Source: Desulfarculaceae bacterium | GTDB taxonomy: Bacteria; Desulfobacterota; Desulfarculia; Desulfarculales; Desulfarculaceae | DNA: 64,000 nucleotides | Assembly: GCA_020444545.1 (NCBI GenBank) | Contig: JAHLKT010000002.1 | Span: 152,870-216,869 of the forward strand | Reading direction: 5' to 3' | Shown: one piece after another, positions 1-64,000 of the stretch | How positions within the stretch are numbered: position 1 is the first letter of the stretch | Layout of the letters: each line of letters opens with the position of its first letter | Notes under the pieces: model-generated | Told to the model about the DNA's origin: nothing | Database searches by the model: none | Seen by the model: the letters and a program-made list of their open reading frames with translations, nothing else | Translations under genes and position numbers: made by a program

Positions 1-292
1 AGCGGTAGGTGCCCAGGTCCTGGGCTCCTTCCATCTCCTCGCCCGCGCTGTGGCCGGTGAGGATGATCACCCGGGTGTCGGGCTGTTCCTGCCGGATGGC
101 GCGGATGGTGTCCAGACCGCCCAGGCCGGGCATCTTAAGGTCCACCACCACGCAGTCGTAGGCCTGCTTCCTGGCCAGCTCCAGGCCGGCCTCGCCCGAG
201 GTGGCCCAGTCGTTGTCGATACCCCTGAGCTCCAATCGCTCGGAGAGGGTGGTTACCAGCTCTTTCTCGTCGTCTATCAGTAAGACCCGCAT
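1..292 (-). CDS. Response regulator receiver domain protein (3' end runs off the window)
   Basis: Minus-strand ATG at 290-292 sits directly behind GGAGGAAAGA. Hand translation gives MRVLLIDDEKELVTTLSERLELRGIDNDWATSGEAGLELARKQAYDCVVVDLKMPGLGGLDTIRAIRQEQPDTRVIILTGHSAGEEMEGAQDLGTYR, a canonical REC pattern. It is absent from the ORF track because there is no stop inside the window. Confidence 0.8.
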   Translation of the reverse strand, partial: MRVLLIDDEKELVTTLSERLELRGIDNDWATSGEAGLELARKQAYDCVVVDLKMPGLGGLDTIRAIRQEQPDTRVIILTGHSAGEEMEGAQDLGTYR

Positions 293-331
293 TCTTTCCT
301 CCGCCCTTATCGGGCCGGCTCGGCCTCAAAT

Positions 332-2041
332 CTAGCGCGGCAGCACCACGGTGAAGGTGGTTCCCTGCCCCGGCTCGCTATGCACGTCGATGTGTCCGCC
401 CATTTTCTGAACTATGCCGTAGGTGATGGACAGACCCAGGCCGGTGCCTTTTTCGCCCCGGGTCGAAAAGAAGGGCTCGAAGATGCTGTTAAGGTTTTCC
501 TTGGGTATGCCCACGCCGTCGTCGCTGATGGCTATGGCTATGGTTTCATCGCTGGGCAGGCTCACCGAGATGTCCAGGCCGCCGCCGTCGTCCATGGCGG
601 CCATGGCGTTGTTGATGATGTTGAGCAGCACCTGCTGCAGCTGTCCCTTGTCCGCCCTGAGGGTGGGCACCTCGGGCGGGATGTTCACCTTCACGTCGAT
701 GTTGCGGTACTCGGCCTCCTTGCCCAAGAAGCCCAGCACCTCCTTGACCAGCGCCTGCAAATGAATCTGCTCGTACTTGAGGGGCAGGTGGCGGGCGAAG
801 CCCAGCAGGCGGTGGGTGATCTCGCTCACCCGCTTGACCGAGCCCTGGATGGCCTGGGTCAGCTTTAAGAACTTTTCCTTATGGCCGAAGTCGGTGGACA
901 CGGCCAAAAGGTCGCTCATCAGGCCCACCTTTTCGTTGATGATGGCCACCGGGTTGTTGATCTCGTGGGCCACCCCCGCGGCCAGGCGGCCGATGGAGGC
1001 CAGCTTGTTGGTGTACTCGGCCTCGTGCAGCAGGCCCACGCGCCTGAGGTCGGCCTCAAAGACCCGGGAGACAAGGGTGGAGGTGCCCCACCAGAGCACC
1101 ACCAAAATGGCCAGCACGCTCACCGCGATCATCACGATCACGTTGATGCGCAGCTGACCCCACTTGTGAAGGAGCACCTTGGGCTGGTTGACCAGCACCA
1201 GGGTCAGCGGGGTGTTCTCGATGCGGGCCATGCCCATGAGCAGGGGATGCCCAGAGAGGTCCTTGCCCTCCACGATGCCGTGCCAATCCTGGGGCGAGGA
1301 GGGCAACAGGGGGAAGCGGGCCAGCACCCCGCCGTAGAGCTGGGAGGGCGTCTGCAACACGCCCTGTTGGTTGACCAGGAACAAGTCGCCCGAGGGCTGC
1401 AACTCGGCCGCGCGCAAGAGGTTGTTCAGGCGGCCGGTGTCGATGGTGGCCCGGAGCACGTAGGGCTTTTCACCCTCGCGCTCGTGGCGCACCGCGATCA
1501 CGAAGTGGGGGAAGTTGCGGTGGCCCAGGAACACGTCGCTGACGTAGATGCCCCTGAGTTGCACCTCCTTGTACCAGTCCTGATCCTTATAAGCGCGGCC
1601 TTGCAGGTTGTAGGGCCCCATGTAGGCCCGCTGGATGCCATCCTGGTCGATGAGCCCCAGATCCACGAAGCCGCCGAAGGCCCGCCGCAGGCGCAGGAAC
1701 ACCGCGCCCAGGTGCTTCAAGTCCGAAAGCTCCTCAAAGGTGTAGCCCAGGCTGACGTAGGTGAGGGCGGCGCGGCGCTCGTCCAGGAAGTAGCTGATCT
1801 GCACCTGGCCGGTGGACAACAGCCGCTGGATGTGGCCTCTGATCTGGTTGCTCTGCAGCTCGTACTGCTGGTCGAACTGATAGAAGTTGACCCAGGAGAG
1901 CAGGATCACGGGCAATAGGGTGGCCAGCAGGCCCAGTCCGAAGGTGTTGCGCCACAAACGCCGGTAGTTCAGCGACTCCAGCTCGGACTCGCGCCGGTCC
2001 CAGAAGGCCGGCTTAATTTTTTGCCAGAGGCCCATTATCAT
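332..2041 (-). CDS. Sensor histidine kinase with an extracytoplasmic sensor domain
   Basis: 569-aa ORF. It has an N-terminal TM, an extracytoplasmic region of about 250 aa, and a second TM (INVIVMIAVSVLAILVVLWWG). Kinase motifs: H-box AAGVAHEINNPVAII, N-box LLNIINNAMAAM, G1 DDGVGIP, G2 GTGLGLSITYGIV. It overlaps the upstream gene by 4 nt. Confidence 0.9.
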   Translation of the reverse strand: MIMGLWQKIKPAFWDRRESELESLNYRRLWRNTFGLGLLATLLPVILLSWVNFYQFDQQYELQSNQIRGHIQRLLSTGQVQISYFLDERRAALTYVSLGYTFEELSDLKHLGAVFLRLRRAFGGFVDLGLIDQDGIQRAYMGPYNLQGRAYKDQDWYKEVQLRGIYVSDVFLGHRNFPHFVIAVRHEREGEKPYVLRATIDTGRLNNLLRAAELQPSGDLFLVNQQGVLQTPSQLYGGVLARFPLLPSSPQDWHGIVEGKDLSGHPLLMGMARIENTPLTLVLVNQPKVLLHKWGQLRINVIVMIAVSVLAILVVLWWGTSTLVSRVFEADLRRVGLLHEAEYTNKLASIGRLAAGVAHEINNPVAIINEKVGLMSDLLAVSTDFGHKEKFLKLTQAIQGSVKRVSEITHRLLGFARHLPLKYEQIHLQALVKEVLGFLGKEAEYRNIDVKVNIPPEVPTLRADKGQLQQVLLNIINNAMAAMDDGGGLDISVSLPSDETIAIAISDDGVGIPKENLNSIFEPFFSTRGEKGTGLGLSITYGIVQKMGGHIDVHSEPGQGTTFTVVLPR

Positions 2042-3261
2042 CCCTGCGCGGACCTTATCTTGTCATAGGCCTGCTGCATGACTTCGGAGAGCTGGTCGAT
2101 GTCCACCGGCTTCTCCAGGTAGGCGAAGGCCCCGATCTGCAAGCACAGCTCGCGGTCGCGGGCGCTGCCGTGGCCGGTGAGGATGATCACCTCCATCTCG
2201 GGGTGATCGGTCTTGAGGCGCTTGAGCACCTCCACGCCGTCGATGCCCGGCATCTTCAGGTCCAGGACGATGACCTCGGGCTCCTCCTCGGCGGCCATCT
2301 TCAGGGCCTCGGTGCCGTCGTAGACCACCGCCGAGCCGATCTCGCGCAGCATCAGGCGCTCGGAGAGCGTTTCCACGAACTCGCGCTCGTCGTCCACCAA
2401 GAGCACCTTGGAGGGCAGCTTGAAGTCGGCCTGGCGGTAGATGTCCGCCTGGTAGTAGGCCGGACCCGGGGCCACCTGCACCGAGGACACGCCGGGCACG
2501 GTCTTGACCAGCTCCTCCAGCTCCTCGCTGAGGCGGCCCAGCATCATCACCTTCTTGTTGATGGCGATGCCCACCTGGCCGTCCTTGGCCTCCACCTTGA
2601 GGTCGTGGGGGTTGTGGCCCTTGTCGGCCAGGGCCGCCTCCACCTGGGCGCCCAGGAGGAAGTCCTTGACCTCCTGACGCGAAGCCGCGTTGGGGGCCAG
2701 GATGACGCTGTCGACGTTGTCGCAGATCTGGTTGACCGCCTCGGTCTCGCCTACCTGGTCCATGCCGATGCGCATGTCGTAGAGCTTGGGGTCCCAGGCC
2801 TCGCGGCCGCGCAGATACTCCACCCAGCGGATGGCCGCCTCGTCCTCGCGGTGGATGCGGGCCAGGGCGTCCTTCTCGCTCAGGCCCAGCTCGCGGGCCC
2901 CGCGGACCGCGCGGCCCTTGGCCTCGGCGATGAGGCACACGTCCAACACGTGGGTGATGGAGCGCGGCACCAGATGGGAGGCGTAGCCCAGGTAGATAAG
3001 CTCCTCCTGGGCCAAAAGCTCGGCCATGCCCAGCTTGAGCCGGCTGACCGCCCGCTCCTTTTCGTTGCTGAACTGGTTGAAGATGGATGGCTTGCCGAAC
3101 ATGGCCCGCCGCAGGGCCCCGGCCTTGATGCCGCTGGTCTCGGCCACCTGGCTGATGAGGTCCTCGTCGCGCATGACGGGATATTCGAGCCGCGAGGAGA
3201 GGCCGTGCACCACCTCCTCGGCGAAGCAGAAGACACCGCTGAATAGGTTGACCACACTCAT
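2038..3261 (-). CDS. Response regulator with a cytidylate-kinase-like N-terminal domain and a C-terminal receiver
   Basis: 407-aa ORF. The C-terminal REC reads KVLLVDDEREFVETLSERL...LDLKMPGIDG...IILTGHG...AFAYLEKP. The N-terminal ~190 aa resemble the cytidylate-kinase-like family, followed by a BON-like segment (VEAKDGQVGIAINKK...VPGVSSVQV). The N-terminal call is from remembered family patterns, not a search. Confidence 0.75.
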   Translation of the reverse strand: MSVVNLFSGVFCFAEEVVHGLSSRLEYPVMRDEDLISQVAETSGIKAGALRRAMFGKPSIFNQFSNEKERAVSRLKLGMAELLAQEELIYLGYASHLVPRSITHVLDVCLIAEAKGRAVRGARELGLSEKDALARIHREDEAAIRWVEYLRGREAWDPKLYDMRIGMDQVGETEAVNQICDNVDSVILAPNAASRQEVKDFLLGAQVEAALADKGHNPHDLKVEAKDGQVGIAINKKVMMLGRLSEELEELVKTVPGVSSVQVAPGPAYYQADIYRQADFKLPSKVLLVDDEREFVETLSERLMLREIGSAVVYDGTEALKMAAEEEPEVIVLDLKMPGIDGVEVLKRLKTDHPEMEVIILTGHGSARDRELCLQIGAFAYLEKPVDIDQLSEVMQQAYDKIRSAQG

Positions 3262-3263
3262 TA

Positions 3264-5420
3264 CTAATCACCTCCCAAGACGTGCACTTCCTCTAGGGGG
3301 CACACGGTCATCAGGGGACAGGTTTCCTCGTCGGAGCCCAGGTGGGCTGACTCGTGGATGGCCCCCAGAGCCACCGAGGCCAGGGGATAGACGTGATCCT
3401 CCCCGATCTTGGCCAGCAGGTGGGTCCGCTTCATGGCTTCCAGCACGTTTTCCTTGAGGTGGCTGAAGCTGATGTCGTAGCCAGCGCTACGCACCTGGTC
3501 CACCAACAGCGACAGGGTGTCCTCGCCCGAGGCGTCGATGTCGTTGATGCCGTTGGCCACCACCAGGATGTGCTTGAGCTTGGGCATTTCGCGGATGCGC
3601 TCGTTGATCTGGTCCTCCAGGAAGCTGGCGTTGGCGAAGAACAAGGGACCGTCGAAACGAACCACGGCGATGTGCTCGCACTCGGCCAGGCTGAAGTGCT
3701 CCGCGTCGCGCAGGGAGCAGTCTTCGTGCATGGACAGCTTGGCCACCCGGGGACGCATGCTCTTATAGAGGAACACCAAGAGCGAAAGCACCACCCCGAT
3801 CATGATGCCCTTGTCCAAATGGGGGGCGAAGATCAGGGTGCCCACGAAGGTGATGATGCTTATGGCTCCATCGTACCATTGGGCCTTCCAGGCGTGCACA
3901 AAACCGCTCACGTTGATAAGACCCACCACGGCCATCATGATTACCGCCGCCAACACCGCCTGAGGCAAGTGGTACAACAACGGCGTGAAAAACAAAAGCA
4001 CTATCACCACCATCAGGCCGGTGACCACGCTGGACAGGCCGGTTACCGCGCCAGCCTGCAAGTTCACCGCCGAGCGCGAGAACGACCCCGATACCGGATA
4101 GCTCTTGCCCAGGCAGCCGATCATGTTGGCCAGGCCCTGGCCGATAAGCTCCTGGTTGGGGTCCAGGCGCTGGCCGGTCTTGGCGGCCATGGCCTTGGCG
4201 ATGGAGATGGCCTCCATGAAGCCCAACAGGGAGATGATGACCGCGTAGGGGAACAGCTGGAGGATGATGCCCCAGTCCATGGTGGGCGCGCTGAGGGTGG
4301 GCAGGCCGGGCGGGATGTCGGCCACCACCGCCCCGCCGCCGGCCATGCGCAGGCTGGCCAGGTCCAGGCCCCGGTTGCCCACCATGACCCGCCACACCCG
4401 GCCGTCGCCCTTGACCCCCTGGGGCACTTTGCCCTCGGGCCAGAAGCGCATCCGGCCGTCCGGGCCTTCCTCGCCCACGAAGATGTAGGAGCGCAGGTCC
4501 TCGCGCAGCAGGTGGGCCTTGCCCTTTTCCAGCTCTATCTTGGCCGTGTCCATGCTGGCCTGCTGGTGCAGCTTCATCACCTCCAAGGATTCCGCGCCTT
4601 GGTTGTCGGCCGCCTTGCGGGCCGCTACGTTGATGTCGGCCCGCTCCTGGCCCAGGTTGTTGATGCGCTCCACCTCCTGGTTGTAGGCCACGATCTGGGC
4701 CCGCACCTTGGCCGACTGGATGGCATCCAGGGGCACCTTGGCGTCGTGCTGGAAGCCGATGGCCCAGGAGATGAGGGTGGTCACCGCCACCGCCACCAGG
4801 ACGTAGGGGATCTTGGGGTTGATCCGCTTGAGGCCCCACATGATGATGAAGGCCCCCACCCCCATGGCAAGGGTGGGCCAGTGGGTGTAGTGCAGCGCGC
4901 CCTCCAGCACCCGCCAGATCGTCTCGTAATGATGAGGGGCCTTGTCAACGTAGACCCCGAACATCTTGGAGAGCTGGCTGGAGGCGATGATGATGGCCGC
5001 CGCGTTGGTGAAGCCGTTGACCACCGGGTGGGACAAAAAGTTCACCACCAAGCCCAAACGCAGCACACCCAGGGCGAACTGGAAGGCGCCCACGATGAGG
5101 GCCAAGAGCACCGCGTAGGCGATGAAGGCTTCGCTGCCCGCGGTGGCCAGGGGCTCCAGCGAGGCGGCGGTCATCAGTGAGACGATGGCCACCGGCCCGG
5201 TGGCCAGCTGCATGGACGAGCCGAACATGGCCGCGATCATGGGGGGCAGGAAAGCGGCGTAAAGGCCGTAGTAGGCCGGCAGGCCGGCCAACTGGGCATA
5301 GGCCATGGACTGGGGTATGAGCACCAGGGCCACGGTGATCCCGGCCAGCAGGTCCACCCGGAAGGCAGCTCCGGAATACCCTTTGAACCAGCCCAGGAAA
5401 GGGAATATGCGACTCAGCAT
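3264..5420 (-). CDS. SulP-family anion permease with a C-terminal STAS domain
   Basis: 718-aa ORF. It carries the SulP N-terminal signature (FRVDLLAGITVALVLIPQSMAYAQLAGLPAYYGLYAAFLPPMI), many TM helices and the IPPGLP motif. The C-terminal STAS reads IAVVRFDGPLFFANASFLEDQI...VANGINDIDASGEDTL. It contains an unusual soluble insertion (see findings). Confidence 0.9.
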   Translation of the reverse strand: MLSRIFPFLGWFKGYSGAAFRVDLLAGITVALVLIPQSMAYAQLAGLPAYYGLYAAFLPPMIAAMFGSSMQLATGPVAIVSLMTAASLEPLATAGSEAFIAYAVLLALIVGAFQFALGVLRLGLVVNFLSHPVVNGFTNAAAIIIASSQLSKMFGVYVDKAPHHYETIWRVLEGALHYTHWPTLAMGVGAFIIMWGLKRINPKIPYVLVAVAVTTLISWAIGFQHDAKVPLDAIQSAKVRAQIVAYNQEVERINNLGQERADINVAARKAADNQGAESLEVMKLHQQASMDTAKIELEKGKAHLLREDLRSYIFVGEEGPDGRMRFWPEGKVPQGVKGDGRVWRVMVGNRGLDLASLRMAGGGAVVADIPPGLPTLSAPTMDWGIILQLFPYAVIISLLGFMEAISIAKAMAAKTGQRLDPNQELIGQGLANMIGCLGKSYPVSGSFSRSAVNLQAGAVTGLSSVVTGLMVVIVLLFFTPLLYHLPQAVLAAVIMMAVVGLINVSGFVHAWKAQWYDGAISIITFVGTLIFAPHLDKGIMIGVVLSLLVFLYKSMRPRVAKLSMHEDCSLRDAEHFSLAECEHIAVVRFDGPLFFANASFLEDQINERIREMPKLKHILVVANGINDIDASGEDTLSLLVDQVRSAGYDISFSHLKENVLEAMKRTHLLAKIGEDHVYPLASVALGAIHESAHLGSDEETCPLMTVCPLEEVHVLGGD

Positions 5421-5454
5421 TTCGTCCGCTCTCCATTGGTCTGGATGGTCATTG

Positions 5455-6813
<1,359 letters not shown>

Positions 6814-6816
6814 GGT

Positions 6817-8250
<1,434 letters not shown>

Positions 8251-8489
8251 CGCGTTCCCTTGTCCCGCGCGCGGCATGGCTTGGCCGGCCCCGGCCGGGG
8301 CGCGCCGGGCGGCCCCTGGCATAAATCCGGCTCTCAGGATGTCGCCGCTGGCGGAACTCATGCGGCTTTTGTCTGAAGGATTCGTGCCAAATTTCTCAAG
8401 CTCGGGGACAATGGGCTGAATTGCCTCGCTTATCAGCCTAATTTGGTCTCGATGCGGTTCTTGGTCAACCGTTACAGTATGCAACGAAA

Positions 8490-8504
8490 TGGTAGGGCAA
8501 ATGC
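8490..8504 (+). promoter_or_regulatory. Candidate sigma-54 (-24/-12) promoter element
   Basis: TGGTAGGGCAAATGC has GG and GC at the canonical spacing of TGGCAC-N5-TTGC. It lies on the plus strand, about 245 nt upstream of the NarL-type regulator and beside an NtrC-type activator operon. The flanking bases deviate from consensus. Confidence 0.2.
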
Positions 8505-8747
8505 CAGATAAAGTAAATGAATATTTACATAAATTTAGCTGGGCCACTTAGGGAGAGACATGTTGCAAGATTAAACGTTTTTCAGTCGAAATAGCGAGGA
8601 GAGCACCCGGCCCGGCGAGGCAAGGGCGGGGGAGGGCCATGGCGCGGGGCCGCGCCGCGTCCCTGCGGGCGACAAATCGGGATGCGGTTCTTTAGTTGTG
8701 TGGAATCTTGGGGATTGTTCCGTATAATCGGCTTAAAGGAGGGCGCT

Positions 8748-9404
8748 TTGAAAATTCGCCTTTTACTTGTCGATGATCACAGCCTGTTTCGCCTGGGCAT
8801 CCACACCCTGCTCACCGAGCAGCCGGACATGGAGGTGGTGGCCGAGGCCGACAACGGCCGCGCTGCCGTGCGTCTGGCCGAGAAGGAGTGCCCGGACGTG
8901 GTGGTCATGGACATCTCCATGCCCAACCTCAACGGCATCGAGGCCACCAGCGCCATCCTGGCCAATTGCCCCACCACCAAGGTGGTGGCCCTGTCCATGC
9001 ACAACGAGGAGCGCTACGTCCTGGGCATGCTCAAGGCCGGGGCCAGCGCCTATCTACTCAAGGACAGCCCCCTGGAAGACGTGGTCAGTTCCATCCGCAC
9101 GGTGCACAATGGCGGCACTTTTTTGTCGCCCGCCATCGCCGGGGTGGTGCTGGGGGGCATACGCCAGCCCCGCGCCCAGGAAAAGGGCTCGGTCTCCCAG
9201 GTGCTCACCCCCCGCGAGCGCGAGGTGCTCCAGCTCATCGCCGAGGCCCGCACCTCCGAAGAAATCGCGGACATGCTCTCCCTGAGCGTCAAGACGGTCT
9301 ACACCCACCGCCGCAACATCATGGAAAAGCTCCAGGCGCGCAACGTGGCCGACCTGACCAAGATCGCCATCCAGGAAGGCCTGACCACCCTGCAAAGACG
9401 ATGA
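8748..9404 (+). CDS. NarL/FixJ (LuxR-type HTH) response regulator
   Basis: TTG start at 8748 lies 6 nt after AAGGAGGG (8735-8742). The track ORF starts at 8682, in frame. REC: KIRLLLVDDHSLFRLG...VMDISMPNLNG...VVALSMH. C-terminal GerE/LuxR HTH: LTPREREVLQLIAEARTSEEIADMLSLSVKTVYTHRRNIMEKL. Confidence 0.85.
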   Translation: MKIRLLLVDDHSLFRLGIHTLLTEQPDMEVVAEADNGRAAVRLAEKECPDVVVMDISMPNLNGIEATSAILANCPTTKVVALSMHNEERYVLGMLKAGASAYLLKDSPLEDVVSSIRTVHNGGTFLSPAIAGVVLGGIRQPRAQEKGSVSQVLTPREREVLQLIAEARTSEEIADMLSLSVKTVYTHRRNIMEKLQARNVADLTKIAIQEGLTTLQRR

Positions 9405-9414
9405 AGTCTCCGGC

Positions 9415-9951
9415 TTACCACCAAAATTCCGGATAAGCGCGTCGAGGCGAAAGGTTGTTGACCAGCAGGGCAACGCCCAGCATTACCACCGCCCCGGCCG
9501 CCACGGGCACAAGCACGTAGAGCCAGCCCAGGTTTTGGATGGAGGGGCCGCCGATGACCGCTATGAGGGCGGTGGCTCCGCCGGGAGGGTGCAGGGTCTT
9601 GGTGGCATGCATCAGGGCGATAGCCAACGACACCGCCAAGGCGGCGGTGAGCCAGTAATGAGGGCCCAATAGCTGTACGCAGGCCACCCCCACCACGGCG
9701 GAGAGCACGTGGCCGCCAAGCAGGTTGCGCGGCTGGGCCAAAGGGCTTTTGATCGCACCGTAGATCAGCACCGCCGAAGCTCCGAAGGACCCGATAATCA
9801 TCGCCAGCCCCGTGGGGGCCAGCCAGTGGTAGTTGAGCAGGGCAACCAGCCCGATGCCCAGGAAAGAGCCCAGCCAGGACCAAAGAATCTCGGCCAGGCC
9901 CACTCCGGGAGGGCTCTGGGTGGAGCTTTTCATCTTGGACCAGTAGCTCAT
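9415..9951 (-). CDS. HPP-family integral membrane protein
   Basis: 178-aa ORF with 4-5 TM helices and the family-defining motif HPPGGATAL. It overlaps the upstream CBS gene by 4 nt. Confidence 0.8.
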   Translation of the reverse strand: MSYWSKMKSSTQSPPGVGLAEILWSWLGSFLGIGLVALLNYHWLAPTGLAMIIGSFGASAVLIYGAIKSPLAQPRNLLGGHVLSAVVGVACVQLLGPHYWLTAALAVSLAIALMHATKTLHPPGGATALIAVIGGPSIQNLGWLYVLVPVAAGAVVMLGVALLVNNLSPRRAYPEFWW

Positions 9952-10595
9952 CTTTGGTCACCCTCACCGGAGCGGGGGAGCAGGTCGGAGCGGGTGACTA
10001 TTCCCAGCAAGCCACCGTCCTGGTCCACCACCGGAATCCGGTTGACGGATTCGCGGGCCATGAGGGCCGCTATCTCGGCCACGCCGGTTTCGGGACCCAC
10101 TTTGACCAGCGGGGAGCTCATCACCTCGCGGGCCAGGCGGCGGCGCAAGGGAACGGCGCCGCAGGCTTCCCCGGACAGGCAACGGGCCACCACCGCCATG
10201 AAGCTCAGCCCGGCCTCGCCGCCCATCAGCTTTAGGACGTCCTTTTCGGAGATCATTCCTACAGCAAACCCGTTCTCCAGCACCGGGACCCCAGCCACCC
10301 CTTCACGGGCCATGACGTGTACCACCTGGGCCAGGCTGTCCTCCGCCTTCAGGGACACCACCGGCCTGGTCATGACCTCGCTCGCCCGGCGTCCGCCGAC
10401 CAGGCGTTCCCAAGCGTGTTGGAAGGCCAGGCTATATATCTGCTTGAAATCACCGGGGGTAATGTCGAGATAACCACCTGCCTGGCGCATGGCCTCATAG
10501 ATGTCCTCGTCGTCCAAGCGCAGTGCGTCCGTGGGGGGAGTTTCGGATGTGCCGCCCAAGGAAGCCTCCTTAACTTTTTTGCACGCCAAAAGCAT
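9948..10595 (-). CDS. CBS-domain pair protein
   Basis: 215-aa ORF with two CBS repeats (VMTRPVVSLKAEDSLAQVVHVMAREGVAGVPVLENGFAVGMISEKDVL and VMSSPLVKVGPETGVAEIAALMARESVNRIPVVDQDGGLLGIVTRSDLL). It is translationally coupled to the HPP gene. Confidence 0.8.
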   Translation of the reverse strand: MLLACKKVKEASLGGTSETPPTDALRLDDEDIYEAMRQAGGYLDITPGDFKQIYSLAFQHAWERLVGGRRASEVMTRPVVSLKAEDSLAQVVHVMAREGVAGVPVLENGFAVGMISEKDVLKLMGGEAGLSFMAVVARCLSGEACGAVPLRRRLAREVMSSPLVKVGPETGVAEIAALMARESVNRIPVVDQDGGLLGIVTRSDLLPRSGEGDQR

Positions 10596-10862
10596 GTGCT
10601 GCCGGCGCGTAGGTAAAGGTAAAGTCGATTCAATATAAAATCAAATAAGTACCTGTTTACCTAAATTACCTTATTCTGATCTCCAGCCCAAGAAAAAATT
10701 ATCGAGGTGAGGCGAATTACCGAGCAGCTCGGCTTGGGAACTTTGGGGGCTGGCCAAGGCTGGTTGGGCGCTACGCGAAGACCAACAGATAAGCCAGCTG
10801 TTGAAAGCGCGGTCAGCGGGCCAGGCCGCGCCCCCGCCCGGAGGCGCGGCCTGGCGCGATAA

Positions 10863-11255
10863 TTACCAGCTGAGCTCGGCCTGGCCCTCCCAGGCGCCGT
10901 GGATGTTGCAATAGGAGGTGGCCAGCAGGGTGCCCGGTTGGTCCAGCTTCACCTTGAAACAGGCCACGGGCTCGGTGTTGGCCACGATGCTGTCCGGCCC
11001 CTCGGTGCTGGCGCCATGGGCGGAAAACTCCGCGCGGCCCAGGCAATAGACGAACTTGCCGCCCTGGGGCATGTAGTAGAGGGTGATCCAGTTGATGAAG
11101 TGGGCCGTGGTGTTGGGATGGGCGATCTCCTTGCCCACCGAGACCATGATTTCCACCGGGTCGCCGGGCTGGCCCTTTTGGGTGATCTCCACCACCGGCA
11201 CGTGCTTTTCCTTCTTAAAATCGTCGGTGCGGATCATATCGGCAAAGTTGGCCAT
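10863..11255 (-). CDS. sor: Superoxide reductase, neelaredoxin (1Fe-SOR) type
   Basis: Start chosen at ATG 11253-11255, behind CAGGAGGAACCC. The protein MANFADMIRTDDFKKEKHVPVV...VGKEIAHPNTTAHFINWI...GRAEFSAHGAS...SYCNIHGAWEG has the SOR iron ligands (H-x5-H, CNxHG). It closely follows my recollection of archaeal and deltaproteobacterial neelaredoxins. Confidence 0.9.
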   Translation of the reverse strand: MANFADMIRTDDFKKEKHVPVVEITQKGQPGDPVEIMVSVGKEIAHPNTTAHFINWITLYYMPQGGKFVYCLGRAEFSAHGASTEGPDSIVANTEPVACFKVKLDQPGTLLATSYCNIHGAWEGQAELSW

Positions 11256-11567
11256 GGGTTCCTCCTGCCAAAAATTATCCTCCGCCCCCGCTGGAGGAGC
11301 GGCGTGTGAGTGGGCTGTTGTCAATTATGCTCGGGCAGGATTGCCCTCGAGTAAATAGGTAATTCTAGGGTTTGCCCCCCAGGTAAATTCTTAGTTTCGC
11401 TATCCGGAGCCCGTTTTTCCTCCCCGCCGGACTAGGACTTTTTCTTAGTCGAATTTCCTACATTTTCCGCATACCCATTCTCAATTTGCAGGCCCACAAT
11501 TAGGTATGCTGCTCGCCGGGCGGGCGGCATAGCAGTTATTTAGGGGAACCACTGTCGAGGAAACGCC

Positions 11568-11852
11568 ATGAGCACAGCATTGAAACGGAATTTTGCCTGC
11601 CCCGATTATGACCGCTGCCTGAACCAGGCGGTGAAGGCCAAGGACCGTAACTTCGATTGCGAGGGCTGTTCCAAACGCCAGGTGGTCCGCGAGGACTGGG
11701 GCGAGATCCAGCAACAGGACGTGCACCGGGTGGTCACCTTGTTCGAGGCGGTGTGCCGCCGCCAGAGCCGCACCAGTTCCAAGCCGCTTACCCCCGAGGA
11801 CCTGGCCTTTCTGTGGGAAGAGGAAAGGCCCGGCGAGGAGGCCTGCGCCTAA
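11568..11852 (+). CDS. Small hypothetical protein with a 4-Cys (CX5C...CX2C) motif
   Basis: 94-aa ORF in an otherwise empty divergent intergenic region. It has an ATG start and the motif CPDYDRC...CEGC. Its 3' end overlaps the convergent FMN-dehydrogenase gene by 4 nt. No family was recognised. Confidence 0.4.
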   Translation: MSTALKRNFACPDYDRCLNQAVKAKDRNFDCEGCSKRQVVREDWGEIQQQDVHRVVTLFEAVCRRQSRTSSKPLTPEDLAFLWEEERPGEEACA

Positions 11853-12808
11853 GGCCCGGTGATGAGCATGGCGCGGTTCAGCTCCCGGGGAGTTGCCGCG
11901 CCCAAAAGCCCCATGGTGCGGCGCAGTTCCTGGCTCAAGCCGGCGACCACCGCGTGCACCCCGTCGGCCCCGTCGGCGGCCAGGCCCCAGAGCAGGGGCC
12001 GCACCACCCCCACCAGATCGGCCCCCATGGCCAGGCACTTGAGCGCGTCGCTGCCCCGGCGCACCCCGCCGTCGGCCACGATGGCCAAGCGGTCGCGGAC
12101 CACGGCCCGTATCTCGTCCAAGACCTGCAAGGCGTGAGGCAGATAATCCAGGGTGTGGCCGCCGTGGTTGCTCACCACGATGCCGTCCGCCTCGGCCTCT
12201 GCCGCCTTGGCCGCGTCCTCCGCGCTCAACACGCCCTTCAATATCAGTGGGCACTCCACTTCGCGGCGAATTTCGCGTAGCTCGGCCAGGCTGAGCGGCG
12301 CGCAGTCGGCCACCATGGGCTTGTCGCCTACCTTGGTGCCTTCGGCCGCGTCGATCTCCAGGCCGATCCAGGTCACTCCGGCCTTTTGGAACTCCTCGAT
12401 CATTTCGAAGATGCGCCCCCGCTCCCTAAAGGGCTTGGCGTTGGCCACCACCGGCAGGCCCAGGCCGCAGAGCTCGGCCAGGTTGGCGGGCACCGGGCTG
12501 CCGCACCAGAGCAGGCTGCCCGCCTTCTTGAGCCCTTCGGCCACCAGGCTCATGCCGTGCTCGGCGATCTTGGGGATGGGCATGGTAACCGCGGACATGA
12601 TTATGGGCGTGGCCAGCTCCAGGCCCAACACCTCCACCGCCGTGTCGGGCGCGGGCGCGTCGATGTAGCGCGGCTTGAAGGTGTAGGAGTCCAGCACCTT
12701 GCGGTCGTGCTCCAGCACGAAGCCGGTTTCCACCGCGTTCAGCACCCATGCCAGGCCTTTTTCTGCCAGGGCCGCCTGCCCTTGGGCGTAAATCTCGCTC
12801 AACGTCAT
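11849..12808 (-). CDS. FMN-dependent alpha-hydroxy-acid dehydrogenase family protein
   Basis: Start chosen at ATG 12806-12808, behind GGGAGGA. Family motifs are present: ILKGVLSAEDA, IVVSNHGGHTLD, ADGGVRRGSDALKCLAMGADLVGV. Confidence 0.85.
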   Translation of the reverse strand: MTLSEIYAQGQAALAEKGLAWVLNAVETGFVLEHDRKVLDSYTFKPRYIDAPAPDTAVEVLGLELATPIIMSAVTMPIPKIAEHGMSLVAEGLKKAGSLLWCGSPVPANLAELCGLGLPVVANAKPFRERGRIFEMIEEFQKAGVTWIGLEIDAAEGTKVGDKPMVADCAPLSLAELREIRREVECPLILKGVLSAEDAAKAAEAEADGIVVSNHGGHTLDYLPHALQVLDEIRAVVRDRLAIVADGGVRRGSDALKCLAMGADLVGVVRPLLWGLAADGADGVHAVVAGLSQELRRTMGLLGAATPRELNRAMLITGP

Positions 12809-12948
12809 GCCGTCCTCCCGGGTGAATGGTCTTCTACAGATTAGCACGCCCGGCCCCCGGAGCAAGCGATCCGCCTAAGGCGCGGGAAGCAGGGGGTTTC
12901 CAGGGGTGAGGGGGAATGGTTAAGATGGAATTAACCACAAAAAGGTAG

Positions 12949-13437
12949 GTGCCCATGGACCATCTGGAATTCCTGAGCACGGTGGCGATGCTGGAGGGGC
13001 TGGCCCTGCCCGAGCTGATGAAGCTGGCCGCCTTGGCCCGGGGCGGCGAGGCCCGCGAAGGCGAGCGTATTTCCACCGAAGGCAAGCCGGCCGAGGAGCT
13101 GTTCATCCTGCGGCAGGGCGCGGGCGAGCTGCGTTACGAGCTGCCCGGCCGCGAGTCTACGAGCGACCACGCCCTGTCCACCCTGGAGCCCGGCTTGGCC
13201 TGGGGGTGGTCGGCCCTGGTGCCGCCGCATATCTACACCCTCTCGGCCTACTGCACCTCGGGGCAGTGCTCCTTCCTGCGCCTGGGGCGCGAGGCCCTGG
13301 AGGCCCTGTTCGAAGCCAACCCGCGCATCGGGTATATTTTTATGCGCAACCTGGCCTACATCATCGGGCAGCGCTTCAACGCGGCCCAGGACGAGCTGGC
13401 CCGCGCGCAGGGGTTCGACCAGATGCACCAGTGGTGA
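12949..13437 (+). CDS. Cyclic-nucleotide-binding domain protein (no DNA-binding domain)
   Basis: 162-aa ORF with a cNMP-binding beta-roll pattern (GERISTEGKPAEELFILRQGAGELRYEL...). No HTH follows it. Confidence 0.7.
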   Translation: MPMDHLEFLSTVAMLEGLALPELMKLAALARGGEAREGERISTEGKPAEELFILRQGAGELRYELPGRESTSDHALSTLEPGLAWGWSALVPPHIYTLSAYCTSGQCSFLRLGREALEALFEANPRIGYIFMRNLAYIIGQRFNAAQDELARAQGFDQMHQW

Positions 13438-13465
13438 GCCAAGGGGCGCGGCGGGAAGGAACAAC

Positions 13466-14329
13466 TTGAGCCCGCAAGCAGACGACCCCTCCCTGACGCG
13501 CCGCGAGGTGCTCAGCCTCGACGGCCCCCGCCGGGAGGCCCGCCAAGACGAGATGGCCCGCGAGGCCCCCTGCGAGATACGCCTGGAGGGCCGCTCCCAT
13601 GTATTGCTCATGGCCACCCCGGCCGGCCTGGAGGCCCTGGCCCTGGGCTTTTTGCTCAGCGAGGGCGTGGTCTCCCGGCCGGAGCAGGTGCTGGAGCTGA
13701 GCACCGGCCGCGGTGAGCTGCCCGGCATGGGGCCGGTGCATTGGGTGGACGCCCGCCTGGAGCCCGGCCTGGCCCGCCAGGCCCGCGCCCGCCGGGTGGC
13801 CCCGGCGGCCACCTCCTGCGGCCTCTGCGGCCTGGAGTCCTTCCGCGACCTGAGCGGGGGCATCGCGCCGGTGGCTTCCGGGTTCACCGTGGAGCTGGCG
13901 ATCATCCAAAAACAATTCGAGGCCATGGAAGCGGAACAGGAGCTTTTCCGCCGCTCGGGGGCCACCCATGCCGTGGCCCTGGGCACCGCCGAGGGCCAGC
14001 TCATTTGCGTGGGAGAGGACGTGGGCCGTCACAACGCCCTGGACAAGGCCATCGGCATGGCCATCAAACAGAGCCGCGACCTGGGCCAATGCGTGTGCAC
14101 CGTGTCCGGCCGCCTGAGCATGGAGATGGTGCTCAAGGCGGCCCGGGCCGGGCTGCCGGTGGTGGCCTCGGTCTCGGCGGCCACCGCCCTGGGCCAGAGC
14201 CTGGGCCAGGAGCTGGGCCTGACCCTGCTGGGCTTCGTGCGGGGCGAGAGGGCCACTCTCTACAGCCACGCCGAACGCGTGTTGCAAGAGGGCCGCCCCC
14301 TGGCAGGCCCGGTCCCGGCGGGTTTGTGA
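13466..14329 (+). CDS. fdhD: FdhD-type sulfurtransferase (formate dehydrogenase / metallopterin maturation)
   Basis: 287-aa ORF with a TTG start. It has the conserved cysteine pair ATSCGLCG and the signature GRHNALDKAIG. Confidence 0.9.
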   Translation: MSPQADDPSLTRREVLSLDGPRREARQDEMAREAPCEIRLEGRSHVLLMATPAGLEALALGFLLSEGVVSRPEQVLELSTGRGELPGMGPVHWVDARLEPGLARQARARRVAPAATSCGLCGLESFRDLSGGIAPVASGFTVELAIIQKQFEAMEAEQELFRRSGATHAVALGTAEGQLICVGEDVGRHNALDKAIGMAIKQSRDLGQCVCTVSGRLSMEMVLKAARAGLPVVASVSAATALGQSLGQELGLTLLGFVRGERATLYSHAERVLQEGRPLAGPVPAGL

Positions 14330-14371
14330 TAAGCTTGCCGGGTCGCGGCCTTTAGTCATCGGAGCAACGCC

Positions 14372-14944
14372 ATGCCCACCCCCCAGCCCCTCATCGCCGG
14401 CCTCACCGCCCAAGAGTATCTCCTCCGGGTGGAGGAGTTCCATGGCCACGTGTCGCCGGGCACCACCATGGGCGGCTTTCTGGTGGGCGCGGCCTGGGAT
14501 CTCTTGGGCGACACGCCCTATATCAACGCGGTGGTGGAGACCATGGTCTGTTTGCCCGACGCAGTGCAGCTGATAACTCCCTGCACCCTGGGCAACGGGT
14601 TCTTGCAGCTTCTTGATTGGGGCAAGTTCGCGGTGACGCTCTACGACCGCGAGACCCTGGAGGGCGCGCGGGCCTGGGTGGAGGTGGGCGATATCGAGCG
14701 CTTCCCCCGGGTGGCGGACTGGTTCCTGCGCCGGGGCGGCAAGGTGGACAAGCAGCAGGTGGTGCAAGACATCCTGGACGGCGGCTACGTGCTGGCCCAG
14801 GCCGCGCCGGTGCGTATGCGTTCCTGGCTCAAGCCCGTCGAGAAGGTCTCCACCGGCCCCTGCGCGGGGTGCGGGGAGTATCACCCCTTGCGCCAGGGCG
14901 AGCTGTGCCCGGCCTGCGCGGGCCAGGCCTATTACCATAGCTAG
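14372..14944 (+). CDS. FmdE-family protein with a C-terminal zinc ribbon
   Basis: 190-aa ORF with the FmdE motif FHGHVSPGTTMGGFLVG and a C-terminal CAGCGEYHPLRQGELCPAC. Confidence 0.85.
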   Translation: MPTPQPLIAGLTAQEYLLRVEEFHGHVSPGTTMGGFLVGAAWDLLGDTPYINAVVETMVCLPDAVQLITPCTLGNGFLQLLDWGKFAVTLYDRETLEGARAWVEVGDIERFPRVADWFLRRGGKVDKQQVVQDILDGGYVLAQAAPVRMRSWLKPVEKVSTGPCAGCGEYHPLRQGELCPACAGQAYYHS

Positions 14945-14962
14945 GCGAGGCGGGGAGAGGTC

Positions 14963-15325
14963 ATGGCGCGGGTGCAGTTCAAGCTTTGGGTCGAGGAGGA
15001 GGGCAAGGTCCTGTTCGGCGAAGGCCGCCTGGCCCTGTTGCAGGCGGTGCACGAGGCCGGCTCCCTGGCCGGGGCGGCCCGCCAAATGTCCATGAGCTAC
15101 CGCGCGGCCTGGGGCCGCCTTCGGGCCTCGGAAAGCCGCCTGGGCTTCAGCCTGCTGGAGCGCCGCGGCAAGGGACGCCGCGAGGTGCGCCTCACCGAAC
15201 AGGCCCTCAAGCTGATGGCCAGGCACCGGGCCATGGAAAAGGAGGCCGAGCGCTTGGCCGCAAAGTACCAAAAACAGTGGGACCAGGAGCTGGCCGCCCT
15301 GCGCGGCAAGGAGGGCGCGGCATGA
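14963..15325 (+). CDS. ModE N-terminal-like winged-helix regulator
   Basis: 120-aa ORF. GSLAGAARQMSMSYRAAWGRLRASESRLGFSLLERRGKG matches the ModE/LysR-type HTH N-domain. No Mop (molybdate-binding) domains are present. Confidence 0.78.
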   Translation: MARVQFKLWVEEEGKVLFGEGRLALLQAVHEAGSLAGAARQMSMSYRAAWGRLRASESRLGFSLLERRGKGRREVRLTEQALKLMARHRAMEKEAERLAAKYQKQWDQELAALRGKEGAA

Positions 15326-15777
15326 TGCCCCGGGTGGTGCATGTGGACGGACCGGCCGGGCCGGAGCGCGAGGCCCTGGCCCAGGGGCTCATGCAAGCCC
15401 TGGCCCAGCAAGGCGTGGCCGTGGGGCTGCTGCGGGCCAACGGCGAAGGGGTGGCCCTGAGCCTGCCCCTGGAGGGCGGCGCGGGCGAGGCCCTGGTTGG
15501 TCTGCGCGGCCTGGAGCTGGTCATCAGCCTGCTGCCTCCGGGCGAGGGCCAGGAGACCCTGAGCATCGAGCCCGGCCGCGAGGCCGAGCTGGCCGAAGAG
15601 CTGGCCGCCCGCCGGGCCAAGAGCCAGGGCGAGCGGCGCCTGACCATCCTGGCCGACGGCAAGCCGGTGCCGGCCAAGCCGTTCGTGCGCGACATCCTGG
15701 CCAACAGCCTGGACGGCCTGCTGCGGCCCTTGCACGGCATTCAGGGCGCGGGCCGCTTGGAGATAATCATCGAGTAG
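15322..15777 (+). CDS. Hypothetical protein (possibly MobB-like with a degenerate P-loop)
   Basis: The ATG at 15322 overlaps the TGA of the ModE-like gene (ATGA). The 151-aa product starts MMPRVVHVDGPAGPEREALAQGLMQAL. The functional guess comes from the position of GPAGPE where a Walker A would sit, and from gene context only. Confidence 0.45.
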   Translation: MMPRVVHVDGPAGPEREALAQGLMQALAQQGVAVGLLRANGEGVALSLPLEGGAGEALVGLRGLELVISLLPPGEGQETLSIEPGREAELAEELAARRAKSQGERRLTILADGKPVPAKPFVRDILANSLDGLLRPLHGIQGAGRLEIIIE

Positions 15778-15929
15778 GCCTTTGGCCTGTCCATCGCCTG
15801 CCCCGGCAACCGCGCCCCAGCGGCGCCACGAGTAACTTTCATCGCGCGACCGATCCGCGTAGGCTTTTAGGCAAGGGGCTGCTCCTAAGAAAGGGCGGCC
15901 CGCGTCCGGGTCGGGAGCTGGGAGGCGGC

Positions 15930-16637
15930 ATGAGCCGGGGCCTGATCAAAAAGTTGGTGATCCTGGGTTTGGTGGTGGCGGCGGTCTTGGCCTTTTGGCT
16001 GCTGGACCTGGGGCAATACTTTTCCCTGAGCTACGTCAAAGATTCCCGTCAGGCCTTCCAGGCCTATTACCACGCCCACCCGGCCTTGATGCTGGGCGGC
16101 TACTTCCTGGTCTACGTGCTGGTCACCGCCTTTTCCCTGCCCGGCGCGGTGGTGATGACCCTGGCGGGCGGGGCCTTGTTCGGCTTCTGGGAGACCCTCT
16201 TGGTGGTCTCCTTCGCCTCCAGCATCGGGGCCACCCTGGCCTGCTTCTTCGCCCGCTTCGTCTTGGGCAACTGGGTGCAGGCCCGCTTCGGCGACAAGCT
16301 GGAGGCGATCAACCGGGGGGTGGAGCGGGAAGGGGCCTTTTATCTGTTCACCCTGCGCCTGGTGCCGCTGTTCCCCTTCTTCGTTATCAACCTGGTCATG
16401 GGCCTGACCAAGATGCCGCTGCGCACCTTCTACTGGGTCAGCCAGCTGGGCATGTTGCCGGGCACCATGGTGTTCACCAACGCGGGCAAGGAGCTGGGCC
16501 AGATCGACAGCCTGGGGGGAATCCTCTCGCCCGGGCTGATCATCAGCTTCGTGATCCTGGGTCTGTTCCCGCTGGTGGTCAAAAAGGGCCTGGCCTGGTA
16601 CCGCCGCCGCACCGGGCGCAAGCAGATCATCGAGTAG
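15930..16637 (+). CDS. TVP38/TMEM64 (DedA-related) family membrane protein
   Basis: 235-aa ORF with multiple TM helices and a family-typical core (LPGAVVMTLAGGALFGFW...FYLFTLRLVPLFPFFVINLVMGLTKMPLRTFYWVSQLGMLPGT). Confidence 0.85.
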   Translation: MSRGLIKKLVILGLVVAAVLAFWLLDLGQYFSLSYVKDSRQAFQAYYHAHPALMLGGYFLVYVLVTAFSLPGAVVMTLAGGALFGFWETLLVVSFASSIGATLACFFARFVLGNWVQARFGDKLEAINRGVEREGAFYLFTLRLVPLFPFFVINLVMGLTKMPLRTFYWVSQLGMLPGTMVFTNAGKELGQIDSLGGILSPGLIISFVILGLFPLVVKKGLAWYRRRTGRKQIIE

Positions 16638-16653
16638 CCGGAAGGGAGGGGGC

Positions 16654-18126
16654 ATGGCGACGTATGATTACGACCTGGGGGTGCTAGGCGGGGGCTCGGC
16701 CGGGCTGACCCTTACCTCGGGCGCGGCCCAGCTGGGGGCCAAGACCCTGCTCATCGAAAAGGAGCCCCGCCTGGGCGGCGATTGCCTGCACTACGGCTGC
16801 GTGCCCTCCAAGACCCTGATCAAGACCGCGCGGGTCTATCACTTGATGAAGCAGGCGGACCGCTTCGGCCTTCCGCCGGTGGAGACCCCGCCGGTGGACT
16901 TCGCGCGGGTGCGCGACCGCATCAAGGGGGTCATCGCCACCATCCAGGAGCACGACAGCGAGGCCCGATTTTGCTCCCTGGGCGCGGCGGTGCGCTTCGG
17001 CTCGGCCCGCTTCGTGGACGAGCACAGCGTGGAGTTGGATGGCAAACGCATCTCGGCCAAGGCCTGGCTCATCGCCACGGGCTCCTCCCCGGCCGCTCCG
17101 CCGGTGCCCGGCTTGAGCGAAACGCCCTACATCACTAACAAGGAAATTTTCTACCTGGACAAGTTGCCCGAGTCGCTCATCGTCCTGGGCGCGGGGCCCA
17201 TCGCCATCGAGATGGCCCAGGCCTTCGCCCGTCTGGGGAGCAAGGTCAGCGTGGTGCAGCGCTCCGGCCAGATCCTCTCCAAAGAGGACAAGGACTTGGC
17301 CGACGGGGTGATGGCCGCGCTCATGGCCGAGGGCGTGGAGTTTTACCTCAACGCCAAGGTGACCGGCGCGCGGGAGGTTGGCGGCAGGCCGCACCTGGCC
17401 TTCACCAACGCGGACGGCAAGGCCAGGGAGCTGAGCGCCGAGCGTATGCTGGTGGCCTTGGGCCGTAGGGCCAACCTGGAAGGCCTGGGCCTGGAGGACA
17501 TCGGCGTGGAATTCGACGCCAAGGGCCTCAAGCTGGACGCCCGCCTGCGCACCGCGCACAAGCACATCTACGGCGCGGGCGACGTGACCGGCGGCAACCA
17601 GTTCACCCACGCGGCGGGTTACGAAGGCGGGGTGGTGCTGGCCAACGCTGTGCTGCACCTGCCTCGCAAGACGGACTACACCTGGCTGCCCTGGTGCACC
17701 TACGCCGACCCCGAGCTGGCCTCCATCGGCCTGAACGAGAAGGCGGCCGAGGCGGCGGGGCTTAAGTACACCGTGTGGAGCGAGCAGTTCGCGGGCAATG
17801 ACCGGGCCCTGGCCGAGGGCGAGGCCGAGGGGCGCATTAAGCTGATCCTGGATCAGGACGAGAAGATTCTGGGGGCGCAGATATTGGGTCTGCACGCGGG
17901 CGAGCTGATCAACGAGTGGGTGGCCGTGGCCGGGGGCAAGGTGAAGCTCTCCACCATGGCCGGGGCCATGCACCCCTATCCCACCCTGGGCGAGATAAGC
18001 AAGCGGGTGGCCGGCGACGTGCTGGCCCCCAAGCTTTTTTCGGACCTGGTGAAAAAGGGGCTCAAGCTTTTCTTCTCCACCCGGGGCCGGGCCTGCACCC
18101 CGCCCACGGGCGGCACAGCCCAATAG
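16654..18126 (+). CDS. Pyridine nucleotide-disulfide oxidoreductase (dihydrolipoamide dehydrogenase / mercuric-reductase-like)
   Basis: 490-aa ORF. FAD motif GGGSAG; redox-active disulfide GGDCLHYGCVPSKTL; NAD motif VLGAGPIAIEMAQ; C-terminal dimerisation domain with HPYPTLGE. Confidence 0.9.
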   Translation: MATYDYDLGVLGGGSAGLTLTSGAAQLGAKTLLIEKEPRLGGDCLHYGCVPSKTLIKTARVYHLMKQADRFGLPPVETPPVDFARVRDRIKGVIATIQEHDSEARFCSLGAAVRFGSARFVDEHSVELDGKRISAKAWLIATGSSPAAPPVPGLSETPYITNKEIFYLDKLPESLIVLGAGPIAIEMAQAFARLGSKVSVVQRSGQILSKEDKDLADGVMAALMAEGVEFYLNAKVTGAREVGGRPHLAFTNADGKARELSAERMLVALGRRANLEGLGLEDIGVEFDAKGLKLDARLRTAHKHIYGAGDVTGGNQFTHAAGYEGGVVLANAVLHLPRKTDYTWLPWCTYADPELASIGLNEKAAEAAGLKYTVWSEQFAGNDRALAEGEAEGRIKLILDQDEKILGAQILGLHAGELINEWVAVAGGKVKLSTMAGAMHPYPTLGEISKRVAGDVLAPKLFSDLVKKGLKLFFSTRGRACTPPTGGTAQ

Positions 18127-18155
18127 GGACACCTTCGGCAGCAACGAGGTAGGAC

Positions 18156-19103
18156 ATGCCCAGCATTCTGACCGCGGACATAGGGGCCACCAACAGCCGC
18201 TTCGCCCATGTGGCGGGCGAGGAAGACCAAGGCCTGGAGCTCAAGAACAGCGTGTGGCTCAAGACCGCCGAGGCCGGGACCTTTCAGCATCTGCTGGAGC
18301 AGGTGGAGGCTTCGGAGCTGGGCCTGGCCCCCAAAGAGGCGGACCTAGCCTGCTTCGCGGTGGCCGGGCCGGTCATAGGCGGCACCTATTGCCAGCCGCC
18401 CTGGATCGAGTGGGACATCGACCTGGAGCGCGACCGCCCGGCCCACGGCCTGGGGCCCAGCCTGCTGATCAACGACTTCGTGGCCCAGGCCTGGGCCTGC
18501 CGCACCCCGGCGGTGGACGATGCCCGCGAGGTGCTCTCCGGCGACCCGGATCCTGACGGGGTGATCGGGGTGATCGGCGCGGGCACCAGCCTGGGGCACG
18601 CCGCCCTCTTGCCCGGCGCGGGCGGTCTGGTGTTGGCCTCGGAGTTCGGTCACGCGCCTTTTCCATTCGCCGGGGGCCGCGAGCGCGAGTACCGCGAGTT
18701 CCTCAGCGGCCAGGTGGACATGGACCAGCCCAGCAACGACGTGACCGTGTCGGGCCGGGGCCTGGCTCACGTGCACCACTTCCTGAGCGGCGACAAGCTG
18801 AGCCCCAAGGAGGCTGGGCAGGCCATGGGCGAGGACTCGGAGACGGTGCGCTGGATGGCCCGCTTCTATGGCCGGGCCTGCCGCCAGTGGGCCTTGGGCT
18901 GCCTGGCCCTGGGCGGGCTCTACATCGCCGGGGGCCTGGCCGCCAAACTGCCGGTCTTGGTGGAGCACCCCGCGTTCGGCCGCGAGTTCCGCCTGGCCGA
19001 GAGCATGGTCCACGTCCTGGAGCGCATTCCGGTTTTGCTCAACACCAACGAGCAGAGCGGCCTGTGGGGGGCCGCCGCCGCGGCCCTTCATTGGCGGAGC
19101 TGA
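18156..19103 (+). CDS. glk: Glucokinase
   Basis: 315-aa ORF. N-terminal LTADIGATNSRFA and the pattern INDFVAQAW...GAGTSLG...GLYIAGG are typical of Glk/ROK-like glucokinases. Confidence 0.8.
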   Translation: MPSILTADIGATNSRFAHVAGEEDQGLELKNSVWLKTAEAGTFQHLLEQVEASELGLAPKEADLACFAVAGPVIGGTYCQPPWIEWDIDLERDRPAHGLGPSLLINDFVAQAWACRTPAVDDAREVLSGDPDPDGVIGVIGAGTSLGHAALLPGAGGLVLASEFGHAPFPFAGGREREYREFLSGQVDMDQPSNDVTVSGRGLAHVHHFLSGDKLSPKEAGQAMGEDSETVRWMARFYGRACRQWALGCLALGGLYIAGGLAAKLPVLVEHPAFGREFRLAESMVHVLERIPVLLNTNEQSGLWGAAAAALHWRS

Positions 19104-19191
19104 CCCGTATATAATTAGTAGGCAAGTAGGGAATTCGCCGCGCCGGGGAGGGCGCGCCTGGTTCCCCGGGGGTGGGAAAGCAGCCTAAATA

Positions 19192-19848
19192 ATGCAGCCA
19201 AGACGCAAGTTCCTGGCCCTGGGCCTCGGTTGCCTGGCCGGGCTCAATCTTGTCCTGGCCTGGCCTTCCCGGGGTTGGGCCGCGCTCAAGCGCCAGATCC
19301 TGCCGGCCCACACCAAACCCACCGGCCTTTTCAACCGCGACCCCAAGGGCATTGACAACCGCAACCTTTCGGTGACCCCCATCGAGCAGTTCGGCACCAT
19401 GGGCCAGAGCGACCTCAAGCTGGACCCTGCCAAGTGGCGTTTGGTGGTTCAGGGCAAGCTGAGGCAGCCGCTGAGCCTGGACCTGGCCACGCTGCGGGCC
19501 CGGCCCCAGATGCAGCGGACAGTGCTGCTCATCTGCCCGGGGGTGTTCTCCTATAACGCGGTGTATCAGGGCTTCAGCCTGGGCAAGCTGCTGGAGGAGA
19601 CGGGCCTGGACCCCATGGCCGACATGGTGGAGATTCGCGGGCCCAATGGCGGCTACACCAAGATCGAGCACTTCAAGCTGAGCGAGGTGCTCTCGGACAA
19701 GGTGTGGCTGGCCTACCAGGTCAACGGCAAGGACCTGCCTCCCAAGCACGGCTTCCCGCTCAGGGTGGTGGCGGGAGACCACTACGGCGACGACTGGGTC
19801 AAGTACGTGAGCAAGATCACGGTTCGGGCCACTGGGAAGAGGGGGTAG
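19192..19848 (+). CDS. Tat-exported molybdopterin-dependent oxidoreductase, sulfite-oxidase fold (MsrP/YedY family)
   Basis: 218-aa ORF with the twin-arginine motif PRRKFLALG, the candidate Mo-ligand context LLICPG, and HGFPLRVVAGDHYGDDWVKYVSKI, typical of the Oxidored_molyb domain. Confidence 0.8.
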   Translation: MQPRRKFLALGLGCLAGLNLVLAWPSRGWAALKRQILPAHTKPTGLFNRDPKGIDNRNLSVTPIEQFGTMGQSDLKLDPAKWRLVVQGKLRQPLSLDLATLRARPQMQRTVLLICPGVFSYNAVYQGFSLGKLLEETGLDPMADMVEIRGPNGGYTKIEHFKLSEVLSDKVWLAYQVNGKDLPPKHGFPLRVVAGDHYGDDWVKYVSKITVRATGKRG

Positions 19849-19852
19849 GGCC

Positions 19853-20182
19853 ATGATGAGCCAGGCAAGCAAGCAGGCCTGGGTCTGGGCTCTGGGCCTG
19901 GCCCTGGTGGCCGCGATCCTCGCCGGTCCGGCTCCCCACGCCGACGCGGCCCCGCCTCAGCGCATCGTCTTCTATGTCGCCTGATACGACGTGGGTAAGG
20001 CCGCCCTGGAGGGGCAGCCGGGAGTTATCAAGGTGACCCGGGGCTGGCACCGGGGCCGGGAGATCAATGCCGTGACCTACGACCCGGCCAAGATCAGCCA
20101 GGCCTCGATGGTCGATCTGCTGAAAAAAGCCAAGACTTACCGGGGCATAGCCGTGCCGTCCGCTAATATCCCAGCCCAATGA
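19853..20182 (+). CDS. Candidate secreted selenoprotein, short MsrA-like/HMA-like domain (in-frame UGA at 19982-19984)
   Basis: The ATG at 19853 lies 4 nt after the stop of the Mo-enzyme gene. It encodes the signal peptide MMSQASKQAWVWALGLALVAAILAGPAPHADA, then APPQRIVFYVA-UGA-YDVGKAALEGQPGVIKVTRGW... This reads in the same frame as the track ORF 19991..20182, whose GTG start has no SD. See findings. Confidence 0.55.
19999..20019 (+). other. Candidate SECIS-like hairpin downstream of UGA 19982
   Basis: GGCCGCCC-UGGAG-GGGCAGCC forms an 8-bp stem with one C/A mismatch and a 5-nt G-rich loop. It starts 15 nt after the UGA, within the usual bacterial SECIS window. Confidence 0.3.
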
Positions 20183-20322
20183 AGGAATATATACAGTTAG
20201 TATTACTTAAAATGTTAGTTAAATAATAACAAATAAGAAAATTATTAAATATCCCATCATCTCGTGGCACAGCCATGGAAACGCCGGCAACGCAGTATTC
20301 CGGTGTCTGGCTGCGCCGCCGG

Positions 20323-21330
20323 TTAAAAGGTCCAGCCCCAGCTCAGGCTCAGAGTAAAATCCGGGCTGGTGTAGTAGATCAGGTCCTCGGCAAAGGCGAT
20401 GGAGATGAGCTGGCCGTGGGTCGGGACCCACTGCACGCCCAGGAGAATCTGCAACATGCCGTTGTCCAGCCCCTCCACCCCGGTGTCGTCCAGCAGGGGC
20501 GTGGCCCCGTTTAGCTGGGCCCGCAGGGTCAGGGTGTCGCTCCAGGCCCAGCCCAGGGACAGGCTCCCGGCGGCCACGTTGTTGGGTTCCAGGGGGTCCA
20601 GCAGGCTGGTGTAGCCCAAATAGAAGTACAGGGCGTTGGCGCTCAAGGACCAGCGGCCGTGGGTCAGCTCCCCGGTCAGGCCCAGGGCGGGCAGGGCTCC
20701 CCCGGCCCCCAGGCCCTTGTCCGGGTCGCCGCTGGGCAGGCTCACCTGGCCCAACAGGCTGAGCGCCGCGCCCGGCCGGGCCCACAGGCTCCACGCCCCT
20801 TTGAGGCGCAGGTCACCCACGCCCTGGGTGCTGGAGTCCTGGCTGATGATGGTGCGGCTTCGGCTTGATGCCCGGTAGCGCACCAGATCCTGGGGCACCT
20901 GCTCACGGCCTCCGTTGGGCAGGCCCAGGGCGCGGTGATAGGATTCGATGAAGCCGTCCATAAAGCCGCCCCAGTAAAATGCGGCGGGCAGCTCCACCCC
21001 CAGGCGCACCCCGTGGGGCAGGGACTGCTCATAGCCCAGGGACACGTAGCCCAGCTCCATGTCCAAATCCAGGCTGGCCCGGTTGCTGCCCTGGCGCACG
21101 AACACGCTGGAGTAGGCGGTGGTGAGCAGCAGGCGGCCCGTGCCCGCCGGAGCCACCGCCGCGCCCGTGGGAGTGAAGGGCACCAGGGCCAGGGCCAGGG
21201 GTGATTGGTTGGGCACCGCGAAGGGCAGGCTCTGGGGGCTGGGAGCGGTCTCGCTGGCCATGGCCGGGGCGGCGCTAAGGGCCAGGGCCAGGAGCGCGGC
21301 GGCGATTATGCGGTAAAACTTGAGCAACAT
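20323..21330 (-). CDS. Putative outer-membrane beta-barrel protein
   Basis: Start chosen at ATG 21328-21330, behind GGGAGGGG. It has a signal peptide (MLLKFYRIIAAALLALALSAAPAMA), alternating beta-strand-like composition and the C-terminal aromatic signature SWGWTF. Confidence 0.6.
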   Translation of the reverse strand: MLLKFYRIIAAALLALALSAAPAMASETAPSPQSLPFAVPNQSPLALALVPFTPTGAAVAPAGTGRLLLTTAYSSVFVRQGSNRASLDLDMELGYVSLGYEQSLPHGVRLGVELPAAFYWGGFMDGFIESYHRALGLPNGGREQVPQDLVRYRASSRSRTIISQDSSTQGVGDLRLKGAWSLWARPGAALSLLGQVSLPSGDPDKGLGAGGALPALGLTGELTHGRWSLSANALYFYLGYTSLLDPLEPNNVAAGSLSLGWAWSDTLTLRAQLNGATPLLDDTGVEGLDNGMLQILLGVQWVPTHGQLISIAFAEDLIYYTSPDFTLSLSWGWTF

Positions 21331-21453
21331 GGCCCCTCCCTTTGGGATGGGCATTATAGCCCAGGGAGCATCGCTTGTGCAGGGAGCTTAAAGAGGTTGC
21401 GCCCGGCGCGCTATGTTGGCAATATTGGGGCAGTCCCACGGCAGGAGAAAATC

Positions 21454-21609
21454 ATGACCGTTTTGAGAATGCTGGCCTTTTTTATCTTGTTGGCGACCAT
21501 GAGCGCGATGCTGGCGTCTTGCGCCAACGTGGCCCCGCCGGGGTACGACGCCGCATGGGAGCAACGGCGGGCCGATCAGTTGGAGTGGGAGGACGATCCC
21601 TGGCGCTGA
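21454..21609 (+). CDS. Small putative lipoprotein
   Basis: The ATG at 21454 follows GGCAGGAGAAAATC. The 51-aa product MTVLRMLAFFILLATMSAMLASCANV... has a lipobox (LASC). Confidence 0.5.
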   Translation: MTVLRMLAFFILLATMSAMLASCANVAPPGYDAAWEQRRADQLEWEDDPWR

Positions 21610-21682
21610 TCGCCTGACCGCCCCAGAGCAGTCAACGAGGCTGGCGGACGCAAGACCGCCGGCCTCTTCGTTTGCCCGGCTT

Positions 21683-22528
21683 CTAGTAGCGGCCCCGGTA
21701 AAAGGCCAGATGGCGCGCCTGGGGCCGGAACATCCCGGTCAGGCGCTGCACGCCCTCGGGGGGCAAGGGGCCTTTGATTCCGGCCCGGGCCAGGGTGGCC
21801 ACCTCCTCCGGCGTGGAGCATCCCACGATCACCGTGGTCACCTCCTGGGCCAGGGCAAAGCGGATCAGCGCCTCGGCGTCCAGGCCGTCCCGGGGCGAAA
21901 GATAGTGCCCCCCGCCCAGCACCTTCATGGCAATGGCCGCCAGGCCCTTGGCCCGCGCCGCGGGCAGGGTCTCGTCCAAAAAGCCTTCCAAGCAGGCCTC
22001 GGCCGGGTTCACCGGCAAAAGCACCGCGTCCACCGGCCAGGTGAGCACCGCCTTGGTTAACAGATAGGGGTCGTGGTGGCCCGTAACCCCGATGTGGCGC
22101 GCCAGGCCCTGCTCCTTGGCCTGCACAAAGGCCTCCAGGGCCCCGCCCGGACCGGAGATGCGCTGATATTCGTACTCGGTGCGGATGTCGTGAATCTGCC
22201 ACAGGTCCAGGCGCTCCACCCCCATGGTGGCCAGGGTGTTCTCCAGGTCGGCCCAGGCCCCGTCCTTGTCGCGGGCGGCGGACTTGCTGGTCTGGAACAC
22301 CCGGGCCCGGTCCTCGGACCGCTCTGGCCAGACTTGGCCGTAGTAGCCCTGGCTGCCCGCGTAGGCCGGGGCGGTGTCAAAGTAGGTGATGCCCGCCGCG
22401 ATGGCCGCCTCGATCACCGCCTGGGCCTCCTCTTCGCGGTCCTGGGTGCGCAGCACCCCCTCGCCGCCCAGGCCCACCCGGGTCACCGGGAAATCCTTGT
22501 CTCCGAAGCTGGCGGTGGGAATGACCAT
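21683..22528 (-). CDS. Aldo/keto reductase
   Basis: 281-aa ORF with AKR patterns: GITYFDTAPAYAGSQ, ERLDLWQIHD, HIGVTGH. Confidence 0.88.
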   Translation of the reverse strand: MVIPTASFGDKDFPVTRVGLGGEGVLRTQDREEEAQAVIEAAIAAGITYFDTAPAYAGSQGYYGQVWPERSEDRARVFQTSKSAARDKDGAWADLENTLATMGVERLDLWQIHDIRTEYEYQRISGPGGALEAFVQAKEQGLARHIGVTGHHDPYLLTKAVLTWPVDAVLLPVNPAEACLEGFLDETLPAARAKGLAAIAMKVLGGGHYLSPRDGLDAEALIRFALAQEVTTVIVGCSTPEEVATLARAGIKGPLPPEGVQRLTGMFRPQARHLAFYRGRY

Positions 22529-22660
22529 GCTGCCCTCGCTTTCTCCCTAATTTCACTCTAACCGGGCCGGTCGCGCCAGAAAAGGCGCTTGCGGGGCAGG
22601 GGGGTGGGGTCTAGATTTGAGGGCGTGCGTCCTGCAACCCCATGCCCGCGAGGATATACC

Positions 22661-23314
22661 GTGCCCTTTGCCGCCCTGATCTGCGACCTGGATGGAACCC
22701 TGATCAACAGCCTGGACGACCTGGGCGAGAGCATGAACGCGGTTCTGGCCGACGATGGGCTGCCAGTGCATCCCCTGGAGGCCTACCGCTATTTCGTGGG
22801 CAACGGGGTGGAGAAGCTGGCCGAGCGCGCCCTGCCCGAGGACCGGCGCGACCCGGACACGGTGCGCGAGATGGCCCGGCGCATGCGCGCGGTCTATGCC
22901 GACAACTGGGCGGTGCACACCCGCCCCTACGATGGCATCCCCGAGATGCTGGGCCTGGCCGTGGAGCGGGGCCTGGCCCTGGCGGTGCTCTCCAACAAAG
23001 TGGACGAGTTCACCAAGATCATCGTGCCCCACTTTTTCCCAGAGTTCAGCTTCGCGGCCGTGGCCGGGGCCAAGCCAGAGGTGCCTATCAAGCCACACCC
23101 CCAGGCCGCCCTGGGCATGGCAGAAGACCTGGGCCTGGAGCCCGCGCAGTGCATCTTTTTGGGCGACACGGCGGTGGACATGAACACCGCGCGGAGAGCG
23201 GGCATGTTGCCCGTGGGCGTGCTGTGGGGCTTCCGGGGGGAAGAGGAACTGCGCCAGGCGGGCGCGGCCGCGATCCTAAGCCACCCCCGCGAGCTGGCCG
23301 CGCTGTTGAATTAG
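22661..23314 (+). CDS. HAD-superfamily hydrolase (phosphoglycolate-phosphatase-like)
   Basis: GTG start at 22661 behind GAGGA. HAD motif I is ICDLDGTLINS, motif II is LAVLSNK, and motifs III/IV are FLGDTAVDMNTARRAG. Confidence 0.85.
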   Translation: MPFAALICDLDGTLINSLDDLGESMNAVLADDGLPVHPLEAYRYFVGNGVEKLAERALPEDRRDPDTVREMARRMRAVYADNWAVHTRPYDGIPEMLGLAVERGLALAVLSNKVDEFTKIIVPHFFPEFSFAAVAGAKPEVPIKPHPQAALGMAEDLGLEPAQCIFLGDTAVDMNTARRAGMLPVGVLWGFRGEEELRQAGAAAILSHPRELAALLN

Positions 23315-24420
23315 TACAACCTGCGCCTAAAGAGCCAGCCCGCGATACCCAGGGTCACCACCCCGATCACGGCCATGGGCCAGTAGAGCGGCAGCAGAAG
23401 CTCCACGTCCGCCCCTTCCAAGAACACCGACCGGATGATTACCAGGAAATAGCGCAGGGGATTGAGCAGGGTGAACTGCTGCACGATCTCGGGCATGTTG
23501 GCAATGGGCGTGGCGAAGCCCGAGAGGATCACCGCGGGCACCATGAACAGGAAGGTGCCCAGAAGCGCCTGCTGCTGGGTCACGGAGATGGAGCTGATCA
23601 TCAGACCCAGGCCCACCGCCGAGAGGATGAACAGCCCCATGCCCAGATAGAGCGCGGCCAGGCTGCCCAACAGCGGCACTTGGAAGATTTTCACCGCCAC
23701 CAGCATGATCAGGCTGCCTTCGCCCAGGCCGATGATTATGCCGGGCAGGGCCTTGCCCAAGAGGATTTCCGCCGGGTGCAAGGGGGTGACCAGCAACTGG
23801 TCGAAGGTGCCGTTCTCGCGCTCCCGGGCCACGGACAGGGCCGTGACCACCAGGGAGAGCAGCAGGGTCAACAGCCCCACGATGCCCGGCACGATGAACC
23901 AGCGGCTCTCCAAATTGGGGTTGAACCAGGTGCGCACCTTGAGCTCGGCCGGGGGCTTGGGCCAGCCGTGGTCGGCCGCCCACTTGCCGCTGAAATTGGT
24001 GACGATGGTGCGCACGTAGTTCAGCAGCACCATGGCCGTGTTGGAGTTGCGGCCGTCGATGATCACCTGCAAGTCGCCGGGCCGCCCCTGCATGAGCTGG
24101 CGGGTGAAGTCGGGCGGGATGTTGATGACCATCAGCACCTCGCGGGCGTCGATGGCCGGGGCCACCTGGCCCAGGTGGTCCAGGGTTTGGCGTAGCTGGA
24201 AGGCGGGGGAGCCCTGGAACGAGGCCAGCAACTCGCGGGAAGCCACCCCTGCGTCCTGGTTGTAGACCGCGTAGGGCACCTGGTTCAGCTCGAAGGTGGC
24301 CGCGTAGCTGAAGATCAAAAGTTGGAACAGGGGCGGCACGATGAGCATTATTCGGCTGGTCTTGTCCTTGAGCAAGGCCAGCAGCTCCTTGATTACCAGG
24401 GCTCGGATGCGTCCCCACAT
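23311..24420 (-). CDS. ABC-2 type transporter permease (YbhR-like)
   Basis: 369-aa ORF with one N-terminal TM, a large loop, and five C-terminal TMs. It is the last gene of the HlyD / 2xATPase / 2xABC-2 operon. Confidence 0.9.
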   Translation of the reverse strand: MWGRIRALVIKELLALLKDKTSRIMLIVPPLFQLLIFSYAATFELNQVPYAVYNQDAGVASRELLASFQGSPAFQLRQTLDHLGQVAPAIDAREVLMVINIPPDFTRQLMQGRPGDLQVIIDGRNSNTAMVLLNYVRTIVTNFSGKWAADHGWPKPPAELKVRTWFNPNLESRWFIVPGIVGLLTLLLSLVVTALSVARERENGTFDQLLVTPLHPAEILLGKALPGIIIGLGEGSLIMLVAVKIFQVPLLGSLAALYLGMGLFILSAVGLGLMISSISVTQQQALLGTFLFMVPAVILSGFATPIANMPEIVQQFTLLNPLRYFLVIIRSVFLEGADVELLLPLYWPMAVIGVVTLGIAGWLFRRRLY

Positions 24421-24428
24421 GGCCGCCC

Positions 24429-25553
24429 TCAGTCCAGACGCTTGCGGCTACGTAGCCGCACCAGGGTAAAGAAAAACGCCGCCATGACACCCAAGGCCAG
24501 GGAGTTGAGCCCGATCACCGGCCACACGTCCCCGGCCAAAAACACGCTCTGTAACACGGCCACGAAATAGCGCGCCGCGATGACGTGGGTGATGGTCTGC
24601 ACCCAGCCGGGCATGGAGCCGATGTCGAAGATGAATCCCGAGAGGATGAAGGCGGGCAAAAAGGTGGCGAAGATGGCCAGCTGCCCGGCCACGAACTGGC
24701 TGTGGGCCACCGTGGAGATGAGCAGGCCCATGGCCAGCGCGGCCAAAAGGAACAGGGCGCTGACCCCCATGAGCACCCCCAGGCTGCCCCTAAGCGGCAC
24801 CTCGAACAAAAACACCGCCATGGCCACCGAGAGTATCTGACCGCCCATGCCCAGGCAGAAGTAGGGCACCAGCTTGCCTAGAAGGATCTCACTCAAACGC
24901 ACCGGTGTGACCAGCAGGGCCTCCATGGTGCCGCGCTCCCACTCGCGGGCCACCACCATGGAAGTGAGCAGGGCGCCGATCAGGGTCATAATCACCGCGA
25001 TGAGTCCGGGCACCAGAAAGTTGGTGGAGCGCACCTCGGGGTTGAACCAGATGCGCTGCTCCACGTTCACCGGCAGGCTCATGGCCTTGCCCTGCTGGGC
25101 GGCGTAGCGCACCAGCCAGTTGCTCCACACCCCCTCCACGTAGCCCCCCACGATGCGGGCGGTGTTGCCGTCCACCCCGTTGAGGATCAGCCCGATGGGG
25201 GCCGGGCCGCCGGTGAACAGGCGCGAGGCGAAGTTGCTTCTGAGCCACAGGATGCCCTCCACCCGGCGGTGGCGCATGGCATCTTGGGCGGCCTGAATGT
25301 GGTCGTAGCGCATCGGCCGGAACCAGGGCGACTCGTAGAAGTCGGCCAACAGGCTGGAGGCGGCCGGGGACGACTTTTCCACCACCAGGGCCAGGGGCAC
25401 CCGCTTGGCGTCCAGAGACACGCCGTAGCCGAAGATGAACAAGAGGATGGCGGGCAACACGAAAGCGATGGCAATGGAGGAGGGATCGCGGATGATCTGC
25501 AAGGCCTCCTTGCGCACCAGGCCCCGCACCCGTCGCCAGCCGCCCCCGCTCAT
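24429..25553 (-). CDS. ABC-2 type transporter permease (YbhS-like)
   Basis: Start chosen at ATG 25551-25553 (MSGGGWRRVRGLVRKEALQIIRDPSS), which overlaps the ATPase stop as ATGA. The track ORF extends 56 codons further, into the upstream gene. Confidence 0.9.
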   Translation of the reverse strand: MSGGGWRRVRGLVRKEALQIIRDPSSIAIAFVLPAILLFIFGYGVSLDAKRVPLALVVEKSSPAASSLLADFYESPWFRPMRYDHIQAAQDAMRHRRVEGILWLRSNFASRLFTGGPAPIGLILNGVDGNTARIVGGYVEGVWSNWLVRYAAQQGKAMSLPVNVEQRIWFNPEVRSTNFLVPGLIAVIMTLIGALLTSMVVAREWERGTMEALLVTPVRLSEILLGKLVPYFCLGMGGQILSVAMAVFLFEVPLRGSLGVLMGVSALFLLAALAMGLLISTVAHSQFVAGQLAIFATFLPAFILSGFIFDIGSMPGWVQTITHVIAARYFVAVLQSVFLAGDVWPVIGLNSLALGVMAAFFFTLVRLRSRKRLD

Positions 25554-27325
25554 GCCGCCTGCTCCTTGTCCTTGGCCGCGTGGCTCTGCTCGATCAGCTC
25601 GATGAAGGCGTCCTCCATGGTGGGGTCGGGGTTCTCTTGGTTGCGGTGCTCTTGCTTGAGCTGCTCCGGCGTGCCCTCGGCCAAGAGCTTGCCCCGGTCC
25701 ATGATCACCACCCGGTCGCAATACTCGGCCTCTTCCATGAAGTGGGTGGTCACCAACACGGTGACCTGGTGCTCGGCCAGGGCGTTGATGCGCCGCCAGA
25801 ACTCGCGGCGGGCCAGGGGGTCCACGCCCGAGGTGGGCTCGTCCAGGAACAAGATGCGGGGATGGTGCATCAGCGAGGCGGCCAGGGCCAGGCGCTGCTT
25901 GTAGCCCAGGGGCAGGTCTCCGCTGGTGGCCCCGGCCAGCTCGGCCAGCTCGAACTCCTCCAGGGCCCAGCCCACCCGCTCACGCTTGAGCGAGCCCTTG
26001 AGTCCGTAGATGCTGGCAAAGAAGCGCAGGTTCTCGGCCACCGATAGGTTGCCGTAGAGGCTGAAGCGCTGGGCCATGTAGCCGATCTTGGACCGGGCCT
26101 GGGCCGCGGCGGTGCGCAGGTTGTGCCCGGCCACCTGCAAGGTGCCCTCGCTGGCGGGCAGCAGGCCGCAGAGCATACGGAAGGTGGTGGACTTGCCCGC
26201 CCCGTTGGCGCCCAGCAGGCCGAACACCTCGCCGCGCTCCACCGCGAAGCTGATGCCGTCCACCGCGTAGAAGGTTCCAAAGCGGCGCTTCAGGTCCTTG
26301 ACCTCGATCACCGGGCCTTCGCCGGAATCCTCTTCCGGGGCGGGAGCGTTCATGGCCGTGTCCTTGTCGCGGCGCTCCCCGCCCAGCATGTCCACGAAGG
26401 CGTCCTCGAAGCGCGGGGCCACCTCCTGCACCTTGAGCTTCTCGCCGTCCCCGGCCATGCCCGCCAGGCCGGGATCGCCTTTTTCCCGCGTGACTACCCG
26501 CACGCCCTCGCCCTGAATCAAAGCGTCCAAGACCGGCGGGGCCTGGGACAGCTCGCGCTGCAAGCGGCGCTTGCCCATGTCCGGCGAGGAAACCAGGAAG
26601 CTGCGGCCGGTCATGGTGGTGGTGAAGTCGCTGGGCGGCCCGGCCTGGAGCACCTTCCCCTGGTGCATGAGGATCACCTCTTGGCAGCGCTCGGCCTCGT
26701 CCAGATAGGCGGTGCTCAGGAGCACCGTGAAGCCCTGCTCCTCCACCAGGCGGTAGATGATGGCCCACAGCTCGCGGCGCGACAGGGGGTCCACCCCCAC
26801 GGTGGGCTCGTCCAGGAGCAAGAGCTCCTTGGGTTGGGCCAGGGAGCAGGCCAGGCCCAGCTTTTGCTTCATGCCGCCGGAGAGGTCGCCGGCCAGACGC
26901 TTGGTGAAGGGGGCCAGGCCGGTGAGGCGCATCAGCTCCTCGTAACGGGCAGGGCGCTCCTTGGGGGCCAGGTTTTGCAGGTCCGCGTAGAGGTCGAGGT
27001 TTTCCTGCACGGTGAGGTCTTCGTAGAGCCCGAACCGCTGGGGCATGTAGCCCAGGGAGGATTGCACCTCCAGGGCCTGGCGGGCCACGTCCAGGCCCAG
27101 GGCGGTGACCGTGCCCTGGTCGGGCAGTAACAGCCCGGCGGCCAGGCGCATGAGGGTGGTCTTGCCCGCCGCGTCCGGCCCCACCAGGCCGGTGACCAGG
27201 CCGCGCCGCACCGAGGCGCTGACCCCGTCCAGGGCGGTGACCTTGCGGCCGCCCCCGGAGAAGGTCTTGACCACCCCGTCCAGGACCAGGGCCGGGGAGT
27301 CCTGGCTGGCTTGCGGCGCGTTCAC
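25550..27325 (-). CDS. ABC transporter ATP-binding protein with two fused ATPase cassettes (YbhF-like)
   Basis: 591-aa ORF with two sets of motifs. Walker A: GPDAAGKTT and GANGAGKST. Signature: LSGGMKQKL and LPLGYKQRL. Walker B: LLLLDEPT and ILFLDEPT. Confidence 0.92.
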   Translation of the reverse strand: MNAPQASQDSPALVLDGVVKTFSGGGRKVTALDGVSASVRRGLVTGLVGPDAAGKTTLMRLAAGLLLPDQGTVTALGLDVARQALEVQSSLGYMPQRFGLYEDLTVQENLDLYADLQNLAPKERPARYEELMRLTGLAPFTKRLAGDLSGGMKQKLGLACSLAQPKELLLLDEPTVGVDPLSRRELWAIIYRLVEEQGFTVLLSTAYLDEAERCQEVILMHQGKVLQAGPPSDFTTTMTGRSFLVSSPDMGKRRLQRELSQAPPVLDALIQGEGVRVVTREKGDPGLAGMAGDGEKLKVQEVAPRFEDAFVDMLGGERRDKDTAMNAPAPEEDSGEGPVIEVKDLKRRFGTFYAVDGISFAVERGEVFGLLGANGAGKSTTFRMLCGLLPASEGTLQVAGHNLRTAAAQARSKIGYMAQRFSLYGNLSVAENLRFFASIYGLKGSLKRERVGWALEEFELAELAGATSGDLPLGYKQRLALAASLMHHPRILFLDEPTSGVDPLARREFWRRINALAEHQVTVLVTTHFMEEAEYCDRVVIMDRGKLLAEGTPEQLKQEHRNQENPDPTMEDAFIELIEQSHAAKDKEQAA

Positions 27326-27329
27326 GGGA

Positions 27330-28379
27330 CTATTTGCCGGCGCAGGGGTTCTGCCCGCCCCGGGCGGCCGGCTTGGGCGGCTGCTTCAGATCCAGCACCA
27401 CGGTCACCGGCATGCCCAGGCGCAGCTCGTGGCCCGGGTTGCAGGCGTAGATGCGCGCCCGGTAGACCAGCTTGGTGCGCAGCTCCGGGGTCTGCACCGT
27501 CTTGGGGGTGAACTCGGCGGTGGGCGAGATGTAGCCCACCCAGCCGGGGAACTTCTTATTCGGGAAGCTGTCGGTGAGGATGGACGCGCTCATGCCCGGC
27601 ACCACCTTGCCCAGCATGGTCTCGGGCACATAGGCCCGCACCCACACCGGGTTGTTCAGGGCCACGGTGAAGGCCGGGACGGCCGGGGAGGCCATGTCGC
27701 CGGGCTCCAGGATGCGCTGCTGGATCACCCCCTCGCCGCTGGCGTAGAGCTTGGTGTCTCTCAGCTCGCGCTCGGCCAGGCGCGCGGCTGCCTTGAGCGC
27801 CTCCAGCTTGGCTCGCGCGGCCGCGATGTCCTGCTGGCGGGGGCCCTCGATGGCCAGGTTTAGGGACTCGGCCGCCCGCTTGACCTCGGATTTGGCCGCC
27901 AGATAGCGCGCCTCGATGGAGTCGTAGGTCTGGGCCGGGATGGCCTTGCGCTGGTAAAGCTCTTTGTTGCGCTTGTAGAGGTGGGTGGCGTCGGAGAGAT
28001 TGGCCTTGGCCCCGGCCAGGCGGGCGCGGGCCTCGGCGATCTCCTGGGGCCGGCTGCCGGCCAAGAGACGAGCCAGGACCTGATCCTGGGCGGCCACCTC
28101 GGCCTGGGTCCGGGCCAGGTTGGCCTGATAGCGCACCGGGTCCAGCTCGGCCACCAGTTGGCCCGACTTGACCTGGTCGCCTTCTTCCACCAGGATGCGC
28201 TCAATGCGGCCGTTGGCGTGGAAGGCCAGGTGCACCTGGCGAATATCCACGTTTCCGTAGAGGGTTAGCTGATCCTTGGGCTTGTTCTCGGCCGGGCGCA
28301 CATACAAGTAGTAGTAGGCGCCTCCGGCCGCGGCGGCCAGAATGAGCAGCACGATCAGGATCTTCAACGGCTTGGGCAT
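27330..28379 (-). CDS. HlyD-family membrane fusion / periplasmic adaptor protein (YbhG-like)
   Basis: Start chosen at ATG 28377-28379, behind GGGAGG. It has an N-terminal TM (ILIVLLILAAAAGGAYYY), a coiled-coil hairpin and beta-barrel regions typical of HlyD_D23. Confidence 0.9.
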   Translation of the reverse strand: MPKPLKILIVLLILAAAAGGAYYYLYVRPAENKPKDQLTLYGNVDIRQVHLAFHANGRIERILVEEGDQVKSGQLVAELDPVRYQANLARTQAEVAAQDQVLARLLAGSRPQEIAEARARLAGAKANLSDATHLYKRNKELYQRKAIPAQTYDSIEARYLAAKSEVKRAAESLNLAIEGPRQQDIAAARAKLEALKAAARLAERELRDTKLYASGEGVIQQRILEPGDMASPAVPAFTVALNNPVWVRAYVPETMLGKVVPGMSASILTDSFPNKKFPGWVGYISPTAEFTPKTVQTPELRTKLVYRARIYACNPGHELRLGMPVTVVLDLKQPPKPAARGGQNPCAGK

Positions 28380-28521
28380 GGCACCTCCCTGCCGCTTGAG
28401 AGTAGGCAGCGGCAAACTAGGGCAGATGCCTTTGTTATACTCCCATCACCGCCGTAGCTAAACCTTAAGCCGCATTTTCATGCGTCTTTTTCCGCCATGC
28501 CGGGCAGGGGAGGGCGCGGCC

Positions 28522-28716
28522 TCAGCTCTCCAGCTCGTTGAGCATGGCGCGCAGGTCGCGGTGTTGCAGCCACAGGTTGAGGCGCTCGTGCCCGTCGCTC
28601 TGGCTGTAGCGCCGGGCCACCTCCCGCGCCTTGCGCTCGGCCCGCTCTCGCAGCCACGGCCCCGCAATCAGCTTCCCACCCGGCTGCGGCTCCTGCCGGT
28701 CATGTTCCGGATTCAT
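28522..28716 (-). CDS. Small basic hypothetical protein
   Basis: 64-aa reading frame from ATG 28714-28716: MNPEHDRQEPQPGGKLIAGPWLRERAERKAREVARRYSQSDGHERLNLWLQHRDLRAMLNELES. It lies between the MarR gene and the exporter operon on the same strand. No family was recognised, and it could be non-coding. Confidence 0.3.
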   Translation of the reverse strand: MNPEHDRQEPQPGGKLIAGPWLRERAERKAREVARRYSQSDGHERLNLWLQHRDLRAMLNELES

Positions 28717-28847
28717 CTCCCGCCCACGCCGCCTTTGCGGCCAAGGCCCCTTCACCACCGACCTCCGGAGGCGCTCCCTCCTTTGGCTCCTTAATCTACA
28801 CACTGCCCGCCACATGAGTGTATATGCACCTTTCTCCTGAAAAAAAA

Positions 28848-29348
28848 TTACCTAAGGCCTTTGACCATGGTCCTGAGGTCCTTGGCCAGGCCGTCCCATT
28901 TGTCCTTGCCCAAGGTGCCGACCACGCGCTCCTGGGCCTGGTGCCAAAGGGGCACGGCCTGGAGCACCGCCCCCTTGCCTTTGTTTGTTATCTCCACTCG
29001 CTGCTCTCGCCGGTCCTCTCCGGAGTGGGTTTTCACCAGGCCCTTTTTCTCCAGCACGCGCAGGTTGCGGCTCAAGGTGGTGCGGTCCATGCCCAGGCCT
29101 TGGGCCAGCTGGGCCAGGTTGCTGTCCGGCGACAAGACAAAGGAGACCAGCAGGCTGAACTGAGTGATCTTCAGCCCCACCGGCTTGAGGGCTTGATCAA
29201 AGGCTTGGGTTACCAGGCGGCTGGCCCGGCGCAGGTTAAAGGCCGCGCAGCTGCGGGCCAGGTCCAGGCAGAACGCGGAGCTCAGGCACGACGCGGCACC
29301 GTTGGTGCGCATGGCGGCCAGTTCGTCTTGCAGCTCCTTGTAGTTCAT
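28848..29348 (-). CDS. MarR-family transcriptional regulator
   Basis: Start chosen at ATG 29346-29348, behind GGAGA. It has the winged-helix core ITQFSLLVSFVLSPDSNLAQLAQGLGMDRTTLSRNLRVLEKKGLV. Confidence 0.85.
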   Translation of the reverse strand: MNYKELQDELAAMRTNGAASCLSSAFCLDLARSCAAFNLRRASRLVTQAFDQALKPVGLKITQFSLLVSFVLSPDSNLAQLAQGLGMDRTTLSRNLRVLEKKGLVKTHSGEDRREQRVEITNKGKGAVLQAVPLWHQAQERVVGTLGKDKWDGLAKDLRTMVKGLR

Positions 29349-29526
29349 GGTTCGGTTCTCCGGGTGACCCTTCAATAGGAGTATATGCACGCATTTTGGC
29401 GGGGGTCAAGAAAAATGTCTGGCCCGTCACACAAGGCTGGAGCCCGGCCCGGCCTTGTATTAAAATTCCTGCTCGGCCGGGCGCTCCCCCGGCGATCCGC
29501 AAAACATCCGAGAAAGGCATGGACCC

Positions 29527-29916
29527 ATGAGCCCGGTGATGCGCAACCTCGACCCCGAACAACTGGCCCAGCTATTACCCACGGGCATAGCCGACGAGTT
29601 TTTCGACGCCCTGTATGGCGACGCGGCCGAGGGGGCCTATGACATCAGCCTGTCCTTCAAGGGGCAACAGGGCCCGCGTTTGGAGCTGGAGTTGTTGCTC
29701 AGGCAGCGTCCGGGCAAGTGCCTGGCCTGCAACCTCACCTACGGCCTGCCCCAGGTTTTTTCGCGCCACCCGGTGCTCAACCTCAAGGGCGTGGTGGCCA
29801 AGGTGTGCCAGCTGGCCGGAGCCGACCCGGCTGAAGCCAAGTGGGAGTTGGGCCACACCCAGCCGGTCAGCAACGAGCTGCACGCCATTCCCCTGTACAT
29901 CACCCTGGAGGGATGA
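29527..29916 (+). CDS. Conserved-looking hypothetical protein
   Basis: 129-aa ORF with coding-like composition. It is divergent from the MarR gene and contains CLAC. No confident family assignment. Confidence 0.5.
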   Translation: MSPVMRNLDPEQLAQLLPTGIADEFFDALYGDAAEGAYDISLSFKGQQGPRLELELLLRQRPGKCLACNLTYGLPQVFSRHPVLNLKGVVAKVCQLAGADPAEAKWELGHTQPVSNELHAIPLYITLEG

Positions 29917-29943
29917 GCCGGGGCGGCGCGCCGGGCAAAGGCC

Positions 29944-29972
29944 TTGACAAAGAAGCGCGCCTCCCATATTTA
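29944..29972 (+). promoter_or_regulatory. Candidate sigma-70 promoter for the riboswitch-bzaF-cobT transcript
   Basis: TTGACA (29944-29949), a 17-nt spacer, then TATTTA (29967-29972), just upstream of the riboswitch P1 stem. Confidence 0.45.
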
Positions 29973-29988
29973 ATGAGAAAATTTGTTT

Positions 29989-30166
29989 GGGCGGCAGCAA
30001 GGCGGCCATATAGGCCCTAACAGGGAAGCCGGTGCGAATCCGGCACGGACCCGCCGCTGTGACCGGGGACGAAACCCGCAAAACAAGCCACTGCACCGCG
30101 AGAGCGGGGCGGGAAGGCGCGGGGAGTAGGGCGAACCGGAAGTCAGAAGACCTGCCTTGCCGCCGG
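29989..30166 (+). promoter_or_regulatory. Cobalamin (B12) riboswitch
   Basis: The conserved core AGGGAAGCCGGTGCGAATCCGGCACGGACCCGCCGCTGTGACCGGGGA is present, with the B12 box AGCCACTG at 30086-30093. The closing helix pairs GGCGGCA... with ...TGCCGCC. The downstream TTTTCTCC (30209-30216) can pair with the RBS GGAGAAA at 30264-30270. Confidence 0.9.
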
Positions 30167-30273
30167 CGACTGGGGAGAAGGCAAATCCTCGAGACGCACC
30201 GCGTCCGGGGATTTTTGTTTTCTCCGGGGTGGTCCCCCTAACGCTGAACTCCTAACGGGAATAAGGAGAAAGC

Positions 30274-31584
30274 ATGGCCACCCAAGTCGAACTGGCCGTT
30301 CAAGGCCAAATCACCCCTCAGATGAAAGAGATCGCCCTGGCCGAAGGCCTGGAGCCCGAACTGGTGCGCGCGCGTTTTGCCGCCGGCCAGATCGTGGCCC
30401 CCATAGGCTCCAACCATGAGCACAGCGTGGTGGGCATGGGCAAGGGCCTGGGCACCAAGGTCAACGCCTCCATCGGCACCAGCACCGACATCGTGGACAT
30501 CGCCGCCGAGGTGAGCAAGGCCCAAGCCGCCGAGGCCGCCGGAGCCGACACCCTCATGGAGCTGAGCGTGGGCGGCGACCTGGACCAGGTGCGGCGCGAG
30601 GTGTTGGCCGCGGTCAAGCTGCCCGTGGGCAACGTGCCTCTGTACCAGGCCTTCAGCGAGGCCACGGCCAAGTACGGCGACCCCAACAAGCTGGACGAAG
30701 ATATGCTCTTCGAGCTGATCGAGCGCCAATGCGCCGACGGCATCGCCTTCATGGCCGTGCACTGCGGCATCAACCTCTACACCATCGAGCGCCTGGAAAA
30801 GCAGCACTACCGCTACGGCGGCCTGGTGAGCAAGGGCGGCACCACCATGGTGGCCTGGATGAAGAACAACCAGCGCGAGAACCCGCTCTACGCACGCTTC
30901 GACCGGGTGGTGGAGATCCTAAAGAAGTACGACGTGGTGCTCTCTCTGGGCAACGGCCTGCGCGCCGGGGCCATCCACGACTCATTCGACCGGGCCATGG
31001 TGCAAGAGCTTCTGATCAACTGCGAGCTGGCCCAGATCGGCCGCGAGATGGGCTGCCAGATGATGGTGGAAGGCCCGGGCCACGTGCCCCTGGACCAGAT
31101 CGAGGCCAACATCATCCTGCAAAAGCGCATGAGCGACGACGCGCCTTACTACATGCTGGGGCCCATCCCCAGCGATGTGACCGCCTCCTACGACCACATC
31201 ACTGCGGCCATCGGCGCGGCCCAGAGCGCCCGCTACGGCGCGGACCTGATCTGCTACATCACCCCGGCCGAGCACCTGGCCCTGCCCAATGAGCAGGACG
31301 TGATCGAAGGGGTCAAGGCGGCGCGCACCGCGGCCTACATCGGCGACACGGTGAAGCTGCCCGAAAAAGGCCGCGCCCGCGACAAGGCCATGAGCAAGGC
31401 CCGCCGCGACTCGGACTGGGACAAGCAGTACGAGCTGGCTCTGTTCAGCCAGGACGCCAAGGCCATCCGGGCCGAGCGCTGCCCGGCCGACAGCCAGGCC
31501 TGCACCATGTGCGGGAAGTTCTGCGCCAACAAGGGCAGCATGGCGGTGTTCGGCCATCTGGTCGAGGGCACCTGCAAGGCCTGA
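30274..31584 (+). CDS. bzaF: ThiC-family radical-SAM enzyme, predicted 5-hydroxybenzimidazole synthase (BzaF-type)
   Basis: 436-aa ORF with a clear ThiC-family sequence (GTKVNASIGTS..., MVEGPGHVPL, ITPAEHLALP, C-terminal Cys cluster CTMCGKFC). It sits behind a cobalamin riboswitch rather than a TPP riboswitch and directly upstream of cobT. That context is diagnostic of the anaerobic benzimidazole (bza) pathway. Confidence 0.8.
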   Translation: MATQVELAVQGQITPQMKEIALAEGLEPELVRARFAAGQIVAPIGSNHEHSVVGMGKGLGTKVNASIGTSTDIVDIAAEVSKAQAAEAAGADTLMELSVGGDLDQVRREVLAAVKLPVGNVPLYQAFSEATAKYGDPNKLDEDMLFELIERQCADGIAFMAVHCGINLYTIERLEKQHYRYGGLVSKGGTTMVAWMKNNQRENPLYARFDRVVEILKKYDVVLSLGNGLRAGAIHDSFDRAMVQELLINCELAQIGREMGCQMMVEGPGHVPLDQIEANIILQKRMSDDAPYYMLGPIPSDVTASYDHITAAIGAAQSARYGADLICYITPAEHLALPNEQDVIEGVKAARTAAYIGDTVKLPEKGRARDKAMSKARRDSDWDKQYELALFSQDAKAIRAERCPADSQACTMCGKFCANKGSMAVFGHLVEGTCKA

Positions 31585-31666
31585 GGTGATCGGCCTGAAG
31601 CCAGAACGGGCCCACCCGGCCCTAGCCCGGGACGAGGGCTGCCCATGGGCAGGAGGAGAATTAGAC

Positions 31667-32728
31667 ATGCAACTGACTGAGATTATCGCGCACATTGCGC
31701 CCATCGATCCGGAGCGTTTGGCCGAGGCGCACGCGCATTCCATGGCCCTGGCCATACCGCCCCTGGCCTTGGGGCGGCTGCACGAGCTGGGCGAGCGCCT
31801 CTGCGCCATCCAGGGCACCATAACGCCCAGCGTGGAAAGGCGTGTCTTTCTGGTCATGGCCGGGGACCACGGCGTGGCTGCTGAAGGCGTGAGCGCTTTT
31901 CCCCAGGAGGTGACCGGCGAGATGGTCAAGAACTTCCTGGCCGGCGGGGCCAGCATCAACGCCCTGGCCCGCGAGGCAGGGGCCGAGGTGTGGGTGGCCG
32001 ACCTGGGCATCATCCCGGAGATCGAGGCCCAGGCAGCCAGCGGACAGCGCTTCATCAGCCGCAAGGTGGAACGGGGCACGGCCAACCTGGCCCAAGGCCC
32101 GGCCATGAGCCGCGCCCAGGCCGAACAGGCGGTGCTCACCGGCTTTGAGCTGGCCAGGGAGGCGGTGGCCCAAGGCGCGCAGATGCTGGGCACCGGCGAC
32201 ATGGGCATCGCCAACACCACGCCTTCCACGGCCATTGCGGCCGCGCTAACCGGCAAGCCTCTCTCCGGGTTGGTGGGGCGGGGCACCGGCCTGGACGATC
32301 CCGGCCTGGCCAACAAGCACTGGGTCATCGAGCGCGGCCTGGAGCTGAACCGGCCCGACCCCAACGATGGCCTGGACGTGTTGGCCAAGGTGGGCGGCTT
32401 CGAGATCGGCGGCATCGCGGGCTGCGTTTTGGCGGCCGCCTATCACCGCAAGCCGGTGGTCATCGACGGGCTCATCTCCACCGCCGGGGCGCTCATCGCC
32501 CATGCCCTGTGCCCGGCGGTTGCGGGCTACATCTTCGCGGGCCACCGCTCCCAGGAGCCGGCCCACGCGGCCATGCTGGAGCGCTTGGGCCTGGAGCCTA
32601 TCTTGGACCTGGGCATGCGCTTGGGCGAGGGCACCGGCGCGGCCCTGGCCATGCAGGTGTTGAGCGGGGCGGCCCGGGTGATGCGCGAGGTGCTCACCTT
32701 TGAGCAGGCCGGGGTCAACCAGGGCTAG
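31667..32728 (+). CDS. cobT: Nicotinate-nucleotide--dimethylbenzimidazole phosphoribosyltransferase
   Basis: The ATG at 31667 follows AGGAGGAGA. CobT patterns are present: VMAGDHGVAAEGVSAFPQEVT, GDMGIANTTPS, LRLGEGTGAALA. Confidence 0.9.
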   Translation: MQLTEIIAHIAPIDPERLAEAHAHSMALAIPPLALGRLHELGERLCAIQGTITPSVERRVFLVMAGDHGVAAEGVSAFPQEVTGEMVKNFLAGGASINALAREAGAEVWVADLGIIPEIEAQAASGQRFISRKVERGTANLAQGPAMSRAQAEQAVLTGFELAREAVAQGAQMLGTGDMGIANTTPSTAIAAALTGKPLSGLVGRGTGLDDPGLANKHWVIERGLELNRPDPNDGLDVLAKVGGFEIGGIAGCVLAAAYHRKPVVIDGLISTAGALIAHALCPAVAGYIFAGHRSQEPAHAAMLERLGLEPILDLGMRLGEGTGAALAMQVLSGAARVMREVLTFEQAGVNQG

Positions 32729-32794
32729 GCGTCATGGGCAAAGAAAAGGCCCGCCGCAAGGGCGGGCCTTGGCCGTCGTGGGTTATGGCTAGAT

Positions 32795-33865
32795 TTAATC
32801 GGCCAGAAGGGCCTCCTTGACCGCGTCGCCCATCTGGGCCGTGCTGGCGGTGCCGCCCATGTCGCGGGTCTTTACTTGGCCCGCGCCCAACACGGCCATC
32901 ACCGCGCGCTGCATGTCCCCGGCGGCCTCGTCCTCGCCCATGTGCTCCAGCATCAGGCGCACCGCCTCGATGGAGGCGATGGGGTTGACCACGCCCTGGC
33001 CCGCATATTTGGGGGCCGAGCCGTGGATGGGCTCGAACATGGAGGGGTAGTCCTTCTCTGGGTTGATGTTGCCGCCGGCGGCAAAGCCCATGCCGCCCTG
33101 GAGCATGGCCCCCAGGTCGGTGATGATGTCGCCGAAGAGGTTGGAGGCCACCACCACGTCGAAGTACTCCGGGTTTTTCACGAACCACATGGTCATGGCG
33201 TCAACCAGGGCTACGTCGGTCTTGACGGCCGGGAAGTCCTTGGCCACCTCGGCGTAGACCGAATCCCAGAAGACCATGGAGTAGTTCAGAGCGTTGGACT
33301 TGGTGCAGTTGGTGACCATGCCCTGCTTGCCGCGTTTGGCGGCCAGCTCGAAGGCGTAGCGGATCACACGCTCGCAGCCCTTGTGGGTGAAGATGGCGGT
33401 CTGCATGGCCAGGCCGTCGGGGGTGCCTGCCTTGAAGATACCGCCCGCGTTGCTGTACTCGCCTTCGGTGTTCTCGCGCACCACCACGAAGTCCACCGTC
33501 TCCGGGGTGGCGGTGCGGATGGGCGTGGCCACGCCGGGGTATAGCTTGATGGGCCTGAGGTTCACGTACTGGTCGAAGCCTTTGCGAATCTTGAGCAGCA
33601 TGGTCAGCGAGATGTGGTCCGGCACTTTGGCCGCGTCGCCCACGCAGCCCAGAAAGATGCCGTCGCAGCCTTCGAGCTGGTCCAGGCAGTCCTCCGGGGC
33701 CATCTCGCTGCTGGCCAGATAGCGGTCGCAGCCCCAGTCATAAAGCTGGGTTTTAACCTTGAAGCCGTGCTTGTCGGCCGCTGCCCGGAGCAGCTTCTCC
33801 GCCTCCACGGTGATCTCGCCGCCCACCCCGTCGCCGGGAATCAAAGCAATGTCGTACTCGCGCAT
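32795..33865 (-). CDS. Tartrate dehydrogenase / 3-isopropylmalate dehydrogenase family oxidative decarboxylase
   Basis: Start chosen at ATG 33863-33865 ([18 protein letters not shown]). Patterns include [12 protein letters not shown] and [26 protein letters not shown], with a HGSAPKYAG-type C-terminal region. Confidence 0.85.
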
Positions 33866-33955
33866 GATCGTCCTCGCTTGCTTTGCGGTGTCAGTGCCAA
33901 AGGGCCGCTTGGCCCGGGGCATTATAGCCCGTGGACATCTCCATGGATAGCGGGA

Positions 33956-35230
33956 TCAGGCCCGCACTCCGCACCAGAGGGCCGTGGTAAGGGCCAGCAC
34001 CTTGCAGGTGGCCAGCACGCTGGGCAGCTCCACGTATTCGTCGATGCCGTGGATGTTGCCCGCCTTGGGGCCGGTGCAGGCCGAGACCATGTTGAAGTAG
34101 GGCGCGAAGCGCGAATCGATGCCCGAGGAGCGCCCGATGAAGGGCACATAGCCACCGGAGATCTTGCGGGCGGCCTGGAGCATGGTCCGCACAAAGGGGT
34201 GCTCCGGGTCCTGCCGCCAGGGTTCGGTCTGCCAGCCGAACCACTCGATACTGGGCGGGTGCTCGGCCAGCCAGGGGTCGCTCTGGGCGGCCTCCTCGAT
34301 AGTGCGGCGCACCAGGGCGCGCACCTGCTGCATGGTCTCGCCCGGCGGGAAGCTGATGCGGCACTCCATCACCGCTTCGCCGGCCACGGTGGAGGGCCAG
34401 TCGCCCGCGCGCACCGTGCCCACGCTGAGATGGCAGGAGCGGCCCGAGCCGCGCTCGAACAGCTCGTAGTGCACCGTGGCCTGGCGGTGCTCGCCCAGCT
34501 TTTCCAGGGCCTGGTATATGGGGATCAGCTTGCCGAAGGCGTTGACCCCCTCGTGGGCCAGGCCGCCATGGGCGGTGCGCCCCACCACCCGCACCCGGAA
34601 CATGCACACCCCGGCGTGGGCGATGGTCACGTTCATGCCGTGGGGCTCGGAGCAGATCATGGCGTCGGCAACGTGGCCCGCGGCCAGGCAGGCCAGGGTG
34701 CCCCCGGCCCCGCCGGCCTCCTCGTCGATGACGCTCATCAGGCGCACCGTGCCCGCCGGACGAAGGCCCGCGTTCAGCAGCGCGGCCAAGGCGTAGTGGT
34801 TGGCCATGAGGCCTGCCTTCATGTCGCCCGCGCCCCGGCCGTAGAGGCGCTCGCCCTCTACATCTCCGCTCCAGGGGTCGCGGCTCCAGGATTCCACCGG
34901 CTCTGGCGATACCACGTCGATATGGCCGTTGAGGATGAGCGAGGGTCGAGCAGGGTCGCCGGGCAGGGTGGCCACCAGGTTGGGGCGGCCGTCGTAGGGC
35001 GCCTTGGTATCGAGGAAAGCCGGGTGCCCGCGCAGGGCCTCGATGTCGGGCAGCACGGTGGCCACCTCCAGGCCCAGTCCGTGGTAGAGGCGCTCCATGT
35101 ATTGCTGGGCCGGGGCCTCTTGGCCCACCACCGAGGGGATGCGCACCAGCTCCTGCAAGGAGCGGGTAAGCTCGGGGGCTAGCTGCTCCACGGCGGCGCT
35201 GATCTTCTGACTAAGCAAGCTGATTTCCAT
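33956..35230 (-). CDS. M20-family metallopeptidase (ArgE/DapE/ACY1 type)
   Basis: 424-aa ORF with metal-binding patterns: LILNGHIDVV, GRGAGDMKAG, VIDEEAGGAG, and a dimerisation-domain insert. Confidence 0.85.
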   Translation of the reverse strand: MEISLLSQKISAAVEQLAPELTRSLQELVRIPSVVGQEAPAQQYMERLYHGLGLEVATVLPDIEALRGHPAFLDTKAPYDGRPNLVATLPGDPARPSLILNGHIDVVSPEPVESWSRDPWSGDVEGERLYGRGAGDMKAGLMANHYALAALLNAGLRPAGTVRLMSVIDEEAGGAGGTLACLAAGHVADAMICSEPHGMNVTIAHAGVCMFRVRVVGRTAHGGLAHEGVNAFGKLIPIYQALEKLGEHRQATVHYELFERGSGRSCHLSVGTVRAGDWPSTVAGEAVMECRISFPPGETMQQVRALVRRTIEEAAQSDPWLAEHPPSIEWFGWQTEPWRQDPEHPFVRTMLQAARKISGGYVPFIGRSSGIDSRFAPYFNMVSACTGPKAGNIHGIDEYVELPSVLATCKVLALTTALWCGVRA

Positions 35231-35261
35231 GACGCTTATTCCGTGCCGATGGATAAGGGGG

Positions 35262-36239
35262 TTAAGCGCGGGGCAGGGGATGGTGGCAGGCCACCCAGTG
35301 TCCGCTGGCCAGGGGCCGGAACTCCGGCTCCAGGCTTCGGCAGTCGTCCTGCGCGTGGGGGCAGCGGGTATGGAAGCGGCAGCCCGTCGGCGGGTTGAGC
35401 GGGCTGGGCACGTCGCCGGAAAGGATCACCCGGTTCTTCACCCGGCCCACCTCGGCCACCGGCGCGGCCGAGAACAGGGCTTGGGTGTAGGGGTGGCGCG
35501 GCCCGGAGAAGACGGCCTCCTTGGAGGCCAGCTCCATGAGCTTGCCCAAATACATCACTGCGATGCGGTCGCTGATGTGCTCCACAACGGACAGGTCGTG
35601 GGAGATGAACAGATAGCTCAGGCCCATCTCCCGTTTGAGGCGGGCCAGCAGGTTGACCACCTGGGCCTGCACCGATACGTCCAAGGCCGAGAGCGGCTCG
35701 TCGGCCACCACCAGCTTGGGGCCCACGATCAGGGCGCGGGCGATGCCCAGGCGCTGGCGCTGGCCGCCGCTGAACTCATGGGGGTGGCGGTCGTAGTGCT
35801 CGGGCCTGAGGCCCACGGTCTCCATCATCTCCAGCACCCGGCGCTTGCGCTCGGCCTGGCTCAGCTCCTTGTTGCGCCTCAGGCCCTCGCCGATGATCTC
35901 GCGTACCGTGAGGCGCGGGTTGAGCGAGGACCAGGGGTCCTGGAAGATGATCTGCATCTCGCGGCGGAGCTTGCGCAGCCCTCCGGCCGAAAGCTTGGCG
36001 ATGTCCTTGCCCTTGTAGCTCACCGTGCCCCGGGTGGCCTCGATGAGGCGCAGCACCAGGCGGCCGGTGGTGGACTTTCCGCAGCCCGACTCGCCCACGA
36101 AGCTGAGCGTCTCGCCCTGGAACAAATCGAAGCTGAGCCCGTCCACCGCCTTGACCACCTCGCCGGAGCTGACGATGGAGCGGTTAACCACGAAGTGCTT
36201 GGTGAGGTCTTGTACCTCTAGGATGGTTTCACGATTCAT
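35262..36239 (-). CDS. Peptide/nickel ABC transporter ATP-binding protein (OppF/DppF-like)
   Basis: Start chosen at ATG 36237-36239 (MNRETILEVQDLTKHF). Motifs: Walker A GESGCGKST, signature FSGGQRQR, Walker B ADEPLSALD, and the C-terminal oligopeptide Cys/His motif. Confidence 0.9.
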   Translation of the reverse strand: MNRETILEVQDLTKHFVVNRSIVSSGEVVKAVDGLSFDLFQGETLSFVGESGCGKSTTGRLVLRLIEATRGTVSYKGKDIAKLSAGGLRKLRREMQIIFQDPWSSLNPRLTVREIIGEGLRRNKELSQAERKRRVLEMMETVGLRPEHYDRHPHEFSGGQRQRLGIARALIVGPKLVVADEPLSALDVSVQAQVVNLLARLKREMGLSYLFISHDLSVVEHISDRIAVMYLGKLMELASKEAVFSGPRHPYTQALFSAAPVAEVGRVKNRVILSGDVPSPLNPPTGCRFHTRCPHAQDDCRSLEPEFRPLASGHWVACHHPLPRA

Positions 36240-36246
36240 GGCCGCC

Positions 36247-37203
36247 TCACTCGTAGAGCCAGCAGAGGGCGTGGTGCCCCGGAGCCAGCTCGCGCCAGGG
36301 GGCGGGCTCCTGCACGCAGCGGGGCAGGGCCCGGGGACAGCGGGGGTGGAAGGGGCAGCCCTGGGGCAGCTCGAAGAGGCTGGGCACAATGCCCTTCATC
36401 TCGTAGAGCTCGTGGCCGCCCGGGCGGGGGATGGACTTGAGCAGGCCCCGGGTGTAGGGATGGGCCGCGTTGTCAAAGATGTCTTGCACAGTGCCTTGCT
36501 CCACCACCCGGCCGCAGTACATCACCACCACCCGCTTGGCCGACTCGGCCACCACCCCGAGGTTGTGGGTGATGAGCATGATCGCGGTGCCGATGCGCTC
36601 GTTGAGCCGGTGCATGAGATCCAGCACCGAGGCCTGCACCGTCACGTCCAGGGCGGTGGTGGGCTCGTCGGCCAGGAGCACGTCCGGGTCCAGGAGAAGC
36701 GCCTCGGCGATCATCACCCGTTGGCGCATGCCGCCGCTCAGGTGGTGGGGGTAGTCCTTGATGCGCTTGGCCGGATCGGGGATGTCCACCAGGGCCAGCA
36801 TCTCCACCGCCCGGTCGCGGGCCTCGCTCTTGCTCATCTTGCGGTGGGTGCGCAGCGCCTCGGTGAGCTGGTTCTCGATGGTGAAGGCCGGATTCAAGGA
36901 GATCATGGGCTCCTGGAAGATCATGGAGATGCGGTCGCCCCGCACCCGGCGCATTTCCCTGGCCGACGCGGTGAGCAGATCGCGCCCCTGATACCAGATG
37001 CGGCCCTTGGCGATGCGGCCGGGAAAGGGCACCAGGCCCAGCACGGCCAAGGCGGTGACGCTCTTGCCCGAGCCTGACTCGCCCACCACCCCCAGCACCT
37101 CGCCGGGATCGATGTGATAGTTCACTCCGCACACCGCCTGGGCCACGCCCTGGCTGGTGTGGAAATTGACCTCAAGGTCCTCTATGCGCAGCAGCGGTTC
37201 CAT
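36247..37203 (-). CDS. Peptide/nickel ABC transporter ATP-binding protein (OppD/DppD-like)
   Basis: 318-aa ORF. Motifs: Walker A GESGSGKS, signature LSGGMRQR, Walker [12 protein letters not shown]. Confidence 0.9.
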
Positions 37204-37204
37204 G

Positions 37205-38026
37205 CTACTTCAGCCTCGGGTCGAGGACGTCGCGCAGGGCGTCGCCCAGGAGGTTGAAGCCCAAAACCGCCAGGGTGATGGCCACCCCGGGGAACACGGT
37301 CATCATGGGGTTTTCCATCATGAAGTTGCGCGCGTCGCTGAGGATGTTGCCCCAGGAGGGCGCCGGTGGGGGCGCGCCCAGACCCAGGAAGCCCAGGGAG
37401 CTCTCGGCCAGGATGGCGTAGGCCAGGCTGGCCGTGGCCTGCACGATCAAGGGCGCGGTGCAGTTGGGCAGGATGTGGCGGAAGATGATGTACACGTCGC
37501 CGTTGCCCATGGCCCGCGAGGCCTCCACGAACTCCTTCTCCTTGAGCGAAAGCACCGAGGAGCGCACGATGCGCGCGAAGCGCGGCACGTAGACCACGCC
37601 CAGGGCTATGATCACGTTGTAGAGGTTGGGCCCCAGCGCGGCCAGGATGGCGATGGCCAGCAGGATGGCCGGGAAGGACATCAGCGCGTCCATGAAGCGC
37701 ATGATGACGTTGTCCAACAATCCCCCGAAATAGCCCGCCGCCGCGCCGGTGATCACCCCGCCCACCGTGGCCAGCACCACCGACAACAGGCAGATGTAGA
37801 GCGAGATGCGCGAGCCGTAGATCACCCGGCTGTAGATGTCGCGGCCGTACTCGTCGGTGCCGAACCAGTGCTCCGCCGAAGGCGGGGCCGCCTGCATCTC
37901 CAGGTTGATGGCCAGGGGGTCGTGGGTGGCCAGCAGGGGAGCGGCCAGGGCCACGGCCAGGTTGAGGCCGATGACGATGACCCCGATGAGGCCGATCTTG
38001 TTCTTGAGCAGTCGTTTTAAAAGCAT
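37205..38026 (-). CDS. Peptide ABC transporter permease (DppC/OppC-like)
   Basis: BPD_transp_1 core with the EAA-like loop (FVEASRAMGNGDVYIIFRHILPN). The start is uncertain: ATG at 38026, or GTG at 38044 overlapping the upstream stop. Confidence 0.88.
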   Translation of the reverse strand: MLLKRLLKNKIGLIGVIVIGLNLAVALAAPLLATHDPLAINLEMQAAPPSAEHWFGTDEYGRDIYSRVIYGSRISLYICLLSVVLATVGGVITGAAAGYFGGLLDNVIMRFMDALMSFPAILLAIAILAALGPNLYNVIIALGVVYVPRFARIVRSSVLSLKEKEFVEASRAMGNGDVYIIFRHILPNCTAPLIVQATASLAYAILAESSLGFLGLGAPPPAPSWGNILSDARNFMMENPMMTVFPGVAITLAVLGFNLLGDALRDVLDPRLK

Positions 38027-38040
38027 GTTGTGCCCGCCTC

Positions 38041-38985
38041 TCACTTGTATTGGATGCGGGGATCGAAGAAGCCGTAGAGCAGGTCCACGATCAGGTTGAT
38101 GAGCACGTAGACCAGGGCGATGAACAGGATGCAGCCCTGCACCACGGGGTAGTCGCGCATGTTGATGGCCACCACCAGATATTTGCCCAGGCCGGGCAGG
38201 CTGAACACCGTCTCAGTGACCACCGCGCCACCCAGGAGCATGCCGTACTGGATGCCGATGGTGGTCAGCGCCGGGGCGAAGGCGTTCTTAAGGGCGTGCT
38301 TGTTGATCACCTTCCACTCGGGCAGGCCCTTGGCCCGCGCGTGGGTCACGTACTCCAGGCGCAAGACCTCCAGCATGGACGAGCGCACCATGCGCGCCAC
38401 CACCGCGGCCATGAACAGGCCCAGGGTGATGCCGGGCAGGAGCAGGTAGCGCATGCCCTGCCAGAAGCTCTCCCAGATGGGCACGAAGCCGGTGGAGGGG
38501 AACCAGCCCAGGTTCACCGAGAAGACGAGCAGGCAGATAAGCCCCAGCCAAAAGCCGGGCACCGACACGCCCACGATGGTGCCGATCATGAACATGTAGT
38601 CGCTCTTGGTGTTGTGCTTTACCGCGGCCATGACCCCCGAGGGGATGGACACGATCAGCGAGAAGATCAGGGCCAGGGTGGTGAGCGACAGGGTGACCGG
38701 GAAGCGGTCGGCGATGGAGGTGAGCACCGGCACCTTGGAGTGGATGGACACCCCGAAGTCGCCGGTGAGCACCCGGCCCACCCACAGGAAGAACTGCTGG
38801 TAGAGCGGCTGGTTGAGCCCCAGGGCGTCGCGCAGGGCCTCCACGTCCTGGGGCGTGGCGTCGTTGCCCAGCATGACCAGGGCGGGGTCGCCGGGGATCA
38901 TGTGGATCAACAGAAAGACCATGACCGCCACCAGGCCGATGGTGGGGATCAGGTAGATGATCCTTTTGAGAATGTATTTAAGCAT
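38041..38985 (-). CDS. Peptide ABC transporter permease (DppB/OppB-like)
   Basis: Start chosen at ATG 38983-38985 (MLKYILKRIIYLIPT), the typical DppB N-terminus. EAA loop: YVTHARAKGLPEWKVINKHALKNA. Confidence 0.88.
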   Translation of the reverse strand: MLKYILKRIIYLIPTIGLVAVMVFLLIHMIPGDPALVMLGNDATPQDVEALRDALGLNQPLYQQFFLWVGRVLTGDFGVSIHSKVPVLTSIADRFPVTLSLTTLALIFSLIVSIPSGVMAAVKHNTKSDYMFMIGTIVGVSVPGFWLGLICLLVFSVNLGWFPSTGFVPIWESFWQGMRYLLLPGITLGLFMAAVVARMVRSSMLEVLRLEYVTHARAKGLPEWKVINKHALKNAFAPALTTIGIQYGMLLGGAVVTETVFSLPGLGKYLVVAINMRDYPVVQGCILFIALVYVLINLIVDLLYGFFDPRIQYK

Positions 38986-39054
38986 GGGCCACGGTCTTTT
39001 TGTCGCCGCCCCCCGGGCCCAGGAGGTCAAGCCCGGAGGACGGCTGTTGAAGGT

Positions 39055-40626
39055 TTACTTGCTCAACCACACGCCCCACAGGCGCGGCATACCGGTGCTG
39101 AGCACCTGGTAGCCGTGCACGTAGTCGCGGAAGGCGTTCAAGTAGTTGTAGTTGCAAGAGAGCACCCAGGGCACCTGGTCTATGCAGATCTGGTGGATCT
39201 TCTCGAAGATCTTTTGGCGCACCGCAAAGTCGGCGGTGGCCAGGGCCTCTTGGCGCAGCTTCTCGGCCTCGGGATAGACCTCCATAAACTTATTGCGTTT
39301 CAAGTAGGCGTAGGCCAGGGCCGGGTCGGGCATGGGGGCCGCGCCGAAGGTGTGGATCTGGGACTGGCCCTTGAGGTGCTTCTTCAAGAGCACCGGCCAG
39401 TCGATCACGTTGAGCTTGGCGTTGACGCCCAAGGCCTTGAGCTGGGCGTGCACGGCCACGGCCATGCGGTACATGTAGGAGTACTTCTTGGTGGTGTCCA
39501 CCACCACCTCTTCACCCTTGTAGCCCGATTCCTTGAGCAGCTTCTTGGCCTTGGCCATGTCCGGGGAGTACCAGGTCTTGAAGAAGGGGGTCCAGTACTG
39601 GTTGGCGGTGGCCACGGCCGAGGGGTTGATGGTGGCGTAGCCCATGAATCCGGCCTTGGCCATGGAGTTGATGTTCAGGGCATAGGCACAGGCCTGGCGG
39701 AACTTGAGGTTGTTGACCACCGGCCGGGTGACGCCGAAGTGGGCGCCCACCCAGACCAGGCCTGCCACTTCCTGCACCACCATGCCTTCCTTGGAGTAGT
39801 CGCTCTTGTACTTTTTCATGTACTTCTGCGGGAAGGAGTGCACCAGGTCTACTTCCTGGTTGACCAGGGCCATCACCGCCACCGACTCCTCGGAGATGGG
39901 CATGAAGGTGACCTTGTCCAGGTAGGCCACGCGCTGGCCGCCCATGCCGTCGCGGGCGCCGCTCTGGCCCTTGTAGTCCGCGAACTTGGCCAGGATGACG
40001 TGGCGGTCCGGCTTCCACTCGATGAACTTGAAGGGGCCGGTGCCCACGGGATGGGTGATCTGGCCGCCCTGCTTGGCCATGTCGGCCTTGCACATGATGG
40101 CCATCACCGGGGCCACGTAGGCCAGGGCGTTGGGGAAGCCGGGAGAGGGCTTCTTCATCAGAATGCGCACGGTGTACTTGTCCACCGCTTCGACCTTGGC
40201 CACCCCGGCGAAGAGCTTGGCCCGGGCGCAGGTCTTGGGGTTCATCATGCGCTCCACCGAGAACTTAACGTCCTCGGAGGTCACCTCGGCCCCGTTGTGG
40301 AACTTTTTGCCCTTCATCAGGTGGAAGGTGTAGGTCTTGTAGTCCTTGCTCACCTCCCAGGACTGGGCCACCACGGGCACGATCTTGAGGTTGGTGGTGT
40401 AGGCCAACAGGGGCTCGAACACGTGGTTGAGCACCACCGCGTTGACCATGGCCGGGCTGGCCATGGGGTCCAGGCTGGTGATGTCGGTGTTGAGCCTGAC
40501 CTTGATCTCGCCCCCGGCCTTGGGCTGGGGCGCGGCCCACAGGCTGGTGGCGCCGAGCAGCACCAGCGCCGCCGCCAGGCAAACGGCCACGGCGCGCATG
40601 GTCTTGTGAGTACCTTTTGGGGACAT
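39055..40626 (-). CDS. ABC transporter substrate-binding protein, family 5 (peptide/nickel)
   Basis: Start chosen at ATG 40624-40626, behind AAGGAGCA. It has a signal peptide (MRAVAVCLAAALVLLGATSLWA) and SBP_bac_5-like sequence throughout. The track ORF over-extends to 40779. Confidence 0.88.
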   Translation of the reverse strand: MSPKGTHKTMRAVAVCLAAALVLLGATSLWAAPQPKAGGEIKVRLNTDITSLDPMASPAMVNAVVLNHVFEPLLAYTTNLKIVPVVAQSWEVSKDYKTYTFHLMKGKKFHNGAEVTSEDVKFSVERMMNPKTCARAKLFAGVAKVEAVDKYTVRILMKKPSPGFPNALAYVAPVMAIMCKADMAKQGGQITHPVGTGPFKFIEWKPDRHVILAKFADYKGQSGARDGMGGQRVAYLDKVTFMPISEESVAVMALVNQEVDLVHSFPQKYMKKYKSDYSKEGMVVQEVAGLVWVGAHFGVTRPVVNNLKFRQACAYALNINSMAKAGFMGYATINPSAVATANQYWTPFFKTWYSPDMAKAKKLLKESGYKGEEVVVDTTKKYSYMYRMAVAVHAQLKALGVNAKLNVIDWPVLLKKHLKGQSQIHTFGAAPMPDPALAYAYLKRNKFMEVYPEAEKLRQEALATADFAVRQKIFEKIHQICIDQVPWVLSCNYNYLNAFRDYVHGYQVLSTGMPRLWGVWLSK

Positions 40627-40640
40627 ATGCTCCTTGCTCC

Positions 40641-41816
40641 TTATGATGAGGTGGTTTCGCCGGGAGCCAGGTAGCGCCGCGCCGCCGCGACGAAAACCTT
40701 CACACCGGTGATCAAAGCTTGGGGGTCCAAATCGAAAGTATGGGAGTGCATGGCCCGGTAGGGCCCGGCCGGGGCGCAACCCAGGCGGATCAGCGCACCG
40801 GGGCGCTCAGCCAGGAACAGGGCGAAGTCCTCGGCCGCGGTCACCGGGTCCAGGGGCATCACGTTTTCCGCGCCCAGGGCCTCGCGGGCCGCTTCGGCCA
40901 AGAGCTCCAGGGCCTCGGGGTGGTTGTCCAGGGGAGGGAAGGTCTCCTCCAGCTCCAAGTGGCACTCCACGTTAAACGACTTTTCCAGGCCCGCGGTCAT
41001 TTGGGCCAGGCGCTCCTTCAAGAGGGCCCGGGCCGGGGCGGACAAGGCCCGCAGGCTGCCCGAGAGGCGGGCCGCGCCGGGTATGATGTTGTTGGCCGAG
41101 CCGGCCACGAACTCGCCCACACTGATCGCCCCGCTCTCCAGGGGGTTCAGGTTGCGGGCCACGATGGACTGCAAGGCGCTCACCAGATGGGCCCCGGCCA
41201 CGATGGGGTCCTTGGCCAGGTGAGGGCGCCCGCCGTGGGCTCCCTGGCCGCGTATCTCCAAATGGAACACGTCGCAGGAGCTGTGGCTGACCCCGGGGGT
41301 GATCCCCGCCTGGCCGGCGGGCAGGTCGGCGGTGAGATGGGCGGCCAGGATGTAGTCCACCCGGGGGCTGTCCAGCACGCCCCGCTCCAGCATCATGCGT
41401 GCGCCTTGTCCAGTTTCTTCGGCAGGTTGAAAAAGAAACTTAATATTTCCCTTTAACCTGCTCTTCAGCCCGGATTCCATAACCCGGCGGGCCACGCCCA
41501 GCATGATGGCGGTGTGGCCGTCGTGCCCGCAGGCGTGCATCACGCCCGGGTTCTGGGAGCGGTAGGGAACCTCGTTGGCCTCGGCAATGGGCAGGGCGTC
41601 GATGTCCGCGCGCAAGGCCAGGGTGGGGCCGGGCTGGGTTCCCCGAATCAGGCCCACGGCGCCGGTCATGCCCGGGAGAGGGAGGAGCTCCACCCCCCAG
41701 CGGGCCAGTTCGGCCTGGATCACGCGGGTGGTGCGCTCCTCCTGGCCGGACAGCTCGGGATGGCGATGCAGGTCCTCGCGGAGGTCCCTAAGCCATGCCT
41801 GAAATGCCTTGTCCAT
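40641..41816 (-). CDS. M20D-family amidohydrolase (N-acyl-amino-acid / hippurate hydrolase-like)
   Basis: 391-aa ORF. RDLREDLHRHPELSGQE, MHACGHDGH and FQPAEE are characteristic of the M20D family. Confidence 0.88.
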   Translation of the reverse strand: MDKAFQAWLRDLREDLHRHPELSGQEERTTRVIQAELARWGVELLPLPGMTGAVGLIRGTQPGPTLALRADIDALPIAEANEVPYRSQNPGVMHACGHDGHTAIMLGVARRVMESGLKSRLKGNIKFLFQPAEETGQGARMMLERGVLDSPRVDYILAAHLTADLPAGQAGITPGVSHSSCDVFHLEIRGQGAHGGRPHLAKDPIVAGAHLVSALQSIVARNLNPLESGAISVGEFVAGSANNIIPGAARLSGSLRALSAPARALLKERLAQMTAGLEKSFNVECHLELEETFPPLDNHPEALELLAEAAREALGAENVMPLDPVTAAEDFALFLAERPGALIRLGCAPAGPYRAMHSHTFDLDPQALITGVKVFVAAARRYLAPGETTSS

Positions 41817-41902
41817 GGGTCTTGCCGCCTTTTTTTGGCACTAGTGGTCCTGTCCGGGCGGGAAATACCGTCCGGTGAGCCGCCCGGGGGCGGCTGGGGG
41901 GT

Positions 41903-42742
41903 TTAGACCCCGTCGCTTCCTGCTATGGGTCCGCCGCCGGGCAGGGGAGCTTCGGCGTGCCGCCCGGCCACGATTTCGTCTGCGATCACCTTGGCCACCC
42001 AGGCCCTCCGCTCTGCGTCCATGCGCTGGGCGATGGCCGCCACGCTGATGGCCGCCTCCACCTGCCCGGACTCATCGCGCACCGGGCGGCCGATGGCCAC
42101 CGCCTCGGGTATGAACACCCCGCCGGTCTCGGAATAGCCCATCTCCCGGCAGCGCTGCACCGACTCCAACACGTCGTCCGCGGTGTAGTTCTTGTAGCGG
42201 GTGTAGCGCCTCCGGTTGGCCGAGATCACCGCCCGGCAATCTTTGTCCGGCAGGCTGGCCAAGAGCACGGTGCTGCCCGCGCCGATGCCCAGAGGGGTGC
42301 GCTGACCCACCTCGTGGGTCAGGGTGCGGATGGGGAAGCTGCCTTCCGTCCGGTCCACCACCAGGGCGTCATAGCCCGAGCGGATGACCAGGAAAGCGGT
42401 GTCCTCGGTGATTAGGGCCACCCGCTCCAGGATGTGGCGGTATTGGTCCCGAATTTGGAACTGATGGGCCGCGGCCCCGAAATGATAGAGCTCCACCCCC
42501 AGGTGGTAGCGTTTGGTGATGGGATTGTAGGAGAGCAGGCCCTCGGAGACCAGGGCTCCCAGAGAGCGGCGGGCGGTGGCGGTGTGCAGTTCGGCTTCGC
42601 GGGCCACCTGGGCCAGGCTCATGCCGCGTTCGTTGTTGTTTACCACCATGCGCAACAGGCCGATGGCCCGGTGGATGGTCTGCACTCCCCGCTGCGAGGA
42701 TGAGGCTGATTGGCTTTTGGTCGGTTTATCAGCTTGTTTCAT
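41903..42742 (-). CDS. IclR-family transcriptional regulator
   Basis: 279-aa ORF with an N-terminal wHTH (VQTIHRAIGLLRMVVNNNERGMSLAQVAREAELHTATARRSLGALVSEGLL) and a C-terminal IclR effector domain. Confidence 0.88.
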   Translation of the reverse strand: MKQADKPTKSQSASSSQRGVQTIHRAIGLLRMVVNNNERGMSLAQVAREAELHTATARRSLGALVSEGLLSYNPITKRYHLGVELYHFGAAAHQFQIRDQYRHILERVALITEDTAFLVIRSGYDALVVDRTEGSFPIRTLTHEVGQRTPLGIGAGSTVLLASLPDKDCRAVISANRRRYTRYKNYTADDVLESVQRCREMGYSETGGVFIPEAVAIGRPVRDESGQVEAAISVAAIAQRMDAERRAWVAKVIADEIVAGRHAEAPLPGGGPIAGSDGV

Positions 42743-42835
42743 GATTCCTCGGGTGCCTGGTGATCATAGGGTGGAAAAATCTTAGTTTTTTGATTCCGTA
42801 GGGTCAATAAAAAATTTACACATAATTCAATTTTA

Positions 42836-42852
42836 GTTACATATAGTGTAAC
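42836..42852. promoter_or_regulatory. Candidate operator palindrome upstream of the IclR gene
   Basis: GTTACA-TATAG-TGTAAC, with perfect 6-bp inverted arms. It lies in the AT-rich region about 95 nt upstream of the IclR start. Confidence 0.3.
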
Positions 42853-42951
42853 AATCTACAAAAAGGTCAGGCCGGGGCACCGCACGGGCGGTTTTAAGGC
42901 CAAACCGATCACATAGTGGAAGGGGATGCCTGGAGGGGGCAGCCGGGCGGC

Positions 42952-43407
42952 CTAGCGGCGGATGAGCACCACGCCGGCCACCAGGAGCAGGGCCCCCAGC
43001 AGGCGCAGGGGGTCGGCGGGCTGGCGGGCCAGGCCCAGGAGCCCGAAGTGGTCAAAGGCCAGGGAGGCGATCATCTGCCCGGCCACGAACAGGGCCAAGA
43101 GAGCGGCCGCGCCCAGGCGGGGCAGGAGCAGGATGATGATGACCACGTAAACGGCTCCGAACAGGCCGCCGGTCCAGGAAAGCCAGGAGCTTTTGGCCAT
43201 GGCCGAGGCCGTGGGAAGGGGCTCGCGCATCACGGCCAGCACGGCCAGCATGACCAGGGTGCCGCCCAGATAGCTGACGAACGAAGCCCAGCAGGCCGAG
43301 CCCAGGGCCCCGCGCAGCTGGGAGTTCACCGAGGCCTGCACCACAAAGGACGCGCCCGCCGCGGCCGCCAAAAGGCCCAAGGCCCAGAAATGCCAAAATG
43401 CCGGCAT
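42952..43407 (-). CDS. DMT-superfamily membrane protein (DUF606/YdcZ-like)
   Basis: 151-aa ORF with five predicted TM helices. The N-terminus ...SFVVQASVNSQLRGALGS resembles YdcZ-type proteins. Confidence 0.7.
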   Translation of the reverse strand: MPAFWHFWALGLLAAAAGASFVVQASVNSQLRGALGSACWASFVSYLGGTLVMLAVLAVMREPLPTASAMAKSSWLSWTGGLFGAVYVVIIILLLPRLGAAALLALFVAGQMIASLAFDHFGLLGLARQPADPLRLLGALLLVAGVVLIRR

Positions 43408-43506
43408 GAGGCACCTCCGCTTTCAGATAGATACGGTGCGGCGGCATCAACCGCCTCGGGGCTGGCTGGTGTGGCGTCTAAGCTGAAAGGACCGGCAGGG
43501 GGGCGC

Positions 43507-44736
43507 TCAGGCGAGGGCGCCCGCGCCGAGAAGCTGCACGTTGAGGATCTCGCCTTGGGACAGGCTTTCCCGGCCCTCGGGTATGGCCGCCACCGCATGG
43601 GCCTTGGCCAGGGCGCTCAGGCGGCTGCGCTTGGACAGGGGATGGAACAGGGGCAGGCCGTCCTCGCCGGGGGACAGGGAGCCTTGGAAAAAGTCGGTCC
43701 AGGCCGGGTTGCCGTCCAATATGTCCGCCGCTAGACGGGCGCTCACCCGGGGCAGGCCGGGACGGGCTCGTCCGGCCAGGGCGTGCAGGCCGGGCAGGGC
43801 GATCTGCAAAAAACCCATGAGATTGGAAGGCGGACCGCCGGGCAAGAGAAACACCGGCTTGCCGGCCAGCAGGCCGAAGCCCACCGCCTTGCCCGGGCCC
43901 ATGCGGATGCGGTGGAACACCTTGCGCCAGCCCAGCTCTTTCAGGGCCTGGGCCACCAGGTCGCGTTCGCCGCGCCAGGCCCCGCCGCTGGTGATCAGCG
44001 CGTCGCTGCCGGCCAGCAGGTCCTCCAGGGCTCGGCGCAGCTCCTCGGGCTGGTCGACCGCCATGCCCAGAGAGGGGGCCATGCCCTCGCGCGCGCAGAA
44101 CCCGGCCAGGGTGATGATGTTGGAGGCGTGCACCTGGCCCGGCCGTAGGGGCAGGCCGGGCATGACGATCTCGCTGCCCGTGCCCAGGATGCCCACCCGG
44201 GGCCGCGCGAACACCATGGCCGAGCCCAGGCCGCCCGCGGCCAGCAGCCCGGCGGCCACGGGGGTGATGACTCGGCCCGTGGCCAGGATCAGGTCGCCCC
44301 GGGCCACGTCGCCGCCTGTGGGCAGGATGTTCTTGGCCTGGGACGGGGCCAGCACCAGCAAATCGCTGCCTTCCAGGCGGGTGTATTCCTCGGAGACCAC
44401 CGCGTCCGCGCCGGGCGGGATGCGCGCGCCGGTGAGCACCCGCACCGCTTGGCCAGGCCCCACCGGGATTTCCTCGTGGTCCCCGGCGGCCATGATGCCC
44501 GCCAGCTCCAGGCGCACCGGCGCGGCCTCGCTGGCAGAGGCCACCTCGCTGCCGCGCAGAGCGTAGCCGTCCTTGCGCGAGGCCGCCGCGGCGGGGCTGT
44601 CCAGCAGGGCGCGCAGCTCGGCTCCGGCAACCCGGCCCACGCTCTCCAATAGCGGCGCGTCCTCCACGCCCAGGGGCTCCACGCCCTCAAGGGTCAGGCG
44701 CAGGGCCTCCTCGTATCCCAGAGACAAGCGGTTCAT
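43507..44736 (-). CDS. moeA: Molybdopterin molybdenum/tungsten-transferase MoeA (copy 1)
   Basis: 409-aa ORF with MoeA patterns: SRKDGYALR, VRVLTGARIPPGADAVV, ILGTGSEIV, LITSGGAW, GPGKAVGFG, LPGGPPS. Confidence 0.9.
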   Translation of the reverse strand: MNRLSLGYEEALRLTLEGVEPLGVEDAPLLESVGRVAGAELRALLDSPAAAASRKDGYALRGSEVASASEAAPVRLELAGIMAAGDHEEIPVGPGQAVRVLTGARIPPGADAVVSEEYTRLEGSDLLVLAPSQAKNILPTGGDVARGDLILATGRVITPVAAGLLAAGGLGSAMVFARPRVGILGTGSEIVMPGLPLRPGQVHASNIITLAGFCAREGMAPSLGMAVDQPEELRRALEDLLAGSDALITSGGAWRGERDLVAQALKELGWRKVFHRIRMGPGKAVGFGLLAGKPVFLLPGGPPSNLMGFLQIALPGLHALAGRARPGLPRVSARLAADILDGNPAWTDFFQGSLSPGEDGLPLFHPLSKRSRLSALAKAHAVAAIPEGRESLSQGEILNVQLLGAGALA

Positions 44737-44816
44737 GCTCTCCTAAAGCCCAATCAGGCCGACAGCGGCCTGTATTGAATTTATAACCTGGACGGTCCGG
44801 GGGGCAACGGAATACC

Positions 44817-45602
44817 ATGCAGCCTATGAAACACCCCCTGAAAACCCGGCCCATCCTGCGGGTGCGCGGCGACGCGGTAAGCCCGGACAGCATCACCTTT
44901 GCCGACGAGCGGCCGCTGAGTCTGGCGGTGCGCGGCCGGGCGCTCACCGTGCTCATGGCCACCCCGGGCCTGGAGTGCGAGTTGGCCGCGGGCTACGCCC
45001 TGACCATGGGCTGGGCCAAGCCCGGGGACACGCCGCCTCGGGTGGATTACCACGCCGGGCAGGCCCAGGTGGAGCTGGATTTGGCCGTGGACCCCGAGTC
45101 GCTGAGCCCTATCCGCGCCGCAGGGGGCGGCCTGCTGGGCCCCACCGAGGCCGAGCCCTTGGCGGAGGGCCCCGGCATGGAGCTGGGCCTGGCGCGAGGC
45201 CTCACCGAGGCCATGGGCCAAGGTCAGGTGCTCTACCCCCTGACCCGGGGTACCCACGCGGCCGCGCTGTTCGACGCGGCGGGCGGGCTGCTGGCCCTGG
45301 CCGAGGACGTGGGGCGTCACAACGGCCTGGACAAGGCAGTCGGGATGGCCTGGCTGGAGGGCAGCCTGAGCCGGGCGGTGGCCGTGGCCCTGTCCGGGCG
45401 GTGCAGCCTGGAGATGGTGCTCAAGACGGTGCGCGCGGGGGTGAGCATAATCGTGAGCGTGTCCTCGCCCACCGTGCCGGCGGTGGAGGCGGCCGAGCGG
45501 TTGGGCCTAACCCTGGCCAATTGCCACGGCCCGGAGAACCTGGTCATCTACACCCACCCCGGCCGCCTGCGCCAAAACGGCGAGCCCCTGCGCCTGGCCT
45601 GA
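44817..45602 (+). CDS. FdhD-family protein lacking the conserved Cys pair
   Basis: 261-aa ORF. The FdhD signature GRHNGLDKAVG and the C-terminal fold region are conserved. However, the loop that carries SCGxCG in copy 1 reads IRAAGGGLLGPTE. Confidence 0.8.
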   Translation: MQPMKHPLKTRPILRVRGDAVSPDSITFADERPLSLAVRGRALTVLMATPGLECELAAGYALTMGWAKPGDTPPRVDYHAGQAQVELDLAVDPESLSPIRAAGGGLLGPTEAEPLAEGPGMELGLARGLTEAMGQGQVLYPLTRGTHAAALFDAAGGLLALAEDVGRHNGLDKAVGMAWLEGSLSRAVAVALSGRCSLEMVLKTVRAGVSIIVSVSSPTVPAVEAAERLGLTLANCHGPENLVIYTHPGRLRQNGEPLRLA

Positions 45603-45605
45603 GTC

Positions 45606-46865
45606 TTATTGCCAACCCGATTCGGCGATCTCGTCGTGATAGATGAGCTGAATCTTGACCGTGGTGCCCGCGGCCAGGGGGCCGGAGTCGGGGGGAATGA
45701 TGATCAGGCAGTTGGCGTCGCGCATGGATTTGAACACCGATGACTTCTGGTCGCCGGCCAGGGCCACGTGCAGGCCGCCGTTGCCCAGGGAGAAACGCCC
45801 GCGCAGCAGGCGCAGGTTGTGGGTGGGCTTCTTGTCGATGGGCTCGTCCAGCACCGCGCTGACCACGGGCTTGAACAGCTTGCGCGCGCCCATGAGGGCC
45901 AGGAGGGCGGGGCGCACGAACTGGATGAAGCTGGTCATGGCCGAGACCGGGTTGCCCGGCAGGCTGAAGAAGAGCTTGTCGTCCATGGTGCCGAAGGAGC
46001 AGGGCTTGCCCGGCTTCACGCGCACCCGTCCAAAGCGCAGCTCCACGCCCAGGTCCGCGTAGGCGTCCTTCACGAAATCGTACTTGCCCATGGAGCCGCC
46101 GCCGGTGGAGAGGATCACGTCCGCGTCCAGGGCGCGGCCCAGGAGCTCGCGCACCTGGGGCAGGGAATCGCGGGCAATGCCCAGATGGTCCGGCTCGGCG
46201 TTGTACTTGCGGGCTTCGGCGCACAGGGCGTAGGCGTTCACGTCGCGGATCTGGCCGGGGGCGGGCTTTTCGCCCACCGCGGCTAACTCGTCGCCGGTGG
46301 AGATGATGGCCACGCGGGGCCGCTGGTACACCCGCACCGTGTCGTGGTTCAGGGCGGCCAGGATGCCCACATCGGCCGGGTTGAGCATGTCGCCCCGCAT
46401 GAGCACCGCCTCGCCGCTCTCGATATTCTCGCCCCGGCGGCGGTAGTTCTCGTAAGGGGCCACGGCGCGAAAGAGCTCCACCTCGCCGCCATGTTCTCGG
46501 CTGTCCTCGAACTGCACCACTGCGTCCGCGCCCGGGGGCAGGGGAGCGCCGGTCATGATGCGCACCGCCTTGCCGGGCGTCACCGTCAGGCCGTTCAGCG
46601 AGCCCCCGGCCTGCACCTCGCCCACGATCTTCAGGCGCGCGGGGCGCTGGGGTGAGGCCCCGGCGGTGTCGCTGGAGGCCACCGCGTAGCCGTCGCGGGC
46701 CGAGGAGTCGGTGGGCGGCAGCATGGCGTCGGCCACCACGTCCTCATGCAGCACCCGGCGCACCGCCTTAAAGATGGATATCTCCTCCGGCCCCAGGGGC
46801 GTCACCGCGTCCAGGATGATCCTCTGGGCCTCGGGCAGGGAGACGGTTTTCATCTCTTGGCTCAT
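45606..46865 (-). CDS. moeA: Molybdopterin molybdenum/tungsten-transferase MoeA (copy 2)
   Basis: 419-aa ORF with MoeA patterns: ARDGYAV, VRIMTGAPLPPGADAVV, IISTGDEL, ILSTGGGSMGKYD, VKPGKPCSFG, LPGNPVS. Confidence 0.9.
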   Translation of the reverse strand: MSQEMKTVSLPEAQRIILDAVTPLGPEEISIFKAVRRVLHEDVVADAMLPPTDSSARDGYAVASSDTAGASPQRPARLKIVGEVQAGGSLNGLTVTPGKAVRIMTGAPLPPGADAVVQFEDSREHGGEVELFRAVAPYENYRRRGENIESGEAVLMRGDMLNPADVGILAALNHDTVRVYQRPRVAIISTGDELAAVGEKPAPGQIRDVNAYALCAEARKYNAEPDHLGIARDSLPQVRELLGRALDADVILSTGGGSMGKYDFVKDAYADLGVELRFGRVRVKPGKPCSFGTMDDKLFFSLPGNPVSAMTSFIQFVRPALLALMGARKLFKPVVSAVLDEPIDKKPTHNLRLLRGRFSLGNGGLHVALAGDQKSSVFKSMRDANCLIIIPPDSGPLAAGTTVKIQLIYHDEIAESGWQ

Positions 46866-46886
46866 ACCGCTACGCCGTTTACCCCC

Positions 46887-46930
46887 AAATAAAAGCGCCC
46901 GCCAAGCAAGCAGTGGCCGGCGGGCGTTTT
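46887..46930 (-). terminator. Rho-independent (bidirectional) terminator after bamF
   Basis: GCGCCCGCC (46895-46903) pairs with GGCGGGCG (46919-46926). The hairpin is flanked by AAATAAAA on the left and TTTT on the right. A second GC hairpin, CCCCCCGC...GCGGGGGG, lies at 46941-46966. Confidence 0.6.
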
Positions 46931-46973
46931 GGCGGCGAATCCCCCCGCCGCAGCAGCAGCGGGGGGACGCCGG

Positions 46974-47813
46974 TCAGCTCTGGTCGCCCTTGCCGGGCAG
47001 GCTCCTTTGCTCCACGGGCAGGGGAGGGGGCACGGCCTGGCCGCCGCCCAGCTCCTGCACCGCCGAGAAGCGGGAAGGGCAGGCTTCGTGGCAGGTGCCG
47101 CACTTGATGCACAGATCCTGGTCGATCACGTGCACCTTGCCCTTGGCCCCTTCGATGGCCTGCACCGGGCAGCGCCGGGCACAGATGCCGCAGGCCTGGC
47201 ACTTCTCCGGGTCGATGTAAAAGGACACCGGCTCTTCGATGAGGCTGGTCACCTCGTCAAGAGTGAAGTGCCCTTCGTAGAGCTCCTTGTCCTTGAGCGG
47301 GGTGGAGAGCTTCTCGCGCTCGCTCACCTTGATGTAGGGGATGAGCTTGCGCACCGCGGCCAGCTTGGCCTTGACCTCCACCAGGTCCACGCCCTCGCCC
47401 TCGGCCAGGGGGCCCAGCTCCTTTGTCCGCTTGTTGAACTCGTCGACCTCGCGCGCGAACACCAGGCCCTCACCCGAGGACATGAAGGATACCTTGAGCC
47501 GGGCCGGGTTGAGCCCGATGTGCTCCAGGATGCGCTTGGCCAAGAGCACCGTGTTGAGAGCATGGTAGTTGCCGTGGGTGATGTAGTTGCATTCGCCCAG
47601 GCGGCAGCCGCCCACGAACACCCCGTCCATCCCGTTGGAGAAGGCCCGCAGAATAAACTCCAGGTCCACCCGGCCGGAACACATGACGCGGATGATTCGC
47701 ATATCAGTGGAATATTGTAGTCTGGAAACTCCAGCCATGTCAGCGGCGCCGTACGCTCACCAATGGCAGAGGAACCCCAGAGTCTTCGGCTTGAATTTGG
47801 CAGCCGCGCTCAT
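46974..47813 (-). CDS. bamF: BamF-like MvhD-domain / 2x[4Fe-4S] ferredoxin selenoprotein (Sec at 47757-47759)
   Basis: The ATG at 47811-47813 follows AAAGGAGGTGAGGAGCT. Hand translation gives MSAAAKFKPKTLGFLCHW-UGA-AYGAADMAGVSRLQYSTDMRIIRVMCSGRV... The UGA replaces the second Cys of the MvhD motif CNWCSY. The track shows only the part downstream of an internal Met (46974..47738). C-terminal clusters: CQACGICARRCP and CIKCGTCHEACP. Confidence 0.85.
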
Positions 47814-47847
47814 AGCTCCTCACCTCCTTTCCGGGTCTGGGCAAACA

Positions 47848-50800
47848 TCATTGGTTCACCGCCGCGTCTATCTGCCCCAGGATGTCCTCGTCCGGAGGGG
47901 CGTAGGCGTCGATTTGGCTGAAGACCTCTTCGTCCGTGAAATGCTTTAGGTAGATGGCCCCGGTGGGGCAGCAGGCGTTGCACAGGCCGTCGCCCTTGCA
48001 CAGCACCGGGTTGACCACGGCCTTGGGGCCGCCCTTGGTCTTGCGCATCTCGATGGCATCGTAGGAGCAGGCCTCCAGGCAGGCTCTGCAGCCCATGCAG
48101 GCGTCTTCCTTTACCTCGCACACGCTGCCCGACACGGTCACGATGTCGTTGGAGAGCATGGTGAGCGCGCGGCCGGCCGCGCCGTAGGCCTGGTTGATGG
48201 TCTCGTGGATGTACTTGGGGTAGTGGGCCGCGCCGCAGAGATACACGCCCTGAGTGGCGAACTCCACGGGGCGCAGCTTGACGTGGGCCTCCTTGAAGAA
48301 GCCGTCCTCGCCCAGGGCCGCGCCGAACAGGCCCGAGAGCTCCACGTTGTCCTCGCCGGGCACCACCGCCGCGGCCAGCATCACGTAGTCCGCGTCGATG
48401 GCGATCTCCGTGCTCAGGATGTAGTCGGGCAGGGACACCCTGAGGACCGGTTTGCCCTCGTCGGACTCGGCGGCCTCCACCTGGGGCGCCTGCTCGGGCT
48501 CGTAGCGCACGAAGCGCACTCCCAGCTCGTTGGCCTCGCGGTAGTGGTCCTCCATGTAGCCGTAGGTGCGCATGTCGCGGTAGAGGATGTATACGTCGCG
48601 CTCGGGGTTTTGCTTTTTCAGCTTGATGGCGTTTTTCACCGACTCGCCGCAGCACACGCGCGAGCAGTAGTTGCGCTCCTCGTTGCGGCAGCCCACGCAC
48701 TGGATCATCACCACGGTTTCGGCCTCGGCCAGGCCCTCGTCGCCGTTGGTGATGCGCTCCTCCAGCTCCAGGTGGGTCATCACCCGCTCGTCCTGGCCGT
48801 AGAGGTACTCGTTGGGCTCATAGACCCCGGAGCCGGTGGCCACCACGGTGACCCCGTGCTTGATCTCCACCAGGCCGCGCCAGCTCTTCACCTTGGTGAC
48901 GAAGTTGCCCACGTAGCCGGTGGCCTCGGTGATCTCGGCCCCGGTGTACACGTGCAACAGCGGGTGCTTGAAGACCTTGGCCTTTAGCTCTTCCAGATAG
49001 GCCGGCACGTCCAGGCCGTCCAGGGTGTCATGGATGCGCACCGCCAGGCCGCCCAGCTCATTGGACTTCTCCAGCAAATAGACCTCGTGCCCCTGCTCGG
49101 CGATGGACAGGGCCGCGGTCATGCCCGCGATGCCGCCGCCCACTACCAGGGCCGCCTTGTTAACCGGCAGGTCGATCTCGCTGAGCGGCTCCAATAGGCA
49201 GGCGCGGGCCACGGACATGCGGGTGATGTCCTGGGCCTTGGCGGTGGAGGCCTCTCGCTCCTTGGAGTGGCACCAGGAGCAGTGCTCCCGGATGTTGGCC
49301 ATGTCGTAGTAGTACTGGTTGAGGCCAGCCTCACGCAGGGTGTCGCGGAACAGAGGCTCCAGGGTGCGCGGGCTGCACGCGGCCACCACCACCCGGTTGA
49401 GCCCCTTCTCCTTGATCATGTCGGTGATCTCTTTGGCGCTGTTGGTGGCGCAGGAGAAAAGCTGTTCCTGGGCGTAGACCACGTTGGGCAGGGTCTTGGC
49501 GAACTCCACCGTGCCCGGCACGTCCACGATGCGGCCGATGTTGGCCCCGCAGTGGCAAACGAACACGCCGATGCGCGGCTCCTCGCCGGTCACGTCCTTC
49601 TCGGAAGGATACTCGCGCTCCTTGGTCAGCTTGTCGCGGCGGTAATCCAGAAGCTCGCCGGTCTGGCTGCCCGCCGCGCTGGCGCTGAACACCGACTCCG
49701 GAATGTCCATGGGGCCCTGGAAGGCGCCGGACACGAACACGCCGGGCGCGCCGGTGTTCATGGGGTTGAAGGGCTCGCCCTTGCAGAAGCCGTGCTGGTC
49801 CAGCTCCAGGCCGAACATCTCGGCCAGGCGCTGGTTGTCCTCCGGCGGGTTGAGCCCCACCGAGAGCACCACCATGTCGAACTCCTCCTCCTTGACCCCC
49901 TCGTCCGGGGTGGAGTAGCGGATGATGACGTTGTGGTTCTCCGGGTTCTCGCCCACGATGTTCACATAAGAGCGGATGAAGCGGGTGTCGGCCAGAGCGG
50001 CCGTGTTCTGGTAGTAGCGCTCGAAGTCCTTGCCGTAGGCGCGCACGTCGTTGTGGAACACGGTGCACTTGGCGTCGGCGTGGTGGTCCTTGGTCAGAAT
50101 CACCTGCTTCTGGGTGTAGGTGCAGCACACGCTGGAGCAGTAGGAGTTGTCGCCTTCGGTGAGGCGGCGCGAGCCGATGCACTGCAACCAGGCCACGTTT
50201 TGGGGGTGCTTCTTGTCGCTGGCCCGGAGGATCTCGCCCTCGTAGGGCCCGGTGGCGCACAAGAGGCGCTCGTAGTCCATGCTGGTGACCACGTTGGGGA
50301 TGCGGCCGTAGCCGTACTCCTCCTTCACCGCCGGGTCATAGACCTCGTAGCCCGGGGACAGCACCACCGCGCCCACCCTGATCTGAAGCTTCTCGGGCTT
50401 CTGGTGGAAATCGATGGCGTTTGCCTGGCAGACGTTCTCGCAGATGCGGCATTTCTTCTCTTTAAGGTAGATGCAGCTCTCGTCGATGTAGGCGATCAGG
50501 GGGATCGCCTGCGCGAAGTAGATGTGCACCGCCTTGTTGTCGGAAATGCCCTGGTTGAACTTGTCCGGGTACTCCACCGGACAATATTCCACGCAGGAGG
50601 TGCAGCCGGTGCAGGCGTCCTCGATAACGTATCGGGGCTTCTTGACCAGGCTCACCGTGAAATCGCCCACCCCTCCTTCCACCTTTTCGATATCGGTGTA
50701 GGAGAGGACCTCTATATTTGGATGCCGGCCGACCTCGACCAGTTTAGGCGAGAGTATTCACATGGAGCAGTCATTGGTGGGATATGTCTTGTCCAACTGC

Positions 50801-50973
50801 GACATATGCCCGCCAATGGCTGGGTTTTTCTCCACTAGGTATACTCGGTAGCCCGCCGTGGCCAGGTCCAGGGAGGCTTGGATACCGCTGATCCCGCCAC
50901 CCACGACCATCACGTCTCCGAATTCGCCGCCGGGCTGTTTAACAGCCTCTTGCGGCAACTGCTCTTCCGACAT
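47848..50973 (-). CDS. bamE: BamE-like HdrA-family flavo-iron-sulfur selenoprotein (Sec at 50758-50760)
   Basis: Track ORFs 50758..50973 and 47848..50682 are in the same frame and are joined by one UGA: ...[40 protein letters not shown]... This is the conserved HdrA Cys/Sec position. The FAD motif [16 protein letters not shown] and several ferredoxin-type Cys clusters are present. The joined protein is 1041 aa. Confidence 0.88.
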
Positions 50974-51098
50974 GGGCTCGTGTTCCCCTTTCCATATCCC
51001 CGGCGCTTCGCCCCGGGGCTTTATCGGCCGATTTGGCCGCTTATGCTCTTTCTGTCCGCCCGGGGCGGTTTCCCCCCCCCACCCCCGCGCGCGGCCCC

Positions 51099-52250
51099 CT
51101 AGAGGGCCTCGGCCACGATCTCGGTGATGTCCTTGATCTGGATGGCCTCATCGGCCTCCAGGGTAAGGATGCTGTCCTGGAAGTTGGAGATGCAGTAAGG
51201 GCAGGCCGTGGCCAGCACCTCGGCCTCCTGGTCCATGGCCTGCTGGAGGCGCAGGTCGCTGAAGCGCTCGCCCTTGGGGGTCTCCATCCAGATGCGGCCC
51301 CCGCCGCCGCCGCAGCACAGGCTGGCCTTGTGGTGGTCGGGCAGCTCCTTGAGGCTAAGGCCCGGCACCGCGCTCAGCACGCCGCGGGGCTCGTCGTACA
51401 CCCCATTGTGGCGGCCCAGGTAGCAGGGATCGTGGTAGGCCACCGTCTTGGCGAACTCGTTCTTCAACTCCAGGCGGCCCTCGGCAATCAGCTCGGCCAG
51501 GAGCTGGCTCACGTGGACCACCTCGAAGTTCACCGCGAAATCGGGGTACTCGTTTTTGAAGGTGTGATAGCAGTGGGGCGAGGAGACCAGGATCTTCTTC
51601 ACCCCGGCGTCGATGAAGTTCTTGATGTTTTCCTTGGCCAGGCGCTTGAACAGCTCCTCGTCGCCGGTTTTACGGATGCTCTCGCCGCAGCAGTTTTCCT
51701 GGGGCCCCAGGATGCCGAACTCCACCCCGGCGGCCTTGAGCACCTTGGCCGTGGCCTGGGCCACTTTCTTAAGGCGCGGGTCGTAGCTGAGGTAGCAGCC
51801 CGGGAAGTAGAGGTACTCCATCTCCTCGCTGAAGGTGCCGACCCCCTGGCCTTGGGCCCAGGCGGAGCGGTCCTTGCGCGACTCGTTGAGCGGGTTGCCC
51901 TCGCCGATGAGGCTGGCGCTGATGGCCCGGATGGGCTTGACCGAGGTGGGGAAGACGCCGTACTCGGTGGCCAGGCGCCTGAGGGCCACGCCGGACTCGA
52001 TCTGCTTCACGTCGCGGGGGCACTGCTGGGGGCAGCGGCCGCAGGTGGTGCAGAGCCAGATATCCTCGCTCTCGATCTCGGTCATGCCGAAGGTGGCCTG
52101 GCGCACGATCTTGCGCATGGAAAAATCGCGCACCCGGTTCCAGGGGCACACCGCGTCGCACAGGCCGCATTGGAAGCAGCGCTTGAACAGGTCGCCGCCG
52201 CTATCGCGTATTACCTCTACAATTTCTTTGTAGTCGGCTACATTCTCCAC
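51099..52250 (-). CDS. bamD: BamD-like HdrD-type iron-sulfur protein (2x[4Fe-4S] + two CCG domains)
   Basis: 383-aa ORF with a GTG start. Ferredoxin motifs: [12 protein letters not shown] and [15 protein letters not shown] motifs: ENCCGES and LCCGGGGG. Confidence 0.85.
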
Positions 52251-52288
52251 TGTCCGTGCCAGTCCTTCCGCCGGGTGCTAAGGGCGCC

Positions 52289-52831
52289 CTAGGCTTTTTT
52301 CGATTGGGACATCCGGGCAACGGCGTCTTGCAGCTTGTCCAGGCCGAACTTGTCGGCCAAAGACATGAGCCCGGTCTCCATGTCCTCCAGGGGAGCCTCT
52401 TCCTCCTCGTCCACCTCTATCTCGCGCTCTTCGTAGGTGAGCACGTCGTTGAGGCACCACTTGACGCACTGAGGCTCGTCGGCGCCCTCGCACATATCGC
52501 ACTTGAGCGGCAGCCCCGAGTCAGGGTCCTTGAACAGGTCGCGGGAGGGACAGGTGGCCCGGCAGAAGGCGCACTCGTCGTATTCCTTGCCGTCGATGGT
52601 GTATTTCTCGCGGCCCATGCACTCGGCCGGGGTGTACTCCCCGGCGAACACCGGCAGCCAGATGTCCTTGATGCGGTCGGTAAGGATCTGGATGCGGCTC
52701 TTGGCCGGGTTGATGCTGCTGTATCTGGGCTCGGCGTGGTAGGCGGAGCAGATAATCTCGCAGCCGCGGCAACCGTTGCAGCGGTCGGCGTCGACCTTGA
52801 TCGTCTTGATGGTCTTTTTAATTTTCGCCAT
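52289..52831 (-). CDS. bamC: BamC-like poly-[4Fe-4S] ferredoxin subunit
   Basis: About 180 aa. Cys clusters CNGCRGCEIIC, CAFCRATCP and CDMCEG...CVKWC are typical of the small electron-transfer subunit partnered with AOR-family enzymes. The start is either ATG at 52831 or TTG at 52837, and the gene overlaps the bamB 3' end. Confidence 0.85.
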   Translation of the reverse strand: MAKIKKTIKTIKVDADRCNGCRGCEIICSAYHAEPRYSSINPAKSRIQILTDRIKDIWLPVFAGEYTPAECMGREKYTIDGKEYDECAFCRATCPSRDLFKDPDSGLPLKCDMCEGADEPQCVKWCLNDVLTYEEREIEVDEEEEAPLEDMETGLMSLADKFGLDKLQDAVARMSQSKKA

Positions 52832-54791
52832 CTTCAAGCAAGCCTCTCTTGATCAGTTCGTCGGCCACGTAGTCCAGGTCCAGCTCATGCAGCCGTTCCT
52901 TGGTGGGAACGCCGTTGTCGTTCCAGCCCTTGAACTTGTAGTAGGTGCTGAGCAGCTCTTCTTCCAGCTCGGGGAAGCGGCGCTTCCAGTGATCCTCGGG
53001 CGGGTACTCGTCCTTGCGGGACATGCCGCGCAGGTTATTGAAGGCCCGGTGCAGGTTGCGGCTGCGGTTGACGATCTTCTGCAGGCTCTTCTCGTCCAGC
53101 TCCAGGCCGGTGAGCGCGGTGATCAGCTTGGGGTAGTTGTGGATGTGGTAGGGAGGCTTCAGGCAGAACGAGCCCATGCCCGCGCAGATGCACAAGGCAT
53201 CGTCGATGTTGTGCAGCATCTCCATCCAGTCCACGATCTGGGAGGCGATCTCCGGGGTGGGGTAGTAGGGGATCGCCTTCTCGCCGCGGACCTCCCACTC
53301 CAAGAGCCACTCCTTCCAGTTATCGTCGGGCAGCTGAGGCCAGTCTTCCACGAAGCGCTCGCGCTGCTCCTTCTTGGGGAAGGCGGCCTGGGGCCAGTTG
53401 CCCTCGATCTGGGTGATGCTGATCTTCTCGTTGGTGGCGTACATCAGGAAATAGAGCGGGTCGAGCATGCCCAGCTTGATGGGCAGCTGCTCGTGCTTCT
53501 TGATGTTGTTGTGGGCCAGCTTCTCGGCCTCGGGGCCCAGGGCCTTGCCCGCCCAGTAGGTGCCGTTGGCCAGCAGGTCGCCCACCTTGCCCTTGCGGTG
53601 CACCATGTGGTCCAGCAGCCAGAAGAAGCGGCCCTCCTTGTCCTCGGGGCAACCCTCGAAGTCCTCGTCGGTGAGGATGCCCGCCTCCTTGAGCTCCACC
53701 GCGTAGGCCAGGATCTGAGGGGTGGAGAAGCCGTCTACCCCGTACTCGCTGGCCTTCTGGGCGATCTGGAAGCCGAAGTCCAGGTTGTCCACGTAGGCGG
53801 CCATGGCGTAGGTGAGCTTGGAGAAGCACTTCATCATGTAGCGGGGCACGTTGGGATAGTCGATGAGCGCGCCGCAGTGCTGGGGGCAGTTGTAGCAGGA
53901 GATGAGCCGGGCGATGGAGTCGGTCTGGGTCTTGGACCAGCTCTCGTCGATCTCGTCGGTCCAGAAGTCCTTGCGCCGCTCGCGGGCGTTGCCCCAGGCG
54001 AAGTTCTCGGTGTGCCACTTCTCGTCGGTGTGCACCATTTCCGCCGGGGAGCCGATGCCCGAGAGGATGGTCATCACGTCGGGGATGGGGTTGTTGTTGC
54101 GGTAGTTGATGTACTCGGTGATCTCGTCCATGATCTCCATGAACTTGGCGCCGTCGTGGATGTGCACGTCCTTGGTGCCCCGCACCGCCACGGCCTTGAT
54201 CTTCTTGTCGCCCATGACCGCGCCGCCGCCCAGGCGGCTGGAGCTGGAGCGCGACTGCTCGATGGAGGCCACGAAGACCTTGTTTTCGCCTGCCGGCCCG
54301 ATGGCCGCCACCTGGGCCCGGGGCTCGTCCAGCTCCTCGCGGATCAGGTCCTGGGTCTCCAGGGCGCCCTTGCCCACCAGGTGGGTGGCGTCGCGGAGCT
54401 CAACCTTGTCGTTGTTGATCCAGACGTAGACCCAGTCCGGCGATTTGTTGCTGAAGACCACCTTGTCGTAGCCCGCGTGCTTCAGCTCGGCCGACCAGAA
54501 GCCGCCCATCATGGGATAGGCCAGAAGCTCCGACTGGGGCGAAACGAAGCTGATCACGGTCCGGTTGGCGCTGAAGGCCGGGGTGGCGTTCAGCAGGCCG
54601 GAGCTGAAGATCAGCAGGTTTTCGGGGTCAAAAGGCTTGGTCTCCGGCGGCACCCGGTCCCAGTGAATCTTGACGCTGGTGCCCAGGCCGCCAAGGTGCG
54701 TCTCCAACACTTTGGGATCGGTCTCCACCCGCTCGATATTGCCGGTGGCCAGATCGATCTCCAGGTTATAACCAGTCTCTCCGTACCTCAT
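52818..54791 (-). CDS. bamB: BamB-like tungsten-pterin AOR-family enzyme (class II benzoyl-CoA reductase active-site subunit type)
   Basis: Start chosen at ATG 54789-54791, behind AAAGAGGT. The sequence begins MRYGETGYNLEIDLATGNIERVETDP...GGLG and includes SCYNCPQHCGA, NNIKKHEQLP, ITQIEGNWPQA, KPPYHIHNYPK and YYKFKGWNDNGVPT. It follows my recollection of Geobacter metallireducens BamB much more closely than generic aldehyde:ferredoxin oxidoreductases. Confidence 0.88.
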   Translation of the reverse strand: MRYGETGYNLEIDLATGNIERVETDPKVLETHLGGLGTSVKIHWDRVPPETKPFDPENLLIFSSGLLNATPAFSANRTVISFVSPQSELLAYPMMGGFWSAELKHAGYDKVVFSNKSPDWVYVWINNDKVELRDATHLVGKGALETQDLIREELDEPRAQVAAIGPAGENKVFVASIEQSRSSSSRLGGGAVMGDKKIKAVAVRGTKDVHIHDGAKFMEIMDEITEYINYRNNNPIPDVMTILSGIGSPAEMVHTDEKWHTENFAWGNARERRKDFWTDEIDESWSKTQTDSIARLISCYNCPQHCGALIDYPNVPRYMMKCFSKLTYAMAAYVDNLDFGFQIAQKASEYGVDGFSTPQILAYAVELKEAGILTDEDFEGCPEDKEGRFFWLLDHMVHRKGKVGDLLANGTYWAGKALGPEAEKLAHNNIKKHEQLPIKLGMLDPLYFLMYATNEKISITQIEGNWPQAAFPKKEQRERFVEDWPQLPDDNWKEWLLEWEVRGEKAIPYYPTPEIASQIVDWMEMLHNIDDALCICAGMGSFCLKPPYHIHNYPKLITALTGLELDEKSLQKIVNRSRNLHRAFNNLRGMSRKDEYPPEDHWKRRFPELEEELLSTYYKFKGWNDNGVPTKERLHELDLDYVADELIKRGLLEDGEN

Positions 54792-55283
54792 TCTTACCTC
54801 TTTCGAAAGCAAAGAAACGGCGGGGATGGCTATGGAGCGATCCTCAAGTCCCTGCTTTGCATGCAGTCTTTTTAGACAGCCTACCGCCCCACATCTTAAG
54901 GGGCGGGTGAATGGTAGTTATAATATGGCTACAATGTAACTGAGTGTCAACCATAAAAACCACGGCAAGGCTTTATGTTAAAAATTCGGCCAGATGAGCG
55001 AAATTAGGGACAAAATCGTAGTTGAGGTTCGAGAGGGCACCTGTAAACCCCCTGTGATTGGTGGGGGCATGGCCCGGCGAAATTTGACCAGCTAGGGCAT
55101 AGGCTTTAGTATGAGCCCTAGGGGAGGGCTCGGGCGCGCCGCCGTGGCTGCTACGAAAAATATCCATAAAAGACATTAATATTCGCCCCTTACCCCCCAT
55201 GGTCCCCGCCAGGCCCTGGGACGCGTCCGCCGGAGTAATGACATGCCCGATTTGCACACCGCCTGCCGGGAGCCCGTGACCCC

Positions 55284-58200
55284 ATGAGCCTGGAGCCCAA
55301 CCAGCGCCGCGCCCTTTGCGGCATCTGCCCGGCCGGGTGCTGGATAATCGCCACCTACGATGGGGACGGCCGCCTGGCCAAGGTGGAGCCCGACCCGGCC
55401 TCGCCCCTGGGCATCACCTGCCGCCTGGGCGACCACTCGCCCGAGATCCTGTATTCCCCCGAGCGCCTGAAGACTCCCCTGCGCCGCAAGGGCCCCAAGG
55501 GCACCTACGATTTCGAGCCCATTTCCTGGGACGAGGCCTTCACGGCGATTGCCGAGCGCCTGCAAGGCATCAAGGCCGAGCACGGTCCCGAGGCCACCTG
55601 CGTGTACACCGGGCGCGGCTCCTTCGAGCTGGCCATGTGCGACCTGTACCAGCCCAAGGGCGTGGCGGTCTCCTCGGCCTCCTCGCTTTTGTTCCCCTTC
55701 GGATCGCCCAACACCATGGGCGTGGGCGCCTTGTGCTATGTGTCCTACGCCATGATCGCGCCCCATGTGACCCTGGGGAGTATGCACATCACCATGTTCA
55801 GCGACCTGGAGAACGCGGAGTTGATCGTGGTGTGGGGGGCCAACCCGGCCACGGACAGCCCGCCCATGGACTATCGCCGCATCGCCCAAGCGGTGGAGCG
55901 CGGGGCGCGCCTTGTGGTCATCGACCCCCGCCGCACCCTCACCGCCAAAATGCCGGGCGCGCGCTGGGTGCCCATCCGGCCGGGCACCGACGGAGCCCTG
56001 GCGCTGGGCATGTGCGCGGTGCTCATTTCCGAGGAACTCTACGACGAGGAGCTGACCCGCGACTGGACCCACGGCTTCGATCAGTTCGCTGCTTACGCCC
56101 AGCACTTTAGGCCCGAGGTGGTGGAGAACATCACCGGGGTGCCCGCTGACACGGTGAAGGAGCTGGCTCGGGAGATCGCCGGGGCGGCCGGGGCCGCGCC
56201 GGTGATGTACACCGGCCTGGAGTATTCCGACTCCGGGGTGCAGGCCATCCGGGCCACCCTGGCCCTGTGGGCCCTGGCCGGCCAGCTCGACGTGCCCGGC
56301 GGGCGCTGCTTTGCCATGCGGGAGAACAACTATCCCATCAACCGGGAACACCTGGTGGCCAACCCGGCCCCGGAAAAGGCCCTGGGCCGCGAGAGCTTCC
56401 CGCTCTACACCCTGTACCGCGAGGAGTCCCACGCCAACTGCCTGCCCCGCGCGGTGTTGGAGGGCGAGCCCTATCCCATCAAGGCCCTGATCAGTTTGGG
56501 CGCGTCGCTGTGCACCTCCTGGCCGAGGGCCTCGGTGTGGAAGGACACCCTGGCCGCCCTGGATTTCCTGGTGTGCGTCGACATCTTCCACAACGCTGAC
56601 ACCGCCTACGCGGACCTGGTCTTGCCCGCGGCCACCTGGTACGAGATCGAGTCCTACATGACCTACGGCCCCACCTTCCGCTTGCGCGAGCAAGTGGTGC
56701 CCCCGGTGGGCGAGGCCAAAAACGCCTTTTTCATCTTCAGCGAGATCGCCAAGCGCCTGGGCTACGGCCATCTTTACCCCCAGAACGAGCAGGAGGTGCT
56801 GGAGCGTGCCCTGGAGGGCGGGCCCTTCAGTTTGGACCAGGTGCGCGCCGCCGGGGGGCAAGTGAGTCTGCCCGGGGCCATGATGCAGTACAAGAAGTGG
56901 CAAAAGGGCCTGCTGCGCCCAGACGGCAAGCCCGGCTTCGACACCCCCACCGGCAAGATCGAGCTGTTCTCCACCATCCTGGCCGAGCACGGCTATGCCG
57001 GGCTGCCCGAGTACACCGAGCCCTCGGAGAGCCCGGTGTCGCGCCCCGACCTGGCCGAGGACTACCCCCTGGTGTTCAACTCCGGGGCGCGGGTGAGCAC
57101 TGACTTCCGCTCCCAATTCCACCACATCCCCGGCTTGGTAAAACGCCGCCCCGAGCCCACCGTGACCCTCAACACCCACGACGCCGAGGCGCGGGGCATC
57201 GTCAACGGCGACTGGGTGCGCCTTTCCTCGCCGCGCGGCGCGGTGCGTTTGCGGGCGCATGTGACCGAGGACATCGTGCCCGGCGCGGTGGACGCCAACA
57301 TGGGCGGGGGAGGGCCGCTAGGCCCCCAGGCCTGGCAGGACTGCAACATCAACGACCTCACCGAGCTGAAGTACGACCCCATCAGCGGCTTCCCCATTTA
57401 CAAGGCGCTCTTGTGCGAGGTGGCCAAAGAGCAGGGCGCGGGCGAGGCCGTGGCGGTGGACTCCGGCGAAGGCGCGGCGGCCCAGGTGCGGCCTGCGCCG
57501 CGCGCTGCCCAGGCGGGGCCGCGCATCTACCTGGACCACAACGCCACCACGCCCCTGGACCCGGGGGTGGCTTCGGCCATGAGCGAATTTTTGGCGGCCG
57601 AGTTCGGCAACCCTTCGGCCATCTACCGCGAGGGGCGCGCGGCGGCCACGGCCCTGGCCGAGGCGCGGCGCAAGCTGGCCTCCCTGCTGGGGACCACCGC
57701 CCGCCGCCTGACTTTCACCTCCGGGGGCAGCGAGGCCAACAACCAGGTGATCAAGGGCGTGGCCCTAGACCCGGCCAACCGGGACCAGCGCTTCATCACC
57801 TCCAGCGTGGAGCACCCCTCGGTGCTGAGGGTCTTCTCGTGGCTGGCCGATCTGGGCTGGGACGTGGTGATTCTGCCCGTGGACCGCGAGGGTCTGGTGC
57901 GGCCGGATGACCTGGTCGAAGCCATGGAGAAGCCCACCGCCCTGGTGAGCATCATGCTGGCCAACAACGAGACCGGCGGCTTGCAGCCCATCGCGGAGCT
58001 GGCCGCCCTGGCCCATGGGGCCGGGGCCTTGTTCCACACGGACGCGGTGCAGGCGGTGGGCAAGATTCCGCTGAACGTGGGTGAGCTGGGCGTGGACTTC
58101 CTGAGCCTGTCCGGCCACAAGCTGCACGGGCCCAAGGGAGTGGGCGCGCTCTACGCGCGGCAGGGATTGGAGCTGGCCCCCCTGGTGCATGGCGGCGGCC

Positions 58201-58679
58201 AGGAGGGCGGCCGGAGGGCGGGCACCGAGAACACCGCATCCGTCGTGGGCCTGGGCGCGGCGGCCGAGCTGGCCGCGCGCAGCCTGGGCAAAATGGGCGG
58301 CCAGGTGGCCGCGCTGCGCGACCGGCTGTGGTCGGGCATCCGGGAGCTGGTGCCGGACGCGCGGCTCAATGGCCCGCGAGAGGGACGTTTGCCCAACACC
58401 CTGAGCGTGTCCCTGCCCGGCATCCGGGGCGAGTCCTTGGTGCTGGCCCTGGATCAGAAGGGCGTGGCCTTGTCTTCGGGCTCGGCCTGCCGGGCGGGCA
58501 GCCCGGAGCCCTCGCACGCGCTGTTGGCCATGGGCCTGAGCGACGAGGAGGCGCACTGCGCCTTGCGTTTTTCCCTGGGCCGCGAGAACACGGCCGATGA
58601 GATCGAGCGAACCTTGCAACTAATGCGGCAGGTGATCGCCGAGAGCGAGAACCTGGTGCGCTTCGTGCCCTGCCGGTAA
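55284..58679 (+). CDS. Molybdopterin-oxidoreductase :: cysteine-desulfurase fusion (metallopterin-dependent ergothioneine synthase-like)
   Basis: 1131-aa ORF. Residues 1 to about 715 form a bis-MGD-type oxidoreductase: N-terminal cluster CGICPAGC...C, Molybdopterin and Molydop_binding regions (VTLNTHDAEARGIVNGDWVRLSSPRGAV). An Ala/Gly/Pro linker follows. Residues from about 745 to the end form a class-V aminotransferase / NifS-IscS domain: IYLDHNATTP, TSGGSEANN, PLP lysine SGHKLHGPKG, catalytic Cys SSGSAC. Confidence 0.85.
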   Translation: MSLEPNQRRALCGICPAGCWIIATYDGDGRLAKVEPDPASPLGITCRLGDHSPEILYSPERLKTPLRRKGPKGTYDFEPISWDEAFTAIAERLQGIKAEHGPEATCVYTGRGSFELAMCDLYQPKGVAVSSASSLLFPFGSPNTMGVGALCYVSYAMIAPHVTLGSMHITMFSDLENAELIVVWGANPATDSPPMDYRRIAQAVERGARLVVIDPRRTLTAKMPGARWVPIRPGTDGALALGMCAVLISEELYDEELTRDWTHGFDQFAAYAQHFRPEVVENITGVPADTVKELAREIAGAAGAAPVMYTGLEYSDSGVQAIRATLALWALAGQLDVPGGRCFAMRENNYPINREHLVANPAPEKALGRESFPLYTLYREESHANCLPRAVLEGEPYPIKALISLGASLCTSWPRASVWKDTLAALDFLVCVDIFHNADTAYADLVLPAATWYEIESYMTYGPTFRLREQVVPPVGEAKNAFFIFSEIAKRLGYGHLYPQNEQEVLERALEGGPFSLDQVRAAGGQVSLPGAMMQYKKWQKGLLRPDGKPGFDTPTGKIELFSTILAEHGYAGLPEYTEPSESPVSRPDLAEDYPLVFNSGARVSTDFRSQFHHIPGLVKRRPEPTVTLNTHDAEARGIVNGDWVRLSSPRGAVRLRAHVTEDIVPGAVDANMGGGGPLGPQAWQDCNINDLTELKYDPISGFPIYKALLCEVAKEQGAGEAVAVDSGEGAAAQVRPAPRAAQAGPRIYLDHNATTPLDPGVASAMSEFLAAEFGNPSAIYREGRAAATALAEARRKLASLLGTTARRLTFTSGGSEANNQVIKGVALDPANRDQRFITSSVEHPSVLRVFSWLADLGWDVVILPVDREGLVRPDDLVEAMEKPTALVSIMLANNETGGLQPIAELAALAHGAGALFHTDAVQAVGKIPLNVGELGVDFLSLSGHKLHGPKGVGALYARQGLELAPLVHGGGQEGGRRAGTENTASVVGLGAAAELAARSLGKMGGQVAALRDRLWSGIRELVPDARLNGPREGRLPNTLSVSLPGIRGESLVLALDQKGVALSSGSACRAGSPEPSHALLAMGLSDEEAHCALRFSLGRENTADEIERTLQLMRQVIAESENLVRFVPCR

Positions 58680-58699
58680 GGCAGCGGGGAGCGGCGGAT

Positions 58700-59707
58700 A
58701 TGCGCCTGAAAGCCTGCATCAAGGCCGAACAAGAGCGGCTGGAGATTCACGACTATTTGGACCTGGACCACCGCGAGGAGATGCGGCGCCTGGTGGGGGA
58801 GGGGCTGAGCGCGGCCGACAAGTGGCTGCACTGTAAATACCTCTACGACCAGCGCGGTTCCGAGCTCTTCGACCAAATCTGCCGCACCCCGGAGTATTAC
58901 CCCACCCGCACCGAGATGGCCCTCTTGGAGCGCCACGCCGGGGAGATCATGGATTTCTTCGCCTGGCGCGGGGGCGACCTGGTGGAGATGGGCTCGGGCT
59001 CCAACCAGAAGATACGCCTGCTCCTGGACGGCCACGCGCCGCGAGCCGGAGGGCATCTGCGCTACGTGCCCTTTGACATCAGCCAGAGCGCCCTGGAGGA
59101 GGCGGCCCGCGAGCTCCTGGAGCTATATCCCGGCCTGGAGGTCATGGGCATCGTGGGCGACTACACCCGCCATTTGGCCGCGTTGCCGCCGGGCCGCAAG
59201 CTGGTGCTGTTTTTGGGCAGCACCCTGGGCAACTTCAACGAGGCGGACGGCCTGGCCCTGCTCAGGGGCGTGGCCGCGGCCATGGGCCCGGAGGACCGCT
59301 TTCTCCTGGGCCTGGACATGGTCAAGCCGGTGGAGGTGCTGGAGGCGGCTTACAACGACGCGGCCGGGGTGACCAGCCGCTTCATCAAGAATATCCTGGC
59401 CCACCTCAACCGCGAGCTGGGCGCGGACTTCCCTCTGGAGCACTTCGAGCACCACGCTTTTTTCAACCCCCAACGCGAATGCATGGAGATGCACCTCCGG
59501 GCGCGGCGAGAGCTGAGCTGCCGGGTGGGCGACCTGGGCATGGAAGTGGGCTTCGAGCCCGGCGAGACGATCCACGTGGAGATCGCCCGCAAGTTCGCCC
59601 CCGAGAGCGCCCGCGCCATGCTGGAGCAGGCCGGGTTCCGCCTCACCCGCTGGTTCAGCGACGAGCGGGGCTGGTTCTCCCTGGTGGAGCTGGCCTTGGC
59701 GGGGTAG
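58700..59707 (+). CDS. egtD: EgtD-type L-histidine N-alpha-methyltransferase
   Basis: 335-aa ORF. KYLYDQRGSELFDQICRTPEYYPTRTE, VEMGSGSNQKIRLLL, YVPFDISQSAL, FLGSTLGNFN and AYNDAAGVTSRF match the EgtD / Methyltransf_33 family pattern. Confidence 0.88.
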   Translation: MRLKACIKAEQERLEIHDYLDLDHREEMRRLVGEGLSAADKWLHCKYLYDQRGSELFDQICRTPEYYPTRTEMALLERHAGEIMDFFAWRGGDLVEMGSGSNQKIRLLLDGHAPRAGGHLRYVPFDISQSALEEAARELLELYPGLEVMGIVGDYTRHLAALPPGRKLVLFLGSTLGNFNEADGLALLRGVAAAMGPEDRFLLGLDMVKPVEVLEAAYNDAAGVTSRFIKNILAHLNRELGADFPLEHFEHHAFFNPQRECMEMHLRARRELSCRVGDLGMEVGFEPGETIHVEIARKFAPESARAMLEQAGFRLTRWFSDERGWFSLVELALAG

Positions 59708-59794
59708 GGGGCGGCCTTCGCATCAGCTAGGCGTTGCGAAGGTGTTTGCCTTGTGCAAGTTGCCCAGGTCGGGAGGGGATGGGCGCTTGGCATA

Positions 59795-59850
59795 AAAAGA
59801 AGGACCAGCTTGCGGCTGGTCCTTTTGTCTTTTGTGTGGCTGGGGCTACA
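59795..59850. repeat. Repeat R1: terminator hairpin plus a truncated tRNA-3'-end-like stub
   Basis: AAAAGAAGGACCAGCTTGCGGCTGGTCCTTTTGTCTTTTGTGTGGCTGGGGCTACA aligns with R2 and R3. Only about 15 nt of the tRNA-like part remain. Confidence 0.6.
59802..59834 (+). terminator. Rho-independent terminator after egtD (part of repeat R1)
   Basis: GGACCAGC-TTGCG-GCTGGTCC (59802-59822) followed by TTTTGTCTTTTG. Confidence 0.65.
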
Positions 59851-60109
59851 TGATTGCATAATACTGGCTTTGAAGTGAAAGGCAGATTGAGTTGCATAAT
59901 AGGTAATTAATTTTTAAAGGCGCTCAATCGTGTGGATTTAGTGGGCAATGGTAGCAGTTCAGAGCCTTTATACTAATTTATTATTAGCAGGATGGATTTA
60001 TTTGGTTCACAACGAATAATCCATTATTTGTTGCGGAATTAGGGATTGAGTTTTTATGGAACCTCGTATACTTTGAAGTGAATTTATCAACCATAATAGG
60101 GGATGATAA

Positions 60110-61300
60110 TTGACCATCGACGAATTACGTTTGGCAGCGGAAACGTACCTAGCCCCCCTGTTGTCTGCCCAGGTCCTTCCTGCCCTCGAACCTTGCCAAC
60201 CATATTGTAGCCGTGTTGCTGCACTAGACCCTAGCAGAATTGGTATCAAAGCAAGCGATGGTGATACAGAAAGGATTGTGATTAACCGGACTCCAGGGTT
60301 TCCTCCAGAAGAACTCCAAATAGCAAAGGATTTTACAGAAGAGTTATTTAATATTTATGGGGCTACGGCGCAGGGTTATCGGCAAGAGTTGTTATCATTT
60401 CTTCCTGCGAGAGCAATTGCTCGGCATCTGGGGGGAATGGAGGCAACCAAGATCGTTTTGCGTCAATTTGAAAAATGGGCTGCGAGGACATATGAAGGAG
60501 GGGCCATCTCGTCTTTAGTGGGTATCGATCCAGGATGTACTGAACGTGATGTTTTACTGGCAGAACTTTTTGAACACGATTTTTCGGCGGTGTTGAGCAA
60601 TGGGTTCGATACACTCCTGTTGTCTTCGCCTGGGGGAAGTGTGGGAGGTGCCAGACAATTATCCGTGAGTGAAGACAATTTGCGATTTGCGCCTTATAGA
60701 CTTAGCCCTGTTGCAGGGTGGTCCGAAGGCAATAAGGTCGCTTTCGTACTGAATAGGCTCGGTGAACAATTGGTTTTTAAGGGAAAGAAACTAATATTTG
60801 CAAAAAGGCGTGGAGAATGGCGCTATTATTCCCACGAAATGTATATCAGACAAATGCAGCCGCCTCAAAAGAGGGAACTACGTGAGGCTGTGTACGAAAG
60901 TTGTATCGATACTTCCTTCGCACGAACAGGTGGATGCATAATCATTGTTAGGTCCGGTTCCGTTGATGATGCAAATGAGTTGATATCTAGTTCGGATCGT
61001 CTAGATGGAACAAATCAATCTATTAAAACAAAGACAATTAAAACGATGACGAATAAAAAATTCCAAAAATTAGATCGACGATTGCGACAGGAGCTTCTCG
61101 CATTAGATGGTGCAACAATATTGACCCATGATGGAGATGTCCTCGCGGTTGGGGCAATAATTAGCGTTCCTTCTGGTAGCGACGGTGGAGGCCGTAGAGC
61201 GGCCGCCAAAAAGGGAAGCACGTTAGGGCTGGGCATTAAAGTGTCTGAAGATGGTGAGATAACAGCATTTAAGAACGAGGAACAGGTCTTTACAGCCTAG
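60110..61300 (+). CDS. Sensor-domain + diadenylate-cyclase-fold (DisA_N/DAC-like) protein
   Basis: 396-aa ORF with a TTG start behind AGGGGA, inside a visibly AT-rich islet. The C-terminal ~130 aa carry the ordered DAC motifs GGCIIIV, LDGATIL, GGGRRAAA (in place of GTRHRAA) and KVSEDGEITAF (compare VSEETGxIS). The N-terminal ~240 aa were not recognised. Confidence 0.65.
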   Translation: MTIDELRLAAETYLAPLLSAQVLPALEPCQPYCSRVAALDPSRIGIKASDGDTERIVINRTPGFPPEELQIAKDFTEELFNIYGATAQGYRQELLSFLPARAIARHLGGMEATKIVLRQFEKWAARTYEGGAISSLVGIDPGCTERDVLLAELFEHDFSAVLSNGFDTLLLSSPGGSVGGARQLSVSEDNLRFAPYRLSPVAGWSEGNKVAFVLNRLGEQLVFKGKKLIFAKRRGEWRYYSHEMYIRQMQPPQKRELREAVYESCIDTSFARTGGCIIIVRSGSVDDANELISSSDRLDGTNQSIKTKTIKTMTNKKFQKLDRRLRQELLALDGATILTHDGDVLAVGAIISVPSGSDGGGRRAAAKKGSTLGLGIKVSEDGEITAFKNEEQVFTA

Positions 61301-61333
61301 AAGATCAAATGTCTTTTAATATTGGTTCTTAAA

Positions 61334-61413
61334 GTAGAAGGACCAACTTGCGGCTGGTCCATTTATCTTCATGCCTGGCGGGACGACCCAGTTCCGAGCC
61401 GCCGCCCATGGCG
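61334..61413. repeat. Repeat R2: degenerate terminator hairpin plus a decayed tRNA 3'-end fragment
   Basis: GTAGAAGGACCAACTTGCGGCTGGTCCATTTATCTTCATGCCTGGCGGGACGACCCAGTTCCGAGCCGCCGCCCATGGCG aligns with R3, with several substitutions and indels. Confidence 0.6.
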
Positions 61414-61433
61414 TGGCGACGGCCCAGATCGAA

Positions 61434-61601
61434 TCAGTAACTGTTGATCAGGTCGGCCTTGGCCTGAAAAACATTGCTGACCGAATCGCCGAACAGGAAA
61501 GAGGCGAAGGCGATCCCTCCGGCCAGGAACGACAGGATAAGGGCGTATTCCAGCGCGCTGACGCCGGTGTCGTCTAAGGCAAGTTGGGCTAGGCGGGGCA
61601 T
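61434..61601 (-). CDS. Flp/Fap-family type IVb pilin (orphan)
   Basis: The ATG at 61599-61601 follows GGAGG. The product is MPRLAQLALDDTGVSALEYALILSFLAGGIAFASFLFGDSVSNVFQAKADLINSY. The G/xxxEY processing motif and hydrophobic helix are typical of Flp prepilins. Confidence 0.6.
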   Translation of the reverse strand: MPRLAQLALDDTGVSALEYALILSFLAGGIAFASFLFGDSVSNVFQAKADLINSY

Positions 61602-61698
61602 GGGGCAGGCCTCCAACCAAAAATTGCTATGTTAGCTAGAAATTTTATCACGGGCCGCTTCAAGAAGGAAATCGCTTCTTTGCCCTCCCGAACCGAGA

Positions 61699-61786
61699 CA
61701 AAAAAGGACCAGCCTTGCGGCTGGTACTTTTATCTTTTGCTTGGCGGGGACGACCGGGCTCGAACCGGCGGCCTGAATGCATGGCG
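61699..61786. repeat. Repeat R3: terminator hairpin plus a well-preserved tRNA 3' fragment (T-arm, acceptor 3' strand, CCA; minus strand)
   Basis: The reverse complement of 61742-61786 is CGCCATGCATTCAGGCCGCCGGTTCGAGCCCGGTCGTCCCCGCCA. This gives a T-stem GCCGG/CCGGT, T-loop TTCGAGC, acceptor 3' strand and GCCA end. No matching 5' acceptor strand (GGGGACG) or anticodon arm follows, so it is a fragment and not a gene. Confidence 0.7.
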
Positions 61787-61926
61787 TATTTAGTCACCCG
61801 CATGCCGTCAAAAAGGCATGGGGTTTGTTTTCAACAAGCCATTTGAGATAACATGGCGAGTCATAGGGCATTAATGGTCTACGGCCACCCAGGGATTCTG
61901 CTGCCCTTAATATCTACCAGGCTTGC

Positions 61927-62997
61927 ATGTGGCTGGGTTCCATGATCGACCTCACCGCAAATGATGCGAATCTGCTTCTGAAGATATCGGAAAAGTTATC
62001 CGGCAGCCTGAGCCAAATAGAAGTCAGGCTTTCGGCGGGGGAGGAGCTTTTACGGCTTCTCAGGGCCGACTATCTGGCCTCATACGTTTGGGAGCCAGCC
62101 AAAAAAGTTTTTGAGCAGGGCGTCAGCATCAACATGGATCCCAAAAACCTGGCGCGCTACGACGAATACTTTCAGTTCCGCGATCCCATCACGCCAGCAT
62201 TGCAGAAACAACGGAGCGCCACTCCGGTACACCGCGTAATGCCCCAGGGAGACCTGGAGCGGACGGAGTTCTTCAACGATTTTCTTGCCAGAGACGGCTT
62301 GCACCATGGGATCAACCTGTACGCCTACGATGGAAACCTGAATATCGGCGACCTTCGTATCTGGCGCAACAAACGTCAGCCGGAGTTTGATGGACGAGAC
62401 GTTCAACTGCTGAACCTGGTCAAGCCTCACTTCAAGAACGCCTTGCGCAACGCGAGGGTCCGCCTGGCCTTGCAAAAAGGGGCGGAATCCACGACGCGCC
62501 ATTATTGGGAGAACTCCCCGATCCCCTGTTTCGTCTTTGACCGGGAATTGAGCCTGTTTTTCCGCAACCAAGCCAGCATGAGGTTGGAAAAGCAGATGCC
62601 GGAGCGTCAGTTTTCCCAATTGATGTCCCAGGTGTCGCGGGCCGCTGGGGGGAAGCTGCCGGAAGACGGCTGGGGGCCTTTCCAGATTTCGGTGTTCCGT
62701 CCCGAACCGAGCGGTGATGAAAAGCGGCACCTGGTGGTTCATGTGCAACGCGCCGCTCAACCGAGGTTGCACGCCGCTTGGCTGCGCTCCCGGTTCGGCT
62801 TGTCTCAGCGCGAGTCGCAGATAGCCATGTTGTTGGTAAAGGGCCTGGCCGACAAGGAGGTCGCGGGAATACTCTCGATTACCTTCAACACGGTGCGCGC
62901 TCACATCAAGAGCATTTTTCATAAGCTGGAAGTTACCAACCGCACCGAATTGCTGCACACCATGATGCACGATCTGGTGGACATCACCCTGGATTAG
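61927..62997 (+). CDS. LuxR-family transcriptional regulator with an N-terminal ligand-sensor-like domain
   Basis: 356-aa ORF. C-terminal GerE/LuxR HTH: LSQRESQIAMLLVKGLADKEVAGILSITFNTVRAHIKSIFHKLEVTNRTELL. The N-terminal ~270 aa have no receiver domain. Confidence 0.8.
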   Translation: MWLGSMIDLTANDANLLLKISEKLSGSLSQIEVRLSAGEELLRLLRADYLASYVWEPAKKVFEQGVSINMDPKNLARYDEYFQFRDPITPALQKQRSATPVHRVMPQGDLERTEFFNDFLARDGLHHGINLYAYDGNLNIGDLRIWRNKRQPEFDGRDVQLLNLVKPHFKNALRNARVRLALQKGAESTTRHYWENSPIPCFVFDRELSLFFRNQASMRLEKQMPERQFSQLMSQVSRAAGGKLPEDGWGPFQISVFRPEPSGDEKRHLVVHVQRAAQPRLHAAWLRSRFGLSQRESQIAMLLVKGLADKEVAGILSITFNTVRAHIKSIFHKLEVTNRTELLHTMMHDLVDITLD

Positions 62998-63098
62998 GCC
63001 CACCTCCCCAATCCTGGGGATACCATTGTCCCTTCTCTCCGTGTTCGACTGCTTCTCGGAAAGCCACCCGCAACCAATGCCGGTCCAAAGGAGCAGTC

Positions 63099-64000
63099 AT
63101 GTCCAATAATGAAGAGATGTCCAGAAGGCAATTCGTGAAGATGTCCCTGGCCGCCGGGGCAGGCGCCGCCTTGTTGCCGGCCATGGGGGCAACGGTGTTC
63201 GCGTCCGGCCAAGCCGGAGCAACCGCCGGCTTGCCGGTGTACCTGCTCGAAGAAAAGATCCGTCAGGGCAAGCTGACTGCGAGCAAGTTGGTGGAGATCT
63301 ACCTGGAGCGCATCGCCAAATACGGCGGCAAAAAGGGCCTGAACTGCTATATAACCTTGGCCGGCCAGCAGGCGCTGGCCCGGGCCAAAAAGCTGGACGC
63401 CATGGCCGCCCACCACAAATTCGCCGGCCCGCTGCACGGCATCCCGGTTGCCGTGAAGGACAACCTAGACACCATGGAGATAGTCACCACCGGCGGCTCC
63501 AAGATTTTAGCCCAGTGGCGGCCGCCCCAGGACGCCTATGCCGTGGCCCGCCTGCAACAGGCCGGCGCCATCATCCTGGGCAAGACCAACATGCACGAGT
63601 TCGCCTTCGGCATCACCACCAACAACCCTCACTACGGCCCCTGCCGCAACCCTTATGACCAGACCCGCATCCCCGGGGGCTCCAGCGGCGGCTCGGCCGC
63701 GGCTGTGGCGGCCGACCTCTGCGCCGCTGCCCTGGGAACCGATACCGGCGGCTCGGTGAGGATACCTTCGGCCCTTTGCGGAGTGGTCGGTCTTAAGCCG
63801 ACCCTGGGCCTGGTGGGCCGCGGCGGCATGATGTACTTGTCCTTCACCCGCGACTGCATCGGGCCTATTACCAGGTCGGTCAGCGATGCGGCTATCGTCT
63901 TGGAGGCCATCGCCGGCAAAGACGCCCGCGACCCGGAAAGCGGCCGGGGCCCCGCCAAAATCCCCAATTATTCCGCCTTTGCCAAAACCGGCCTCAAGGG
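63099..64000 (+). CDS. Tat-exported amidase-signature family amidase (3' end runs off the window)
   Basis: The ATG at 63099 follows AAAGGAGCAGTC. It has the twin-arginine motif SRRQFVKMSLAAGAG and amidase signatures GIPVAVKDNLDT and GGSSGGSAAAVAADLCAAALGTDTGGSVRIPSALCGVVGLKPT. It is absent from the ORF track because there is no stop in the window. Confidence 0.88.
   Translation, partial: MSNNEEMSRRQFVKMSLAAGAGAALLPAMGATVFASGQAGATAGLPVYLLEEKIRQGKLTASKLVEIYLERIAKYGGKKGLNCYITLAGQQALARAKKLDAMAAHHKFAGPLHGIPVAVKDNLDTMEIVTTGGSKILAQWRPPQDAYAVARLQQAGAIILGKTNMHEFAFGITTNNPHYGPCRNPYDQTRIPGGSSGGSAAAVAADLCAAALGTDTGGSVRIPSALCGVVGLKPTLGLVGRGGMMYLSFTRDCIGPITRSVSDAAIVLEAIAGKDARDPESGRGPAKIPNYSAFAKTGLK

What the first reader, a model, noticed from the sequence alone, without database searches (positions are those of the whole stretch)
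19192..20182. Candidate new secreted selenoprotein: a half-size MsrA-like domain with Sec at the catalytic position, coupled to a Tat-exported MsrP/YedY-fold molybdoenzyme
Seen in sequence:
- The track lists only a 63-aa GTG ORF (19991..20182) with no SD.
- In the same frame, the ATG at 19853 lies 4 nt after the Mo-enzyme stop, behind GGGAAGAGGGGG. It opens a classical Sec-type signal peptide (MMSQASKQAWVWALGLALVAAILAGPAPHADA).
- APPQRIVFYVA follows, then a single in-frame TGA (19982-19984), then the 63-aa ORF.
- Read as a stop, the TGA would leave a signal peptide attached to about 11 mature residues.
- A GC hairpin with a G-rich loop (19999-20019) sits at SECIS distance.
- The same genome clearly decodes UGA as Sec (bamE and bamF in this window).

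Pattern match:
- IVFYVA-U-YDVGKAALEGQPGVIKVTRGWHRG aligns in register with the MsrA active-site segment (xxFAGGCFWGxExxFxxxPGVxxxxxGYxGG). U falls on the catalytic Cys.
- EINAVTYDPAKISQASMVDLL aligns with MsrA AEVVxVxYDPxxISYxxLL.
- The protein ends after about 80 mature residues. It lacks the intervening NPTYEEV...GH segment and the whole C-terminal half.
- A beta-alpha-beta-beta-alpha-beta HMA-like fold is an alternative reading.

Inference: a periplasmic mini-MsrA-like Sec protein encoded with a periplasmic MsrP-family Mo enzyme suggests an envelope methionine-sulfoxide or other S/Se-oxide repair or redox-relay pair. I do not recognise such a pair as described.
Basis: partly seen in the sequence, partly recalled or inferred. 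Interest (0 to 1): 0.85.

Follow-up and report, generated by a model that had tools for sequence, protein, structure and literature searches.

The report
New secreted mini-MsrA-like selenoprotein family
The "63-aa ORF" is the tail of a real, exported 109-residue selenoprotein from a widespread, so far unannotated family, which resembles the front half of methionine sulfoxide reductase A and almost always sits beside, or is fused to, envelope methionine-sulfoxide repair enzymes.

Summary

- **Gene.** Window 19853-20182 (+) encodes a signal peptide, the strand IVFYVA, a UGA (19982-19984), then YDVGKAAL...
- **Conserved UGA.** In 79 of 80 related loci from other species the same in-frame TGA sits before the invariant YDVGKAAL. 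Conserved coding sequence and a signal peptide lie upstream.
- **Cys forms.** Many homologues carry Cys in that column.
- **SECIS.** A 7-bp hairpin (20000-20018, loop UGGAN) follows the UGA and shows covariation. Its codons are constrained only in the Sec forms.
- **Fold.** The domain is a 70-residue beta-alpha-beta-beta-alpha-beta fold.
- **Homology.** Profile comparison places Sec/Cys on the catalytic Cys of MsrA (hhalign 97%). An HMA/MerP-like relationship scores almost as well (96%).
- **Context.** The molybdoenzyme partner seen here occurs in 10 of 81 loci. The commonest neighbours are periplasmic MsrA/MsrB (about 50) and a two-component system (about 45).
- **Fusions.** Natural fusions exist: MsrB-mini, and mini-MsrA with two Sec residues.
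- **Function (inferred).** A single-selenol redox module of envelope methionine-sulfoxide repair. Whether it is a recycling partner or a minimal reductase is unresolved.
- **Novelty.** No Pfam or NCBIfam model covers it, and it is absent from a 2026 inventory of 119 prokaryotic selenoprotein families.

The parts
19192..19848 (+). Gene for a 218-aa exported molybdoenzyme. It has a twin-arginine signal (MQPRRKFLALG) and a SUOX-fold Moco-binding domain only. It is translationally coupled to the selenoprotein gene.
   Evidence: Pfam Oxidored_molyb 3.5e-30. NCBIfam SorA, SoxC and MsrP models are all far below cut-off. Solved relatives are SorA (3e-13) and YedY 1xdq (2.7e-7). Orthologues lie directly upstream of the mini gene in L004, L016, L018, L039, L047, L048, L054 and L066, and 2 kb upstream in L009.
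19834..19845 (+). Purine-rich Shine-Dalgarno-like stretch GGGAAGAGGGGG, inside the end of the Mo-enzyme gene and 8-19 nt before the ATG.
   Evidence: Read directly from the sequence. Function as a ribosome-binding site is inferred.
19853..20182 (+). Complete selenoprotein gene: 109 codons including one UGA (Sec) codon, plus the terminal TGA stop.
   Evidence: In-frame conservation on both sides of the TGA in 79 of 80 loci.
19853..19948 (+). Sec-type signal peptide, 32 residues ending in the cleavage motif A-D-A.
   Evidence: Sequence. Homologues all carry an N-terminal hydrophobic signal in the same frame upstream of the TGA. The cleavage site is inferred.
19949..20179 (+). Mature domain of 77 residues with a beta-alpha-beta-beta-alpha-beta fold. 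Sec sits at the end of strand 1 and the start of helix 1. The motif U-Y-D-V-G and the residues Glu and Asn in REIN are conserved.
   Evidence: Alignment A2. AlphaFold2 model of the Cys homologue P0102, pLDDT 96-98 over the domain. hhalign to MsrA 97.1%. Foldseek match to MerP, TM 0.79.
19982..19984 (+). UGA selenocysteine codon.
   Evidence: TGA at the identical position in 79 of 80 loci. Cys at this column in 59 fetched homologues, and Trp (TGA read with genetic code 4) in 31.
20000..20018 (+). SECIS-type hairpin inside the coding region. Stem 20000-20006 pairs with 20012-20018. The apical loop is UGGAG (20007-20011), starting 22 nt after the UGA.
   Evidence: 91% of cells paired against 30-51% when the partner is slid by 1-3 columns. 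Covariation at pair 21-35 (AU 30, GU 23, UA 8, UG 3) and pair 24-32 (CG 71, UG 3, UA 2). Synonymous sites in the stem and loop are invariant. The codons forming the hairpin are conserved only in Sec forms, not in Cys forms.
47848..51147 (-). HdrA-like gene with an in-frame TGA (50758-50760) in the motif DCSM-U-ILSPK. It is independent evidence that this genome decodes UGA as Sec. It is not part of the locus itself.
   Evidence: CxxU is the Sec motif listed for HdrA in PMC13188914.

Best explanation
Window 19853-20182 encodes a genuine exported selenoprotein of a previously undescribed family.

**What it is.** The mature protein is one small ferredoxin-like domain (beta-alpha-beta-beta-alpha-beta). 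It is most similar to the N-terminal half of MsrA. Selenocysteine (Cys in other species) occupies the position of the MsrA catalytic Cys, at the N-terminus of helix 1. UGA is recoded by a SECIS hairpin 15 nt downstream.

**What it does (inferred).** The domain works in the periplasm as a single-selenol redox module of methionine-sulfoxide repair. Its partners are exported MsrA/MsrB in most species. In this genome the partner is a translationally coupled, Tat-exported SUOX-fold molybdoenzyme that takes the place of MsrA/B.

**Most likely mechanism (inferred).** The selenolate attacks the sulfenic or selenenic acid formed on the Msr catalytic residue, or the resulting disulfide. It thereby acts as a trans-acting resolving or recycling residue, functionally replacing the thioredoxin-like domain or eTrx of other extracytoplasmic Msr systems. 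The source of electrons that re-reduces it is unknown.

**Shown.** Sec recoding, family, fold, homology, gene neighbourhood and fusions.

**Inferred.** Periplasmic location, redox role and partner chemistry.
For: **Selenoprotein.**
- 79 of 80 loci have TGA in register, with conserved sequence on both sides.
- Cys homologues exist.
- The SECIS hairpin shows covariation and is constrained only in Sec forms.
- Another Sec gene lies in the window.

**MsrA relationship.**
- hhalign of the family against neighbouring MsrA sequences: 97.1%, E = 5e-11, Cys on the catalytic Cys, with one 17-residue deletion.
- Pfam PMSR is the top match in 48 of 83 members.
- The window protein hits the MsrA-like half of NCBIfam NF041383 at 1.2e-9.
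- The MsrB-mini fusion aligns collinearly with the MsrB/A bifunctional model NF004042, into the mini domain.

**Link to Met-SO repair.**
- MsrA and/or MsrB motifs lie within about 1.5 kb on the same strand in most of the 48 loci that have them.
- A Cys form shows the same RR-HK-mini-MsrAB layout.
- In-frame fusions exist: Tat-MsrB-mini (L021, L040) and signal-mini(U)-MsrA(GUFWG) (L012, L017, L020, L022, L029).
- The Mo enzyme and MsrA/B are largely alternative partners. Eight of 10 Mo loci lack Msr. In L009 and L039 the Mo enzyme sits in the same RR/HK-Msr-mini cluster.

**Partner rather than duplicate enzyme.**
- The domain almost always accompanies a complete MsrA rather than replacing it.
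- All 33 neighbouring MsrB lack the canonical resolving Cys (GTGWPSF), and 11 neighbouring MsrA are the Sec type GUFWG.
- No Trx-like or CcdA gene recurs in these loci. The F. nucleatum msrAB2 cluster, by contrast, carries eTrx and CcdA next to a two-component system (PMC12288474).
Against: - There is no experimental evidence of any kind.
- The family has only one conserved redox residue. A complete two-electron cycle therefore needs a second molecule or an unknown reductant, and none is encoded consistently nearby.
- 33 partner MsrA carry GCFWC, which from my own knowledge of B. subtilis-type MsrA already supplies an internal recycling Cys.
- A molybdoenzyme of the MsrP type does not need a thiol or selenol partner, so the Mo pairing in this very window is not explained by the resolving-residue idea.
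- About 15-20 loci show no Msr, Mo or two-component neighbour.
- An HMA-type relationship scores nearly as well as MsrA.
- Periplasmic location rests on signal-peptide appearance only.
Confidence: 0.55

Rival explanations
1. Stand-alone minimal sulfoxide reductase. The mini domain is itself a catalytic 'half MsrA'. Sec attacks a sulfoxide (peptide or free Met-SO, or another S- or Se-oxide) and is regenerated by small thiols or sulfide. It would add a distinct substrate range to MsrA, MsrB or the Mo enzyme.
For: - Sec/Cys aligns with the catalytic Cys of MsrA.
- A Glu (E37, at least 90% conserved, in REIN) can be placed opposite the MsrA Glu in 'HAEVV', and an aromatic residue (W/F32) opposite the Tyr in 'GYTGG' (alignment by eye, and the gap placement is ambiguous).
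- The MsrB-mini fusion has the architecture of MsrB-MsrA bifunctional enzymes.
- C-Y-D-x-G is conserved in Cys forms as well, so it reflects protein function and not only the SECIS.
Against: - The Phe-Trp pocket of GCFWG is replaced by Tyr-Asp.
- The whole C-terminal half of MsrA is absent. From my knowledge of E. coli MsrA, that half carries Tyr134 and Asp129.
- The domain usually co-occurs with, and in five loci is fused to, a complete MsrA. That argues against simple redundancy.
Confidence: 0.25
2. Periplasmic metal (Cu(I), Hg(II) or Ag(I)) binding protein of the HMA/MerP type, using a selenolate ligand and possibly acting as a dimer. The neighbouring two-component system would be a metal or envelope-stress sensor.
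For: - The best structural matches are MerP and copper-chaperone domains (TM 0.79, rmsd 1.9 Å).
- A profile search of PDB sequences puts MerP first (2.3e-4).
- There is a weak NCBIfam hit to the UxxU metal-binding selenoprotein NF041115.
- JGI names one fragment CopZ.
- The kinases give sub-threshold matches to heavy-metal sensor models, among many others.
Against: - There is only one Cys/Sec. The GMxCxxC motif is absent and Sec aligns with only one of its two Cys.
- No metal transporter, MerA/MerT or CopA recurs in the neighbourhood.
- Fusions are to MsrA and MsrB, not to P-type ATPases.
- Pfam HMA is matched by 7 of 83 members, against 48 for PMSR.
Confidence: 0.08
3. Redox-sensing accessory of the adjacent histidine kinase. 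Oxidation of the exposed Sec by HOCl or peroxide changes its interaction with the kinase's periplasmic domain and switches on the msr operon.
For: - An OmpR-type regulator and kinase pair lies upstream in about 45 of 80 loci.
- In several loci (L065, L070, L077, L079) the mini gene follows the kinase with no Msr gene detected nearby.
Against: - The two-component pair is more simply the regulator of the operon, as ModRS is for msrAB2.
- The window locus and the other Desulfarculaceae loci have no such kinase nearby.
- Covalent fusion to MsrA/MsrB is not expected of a sensor ligand.
Confidence: 0.07
4. Not a selenoprotein. The TGA at 19982 is a true stop, and the downstream similarity reflects a separate small gene or non-coding conservation.
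For: - Gene callers and NCBI annotate only the 63-aa fragment, as a hypothetical protein.
- Folding energy of the hairpin region is not exceptional.
- selA, selB, selC and selD are not in the window. No tRNA gene was found.
Against: - Conservation on both sides of the TGA in 79 loci from several phyla.
- Cys at the same column in many homologues.
- The GTG start is not conserved.
- Covarying hairpin.
- Another UGA-containing HdrA-like gene in the same window.
Confidence: 0.02

Closest known systems
MsrA (Pfam PF01625, TIGR00401), including the selenoprotein form with GUFWG (Clostridium/Alkaliphilus oremlandii type)
   Same: - The beta1 - Cys/Sec - helix1 - beta2 segment and the '(V/I)xYDPxxI(S/T)xxxL' segment align in register.
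- Sec/Cys exchange occurs at the nucleophile position.
- Both belong to the same biological process by gene context.
- Sec-MsrA genes lie next to, or fused with, the mini gene in 11 loci.
   Different: - 77 residues against about 150.
- It lacks the NPTY...GH insertion and the entire C-terminal half.
- U-Y-D replaces C-F-W.
- Below the Pfam gathering score in every member tested (best 20.5 bits against 23.7).
- It co-occurs with MsrA instead of replacing it.
HMA / MerP / CopZ metal-binding domains (Pfam PF00403)
   Same: - Same size and beta-alpha-beta-beta-alpha-beta topology.
- The reactive residue lies at the start of helix 1.
- Exported, like MerP.
- Best Foldseek hits.
   Different: - Single Sec/Cys instead of GMxCxxC.
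- Conserved polar residues (Tyr-Asp after Sec, Glu/Asn on strand 3) that HMA domains do not have.
- Msr neighbourhood, not a metal one.
Thioredoxin-like partners of extracytoplasmic Msr: the N-terminal domain of Neisseria PilB, and eTrx/CcdA of the Fusobacterium msrAB clusters (PMC12288474)
   Same: It occupies the same place in the operon logic: two-component system + exported MsrAB + a small exported redox protein. It is also fused to Msr domains in some species, as the PilB Trx domain is.
   Different: An unrelated fold, one redox residue instead of CxxC, and no CcdA/DsbD gene nearby. This is a functional analogy only, and it is inferred.
NCBIfam NF041383, VPGUxxT thioredoxin-like (seleno)protein type 2 (OS_HP5 of the Olavius symbiont study)
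   Same: The best database hit of the window protein: 1.2e-9, residues 30-96 against profile positions 140-206, without a gap. That part of the profile is MsrA-like, because genuine MsrA domains hit positions 143-238.
   Different: The score of 38 bits is far below the 275-bit cut-off. The VPGUxxT thioredoxin-like half is absent. The Sec is at a different site. I could not fetch member sequences to compare the domains directly.
MsrP/YedY and SorA (SUOX-fold periplasmic molybdoenzymes), for the neighbouring gene
   Same: Tat signal and an Oxidored_molyb domain. It sits in Msr-type clusters in L009 and L039.
   Different: - 218 aa with the Moco domain only.
- Well below both the MsrP and SorA family cut-offs.
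- No MsrQ-like or cytochrome partner gene next to it.

Membership tests
Bacterial selenoprotein (generic criteria) | In-frame UGA conserved among homologues, with coding conservation on both sides | tested here: met
   79 of 80 loci have TGA in register. The upstream strand xVFxVx and a signal peptide are in frame.
Bacterial selenoprotein (generic criteria) | Homologues with Cys at the Sec column | tested here: met
   59 fetched proteins carry Cys, for example P0102, P0017 and P0006.
Bacterial selenoprotein (generic criteria) | SECIS stem-loop immediately downstream of the UGA, with G in the apical loop | tested here: met
   A 7-bp stem with loop UGGAN. 91% paired, with compensatory changes. 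Constraint specific to Sec forms. bSECISearch itself was not available.
Bacterial selenoprotein (generic criteria) | selA, selB, selC and selD present in the genome | not testable with these tools
   Only 64 kb of the genome is available and no tRNA gene was found in it. Indirect support comes from a second UGA-containing (HdrA-like, CxxU) gene in the window.
Bacterial selenoprotein (generic criteria) | Selenium incorporated into the protein | not testable with these tools
   Needs 75Se labelling or mass spectrometry.
MsrA (PF01625 / TIGR00401) | Score at or above the curated family cut-off | tested here: not met
   The window protein scores 12.5 bits and the best member 20.5 bits, against 23.7. 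No TIGR00401 hit.
MsrA (PF01625 / TIGR00401) | Nucleophilic Cys/Sec at the start of helix 1, aligned in register | tested here: met
   hhalign 97.1%, with the Cys columns aligned.
MsrA (PF01625 / TIGR00401) | G-C/U-F-W-G/C active-site motif (Phe-Trp methyl pocket) | tested here: not met
   The family motif is x-U/C-Y-D-V-G.
MsrA (PF01625 / TIGR00401) | Catalytic Glu (in HAE) and Tyr (in GYTGG) equivalents | tested here: inconclusive
   Conserved E37 and aromatic residue 32 could correspond to them.
MsrA (PF01625 / TIGR00401) | Complete domain of about 150 residues, including the C-terminal half | tested here: not met
   The mature protein is 77 residues and ends after strand 4.
MsrA (PF01625 / TIGR00401) | Methionine-S-sulfoxide reductase activity | not testable with these tools
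   Needs an enzyme assay.
HMA domain (PF00403) | beta-alpha-beta-beta-alpha-beta fold of about 70 residues | tested here: met
   AlphaFold2 model. Foldseek match to MerP, TM 0.79 and rmsd 1.9 Å.
HMA domain (PF00403) | GMxCxxC metal-binding motif (two Cys) | tested here: not met
   There is one conserved Cys/Sec only. It aligns with the second Cys of MerP.
HMA domain (PF00403) | Score at or above the Pfam cut-off | tested here: not met
   Only 7 of 83 members match at E <= 1, and the best is 0.026.
MsrP/YedY (NCBIfam NF003767), for the neighbouring Mo enzyme | Family cut-off and an adjacent MsrQ partner | tested here: not met
   40 bits against a cut-off of 207. No MsrQ-like gene in the window locus or in the related Mo loci. 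The Oxidored_molyb domain itself is present.

The most novel reading that the evidence does not exclude
The family is a selenium-based, thioredoxin-independent recycling system for envelope methionine-sulfoxide reductases in anaerobes. On this reading:
- An MsrA-derived half domain uses one selenol to resolve the oxidised catalytic residue of 1-Cys MsrB and Sec-MsrA.
- It is itself regenerated by a dedicated route.
- In this genome the regenerating partner could be the coupled SUOX-fold molybdoenzyme, acting on a Sec-oxide or a selenenylsulfide.
- Electron input could come from the recurrent upstream pair of a VTT/DedA membrane protein and an NAD(P)H-dependent disulfide oxidoreductase.
- The domain would also be an evolutionary bridge between HMA metal-binding domains and MsrA.
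Probability: 0.25. Interest if true: 0.88.

Novelty: new variant of a known kind. Interest (0 to 1): 0.72.

Why it matters
**Annotation.** The gene is mis-annotated wherever I looked. The records I fetched give a 55-74-residue 'hypothetical protein', a code-4 read-through with Trp, or nothing. At least about 90 species are affected, across Desulfobacterota, Deferrimicrobia, Nitrospirota, SAR324 and Myxococcota. Recognising the family would:
- add a family to the prokaryotic selenoproteome;
- reveal double-selenoprotein fusions (mini-U + MsrA-U);
- let annotation pipelines repair these genes.

**Biology.** How exported MsrA/MsrB, and MsrP-like enzymes without MsrQ, are supplied with electrons in anaerobes is not settled. 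These loci lack the Trx/CcdA partners known from Neisseria, Streptococcus and Fusobacterium. They carry this Sec domain instead, which gives a concrete and testable candidate.

**Evolution.** The domain scores almost equally against MsrA and HMA profiles. It may show how the MsrA catalytic core relates to the simple ferredoxin-like metal-binding fold.

Tried and rejected
- **Word-indexed protein search with the U-to-C read-through.** It found only the truncated self-hit. I had to run it with the 65 residues after the UGA.
- **Folding the window hairpin alone.** The energy was not significant (z = -0.22), so thermodynamics was dropped in favour of covariation.
- **Rfam at gathering thresholds.** It found no SECIS family, only a cobalamin riboswitch.
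- **P0072 and P0090.** I hoped these hits from the representative search would supply HMA repeats. They are low-complexity repeat proteins.
- **Third protein search, using the mini-MsrA fusion.** The aim was to obtain a Cys-Cys fusion for structure prediction. It was swamped by ordinary MsrA, with at most 77% coverage. No fusion model could be built, and locus-derived sequences are not accepted by the structure tool.
- **L052.** It looked like an exception (GCA instead of TGA). Its upstream sequence is unrelated AT-rich DNA joined exactly at the Sec codon, and the downstream part is nearly identical to L024. It is a broken copy or an assembly joint, not a sense-codon variant.
- **The deep-Sep 'hypothetical proteins DG, DW and DF'.** I considered that the family might be one of them. 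Their NCBIfam models (NF049953, NF041197, NF049942) do not hit the window protein, and their motifs differ.
- **The kinase as HprS/CusS type.** Matches spread across BaeS, WalK, PhoR and CopS models, all below cut-off, so no specific type can be assigned.
Full report
**1. The observation**

The sequence is as described.
- The 218-codon gene 19192-19848 ends in TAG.
- Four bases later an ATG (19853) opens MMSQASKQAWVWALGLALVAAILAGPAPHADAAPPQRIVFYVA, followed by TGA (19982-19984).
- The same frame continues as YDVGKAALEGQPGVIKVTRGWHRGREINAVTYDPAKISQASMVDLLKKAKTYRGIAVPSANIPAQ, up to the stop at 20180-20182.
- The ORF list shows only the 43-aa and 63-aa pieces.
- The upstream gene is an Oxidored_molyb protein (3.5e-30) with a twin-arginine N-terminus.

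**2. Is the UGA decoded as Sec?**

A scan of one genome per species found 90 relatives, of which 80 loci were kept.
- 79 of the 80 have TGA exactly before an invariant YDVGK(A/S)AL. In-frame upstream lie the conserved strand x(V/T)FxVx and a hydrophobic signal peptide.
- The one exception, L052, is joined to unrelated DNA at that very codon.
- The GTG that starts the annotated 63-aa ORF is the Val codon of YDVGK. In homologues it is GTG, GTC, GTT or GTA, so it is not a conserved start.
- An exhaustive HMMER search with the part after the UGA found 91 cluster representatives. Many are full-length proteins of about 100 residues with a signal peptide and Cys at the Sec column (xFxVxCYDVG). Others have Trp there, which is what a code-4 gene caller makes of TGA.
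- Among all proteins fetched, 59 have Cys, 31 have Trp and 26 are truncated fragments.

Downstream of the UGA the DNA is more conserved than the protein requires.
- The third positions of the Ala, Leu and Gly codons in GCN-GCC-CUG-GAN-GGG-CUG are invariant or nearly so, while neighbouring third positions vary freely.
- These bases form a 7-bp stem (window 20000-20006 with 20012-20018) and the loop UGGAN.
- Across 76 distinct sequences, 91% of cells pair, against 30-51% when the 3' arm is slid by 1-3 columns.
- Two pairs show compensatory changes: AU 30, GU 23, UA 8, UG 3; and CG 71, UG 3, UA 2.
- In two loci the pair is kept by a Gly-to-Glu change in the protein (L049, L059).
- Positions +5, +6, +9, +10 and +11 after Sec, the hairpin codons, are 67-94% conserved in Sec forms but only 32-50% in Cys forms. 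Other variable positions have the same entropy in both sets. This is the expected signature of a bacterial SECIS embedded in coding sequence.
- The window also holds an HdrA-like gene interrupted by TGA in DCSM-U-ILSPK. This is the CxxU motif listed for HdrA selenoproteins (PMC13188914).
- The sel genes themselves are not in the window.

I regard Sec insertion as established, as far as comparative genomics can establish it.

**3. What the domain is**

*Database matches*
- No Pfam family reaches threshold.
- The best NCBIfam hit is NF041383, 'VPGUxxT thioredoxin-like (seleno)protein type 2' (1.2e-9, profile positions 140-206). NF041115, a UxxU metal-binding selenoprotein, scores 2.2e-5. Both are far below cut-off.
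- The matched part of NF041383 is an MsrA-like domain, because true MsrA domains hit profile positions 143-238.

*Pfam scan of members, one by one*
- 48 of 83 family members match Pfam PMSR over profile positions 1-43 (best 2e-4). Seven match HMA. For the Sec forms I replaced U by C. The Cys forms are native.

*Profile-profile comparison*

| Comparison (hhalign) | Probability | Score | Note |
|---|---|---|---|
| Family vs 34 neighbouring MsrA | 97.1% | 62.5 (E = 5e-11) | Sec/Cys on the catalytic Cys; one 17-residue gap at the NPTY...GH segment |
| HMA vs MsrA | 73.7% | 32.3 | |

*Solved structures and the model*
- A profile search of PDB sequences lists MerP first (2.3e-4), and then several MsrA from 0.016.
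- An AlphaFold2 model of the Cys homologue P0102 is a confident beta-alpha-beta-beta-alpha-beta domain, pLDDT 96-98.
- Its best PDB neighbours are MerP and copper-chaperone domains (TM 0.79). MsrA structures are also listed (2j89, 6yev, 6agv). All have E > 1e-3.

The domain is therefore a minimal ferredoxin-like fold lying between HMA and MsrA, somewhat closer in sequence to the MsrA N-terminal half. It is not a member of either family by their own thresholds or motifs.

Invariant or nearly invariant residues are F7, V9, U/C11, Y12, D13, V14, G15, A18, L19, G24, G31, E37, N39, V41, D44, L57 and T62. Y-D-x-G after the Sec is conserved in Cys forms too.

**4. Neighbourhood**

I clustered all ORFs within 4 kb of the Sec codon.

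| Neighbour | Loci |
|---|---|
| MsrA and/or MsrB, often as one exported MsrA-MsrB protein, usually same strand and adjacent | about 50 of 80 |
| OmpR-type regulator | 41 |
| Histidine kinase | 45 |
| The Mo enzyme | 10 of 81 (window included) |

- A motif count gives 48 loci with Msr. There are 33 MsrA with GCFWC and 11 with an in-frame TGA in GUFWG. All 33 MsrB have GTGWPSF, meaning no Cys at the usual resolving position.
- Eight of the ten Mo loci have no Msr gene nearby. In L009 and L039 the Mo enzyme sits inside an RR/HK-Msr-mini cluster.
- A Cys-form locus has the same order: RR-HK-mini-MsrAB (L083).

Two kinds of natural fusion exist.
- In L021 and L040, a Tat-signal MsrB runs without a stop into the mini domain. 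NF004042, the MsrB/A bifunctional model, aligns through MsrB into the mini domain.
- In L012, L017, L020, L022 and L029, signal-mini(U)-linker continues into a complete MsrA whose own catalytic residue is a second UGA...TATFALG-U-FWGPDSRF....

No thioredoxin-like or CcdA/DsbD gene recurs in these loci. About 15-20 loci show no informative neighbour.

**5. How it most likely works**

*Shown:* an exported single-domain protein with one conserved Sec/Cys at a helix N-terminus, related to the MsrA catalytic core, and encoded with or fused to all three kinds of methionine sulfoxide reductase.

*Inferred:* it takes part in periplasmic Met-SO repair through that selenol.

I favour a partner role, meaning trans-resolving or recycling of the oxidised Msr catalytic residue, for four reasons.
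- It accompanies complete MsrA rather than replacing it.
- The partner MsrB are all of the 1-Cys type, and a quarter of the partner MsrA are Sec enzymes. From published work on the Clostridium enzyme, cited in PMC13188914 as refs 85 and 86, Sec-MsrA needs a special reductant.
- The usual Trx/CcdA partners are missing.
- In Fusobacterium, the analogous operon position next to a two-component system is held by eTrx and CcdA (PMC12288474).

Weak points:
- One redox residue cannot complete a two-electron cycle alone.
- GCFWC MsrA probably have an internal recycling Cys.
- An MsrP-like Mo enzyme needs no thiol partner, so the pair in this window remains mechanistically open.

For this window I can say only the following. 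The Mo enzyme substitutes for MsrA/B as the neighbour. It is translationally coupled, with a 4-nt gap. It has no MsrQ-like partner gene.

The rival that the domain is itself a minimal sulfoxide reductase is not excluded. A conserved Glu could correspond to the MsrA catalytic Glu.

The metal-chaperone and sensor rivals are less likely, for the reasons given in their entries.

**6. Known or new**

- The family has no Pfam or NCBIfam model.
- Sources call its members hypothetical, twice 'MsrA' and once 'CopZ'.
- It is not among the 119 families or subfamilies of the 2026 inventory of prokaryotic selenoproteins (PMC13188914).
- It is not among the new families of the deep-Sep study (PMC12013277).
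- Full-text searches for the motif, and for MsrA-like selenoproteins, found nothing.
- The Olavius symbiont paper lists MsrA and several unnamed TGA candidates (PMC1976440). Two of my loci (L044, L072) come from such symbionts. An unnamed earlier sighting therefore cannot be ruled out.

I classify it as a new variant of a known kind: a new selenoprotein family derived from, or bridging to, the MsrA core.

**7. Limits**

- Every functional statement is inference from sequence, a structural model and gene context.
- The set of 80 loci was found with peptide patterns from a Sec-form query, so the 79 of 80 figure describes Sec forms by construction. The existence of Cys forms comes from the independent protein searches.
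- Model coordinates could not be inspected, so active-site geometry is untested.

Noticed in passing
window 47848-51147 (-), TGA at 50758-50760: A long HdrA-like gene (about 1040 codons) is interrupted by one in-frame TGA in the motif TNDCSM-U-ILSPK. ORF lists split it in two.
   Followed up: partly
window 29983-30173 (+): Cobalamin riboswitch (Rfam RF00174, 108.8 bits) upstream of a + strand ORF that starts near 30274.
   Followed up: no
window 15930-18126 (+); also L004, L047, L048, L017, L022, L026, L051, L019: A VTT/TVP38(DedA-like) membrane protein and a 490-aa pyridine-nucleotide-disulfide oxidoreductase (CLHYGC redox motif) form a pair upstream of the mini gene. The pair recurs in Desulfarculaceae (before glucokinase-Mo-mini), in distant Deferrimicrobiaceae (directly before the mini or mini-MsrA gene), and in L019 (PNDR only detected). 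It could be an electron-input module, but I have no evidence beyond co-location.
   Followed up: partly
L009 (-1980..-1012 relative to Sec); L012, L017, L020, L022, L026, L029, L051 downstream of the mini/MsrA gene: An ArsS-like radical SAM/Cys-rich protein (motif ...CNQACRHCH...) recurs next to the mini-Msr genes in two lineages. This family is itself listed among selenoproteins (TIGR04167).
   Followed up: no
L028, L031, L044, L049, L072, directly upstream of the mini gene: A conserved exported protein of about 225 aa (MK...YxVTITNxTxGQxxSPP...) lies between the kinase and the mini gene in loci that lack Msr genes. The first 60 residues gave no Pfam hit. Its identity is unknown.
   Followed up: partly
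L012, L017, L020, L022, L029 (Candidatus Deferrimicrobium/Deferrimicrobiaceae and unclassified MAGs): Predicted double selenoproteins: signal-mini(U)-MsrA(GUFWG). Their reading frames also end in TGA after ...ACPAG, followed by weakly similar sequence. I did not examine whether that last TGA is a stop or a third Sec.
   Followed up: no
NCBIfam NF041383 (profile positions about 140-287): The C-terminal half of the 'VPGUxxT thioredoxin-like selenoprotein type 2' model is MsrA-like. True MsrA domains hit it at 3e-20. It aligns with the mini domain without the 17-residue gap, so it may represent a related shortened MsrA-like domain fused to a Trx-like selenoprotein.
   Followed up: partly
alignments A2, MsrA and HMA: The family scores about 96-97% hhalign probability against both MsrA and HMA, while HMA against MsrA gives 74%. 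The family may be an evolutionary link between the two ferredoxin-like superfamilies.
   Followed up: partly
L052 4800-5000: A copy whose sequence upstream of YDVGK is replaced, exactly at the Sec codon, by unrelated AT-rich DNA. Downstream it is nearly identical to L024. It is a broken gene or an assembly chimera.
   Followed up: partly
window 20323-21354 (-): A convergent gene downstream of the selenoprotein gene encodes an exported DUF3187 / MetA-pathway-like outer-membrane-type protein (1.5e-30). The same neighbour is present in L004.
   Followed up: no

Follow-up and report, generated by a model that had tools for sequence, protein, structure and literature searches.

The bamBCDEF locus and its flanks

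The window, the whole 64-kb stretch of DNA that was analysed, carries five tightly packed genes, bamBCDEF, on its minus strand at 46974-54791. Open reading frame coordinates and translations bear out the original prediction of five co-directional genes and their sizes, and further agreement was found for the putative bidirectional terminator and moeA after bamF, and for a strong ribosome-binding site present only before the extended bamF start. The main features, in window positions, are as follows:

43507-44736, minus strand: second moeA (Pfam MoeA_N/MoCF_biosynth/MoeA_C)
44817-45602, plus strand: fdhD (Pfam FdhD-NarQ)
45606-46865, minus strand: moeA (Pfam MoeA_N/MoCF_biosynth/MoeA_C), the next gene after the bamF terminator-like hairpin
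~46888-46930, minus strand: G+C-rich, intrinsic-terminator-like hairpin 3' of bamF, with an A-tract 5' and a T-tract 3'; stem at 46896-46912, then CTTTTATTT
46974-47813, minus strand: bamF, long form, 279 aa with one in-frame TGA; MvhD-like [2Fe-2S] adaptor plus BamH-type 2x[4Fe-4S] domain
47816-47830, minus strand: bamF ribosome-binding site, AAAGGAGGTGAGGAG, ending 2 nt 5' of the extended-start ATG (47813)
47848-50973, minus strand: bamE, double-HdrA flavoprotein, 1041 aa including one in-frame TGA
51099-52250, minus strand: bamD, 383 aa, GTG start; HdrD/HdrBC-like, with 2x[4Fe-4S] and two CCG domains
52289-52831, minus strand: bamC, polyferredoxin subunit, 180 aa, overlapping the bamB 3' end
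52818-54791, minus strand: bamB, 657 aa from ATG; catalytic W-bis-metallopterin/[4Fe-4S] subunit of the AOR family
54922-54950, minus strand: sigma-70-like promoter match 5' of bamB, TTGACA-17-CATATT, 10/12 positions, a consensus match only

A TTG codon lying 7 codons 5' of the bamB ATG is a possible alternative start that would give 664 aa, and the hairpin 3' of bamF could act in both directions. The cofactor-maturation genes moeA, fdhD and moeA (43507-46865) adjoin the bam cluster, and moeA homologues adjoin bamB in more than 30 fetched loci.

Catalytic core and Hdr-like subunits

Class II benzoyl-CoA reductases are W- and Se-containing enzymes that break the aromatic ring of benzoyl-CoA in strict anaerobes. 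The gene order bamB-C-D-E-F of the window is like that of the Geobacter metallireducens complex, Bam[(BC)2DEFGHI]2 (PDB 4Z3W; preprint 10.64898/2026.04.10.717634). Homology to the Geobacter core extends over the full length of BamB, which carries Pfam AFOR_N and AFOR_C domains (PDB 4z3w_A, E 6.4e-297; 64.6% identity by BLASTP), and over residues 5-176 of BamC (4z3w_E, E 6.3e-73). Alignment to 4z3w_A shows that the W-ligand Cys322, Glu251, Glu257, His260 and the CxxCxxxC cluster motif are retained; Cys322 falls in an MMKC motif of the window protein and is Cys in all 81 aligned BamB sequences. Within the AOR family, only the BamB and YdhV clades have a protein Cys as ligand to W (PMC12096430). 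The proton-relay/Zn-site residues of BamB are Glu251, His255, Glu257 and His260. At the second of these positions the window differs from Geobacter, having His254/Thr255 (EMVHTDEKWH) instead of Val254/His255 (EMKVHDEKWH), and the Thr255/His254 arrangement is common to nearly all BamB homologues, even those that share 72-74% identity with Geobacter BamB. Trees in this analysis were built by neighbour-joining.

BamD contains two Pfam CCG domains and Fer4_8, with HdrC and HdrB chains as its PDB matches. Its first CCG motif ends in SPHC instead of CxxC in 30/30 homologues and the second is complete; at the level of the motif, this ending fits the reported Cys-to-Ser change of Geobacter BamD, which likewise has one degenerate CCG motif (preprint 10.64898/2026.04.10.717634). 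BamE, a double HdrA as in Geobacter, matches NCBIfam HdrA2 in 3 stretches (953 bits), and solved HdrA chains align to it in 3 permuted stretches. Two FAD-binding Rossmann motifs lie at residues 20-59 and 608-650, and the C-terminal part holds a Fer4_7 domain (residues 959-1006). In MvhAGD-HdrABC and related methanogen Hdr complexes (PDB 5ODC, 8RVU, 7BKB), the counterparts are HdrA for BamE, HdrBC for BamD and MvhD for the N-terminal part of BamF. Bam differs from these complexes in the duplication and permutation of HdrA within BamE, in lacking a hydrogenase and a heterodisulfide site, and in a low-potential branch that ends at the W enzyme, not at ferredoxin.

With BamB and BamC matching 4z3w and BamDEF matching Hdr/Mvh proteins, the assignment as a bamBCDEF-type class II (W-pterin) module stands. 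From its sequence, the locus probably encodes a W-containing, ATP-independent, flavin-based electron-bifurcating class II aryl-CoA reductase in a short five-subunit form, and benzoyl-CoA is its most probable substrate. The original caution over substrate was justified, as 64.6% identity to Geobacter BamB lies in the range of paralogues of unknown role, namely Gmet_1802 (66%) and Desulfococcus multivorans BamB1 (64%) (PMC5109826). It is accordingly conceivable, and rather improbable, that the module belongs to a BamB paralogue whose substrate is some other aryl-CoA, substituted or different, or else an unrelated low-potential acceptor. Besides the identity value, such a system would be in keeping with the several bamB copies in many genomes, with the lack of neighbouring bamDEF beside most fetched bamBC pairs, and with Pfam scans of the ~45 open reading frames of the window, which found neither a benzoate-CoA ligase nor a dienoyl-CoA hydratase, an ETF or any further gene of the pathway. 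Retention of the Cys that ligates W, and of Glu251 and His260 in the proton relay, speaks against it, as does the linkage of the window's bamB to a full bamCDEF set. Desulfocarbo indianensis, the closest named cultured relative, is described as a benzoate oxidiser. Its syntenic cluster (L082, LBMP01000002.1), another point in favour of benzoyl-CoA, encodes a BamB 83% identical to that of the window, has both TGAs, and is preceded, as in the window, by a gene for a Mo-oxidoreductase::cysteine-desulfurase fusion and a Methyltransf_33 gene.

In-frame UGA codons of bamE and bamF

One in-frame UGA occurs in each of bamE and bamF, followed in both cases by a predicted hairpin:

50758-50760, minus strand: UGA, Sec72 of BamE, in TNDCSM(UGA)ILSPK; motif Cys69-x-x-Sec72
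50725-50742, minus strand: SECIS-like hairpin of bamE, 7-bp stem with AGGU loop, starting 15 nt 3' of the UGA
47757-47759, minus strand: UGA, Sec19 of BamF, in FLCHW(UGA)AY
47718-47737, minus strand: SECIS-like hairpin of bamF with GUU loop, starting 19 nt 3' of the UGA (positions 23-42 from its U)

In solved structures, BamE residue 72 corresponds to the second Cys of HdrA DCSMC, and BamF residue 19 to a Cys of MvhD CNWC. The codon for BamE residue 72 is TGA in 24/27 homologous loci of other genomes and TGC in the other 3, and that for BamF residue 19 is TGA in 19/22 such homologues and TGC in the rest. Because the same codon is TGA or TGC across homologues and both sites align with Cys, the two TGAs are not there by chance. 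On this comparative basis, the TGAs in bamE and bamF are taken to be selenocysteine codons, split by the open reading frame callers as originally proposed.

According to the alternative, which is that of public annotations, the TGAs are true stops or signs of decay, and bamE and bamF are split or truncated: BamE is called as 71 + 944 aa and BamF as 236-254 aa, and the 64-kb window has no tRNA gene, for Sec or otherwise, and no sel genes. This reading is strongly disfavoured and very improbable. Homologues from several phyla alternate between TGA and TGC at both sites instead of ending there, the frames run on unbroken on either side of each TGA, and the sole strong ribosome-binding site precedes the extended bamF start. 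Moreover, Sec at residue 19 of BamF has been established experimentally in G. metallireducens (preprint 10.64898/2026.04.10.717634).

The hairpin of bamE, at positions 19-36 counted from the U of the UGA, emerged both when the window sequence was folded and in an alifold prediction. Across 24 loci 97.6% of its cells are paired, with 2 compensatory pairs, and it is absent from all three Cys-type bamE homologues. For bamF, 96.1% of cells are paired across 19 loci and 2 pairs covary, including a U-A to G-C compensation in 3 loci. Neither hairpin is more stable than shuffled sequence (z -0.57 for bamE, -0.09 for bamF). A similar hairpin is present in Cys-type bamF homologues as well, and together with its z value this makes the bamF hairpin weak evidence on its own. 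The AGGU and GUU loops sit 24-31 nt from the UGA. Zhang and Gladyshev are said to have set out, in 2005, a hairpin shortly 3' of the UGA and G/U in the apical loop as criteria for SECIS elements.

The expectation that BamE and BamF both carry selenocysteine as in Geobacter holds for Sec19 of BamF. It fails for BamE, in which Geobacter has Cys59-Cys62 at the site of the window's Cys69-Sec72 (preprint 10.64898/2026.04.10.717634). For Sec in BamE, the precedent in the literature is instead D. multivorans (PMC5109826). The broader statement that sizes and selenocysteines match the Geobacter complex is thus borne out only in part.

The C-terminal domain of BamF and the absence of bamGHI

BamF comprises a Pfam FlpD domain (residues 12-134) and two Fer4 domains (residues 199-247), and its PDB matches are MvhD chains (E 4e-38) and HydB C-termini (E 3e-13). 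An AlphaFold model of the 254-aa open reading frame 3' of the UGA (residues 26-279; pLDDT 84, pTM 0.81) gave the same order in Foldseek, with MvhD ranked first and HydB-type subunits next. The part that sets this protein apart is:

46977-47246, minus strand: BamF C-terminal domain, residues ~190-279, homologous to the ferredoxin-acceptor domain of BamH

Nine BamH C-termini share 56-66% identity with its 71-aa core, and the domain is 43% identical to residues 490-635 of D. indianensis BamH (BLASTP, E 2e-32). Long BamF and BamH also have a proline-rich tail in common, which reads QAVPPPLPVE in the window and GEPVPPPxPEE in most homologues. The Geobacter BamF is no MvhD-ferredoxin fusion but consists of MvhD and a C-terminal winged helix that docks BamI (preprint 10.64898/2026.04.10.717634). 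Short BamF proteins carry HTH_5, and in an alignment of long and short BamF with BamH, the two Fer4 domains of long BamF occupy the place of the winged helix. As judged from these alignments, the winged helix has been lost here and replaced by a BamH-type 2x[4Fe-4S] domain that would dock ferredoxin; in BamH, the C-terminal domain accepts reduced ferredoxin (cryo-EM preprint 10.64898/2026.04.10.717634). The region of BamF at ~142-250 is also homologous to the C-terminal 2x[4Fe-4S] ferredoxin-interaction domain of HydB-type subunits of HydABC, NfnABC and StnABC (PDB 8A6T, 7Q4V, 9BP5, 8OH5), although BamF has neither their FMN/NAD core nor their [2Fe-2S] domain and Zn-stabilised linker cysteines.

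The original prediction had recorded the fusion to a ferredoxin as well as the absence of bamGHI, and both were seen again; it had left the two unconnected. Pfam scans of the ~45 open reading frames found no NuoE-, NuoF- or BamI-like gene anywhere in the 64 kb, and tblastn of the window with BamG, BamH and BamI of locus L022 agreed, its sole match being the C-terminus of BamF itself. The two features go together across a survey of 27 classifiable loci, window included, in which bamGHI was sought within 10 kb: long BamF without bamGHI in 15, short BamF followed by bamGHI in 11, and short BamF without adjacent bamGHI in one (L052). Homologues of bamG, bamH and bamI were always, and only, found directly 3' of the short bamF genes of those 11 loci. 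D. indianensis has this full form, unlike the window, with a short BamF (FlpD + HTH_5) followed by bamG (150 aa), bamH (642 aa) and bamI (205 aa). The short form of the cluster, with no bamGHI and a BamF-BamH-domain fusion, is common (15/27 loci) and apparently undescribed.

Clusters of bamB-F without adjacent bamGHI are expressed in aromatic degraders. In the sulfate reducer NaphS2, cluster NPH_7171-7176 is benzoate-induced on arrays (PMC2988823), and in the sulfate reducer BzS1, BamB-F proteins were detected by proteomics (PMC13416013). Both resemble the window in having no bamGHI beside bamF; neither paper describes BamF domain architecture. NaphS2 also has bamGHI homologues elsewhere in its genome (PMC2988823), and the window covers 64 kb of a contig of ~839 kb. 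An ordinary eight-subunit BamBCDEFGHI with distant bamGHI genes, retaining confurcation of NADH and ferredoxin, might be proposed on these grounds. It appears unlikely, because BamF is without the winged helix onto which BamI docks in the Geobacter structure and already has the ferredoxin-acceptor domain otherwise expected from BamH, and because long BamF and adjacent bamGHI follow a mutually exclusive pattern in 26/27 loci.

We tentatively suggest, from the domain swap and its distribution, that long-BamF clusters may represent a distinct and widespread minimal class II benzoyl-CoA reductase, BamBCDEF with long BamF. This enzyme would be BamGHI-independent and ferredoxin-only, with one HdrA-type bifurcation and with the ferredoxin-acceptor domain of BamH relocated to BamF, replacing the winged helix that docks BamI. 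By analogy with the Geobacter complex, BamB would reduce the ring at its W-bis-metallopterin centre, BamC would serve as an electron wire between BamB and BamE, and BamE, as a fused HdrA dimer, would hold the bifurcating FAD beside Cys69-x-x-Sec72. On the same analogy, BamD is the predicted high-potential electron exit (to ETF in Geobacter), and BamF an MvhD-type [2Fe-2S] adaptor with Sec19. Reduced ferredoxin, as sole donor, would pass electrons through long BamF to the BamE flavin, where a single bifurcation would direct one electron down the BamBC branch towards benzoyl-CoA and the other, by way of BamD, up to an acceptor of high potential. In Geobacter, the HydBC/NuoEFG-like module BamGHI confurcates NADH and reduced ferredoxin and docks via BamI on the BamF winged helix (preprint 10.64898/2026.04.10.717634); the proposed mechanism would have no such NADH-dependent step. 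If this is true, the tandem of confurcation plus bifurcation proposed for Geobacter would be one of two solutions and not a general requirement.

The gene neighbourhood indicates that the output side (ETF) is conserved in long-BamF loci: etfBA lies directly 3' of long bamF in L011, L039 and L078, and in the latter two, a gene for an ETF:quinone-oxidoreductase-like FeS protein sits between bamF and etfBA.

Layout of the bam cluster and identity of its proteins

Five co-directional genes lie tightly packed on the minus strand at 46974-54791, as the ORF listing and direct translation confirmed, and the strong ribosome-binding site before an extended bamF start and the terminator and moeA behind bamF, all claimed in the original prediction from the sequence, were likewise recovered.

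52818-54791, minus strand: bamB, 657 aa
52289-52831, minus strand: bamC, 180 aa
51099-52250, minus strand: bamD, 383 aa
47848-50973, minus strand: bamE, 1041 aa
50758-50760, minus strand: single in-frame TGA of bamE, residue 72, between TNDCSM and ILSPK
47816-47830, minus strand: strong ribosome-binding site AAAGGAGGTGAGGAG, just before the extended bamF start
46974-47813, minus strand: bamF, 279 aa
47757-47759, minus strand: single in-frame TGA of bamF, residue 19, between FLCHW and AY
~46888-46930, minus strand: terminator-like hairpin after bamF, followed by moeA

A sigma-70-like match is located upstream of bamB. An Rfam scan gave no match in the bam cluster, the sole match in the window being a cobalamin riboswitch elsewhere.

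BamB aligns over its whole length with Geobacter metallireducens BamB (4z3w_A, E 6.4e-297) at 64.6% identity, a level that paralogues of unknown role also reach. It keeps the tungsten ligand Cys322 together with Glu251, Glu257 and His260, which are among the defining BamB residues (PMC12096430). At position 255 it has Thr instead of His, with a His one position earlier, and the same is found in almost every homologue examined. The literature describes Glu251 (G. metallireducens numbering) as invariant; in the alignment, several BamB homologues have Met, Ala or Ser there (for example, the fetched loci L058, L063, L048 and L061), including the fetched Desulfosarcina variabilis and Desulfosarcina cetonica copies. 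BamC matches 4z3w_E (E 6.3e-73), and BamD carries two [4Fe-4S] motifs and two CCG domains, matching HdrC and HdrB. One of its CCG motifs ends in SPHC, not CxxC, in 30 of 30 homologues, in line with the Cys-to-Ser substitution described in Geobacter BamD (10.64898/2026.04.10.717634). BamE corresponds to HdrA in three permuted stretches and has two FAD-binding motifs, and the N-terminal domain of BamF is MvhD. Judged from its sequence, the cluster is real, its assignment to the class II aryl-CoA reductases is well supported, and it contains two selenocysteine (Sec) codons.

Selenocysteine codons in bamE and bamF

The cluster was compared with 80 loci fetched with BamB from reference genomes and two closer loci. 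At BamE residue 72, 24 of 27 loci have an aligned TGA and three a TGC; at BamF residue 19, 19 of 22 have TGA and the others TGC. Both positions also align with Cys in solved proteins (DCSMC in HdrA, CNWC in MvhD), and the placement of the two TGAs on conserved Cys positions, already proposed from the sequence, is thus upheld by the alignment and by the TGA/TGC alternation. The predicted Sec at both UGAs rests on comparative evidence.

The search for SECIS elements had a mixed outcome: a conserved hairpin follows each UGA, but neither is more stable than shuffled sequence in a thermodynamic test. In bamE, a 7-bp hairpin with an AGGU loop starts 15 nt after the UGA (positions 19-36 from the U), with 97.6% of cells paired across 24 loci and two compensatory pairs, and it is missing from Cys-type bamE genes. 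In bamF, an 8-bp hairpin starts 19 nt after the UGA with 96.1% of cells paired, and is present in Cys-type bamF genes too. Due to this occurrence in Cys-type genes and to a stability no better than that of shuffles, the SECIS-like hairpins are taken as supporting Sec, short of decisive. Sec19 is documented in Geobacter BamF, and the Cys69-x-x-Sec72 site of the window corresponds to Cys59-Cys62 in Geobacter BamE (10.64898/2026.04.10.717634), so the selenocysteine match to Geobacter that had been put forward holds for BamF but not for BamE. A published precedent for Sec in BamE comes from D. multivorans (PMC5109826).

Public gene calls split or shorten both proteins, with BamE appearing as 71 + 944 aa and BamF as ~253 aa from after the Sec codon. 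The post-Sec start in the BamF family is a systematic annotation error, and the systematic splitting or truncation of both selenoprotein genes in public annotation is a practical point. The best 120 BamF homologues in the public protein database (query, window 46974-47738) all have FlpD and Fer4 domains; ~110 of them are called at ~253-260 aa, with the Met that follows the Sec codon taken as the start, and the proteins are named only 'hydrogenase iron-sulfur subunit'.

Two cluster types and the C-terminal domain of BamF

No homologue of BamG, BamH, BamI or ETF was found within the 64-kb window, in agreement with the reported lack of bamGHI, and no downstream benzoyl-CoA pathway genes were found there. 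Among the fetched loci, two types are distinguished. The short type comprises 11 loci, among them Desulfocarbo indianensis and D. variabilis. Its BamF, ~255 aa long, has a winged helix (Pfam HTH_5) at the C-terminal end, and bamF is directly followed by bamG (150 aa, 2Fe-2S_thioredx), bamH (642 aa, Complex1_51K) and bamI (~200 aa). The long type comprises 15 loci, among them the window, its closest relative L081, Desulfonema magnum, several Desulfatiglandales, Dehalococcoidia and Bacillota; here BamF is ~275-285 aa long and there is no bamGHI within 10 kb. Complete genomes with a long BamF include that of D. magnum (NZ_CP061800.1), a species that grows on benzoate, as well as OY759599.1 and CAXXLN010000003.1. 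Approximately half of the complete clusters that could be classified are without BamGHI and carry its ferredoxin-docking domain on BamF, and by sequence comparison the window cluster belongs to this common long-BamF variant. One locus, L052, has a short BamF and no adjacent bamGHI. This single exception to the link between BamF type and bamGHI (JAZDOW010000210.1, 1657-5590) encodes Cys-type BamE and BamF without TGAs, the latter with a winged helix, has no bamGHI in 22 kb, and has bamEF upstream of bamB, not downstream.

The bamGHI genes may also be located elsewhere in the genome of the window organism, as they are in NaphS2 (PMC2988823). BamB-F clusters have already been reported, and their expression shown, in NaphS2 and BzS1 (PMC2988823, PMC13416013), so the missing adjacent bamGHI is not new as such. 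The BamF domain swap was not found described in the searchable literature, whose coverage leaves out several key papers, one of which could hold an earlier description.

Sequence and fold searches of the PDB with BamF gave MvhD first and HydB-type subunits next. The extra domain at the C terminus of long BamF is not a generic ferredoxin. Over a core of 71 aa it shares 56-66% identity with the BamH C-terminal domain, both have a proline-rich tail (GEPVPPPxPEE in most homologues, QAVPPPLPVE in the window), and BLASTP against D. indianensis BamH residues 490-635 gave E 2e-32. The proposed match to the Geobacter complex fails at this point, the BamF winged helix being swapped for a BamH-type 2x[4Fe-4S] domain. 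In the 2026 cryo-EM preprint, the BamF winged helix docks BamI, and the BamH C-terminal domain (clusters H1 and H2) takes electrons from external reduced ferredoxin (10.64898/2026.04.10.717634). A search of a library of 1.84 billion representatives with the 89-aa BamF C-terminal domain found full-length single matches in ~250-aa and ~634-aa proteins; multi-repeat polyferredoxins dominated the list, which precluded a ratio of BamF-type to BamH-type carriers.

A recent in-frame deletion joining bamF 5' to bamH 3' in a D. indianensis-like cluster was considered as the origin of the long form and rejected. The fused domain of the window is 66% identical to D. indianensis BamH, compared with 63-82% to other long BamFs, and the BamH domains group separately, as one clade, in a neighbour-joining tree, with the signature KCTKCG versus KCIKCG in long BamF. 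As the fused domain resembles D. indianensis BamH no more than it does other long BamFs, and the BamH clade is separate, a recent deletion in the window lineage does not account for the fusion. Separation of the long and short types on BamB, BamD and BamE trees was also rejected; the types are interspersed, a hint that the 3' end of the cluster has been exchanged, although neighbour-joining trees are too weak to conclude on this.

From the long-BamF architecture, electrons are predicted to enter by a simpler route than in the published model. The long form retains BamBC as the catalytic branch, BamE as the bifurcating core and BamD as the high-potential branch, and the ferredoxin-acceptor domain fused to the adaptor BamF would stand in for the NADH/ferredoxin confurcating input. 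Reduced ferredoxin would then be the only donor, and one HdrA-type bifurcation would divide the electrons between benzoyl-CoA and a high-potential acceptor. Cys69-x-x-Sec72 would form a selenenylsulfide where Geobacter has the flavin-adjacent Cys59-Cys62 disulfide. Three long-type loci have etfBA directly behind bamF, two of them with an ETF:quinone-oxidoreductase-like FeS protein between; this arrangement agrees with Geobacter, where ETF is the acceptor for BamD.

Strict anaerobes degrade aromatic rings with class II benzoyl-CoA reductase as the key enzyme, and no substrate reduction of lower potential than the one it drives is known to proceed without ATP. Its current mechanistic model is derived from two complexes, of Geobacter and Desulfosarcina (April 2026 preprint), and requires that BamGHI combine the electrons of NADH and ferredoxin ahead of bifurcation (10.64898/2026.04.10.717634). 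Long-BamF clusters without this module occur in Desulfarculales, Desulfatiglandales, Desulfonema, Dehalococcoidia, Bacillota and others. Provided that these enzymes work in this form, structural and mechanistic study would gain a simpler system of five subunits, the energy balance that is assumed when many sulfate reducers and syntrophs oxidise benzoate would change, and there would be a better gene marker set, in which bamGHI is not to be demanded for metagenome pathway calls.

Genomic neighbourhood

Divergent from bamB, a 1131-aa ORF (55284-58679, plus strand) fuses a Mo/W-bis-PGD oxidoreductase (61-708) to a class-V aminotransferase/cysteine desulfurase (748-1109). The fusion is kept beside bamB in the Desulfarculales loci L002, L081, L082 (D. 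indianensis) and L083 (81-85% identity) and in L035 (65%). It recalls the logic of eukaryotic Moco sulfurase and may be a cofactor-sulfuration factor. An EgtD-like histidine-specific SAM methyltransferase (Methyltransf_33; 58700-59707, plus strand) directly follows it, a pairing kept in L081, L082 and L035. Two moeA genes flank a first fdhD at 43507-46865, and a second fdhD (13466-14329) and fmdE (14372-14944) lie on the plus strand, an unusual concentration of Mo/W-cofactor maturation genes. In more than 30 fetched loci moeA adjoins bamB, and FmdE-MoCF fusions come after bamF in L004 and L073.

G+C drops to 0.48 at 60001-62000, against ~0.66 elsewhere, and this stretch, with a 396-aa ORF without a Pfam match (60110-61300) followed by a LuxR-type regulator (61927-62997), may be foreign DNA. 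The cobalamin riboswitch (29983-30173, plus strand, 108.8 bits) lies upstream of plus-strand genes for a ThiC-family radical-SAM protein (30274-31584) and a CobT-type phosphoribosyltransferase (31586-32728), and 29983-32728 looks like a benzimidazole lower-ligand (bza-type) operon.

What the first reader, a model, noticed from the sequence alone, without database searches (positions are those of the whole stretch)
55284..59707. Molybdopterin oxidoreductase fused to a NifS-type cysteine desulfurase, followed by an EgtD methyltransferase: an anaerobic metallopterin-dependent ergothioneine pathway
Seen in sequence:
- A single 1131-aa ORF joins a complete bis-MGD-type oxidoreductase to a complete PLP cysteine desulfurase through an Ala/Gly/Pro linker (about 57430-57520).
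- The oxidoreductase has an N-terminal CGICPAGC Fe-S motif, pterin-binding regions and a C-terminal beta-barrel domain.
- The desulfurase has IYLDHNATTP, SGHKLHGPKG and SSGSAC.
- The next gene, 20 nt downstream, is an unmistakable EgtD-family histidine N-methyltransferase.

Established knowledge (from recollection): a metallopterin-dependent ergothioneine synthase (MES) was characterised from Caldithrix abyssi. Its acetylene-hydratase-like W/Mo-pterin module and C-terminal cysteine desulfurase together transfer sulfur from cysteine onto trimethylhistidine. Homologues are restricted to anaerobes.

Inference:
- This locus is a two-gene EgtD+MES ergothioneine pathway. Automated annotation would probably call it a generic molybdopterin oxidoreductase plus aminotransferase.
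- It sits back-to-back with bamB and next to moeA/fdhD-like/moeA. One neighbourhood may therefore supply W/Mo-pterin to both enzymes.
Basis: partly seen in the sequence, partly recalled or inferred. Interest (0 to 1): 0.75.

Follow-up and report, generated by a model that had tools for sequence, protein, structure and literature searches.

The report
Anaerobic ergothioneine operon (MES plus EgtD)
This is a two-gene operon for making the antioxidant ergothioneine without oxygen, using a molybdenum/tungsten enzyme fused to a cysteine desulfurase; it is a clear but ordinary new copy of an enzyme family described in 2022.

Summary
Window 55284-58679 (+) is one 1131-aa ORF joining a bis-MGD-type metallopterin module to a NifS/IscS-type PLP cysteine desulfurase. 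An EgtD gene follows 20 nt downstream (58700-59707).

- The fusion is 64% identical over its full length to the characterised Caldithrix abyssi MES (UniProt A0A7V4WV16).
- It keeps all nine residues the authors name: four Fe-S Cys, metal-ligand Cys, PLP Lys and three C-module Cys.
- It nests inside the clade holding all four experimentally active MES enzymes.
- It is next to EgtD in 31 of 38 related genomic loci.
- EgtD passes NCBI's equivalog cutoff and keeps 10 of 11 histidine-site residues (Ser284 is Ala).
- The fusion is not an artefact: more than 200 homologues share the architecture.

It is not new in kind. The 2022 paper's Table S1 already lists the 81%-identical homologue of Desulfocarbo indianensis, from the same bacterial family.

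The neighbourhood idea is only weakly supported. Divergent bamB is a true benzoyl-CoA reductase, but bam and moeA/fdhD linkage occurs only in closely related Desulfarculaceae.

One minor addition: an invariant, MES-specific Cys (window Cys119) that the main text of the paper does not mention.

Activity was not tested. Interest is low.

The parts
55084..55112 (+). Candidate sigma-70-like promoter for the MES-egtD operon (TTGACC, 17-nt spacer, TAGTAT)
   Evidence: The consensus scan found 9 of 12 matches. The -35 hexamer is also present in the closest relative L001, but the site is not conserved in the more distant Desulfarculaceae loci. Weak evidence.
55284..58679 (+). MES gene: metallopterin-dependent ergothioneine synthase homologue, 1131 aa, single ORF
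   Evidence: It is 64% identical, full length, to CaMES A0A7V4WV16.
55284..57428 (+). N-terminal bis-MGD (Mo/W) module, residues 1 to ~715, acetylene-hydratase-like
   Evidence: Pfam finds PF00384 and PF01568. The best PDB sequence hit is 2e7z at E 6.2e-71. The best fold hit is 2e7z with TM 0.81 normalised to the target. It is 69% identical to the CaMES N-module.
55317..55421 (+). [4Fe-4S] ligands Cys12, Cys15, Cys19 (CGICPAGC) and Cys46. Pro16 replaces the catalytic Asp13 of acetylene hydratase.
   Evidence: They align with CaMES Cys14/17/21/48. The acetylene hydratase alignment shows C-D there against C-P in MES.
55605..55685 (+). MES-signature segment YTGRGSFELAMCDLYQPKGVAVSSASS (residues 108-134), including the invariant Cys119-Asp120
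   Evidence: Cys119 (CaMES Cys121) is invariant in 214 fused homologues. It is replaced or deleted in the unfused relatives. The segment lies partly in an insertion relative to acetylene hydratase.
55734..55736 (+). Cys151, predicted Mo/W ligand (equivalent to CaMES Cys153 and acetylene hydratase Cys141)
   Evidence: It is invariant in 214 of 214 homologues.
57429..57521 (+). Ala/Gly/Pro-rich interdomain linker, residues ~716-746
   Evidence: It is 14% identical to CaMES. Model confidence (pLDDT) is below 50 at residues 734-743.
57522..58676 (+). C-terminal PLP cysteine desulfurase module (NifS/IscS type), residues 747-1131. Key residues: Lys946 (58119-58121), Cys1069 (58488-58490), Cys1092 (58557-58559) and penultimate Cys1130 (58671-58673).
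   Evidence: Pfam finds PF00266 at E 2.2e-76. PDB hits 5zsp, 5wt2 and 1p3w score about E 1e-90. Fold TM is 0.9-0.96. The residues map to CaMES K952, C1074, C1097 and C1135. The Cys1069 loop and the tail 1122-1131 have low model confidence, which fits mobility.
58680..58699 (+). 20-nt intergenic spacer with a Shine-Dalgarno-like GGGGAG (58686-58691), 8 nt before the egtD ATG
   Evidence: Read directly from the sequence.
58700..59707 (+). egtD: L-histidine N-alpha-methyltransferase, 335 aa
   Evidence: PF10017 matches at E 7.5e-108. TIGR03438 scores 346.4 bits, above the 290.9 cutoff. PDB EgtD 4uy5/4pim matches at E ~5e-75. Ten of 11 histidine-site residues are conserved, with Ser284 replaced by Ala.
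59798..59826 (+). Terminator-like hairpin (13 pairs) followed by a T-run, 90 nt after the egtD stop
   Evidence: Found by the scan and read in the sequence. The G+C content drops sharply just after it.
52818..54812 (-). Context: bamB (tungsten class II benzoyl-CoA reductase catalytic subunit), divergent from MES
   Evidence: PDB 4z3w matches at E 6.7e-297. Pfam finds AFOR_N and AFOR_C.
43507..46865 (.). Context: moeA (-), fdhD (+), moeA (-), downstream of bamCDEF
   Evidence: Pfam finds MoeA_N/MoCF_biosynth and FdhD-NarQ. NCBIfam agrees, although FdhD scores 134.7 bits, just below the 140.9 cutoff.

Best explanation
This is a two-gene operon for oxygen-independent ergothioneine biosynthesis in a Desulfarculaceae bacterium.

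Proposed pathway:
1. EgtD trimethylates the alpha-amino group of L-histidine with SAM to give trimethylhistidine (TMH, hercynine).
2. In MES, the C-terminal PLP domain (Schiff-base Lys946) desulfurates L-cysteine to alanine and loads a persulfide on the mobile-loop Cys1069.
3. The sulfur passes within the same polypeptide, via the penultimate Cys1130 on a flexible tail, to the N-terminal bis-MGD Mo or W centre. That centre is ligated by Cys151 and has a nearby [4Fe-4S] cluster on Cys12/15/19/46. The MES-specific Cys119 may also take part.
4. C2 of the TMH imidazole attacks the resulting metal(VI)-sulfido, releasing ergothioneine and metal(IV).
5. The next persulfide re-sulfurises the metal.

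Shown here: the gene architecture, the orthology, the residue conservation and the operon layout.
Inferred by homology to CaMES, which was characterised in vivo in E. coli: the activity, the cofactor and the sulfur path.
My own speculation: the role of Cys119.
For: Architecture and domains.

Identity to characterised enzymes:
- 64% identity and 79% positives over 1133 aligned columns to P0369, which is UniRef100_A0A7V4WV16, 'Metallopterin-dependent ergothioneine synthase', Caldithrix abyssi.
- At least 54-57% to the other three active MES enzymes, even using their noisy PDF-read sequences.

Key residues: all nine named in PMC9516567 are conserved. They are invariant or nearly so in 214 fused homologues.

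Family boundary:
- A neighbour-joining tree puts the window protein inside the fused clade, which holds CaMES, EaMES, AbMES and hvMES. Unfused relatives fall outside.
- In 1.84 billion representative proteins the fused family collapses to one 50%-identity cluster (67% identity, 1126 bits). Unfused 735-aa proteins follow at 49-52% identity. The two sampled have no EgtD or desulfurase neighbour.

Structure-level matches: acetylene hydratase is the best sequence and fold match for the N-module, and NifS/IscS for the C-module.

EgtD linkage:
- EgtD is adjacent in 31 of 38 fused loci spanning several phyla. Five of the seven exceptions are cut by contig ends.
- EgtD is the only widely conserved neighbour.
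- EgtD passes the equivalog cutoff and keeps Tyr39, Phe47, Tyr56, Gly161, Thr163, Asn166, Tyr206, Thr213, Met252 and Glu282 (residue list from PMC8593015).

No sign of decay: only 15 deviations, mostly conservative, at columns that are at least 90% conserved.

Operon signals: 20-nt spacer, RBS-like site and a terminator-like hairpin.
Against: - No activity, metabolite or cofactor data exist for this protein or organism. Everything functional is by homology.
- CaMES itself was never purified full-length. Its mechanism is a proposal.
- EgtD carries Ser284Ala at a carboxylate-binding residue. The position is S, C or A among MES-linked EgtDs, so this is probably tolerated.
- Whether the metal is W or Mo is undetermined. 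CaMES worked with either.
- The rest of the genome was not available, so the absence of EgtB/EanB-type routes was not checked.
Confidence: 0.9

Rival explanations
1. The fusion is a generic bis-MGD oxidoreductase or hydratase, for example an acetylene-hydratase-like or polysulfide/thiosulfate-reductase-like enzyme. On this view the attached desulfurase serves only cofactor or Fe-S maturation, and the EgtD adjacency is coincidental.
For: Acetylene hydratase and PhsA/Psr are the best solved relatives of the N-module. NCBIfam gives sub-threshold hits to PhsA and Fdh-alpha. Desulfurases do sulfurise Mo cofactors in other systems.
Against: - Identity to acetylene hydratase is only about 25%, against 69% for the N-module with CaMES.
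- The acetylene hydratase catalytic Asp13 is Pro16 here.
- No NCBIfam model passes its cutoff.
- EgtD adjacency is conserved in 31 of 38 loci across phyla.
- The paper's K952A and heterodimer experiments indicate that the desulfurase supplies sulfur in each turnover.
Confidence: 0.03
2. The pathway makes a related product rather than ergothioneine. One option is selenoneine, with the NifS-like module acting as a selenocysteine lyase. Another is a thio-derivative of a different betaine, because EgtD carries Ser284Ala.
For: The C-module also matches selenocysteine lyases (3gzc, 3a9x) at E ~1e-63. EgtD position 284 is Ala. From my own knowledge, NifS-type enzymes commonly accept selenocysteine.
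Against: - The best C-module matches are cysteine desulfurases at E ~1e-90.
- The CaMES C-module converts cysteine to alanine in vitro.
- From my recollection of Vit et al. 2015, the EgtD specificity residues are Glu282, Met252 and Thr213. All three are retained.
- TIGR03438 passes its equivalog cutoff.
- Position 284 varies (S, C or A) among loci that are otherwise orthologous.
Confidence: 0.05
3. The apparent fusion is an assembly or frameshift artefact that joins two separate genes.
For: The source is a metagenome-assembled genome, and the linker is poorly conserved.
Against: - More than 200 full-length homologues of 1090-1200 aa from independent assemblies share the same architecture. They include the cultured Desulfocarbo indianensis.
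- All of the top 120 N-module hits carry the desulfurase domain.
- The ORF is uninterrupted, and both modules align end to end with CaMES with only 6 gaps.
Confidence: 0.01

Closest known systems
Metallopterin-dependent ergothioneine synthase (MES) of Caldithrix abyssi, UniProt A0A7V4WV16 (Beliaeva & Seebeck, JACS Au 2022, PMC9516567)
   Same: - Same two-module architecture and nearly the same length (1131 vs 1136 aa).
- 64% identity overall.
- All nine named residues are conserved.
- Same C-terminal ...RF(V/I)PCR tail.
- Same Pro in the CGICPAGC motif.
- EgtD is co-encoded.
   Different: - The linker sequence is unrelated (14% identity).
- The host is a Desulfarculaceae bacterium rather than a Calditrichota bacterium.
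- The flanking genes differ (bam cluster).
- No experimental data exist for this copy.
MES homologue of Desulfocarbo indianensis, UniProt A0A0K9I9K1, listed in Table S1 of PMC9516567
   Same: I match this Table S1 entry to locus L003 by organism name. L003 is 81% identical over the full length. egtD lies immediately downstream, and bamBCDE lies divergently upstream. The bacterial family is the same.
   Different: In D. indianensis the moeA/fdhD/moeA block lies directly downstream of egtD. In the window it lies beyond bamF. Its EgtD has Ser rather than Ala at position 284.
Tungsten acetylene hydratase, Pelobacter (Syntrophotalea) acetylenicus, PDB 2e7z
   Same: It is the best solved sequence and fold relative of the N-module: E 6.2e-71 and TM 0.81. 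It also has an N-terminal [4Fe-4S] motif and a Cys ligand to the metal.
   Different: - Identity is only about 25%.
- The catalytic Asp13 is Pro16 here.
- MES has an inserted, invariant segment with Cys119-Asp120 that acetylene hydratase lacks.
- Acetylene hydratase has no desulfurase fusion, and it forms a C-O bond rather than a C-S bond.
NifS/IscS cysteine desulfurases (PDB 5zsp, 5wt2, 1p3w)
   Same: About 40-42% identity and TM 0.9-0.96. The PLP Lys and the persulfide-loop Cys (SSGSAC) are conserved.
   Different: The window module is fused to a metallopterin enzyme. It carries an extra essential Cys in the penultimate position. It scores below the NifS equivalog cutoff (463.5 vs 530.75 bits).
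EgtD of Mycolicibacterium smegmatis / M. tuberculosis (PDB 4pim, 4uy5, 7scf)
   Same: E ~5e-75 and same length. Ten of 11 histidine-site residues are conserved, including Asn166, Glu282, Thr213 and Met252.
   Different: Ser284 is Ala. In the window EgtD partners with MES, whereas in mycobacteria it works with the O2-dependent EgtB/EgtC/EgtE route.

Membership tests
MES (metallopterin-dependent ergothioneine synthase) | A single polypeptide with an N-terminal bis-MGD-type module and a C-terminal class V PLP cysteine desulfurase | tested here: met
   Pfam finds PF00384, PF01568 and PF00266 in one 1131-aa ORF. The fold matches are 2e7z and NFS1/IscS.
MES (metallopterin-dependent ergothioneine synthase) | Four N-terminal Cys for a [4Fe-4S] cluster (CaMES Cys14, 17, 21, 48) | tested here: met
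   Window Cys12, 15, 19 and 46 align with them.
MES (metallopterin-dependent ergothioneine synthase) | Metal-ligand Cys153 (essential in CaMES) | tested here: met
   Window Cys151 sits in GVGALCYVS. It is invariant in 214 of 214 homologues and aligns with the acetylene hydratase ligand Cys.
MES (metallopterin-dependent ergothioneine synthase) | PLP Schiff-base Lys952 (essential) | tested here: met
   Window Lys946 sits in SGHKLHGPKG. It is invariant in 214 of 214 homologues.
MES (metallopterin-dependent ergothioneine synthase) | Persulfide Cys1074 and C-terminal Cys1135 (both essential), plus the conserved Cys1097 | tested here: met
   Window Cys1069, Cys1130 and Cys1092 align with them. The frequencies among homologues are 214/214, 214/214 and 209/214.
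MES (metallopterin-dependent ergothioneine synthase) | Falls within the clade of experimentally active MES enzymes, separate from unfused relatives | tested here: met
   The neighbour-joining tree of N-modules shows this. Identity is 64% to CaMES, against at most 52% to the nearest unfused proteins. This is a distance tree only, with no bootstrap.
MES (metallopterin-dependent ergothioneine synthase) | Co-encoded with a histidine-specific methyltransferase (EgtD) | tested here: met
   egtD lies 20 nt downstream. The adjacency holds in 31 of 38 related loci.
MES (metallopterin-dependent ergothioneine synthase) | The host is an anaerobe | tested here: met
   The evidence is indirect. The source record is a Desulfarculaceae MAG. 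The window encodes a tungsten class II benzoyl-CoA reductase BamB with HdrA/HdrD/MvhD-like partners. From my own knowledge, these are typical of strict anaerobes.
MES (metallopterin-dependent ergothioneine synthase) | Converts trimethylhistidine plus cysteine-derived sulfur to ergothioneine | not testable with these tools
   This needs expression and LC-MS.
MES (metallopterin-dependent ergothioneine synthase) | Binds a bis-MGD cofactor with Mo or W | not testable with these tools
   Only domain and fold similarity are available. The metal identity is unknown.
EgtD (L-histidine N-alpha-methyltransferase, TIGR03438) | Scores above the curated equivalog cutoff | tested here: met
   346.4 bits against a cutoff of 290.9.
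EgtD (L-histidine N-alpha-methyltransferase, TIGR03438) | Histidine-binding residues Tyr39, Phe47, Tyr56, Gly161, Thr163, Asn166, Tyr206, Thr213, Met252, Glu282 and Ser284 | tested here: met
   Ten of 11 are identical, and Ser284 is Ala. Position 284 is S, C or A among 31 MES-linked EgtDs. Most of the residue list comes from PMC8593015. Gly161 and Met252 are from my recollection.
Acetylene hydratase (EC 4.2.1.112) | Catalytic Asp13 next to an Fe-S cysteine | tested here: not met
   The aligned residue is Pro16. Identity is about 25%. The protein is related to acetylene hydratase but is not a member.
NifS (TIGR03402) / IscS (TIGR02006) housekeeping desulfurases | Scores above the equivalog cutoff as a stand-alone desulfurase | tested here: not met
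   463.5 bits against a 530.75 cutoff for NifS, and 343.2 against 643.2 for IscS. The domain is also fused rather than stand-alone.
BamB (class II benzoyl-CoA reductase), neighbouring gene only | Close full-length similarity to Geobacter metallireducens BamB | tested here: met
   PDB 4z3w matches at E 6.7e-297 and 990 bits, over residues 8-661 of the window protein and 1-652 of the chain.

The most novel reading that the evidence does not exclude
In Desulfarculaceae the MES-egtD operon may be functionally coupled to the tungsten-dependent class II benzoyl-CoA reductase cluster and to the moeA/fdhD/moeA cofactor-insertion genes.

The evidence for linkage is as follows.
- In five related genomes MES-egtD is transcribed divergently from bamB.
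- In D. indianensis the moeA/fdhD/moeA block has a different position but stays linked, directly after egtD.

Two readings follow. The cofactor supply could be shared or co-regulated. Alternatively, ergothioneine could serve the low-potential W enzyme, for example as a protectant or sulfur/redox buffer.

Separately, the MES-specific invariant Cys119-Asp120 could be the last persulfide relay station and the catalytic base of the family.
Probability: 0.1. Interest if true: 0.55.

Novelty: new member of a known kind. Interest (0 to 1): 0.2.

Why it matters
It adds a confidently assigned MES/EgtD pair in a Desulfarculaceae MAG, where NCBI labels the enzyme only as an aminotransferase class V-fold protein. 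This supports the view that O2-independent ergothioneine synthesis is widespread among anaerobes that degrade aromatic compounds. I inferred sulfate reduction from the taxon only and did not test it.

The practical value is limited to three things:
- Better annotation of this and similar genes.
- A cultured close relative, Desulfocarbo indianensis SCBM, in which the pathway could be tested.
- A sequence-derived hint for the still unsolved MES mechanism: the invariant, MES-specific Cys119-Asp120. No MES structure was among the listed top PDB matches (copy to April 2026).

It does not open a new question.

Tried and rejected
- **PDF-read MES sequences from the paper's supplement.** They are noisy, only about 94% identical to the real CaMES, so I retrieved the genuine protein. 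I used the supplement copies of the other three validated enzymes for rough placement only.
- **Exact-sequence contig look-up of the window protein.** It found nothing.
- **Rfam search of the bamB-MES intergenic region.** There was no hit at E up to 1, so no Moco or other riboswitch.
- **Moco or tungstate genes as conserved MES neighbours.** None were found outside Desulfarculaceae. None lie at 32.8-43.4 kb of the window.
- **Unfused 735-aa relatives P0220 and P0221 as possible split MES systems.** Rejected. They have no EgtD or desulfurase nearby, and the residue equivalent to window Cys119 (CaMES Cys121) is replaced in them.
- **The AlphaFold model.** It gave fold matches and flexibility hints only.
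- **The 396-aa ORF in the low-GC island.** It has no Pfam or NCBIfam match.
- **My first EgtD residue mapping.** It was off by one because a residue was lost when I rebuilt the reference sequence. I corrected it.
- **Antisense ORF 55176..57260 (-), 694 aa.** I dismissed it as a GC-rich shadow ORF, given the strong homology on the + strand.

Full report
**Observation**

The window holds an uninterrupted 1131-aa ORF at 55284-58679 (+) and a 335-aa ORF at 58700-59707 (+). Pfam places three domains on the large protein: Molybdopterin (61-491), Molydop_binding (603-708) and Aminotran_5 (748-1109). It places Methyltransf_33 on the second protein at E 7.5e-108.

NCBIfam's egtD equivalog model is passed, at 346.4 bits against a 290.9 cutoff. 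No NCBIfam model passes its cutoff for the fusion.

The two genes are separated by 20 nt, with a GGGGAG 8 nt before the second ATG. A 13-bp hairpin with a T-run follows egtD at 59798-59826. The layout is that of a two-gene operon.

**What is known**

Beliaeva & Seebeck (JACS Au 2022, PMC9516567) described the metallopterin-dependent ergothioneine synthase (MES). Its parts are as follows:
- An acetylene-hydratase-like bis-MGD module with four N-terminal Cys for a [4Fe-4S] cluster (Cys14/17/21/48).
- A metal-ligand Cys153.
- A fused cysteine desulfurase with PLP Lys952, persulfide Cys1074, conserved Cys1097 and an essential penultimate Cys1135.

Four homologues produced ergothioneine in E. coli. 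Sulfur transfer is intramolecular.

**Membership**

I retrieved the genuine CaMES. P0121 and P0369 belong to one 90%-identity cluster, and P0369 is UniRef100_A0A7V4WV16, named 'Metallopterin-dependent ergothioneine synthase'.
- The window protein is 64% identical and 79% similar to it over 1133 columns, with 6 gaps.
- By part, identity is 69% in the N-module, 59% in the C-module and 14% in the linker.
- All nine named residues align: window Cys12, 15, 19, 46, 151, Lys946, Cys1069, 1092 and 1130. They are invariant or nearly so in 214 fused homologues.
- The window protein deviates from columns that are at least 90% conserved at only 15 positions, mostly conservatively.
- Acetylene hydratase 2e7z is the best solved relative by sequence (E 6.2e-71). 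It is also the best by fold, with TM 0.81 normalised to the target, using an AlphaFold model of mean pLDDT 81.8.
- The acetylene hydratase catalytic Asp13 is Pro16 here, as in CaMES.
- The C-module matches NifS/IscS at about E 1e-90 and TM 0.9-0.96.

**Family boundary**

A search of 1.84 billion representative proteins with the N-module gave a single fused representative (67% identity, 1126 bits). Unfused 735-aa proteins followed at 49-52% identity, and then a large group at 33-38%.

In a neighbour-joining tree all fused proteins form one clade, including the four validated enzymes. The window protein nests inside it, and the unfused proteins lie outside. The two closest unfused proteins have no EgtD or desulfurase neighbour.

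**Not an artefact**

More than 200 proteins of 1090-1200 aa from independent assemblies share the architecture.

**Context in other genomes**

Of 38 fused loci from species-representative genomes, 31 carry EgtD next to MES, downstream in 27 and upstream in 4. Five of the seven exceptions end at a contig edge. The phylum labels below come from the record titles of these mostly metagenome-assembled genomes. The loci come from:
- Thermodesulfobacteriota
- Nitrospirota
- Acidobacteriota
- Actinomycetota
- Aminicenantes
- Brocadiaceae

EgtD is the only broadly conserved neighbour. Other neighbours recur only sporadically:
- a fused OpuAC-permease betaine-type transporter
- DUF427
- a pyridine-nucleotide-disulfide oxidoreductase
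- MFS transporters

**EgtD**

Ten of 11 histidine-site residues match M. smegmatis EgtD, and Ser284 is Ala. That position is S, C or A among MES-linked EgtDs.

**Neighbourhood claim**

The divergent gene is a true BamB (PDB 4z3w, E 6.7e-297). Behind it lie four further genes:
- a weak ferredoxin-like gene, in the position expected for BamC
- an HdrD-like gene (BamD)
- an HdrA-like gene (BamE)
- an MvhD-like gene (BamF)

The moeA, fdhD, moeA genes lie beyond them at 43507-46865, which is 8-12 kb from MES.

The bamB-MES arrangement recurs only in the five loci with at least 79% MES identity, all Desulfarculaceae-like. No Moco genes flank MES elsewhere. In Desulfocarbo indianensis the moeA/fdhD/moeA block sits directly after egtD. 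So linkage persists within the family despite rearrangement, but this may simply be inherited synteny. The shared cofactor-supply idea remains speculation.

**Novelty**

The paper's Table S1 already lists the Desulfocarbo indianensis MES homologue. I match it by organism name to locus L003, which is 81% identical to the window protein. NCBI labels the window protein (MCB2226108.1) only as 'aminotransferase class V-fold PLP-dependent enzyme'. This is therefore a correctly recognised, under-annotated new member of a known family.

The only small additions are:
- The invariant, MES-specific Cys119-Asp120 signature, which is absent from unfused relatives. A search of the paper's main text for Cys121 or C121 found nothing.
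- Low model confidence for the Cys1069 loop and the C-terminal tail, which fits a mobile sulfur relay.

No fused MES structure appeared among the 50 listed top matches of the fold search against a PDB copy to April 2026.

**Verdict**

The biochemical function is inferred by strong orthology (confidence about 0.9) and was not tested. Interest is low.

Noticed in passing
window 54913-54950 (bamB-MES intergenic region): This is the only block that is invariant across five Desulfarculaceae loci in an otherwise unconserved 471-bp intergenic region: CAGTTATAATATGGCTACAATGTAACTnnGTGTCAA. On the minus strand it reads as a sigma-70-like promoter for bamB (TTGACA, 17-nt spacer, CATATT). It overlaps an inverted repeat, AGTTAtA-N12-TgTAACT, that looks like an operator.
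   Followed up: partly
window 55638-55643 (MES Cys119-Asp120; CaMES Cys121-Asp122): Cys119 is invariant in 214 fused MES homologues. In unfused N-module relatives it is replaced by R, N, W, Q, M or S, or deleted. It lies in a MES-specific segment that is partly an insertion relative to acetylene hydratase. The main text of the 2022 paper does not mention it. It is a candidate relay Cys with a catalytic base beside it.
   Followed up: partly
window 59830-61900: A low-GC island (about 48% against about 65% elsewhere) begins right after the egtD terminator. It holds a 396-aa ORF (60110-61300, TTG start) with no Pfam or NCBIfam match. This stretch has no counterpart downstream of egtD in the close relatives L001 and L019. 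It may be a recent insertion.
   Followed up: partly
window 29983-30173 (+): A cobalamin riboswitch aptamer (RF00174, 108.8 bits, E 2.5e-26) lies upstream of the ORFs at 30274-32728.
   Followed up: no
window 46974-54812 (-): The class II benzoyl-CoA reductase cluster bamBCDEF is present: BamB (AFOR family), a small ferredoxin-like protein, an HdrD-like CCG protein, a 944-aa HdrA-like protein and an MvhD/FlpD-plus-ferredoxin protein. I did not check for selenocysteine codons or for bamGHI.
   Followed up: partly
L003 10446-14390 (Desulfocarbo indianensis): The moeA/fdhD/moeA block sits immediately downstream of egtD here, with one moeA in the opposite orientation. In the window the block lies beyond bamF. 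Linkage of the three blocks is kept despite the rearrangement.
   Followed up: partly
L014, L023, L028, L030 (e.g. L023 10011-11528): In four non-Desulfarculaceae loci the MES-egtD pair is followed by a fused OpuAC substrate-binding and permease protein. From my recollection, this is the same architecture as the ergothioneine transporter EgtU. Five loci carry a pyridine-nucleotide-disulfide oxidoreductase, and seven carry a DUF427 protein.
   Followed up: no
L066 and L067 (proteins P0220 and P0221): These are stand-alone 735-aa metallopterin proteins, 49-52% identical to the MES N-module. They have the Fe-S and metal-ligand Cys but lack the residue equivalent to window Cys119 (CaMES Cys121). 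They are not next to EgtD or a desulfurase. One sits beside a BcrA/HgdC-type activase-like gene, by my reading of its translated sequence, and the other beside an acyl-CoA dehydrogenase. They form an uncharacterised sister group.
   Followed up: partly
window 32795-43407 (-): This stretch holds an Opp/Dpp-type peptide ABC transporter, two M20 peptidases, an IclR regulator, an isocitrate/isopropylmalate dehydrogenase and a YdcZ-type exporter. None is related to the finding.
   Followed up: no
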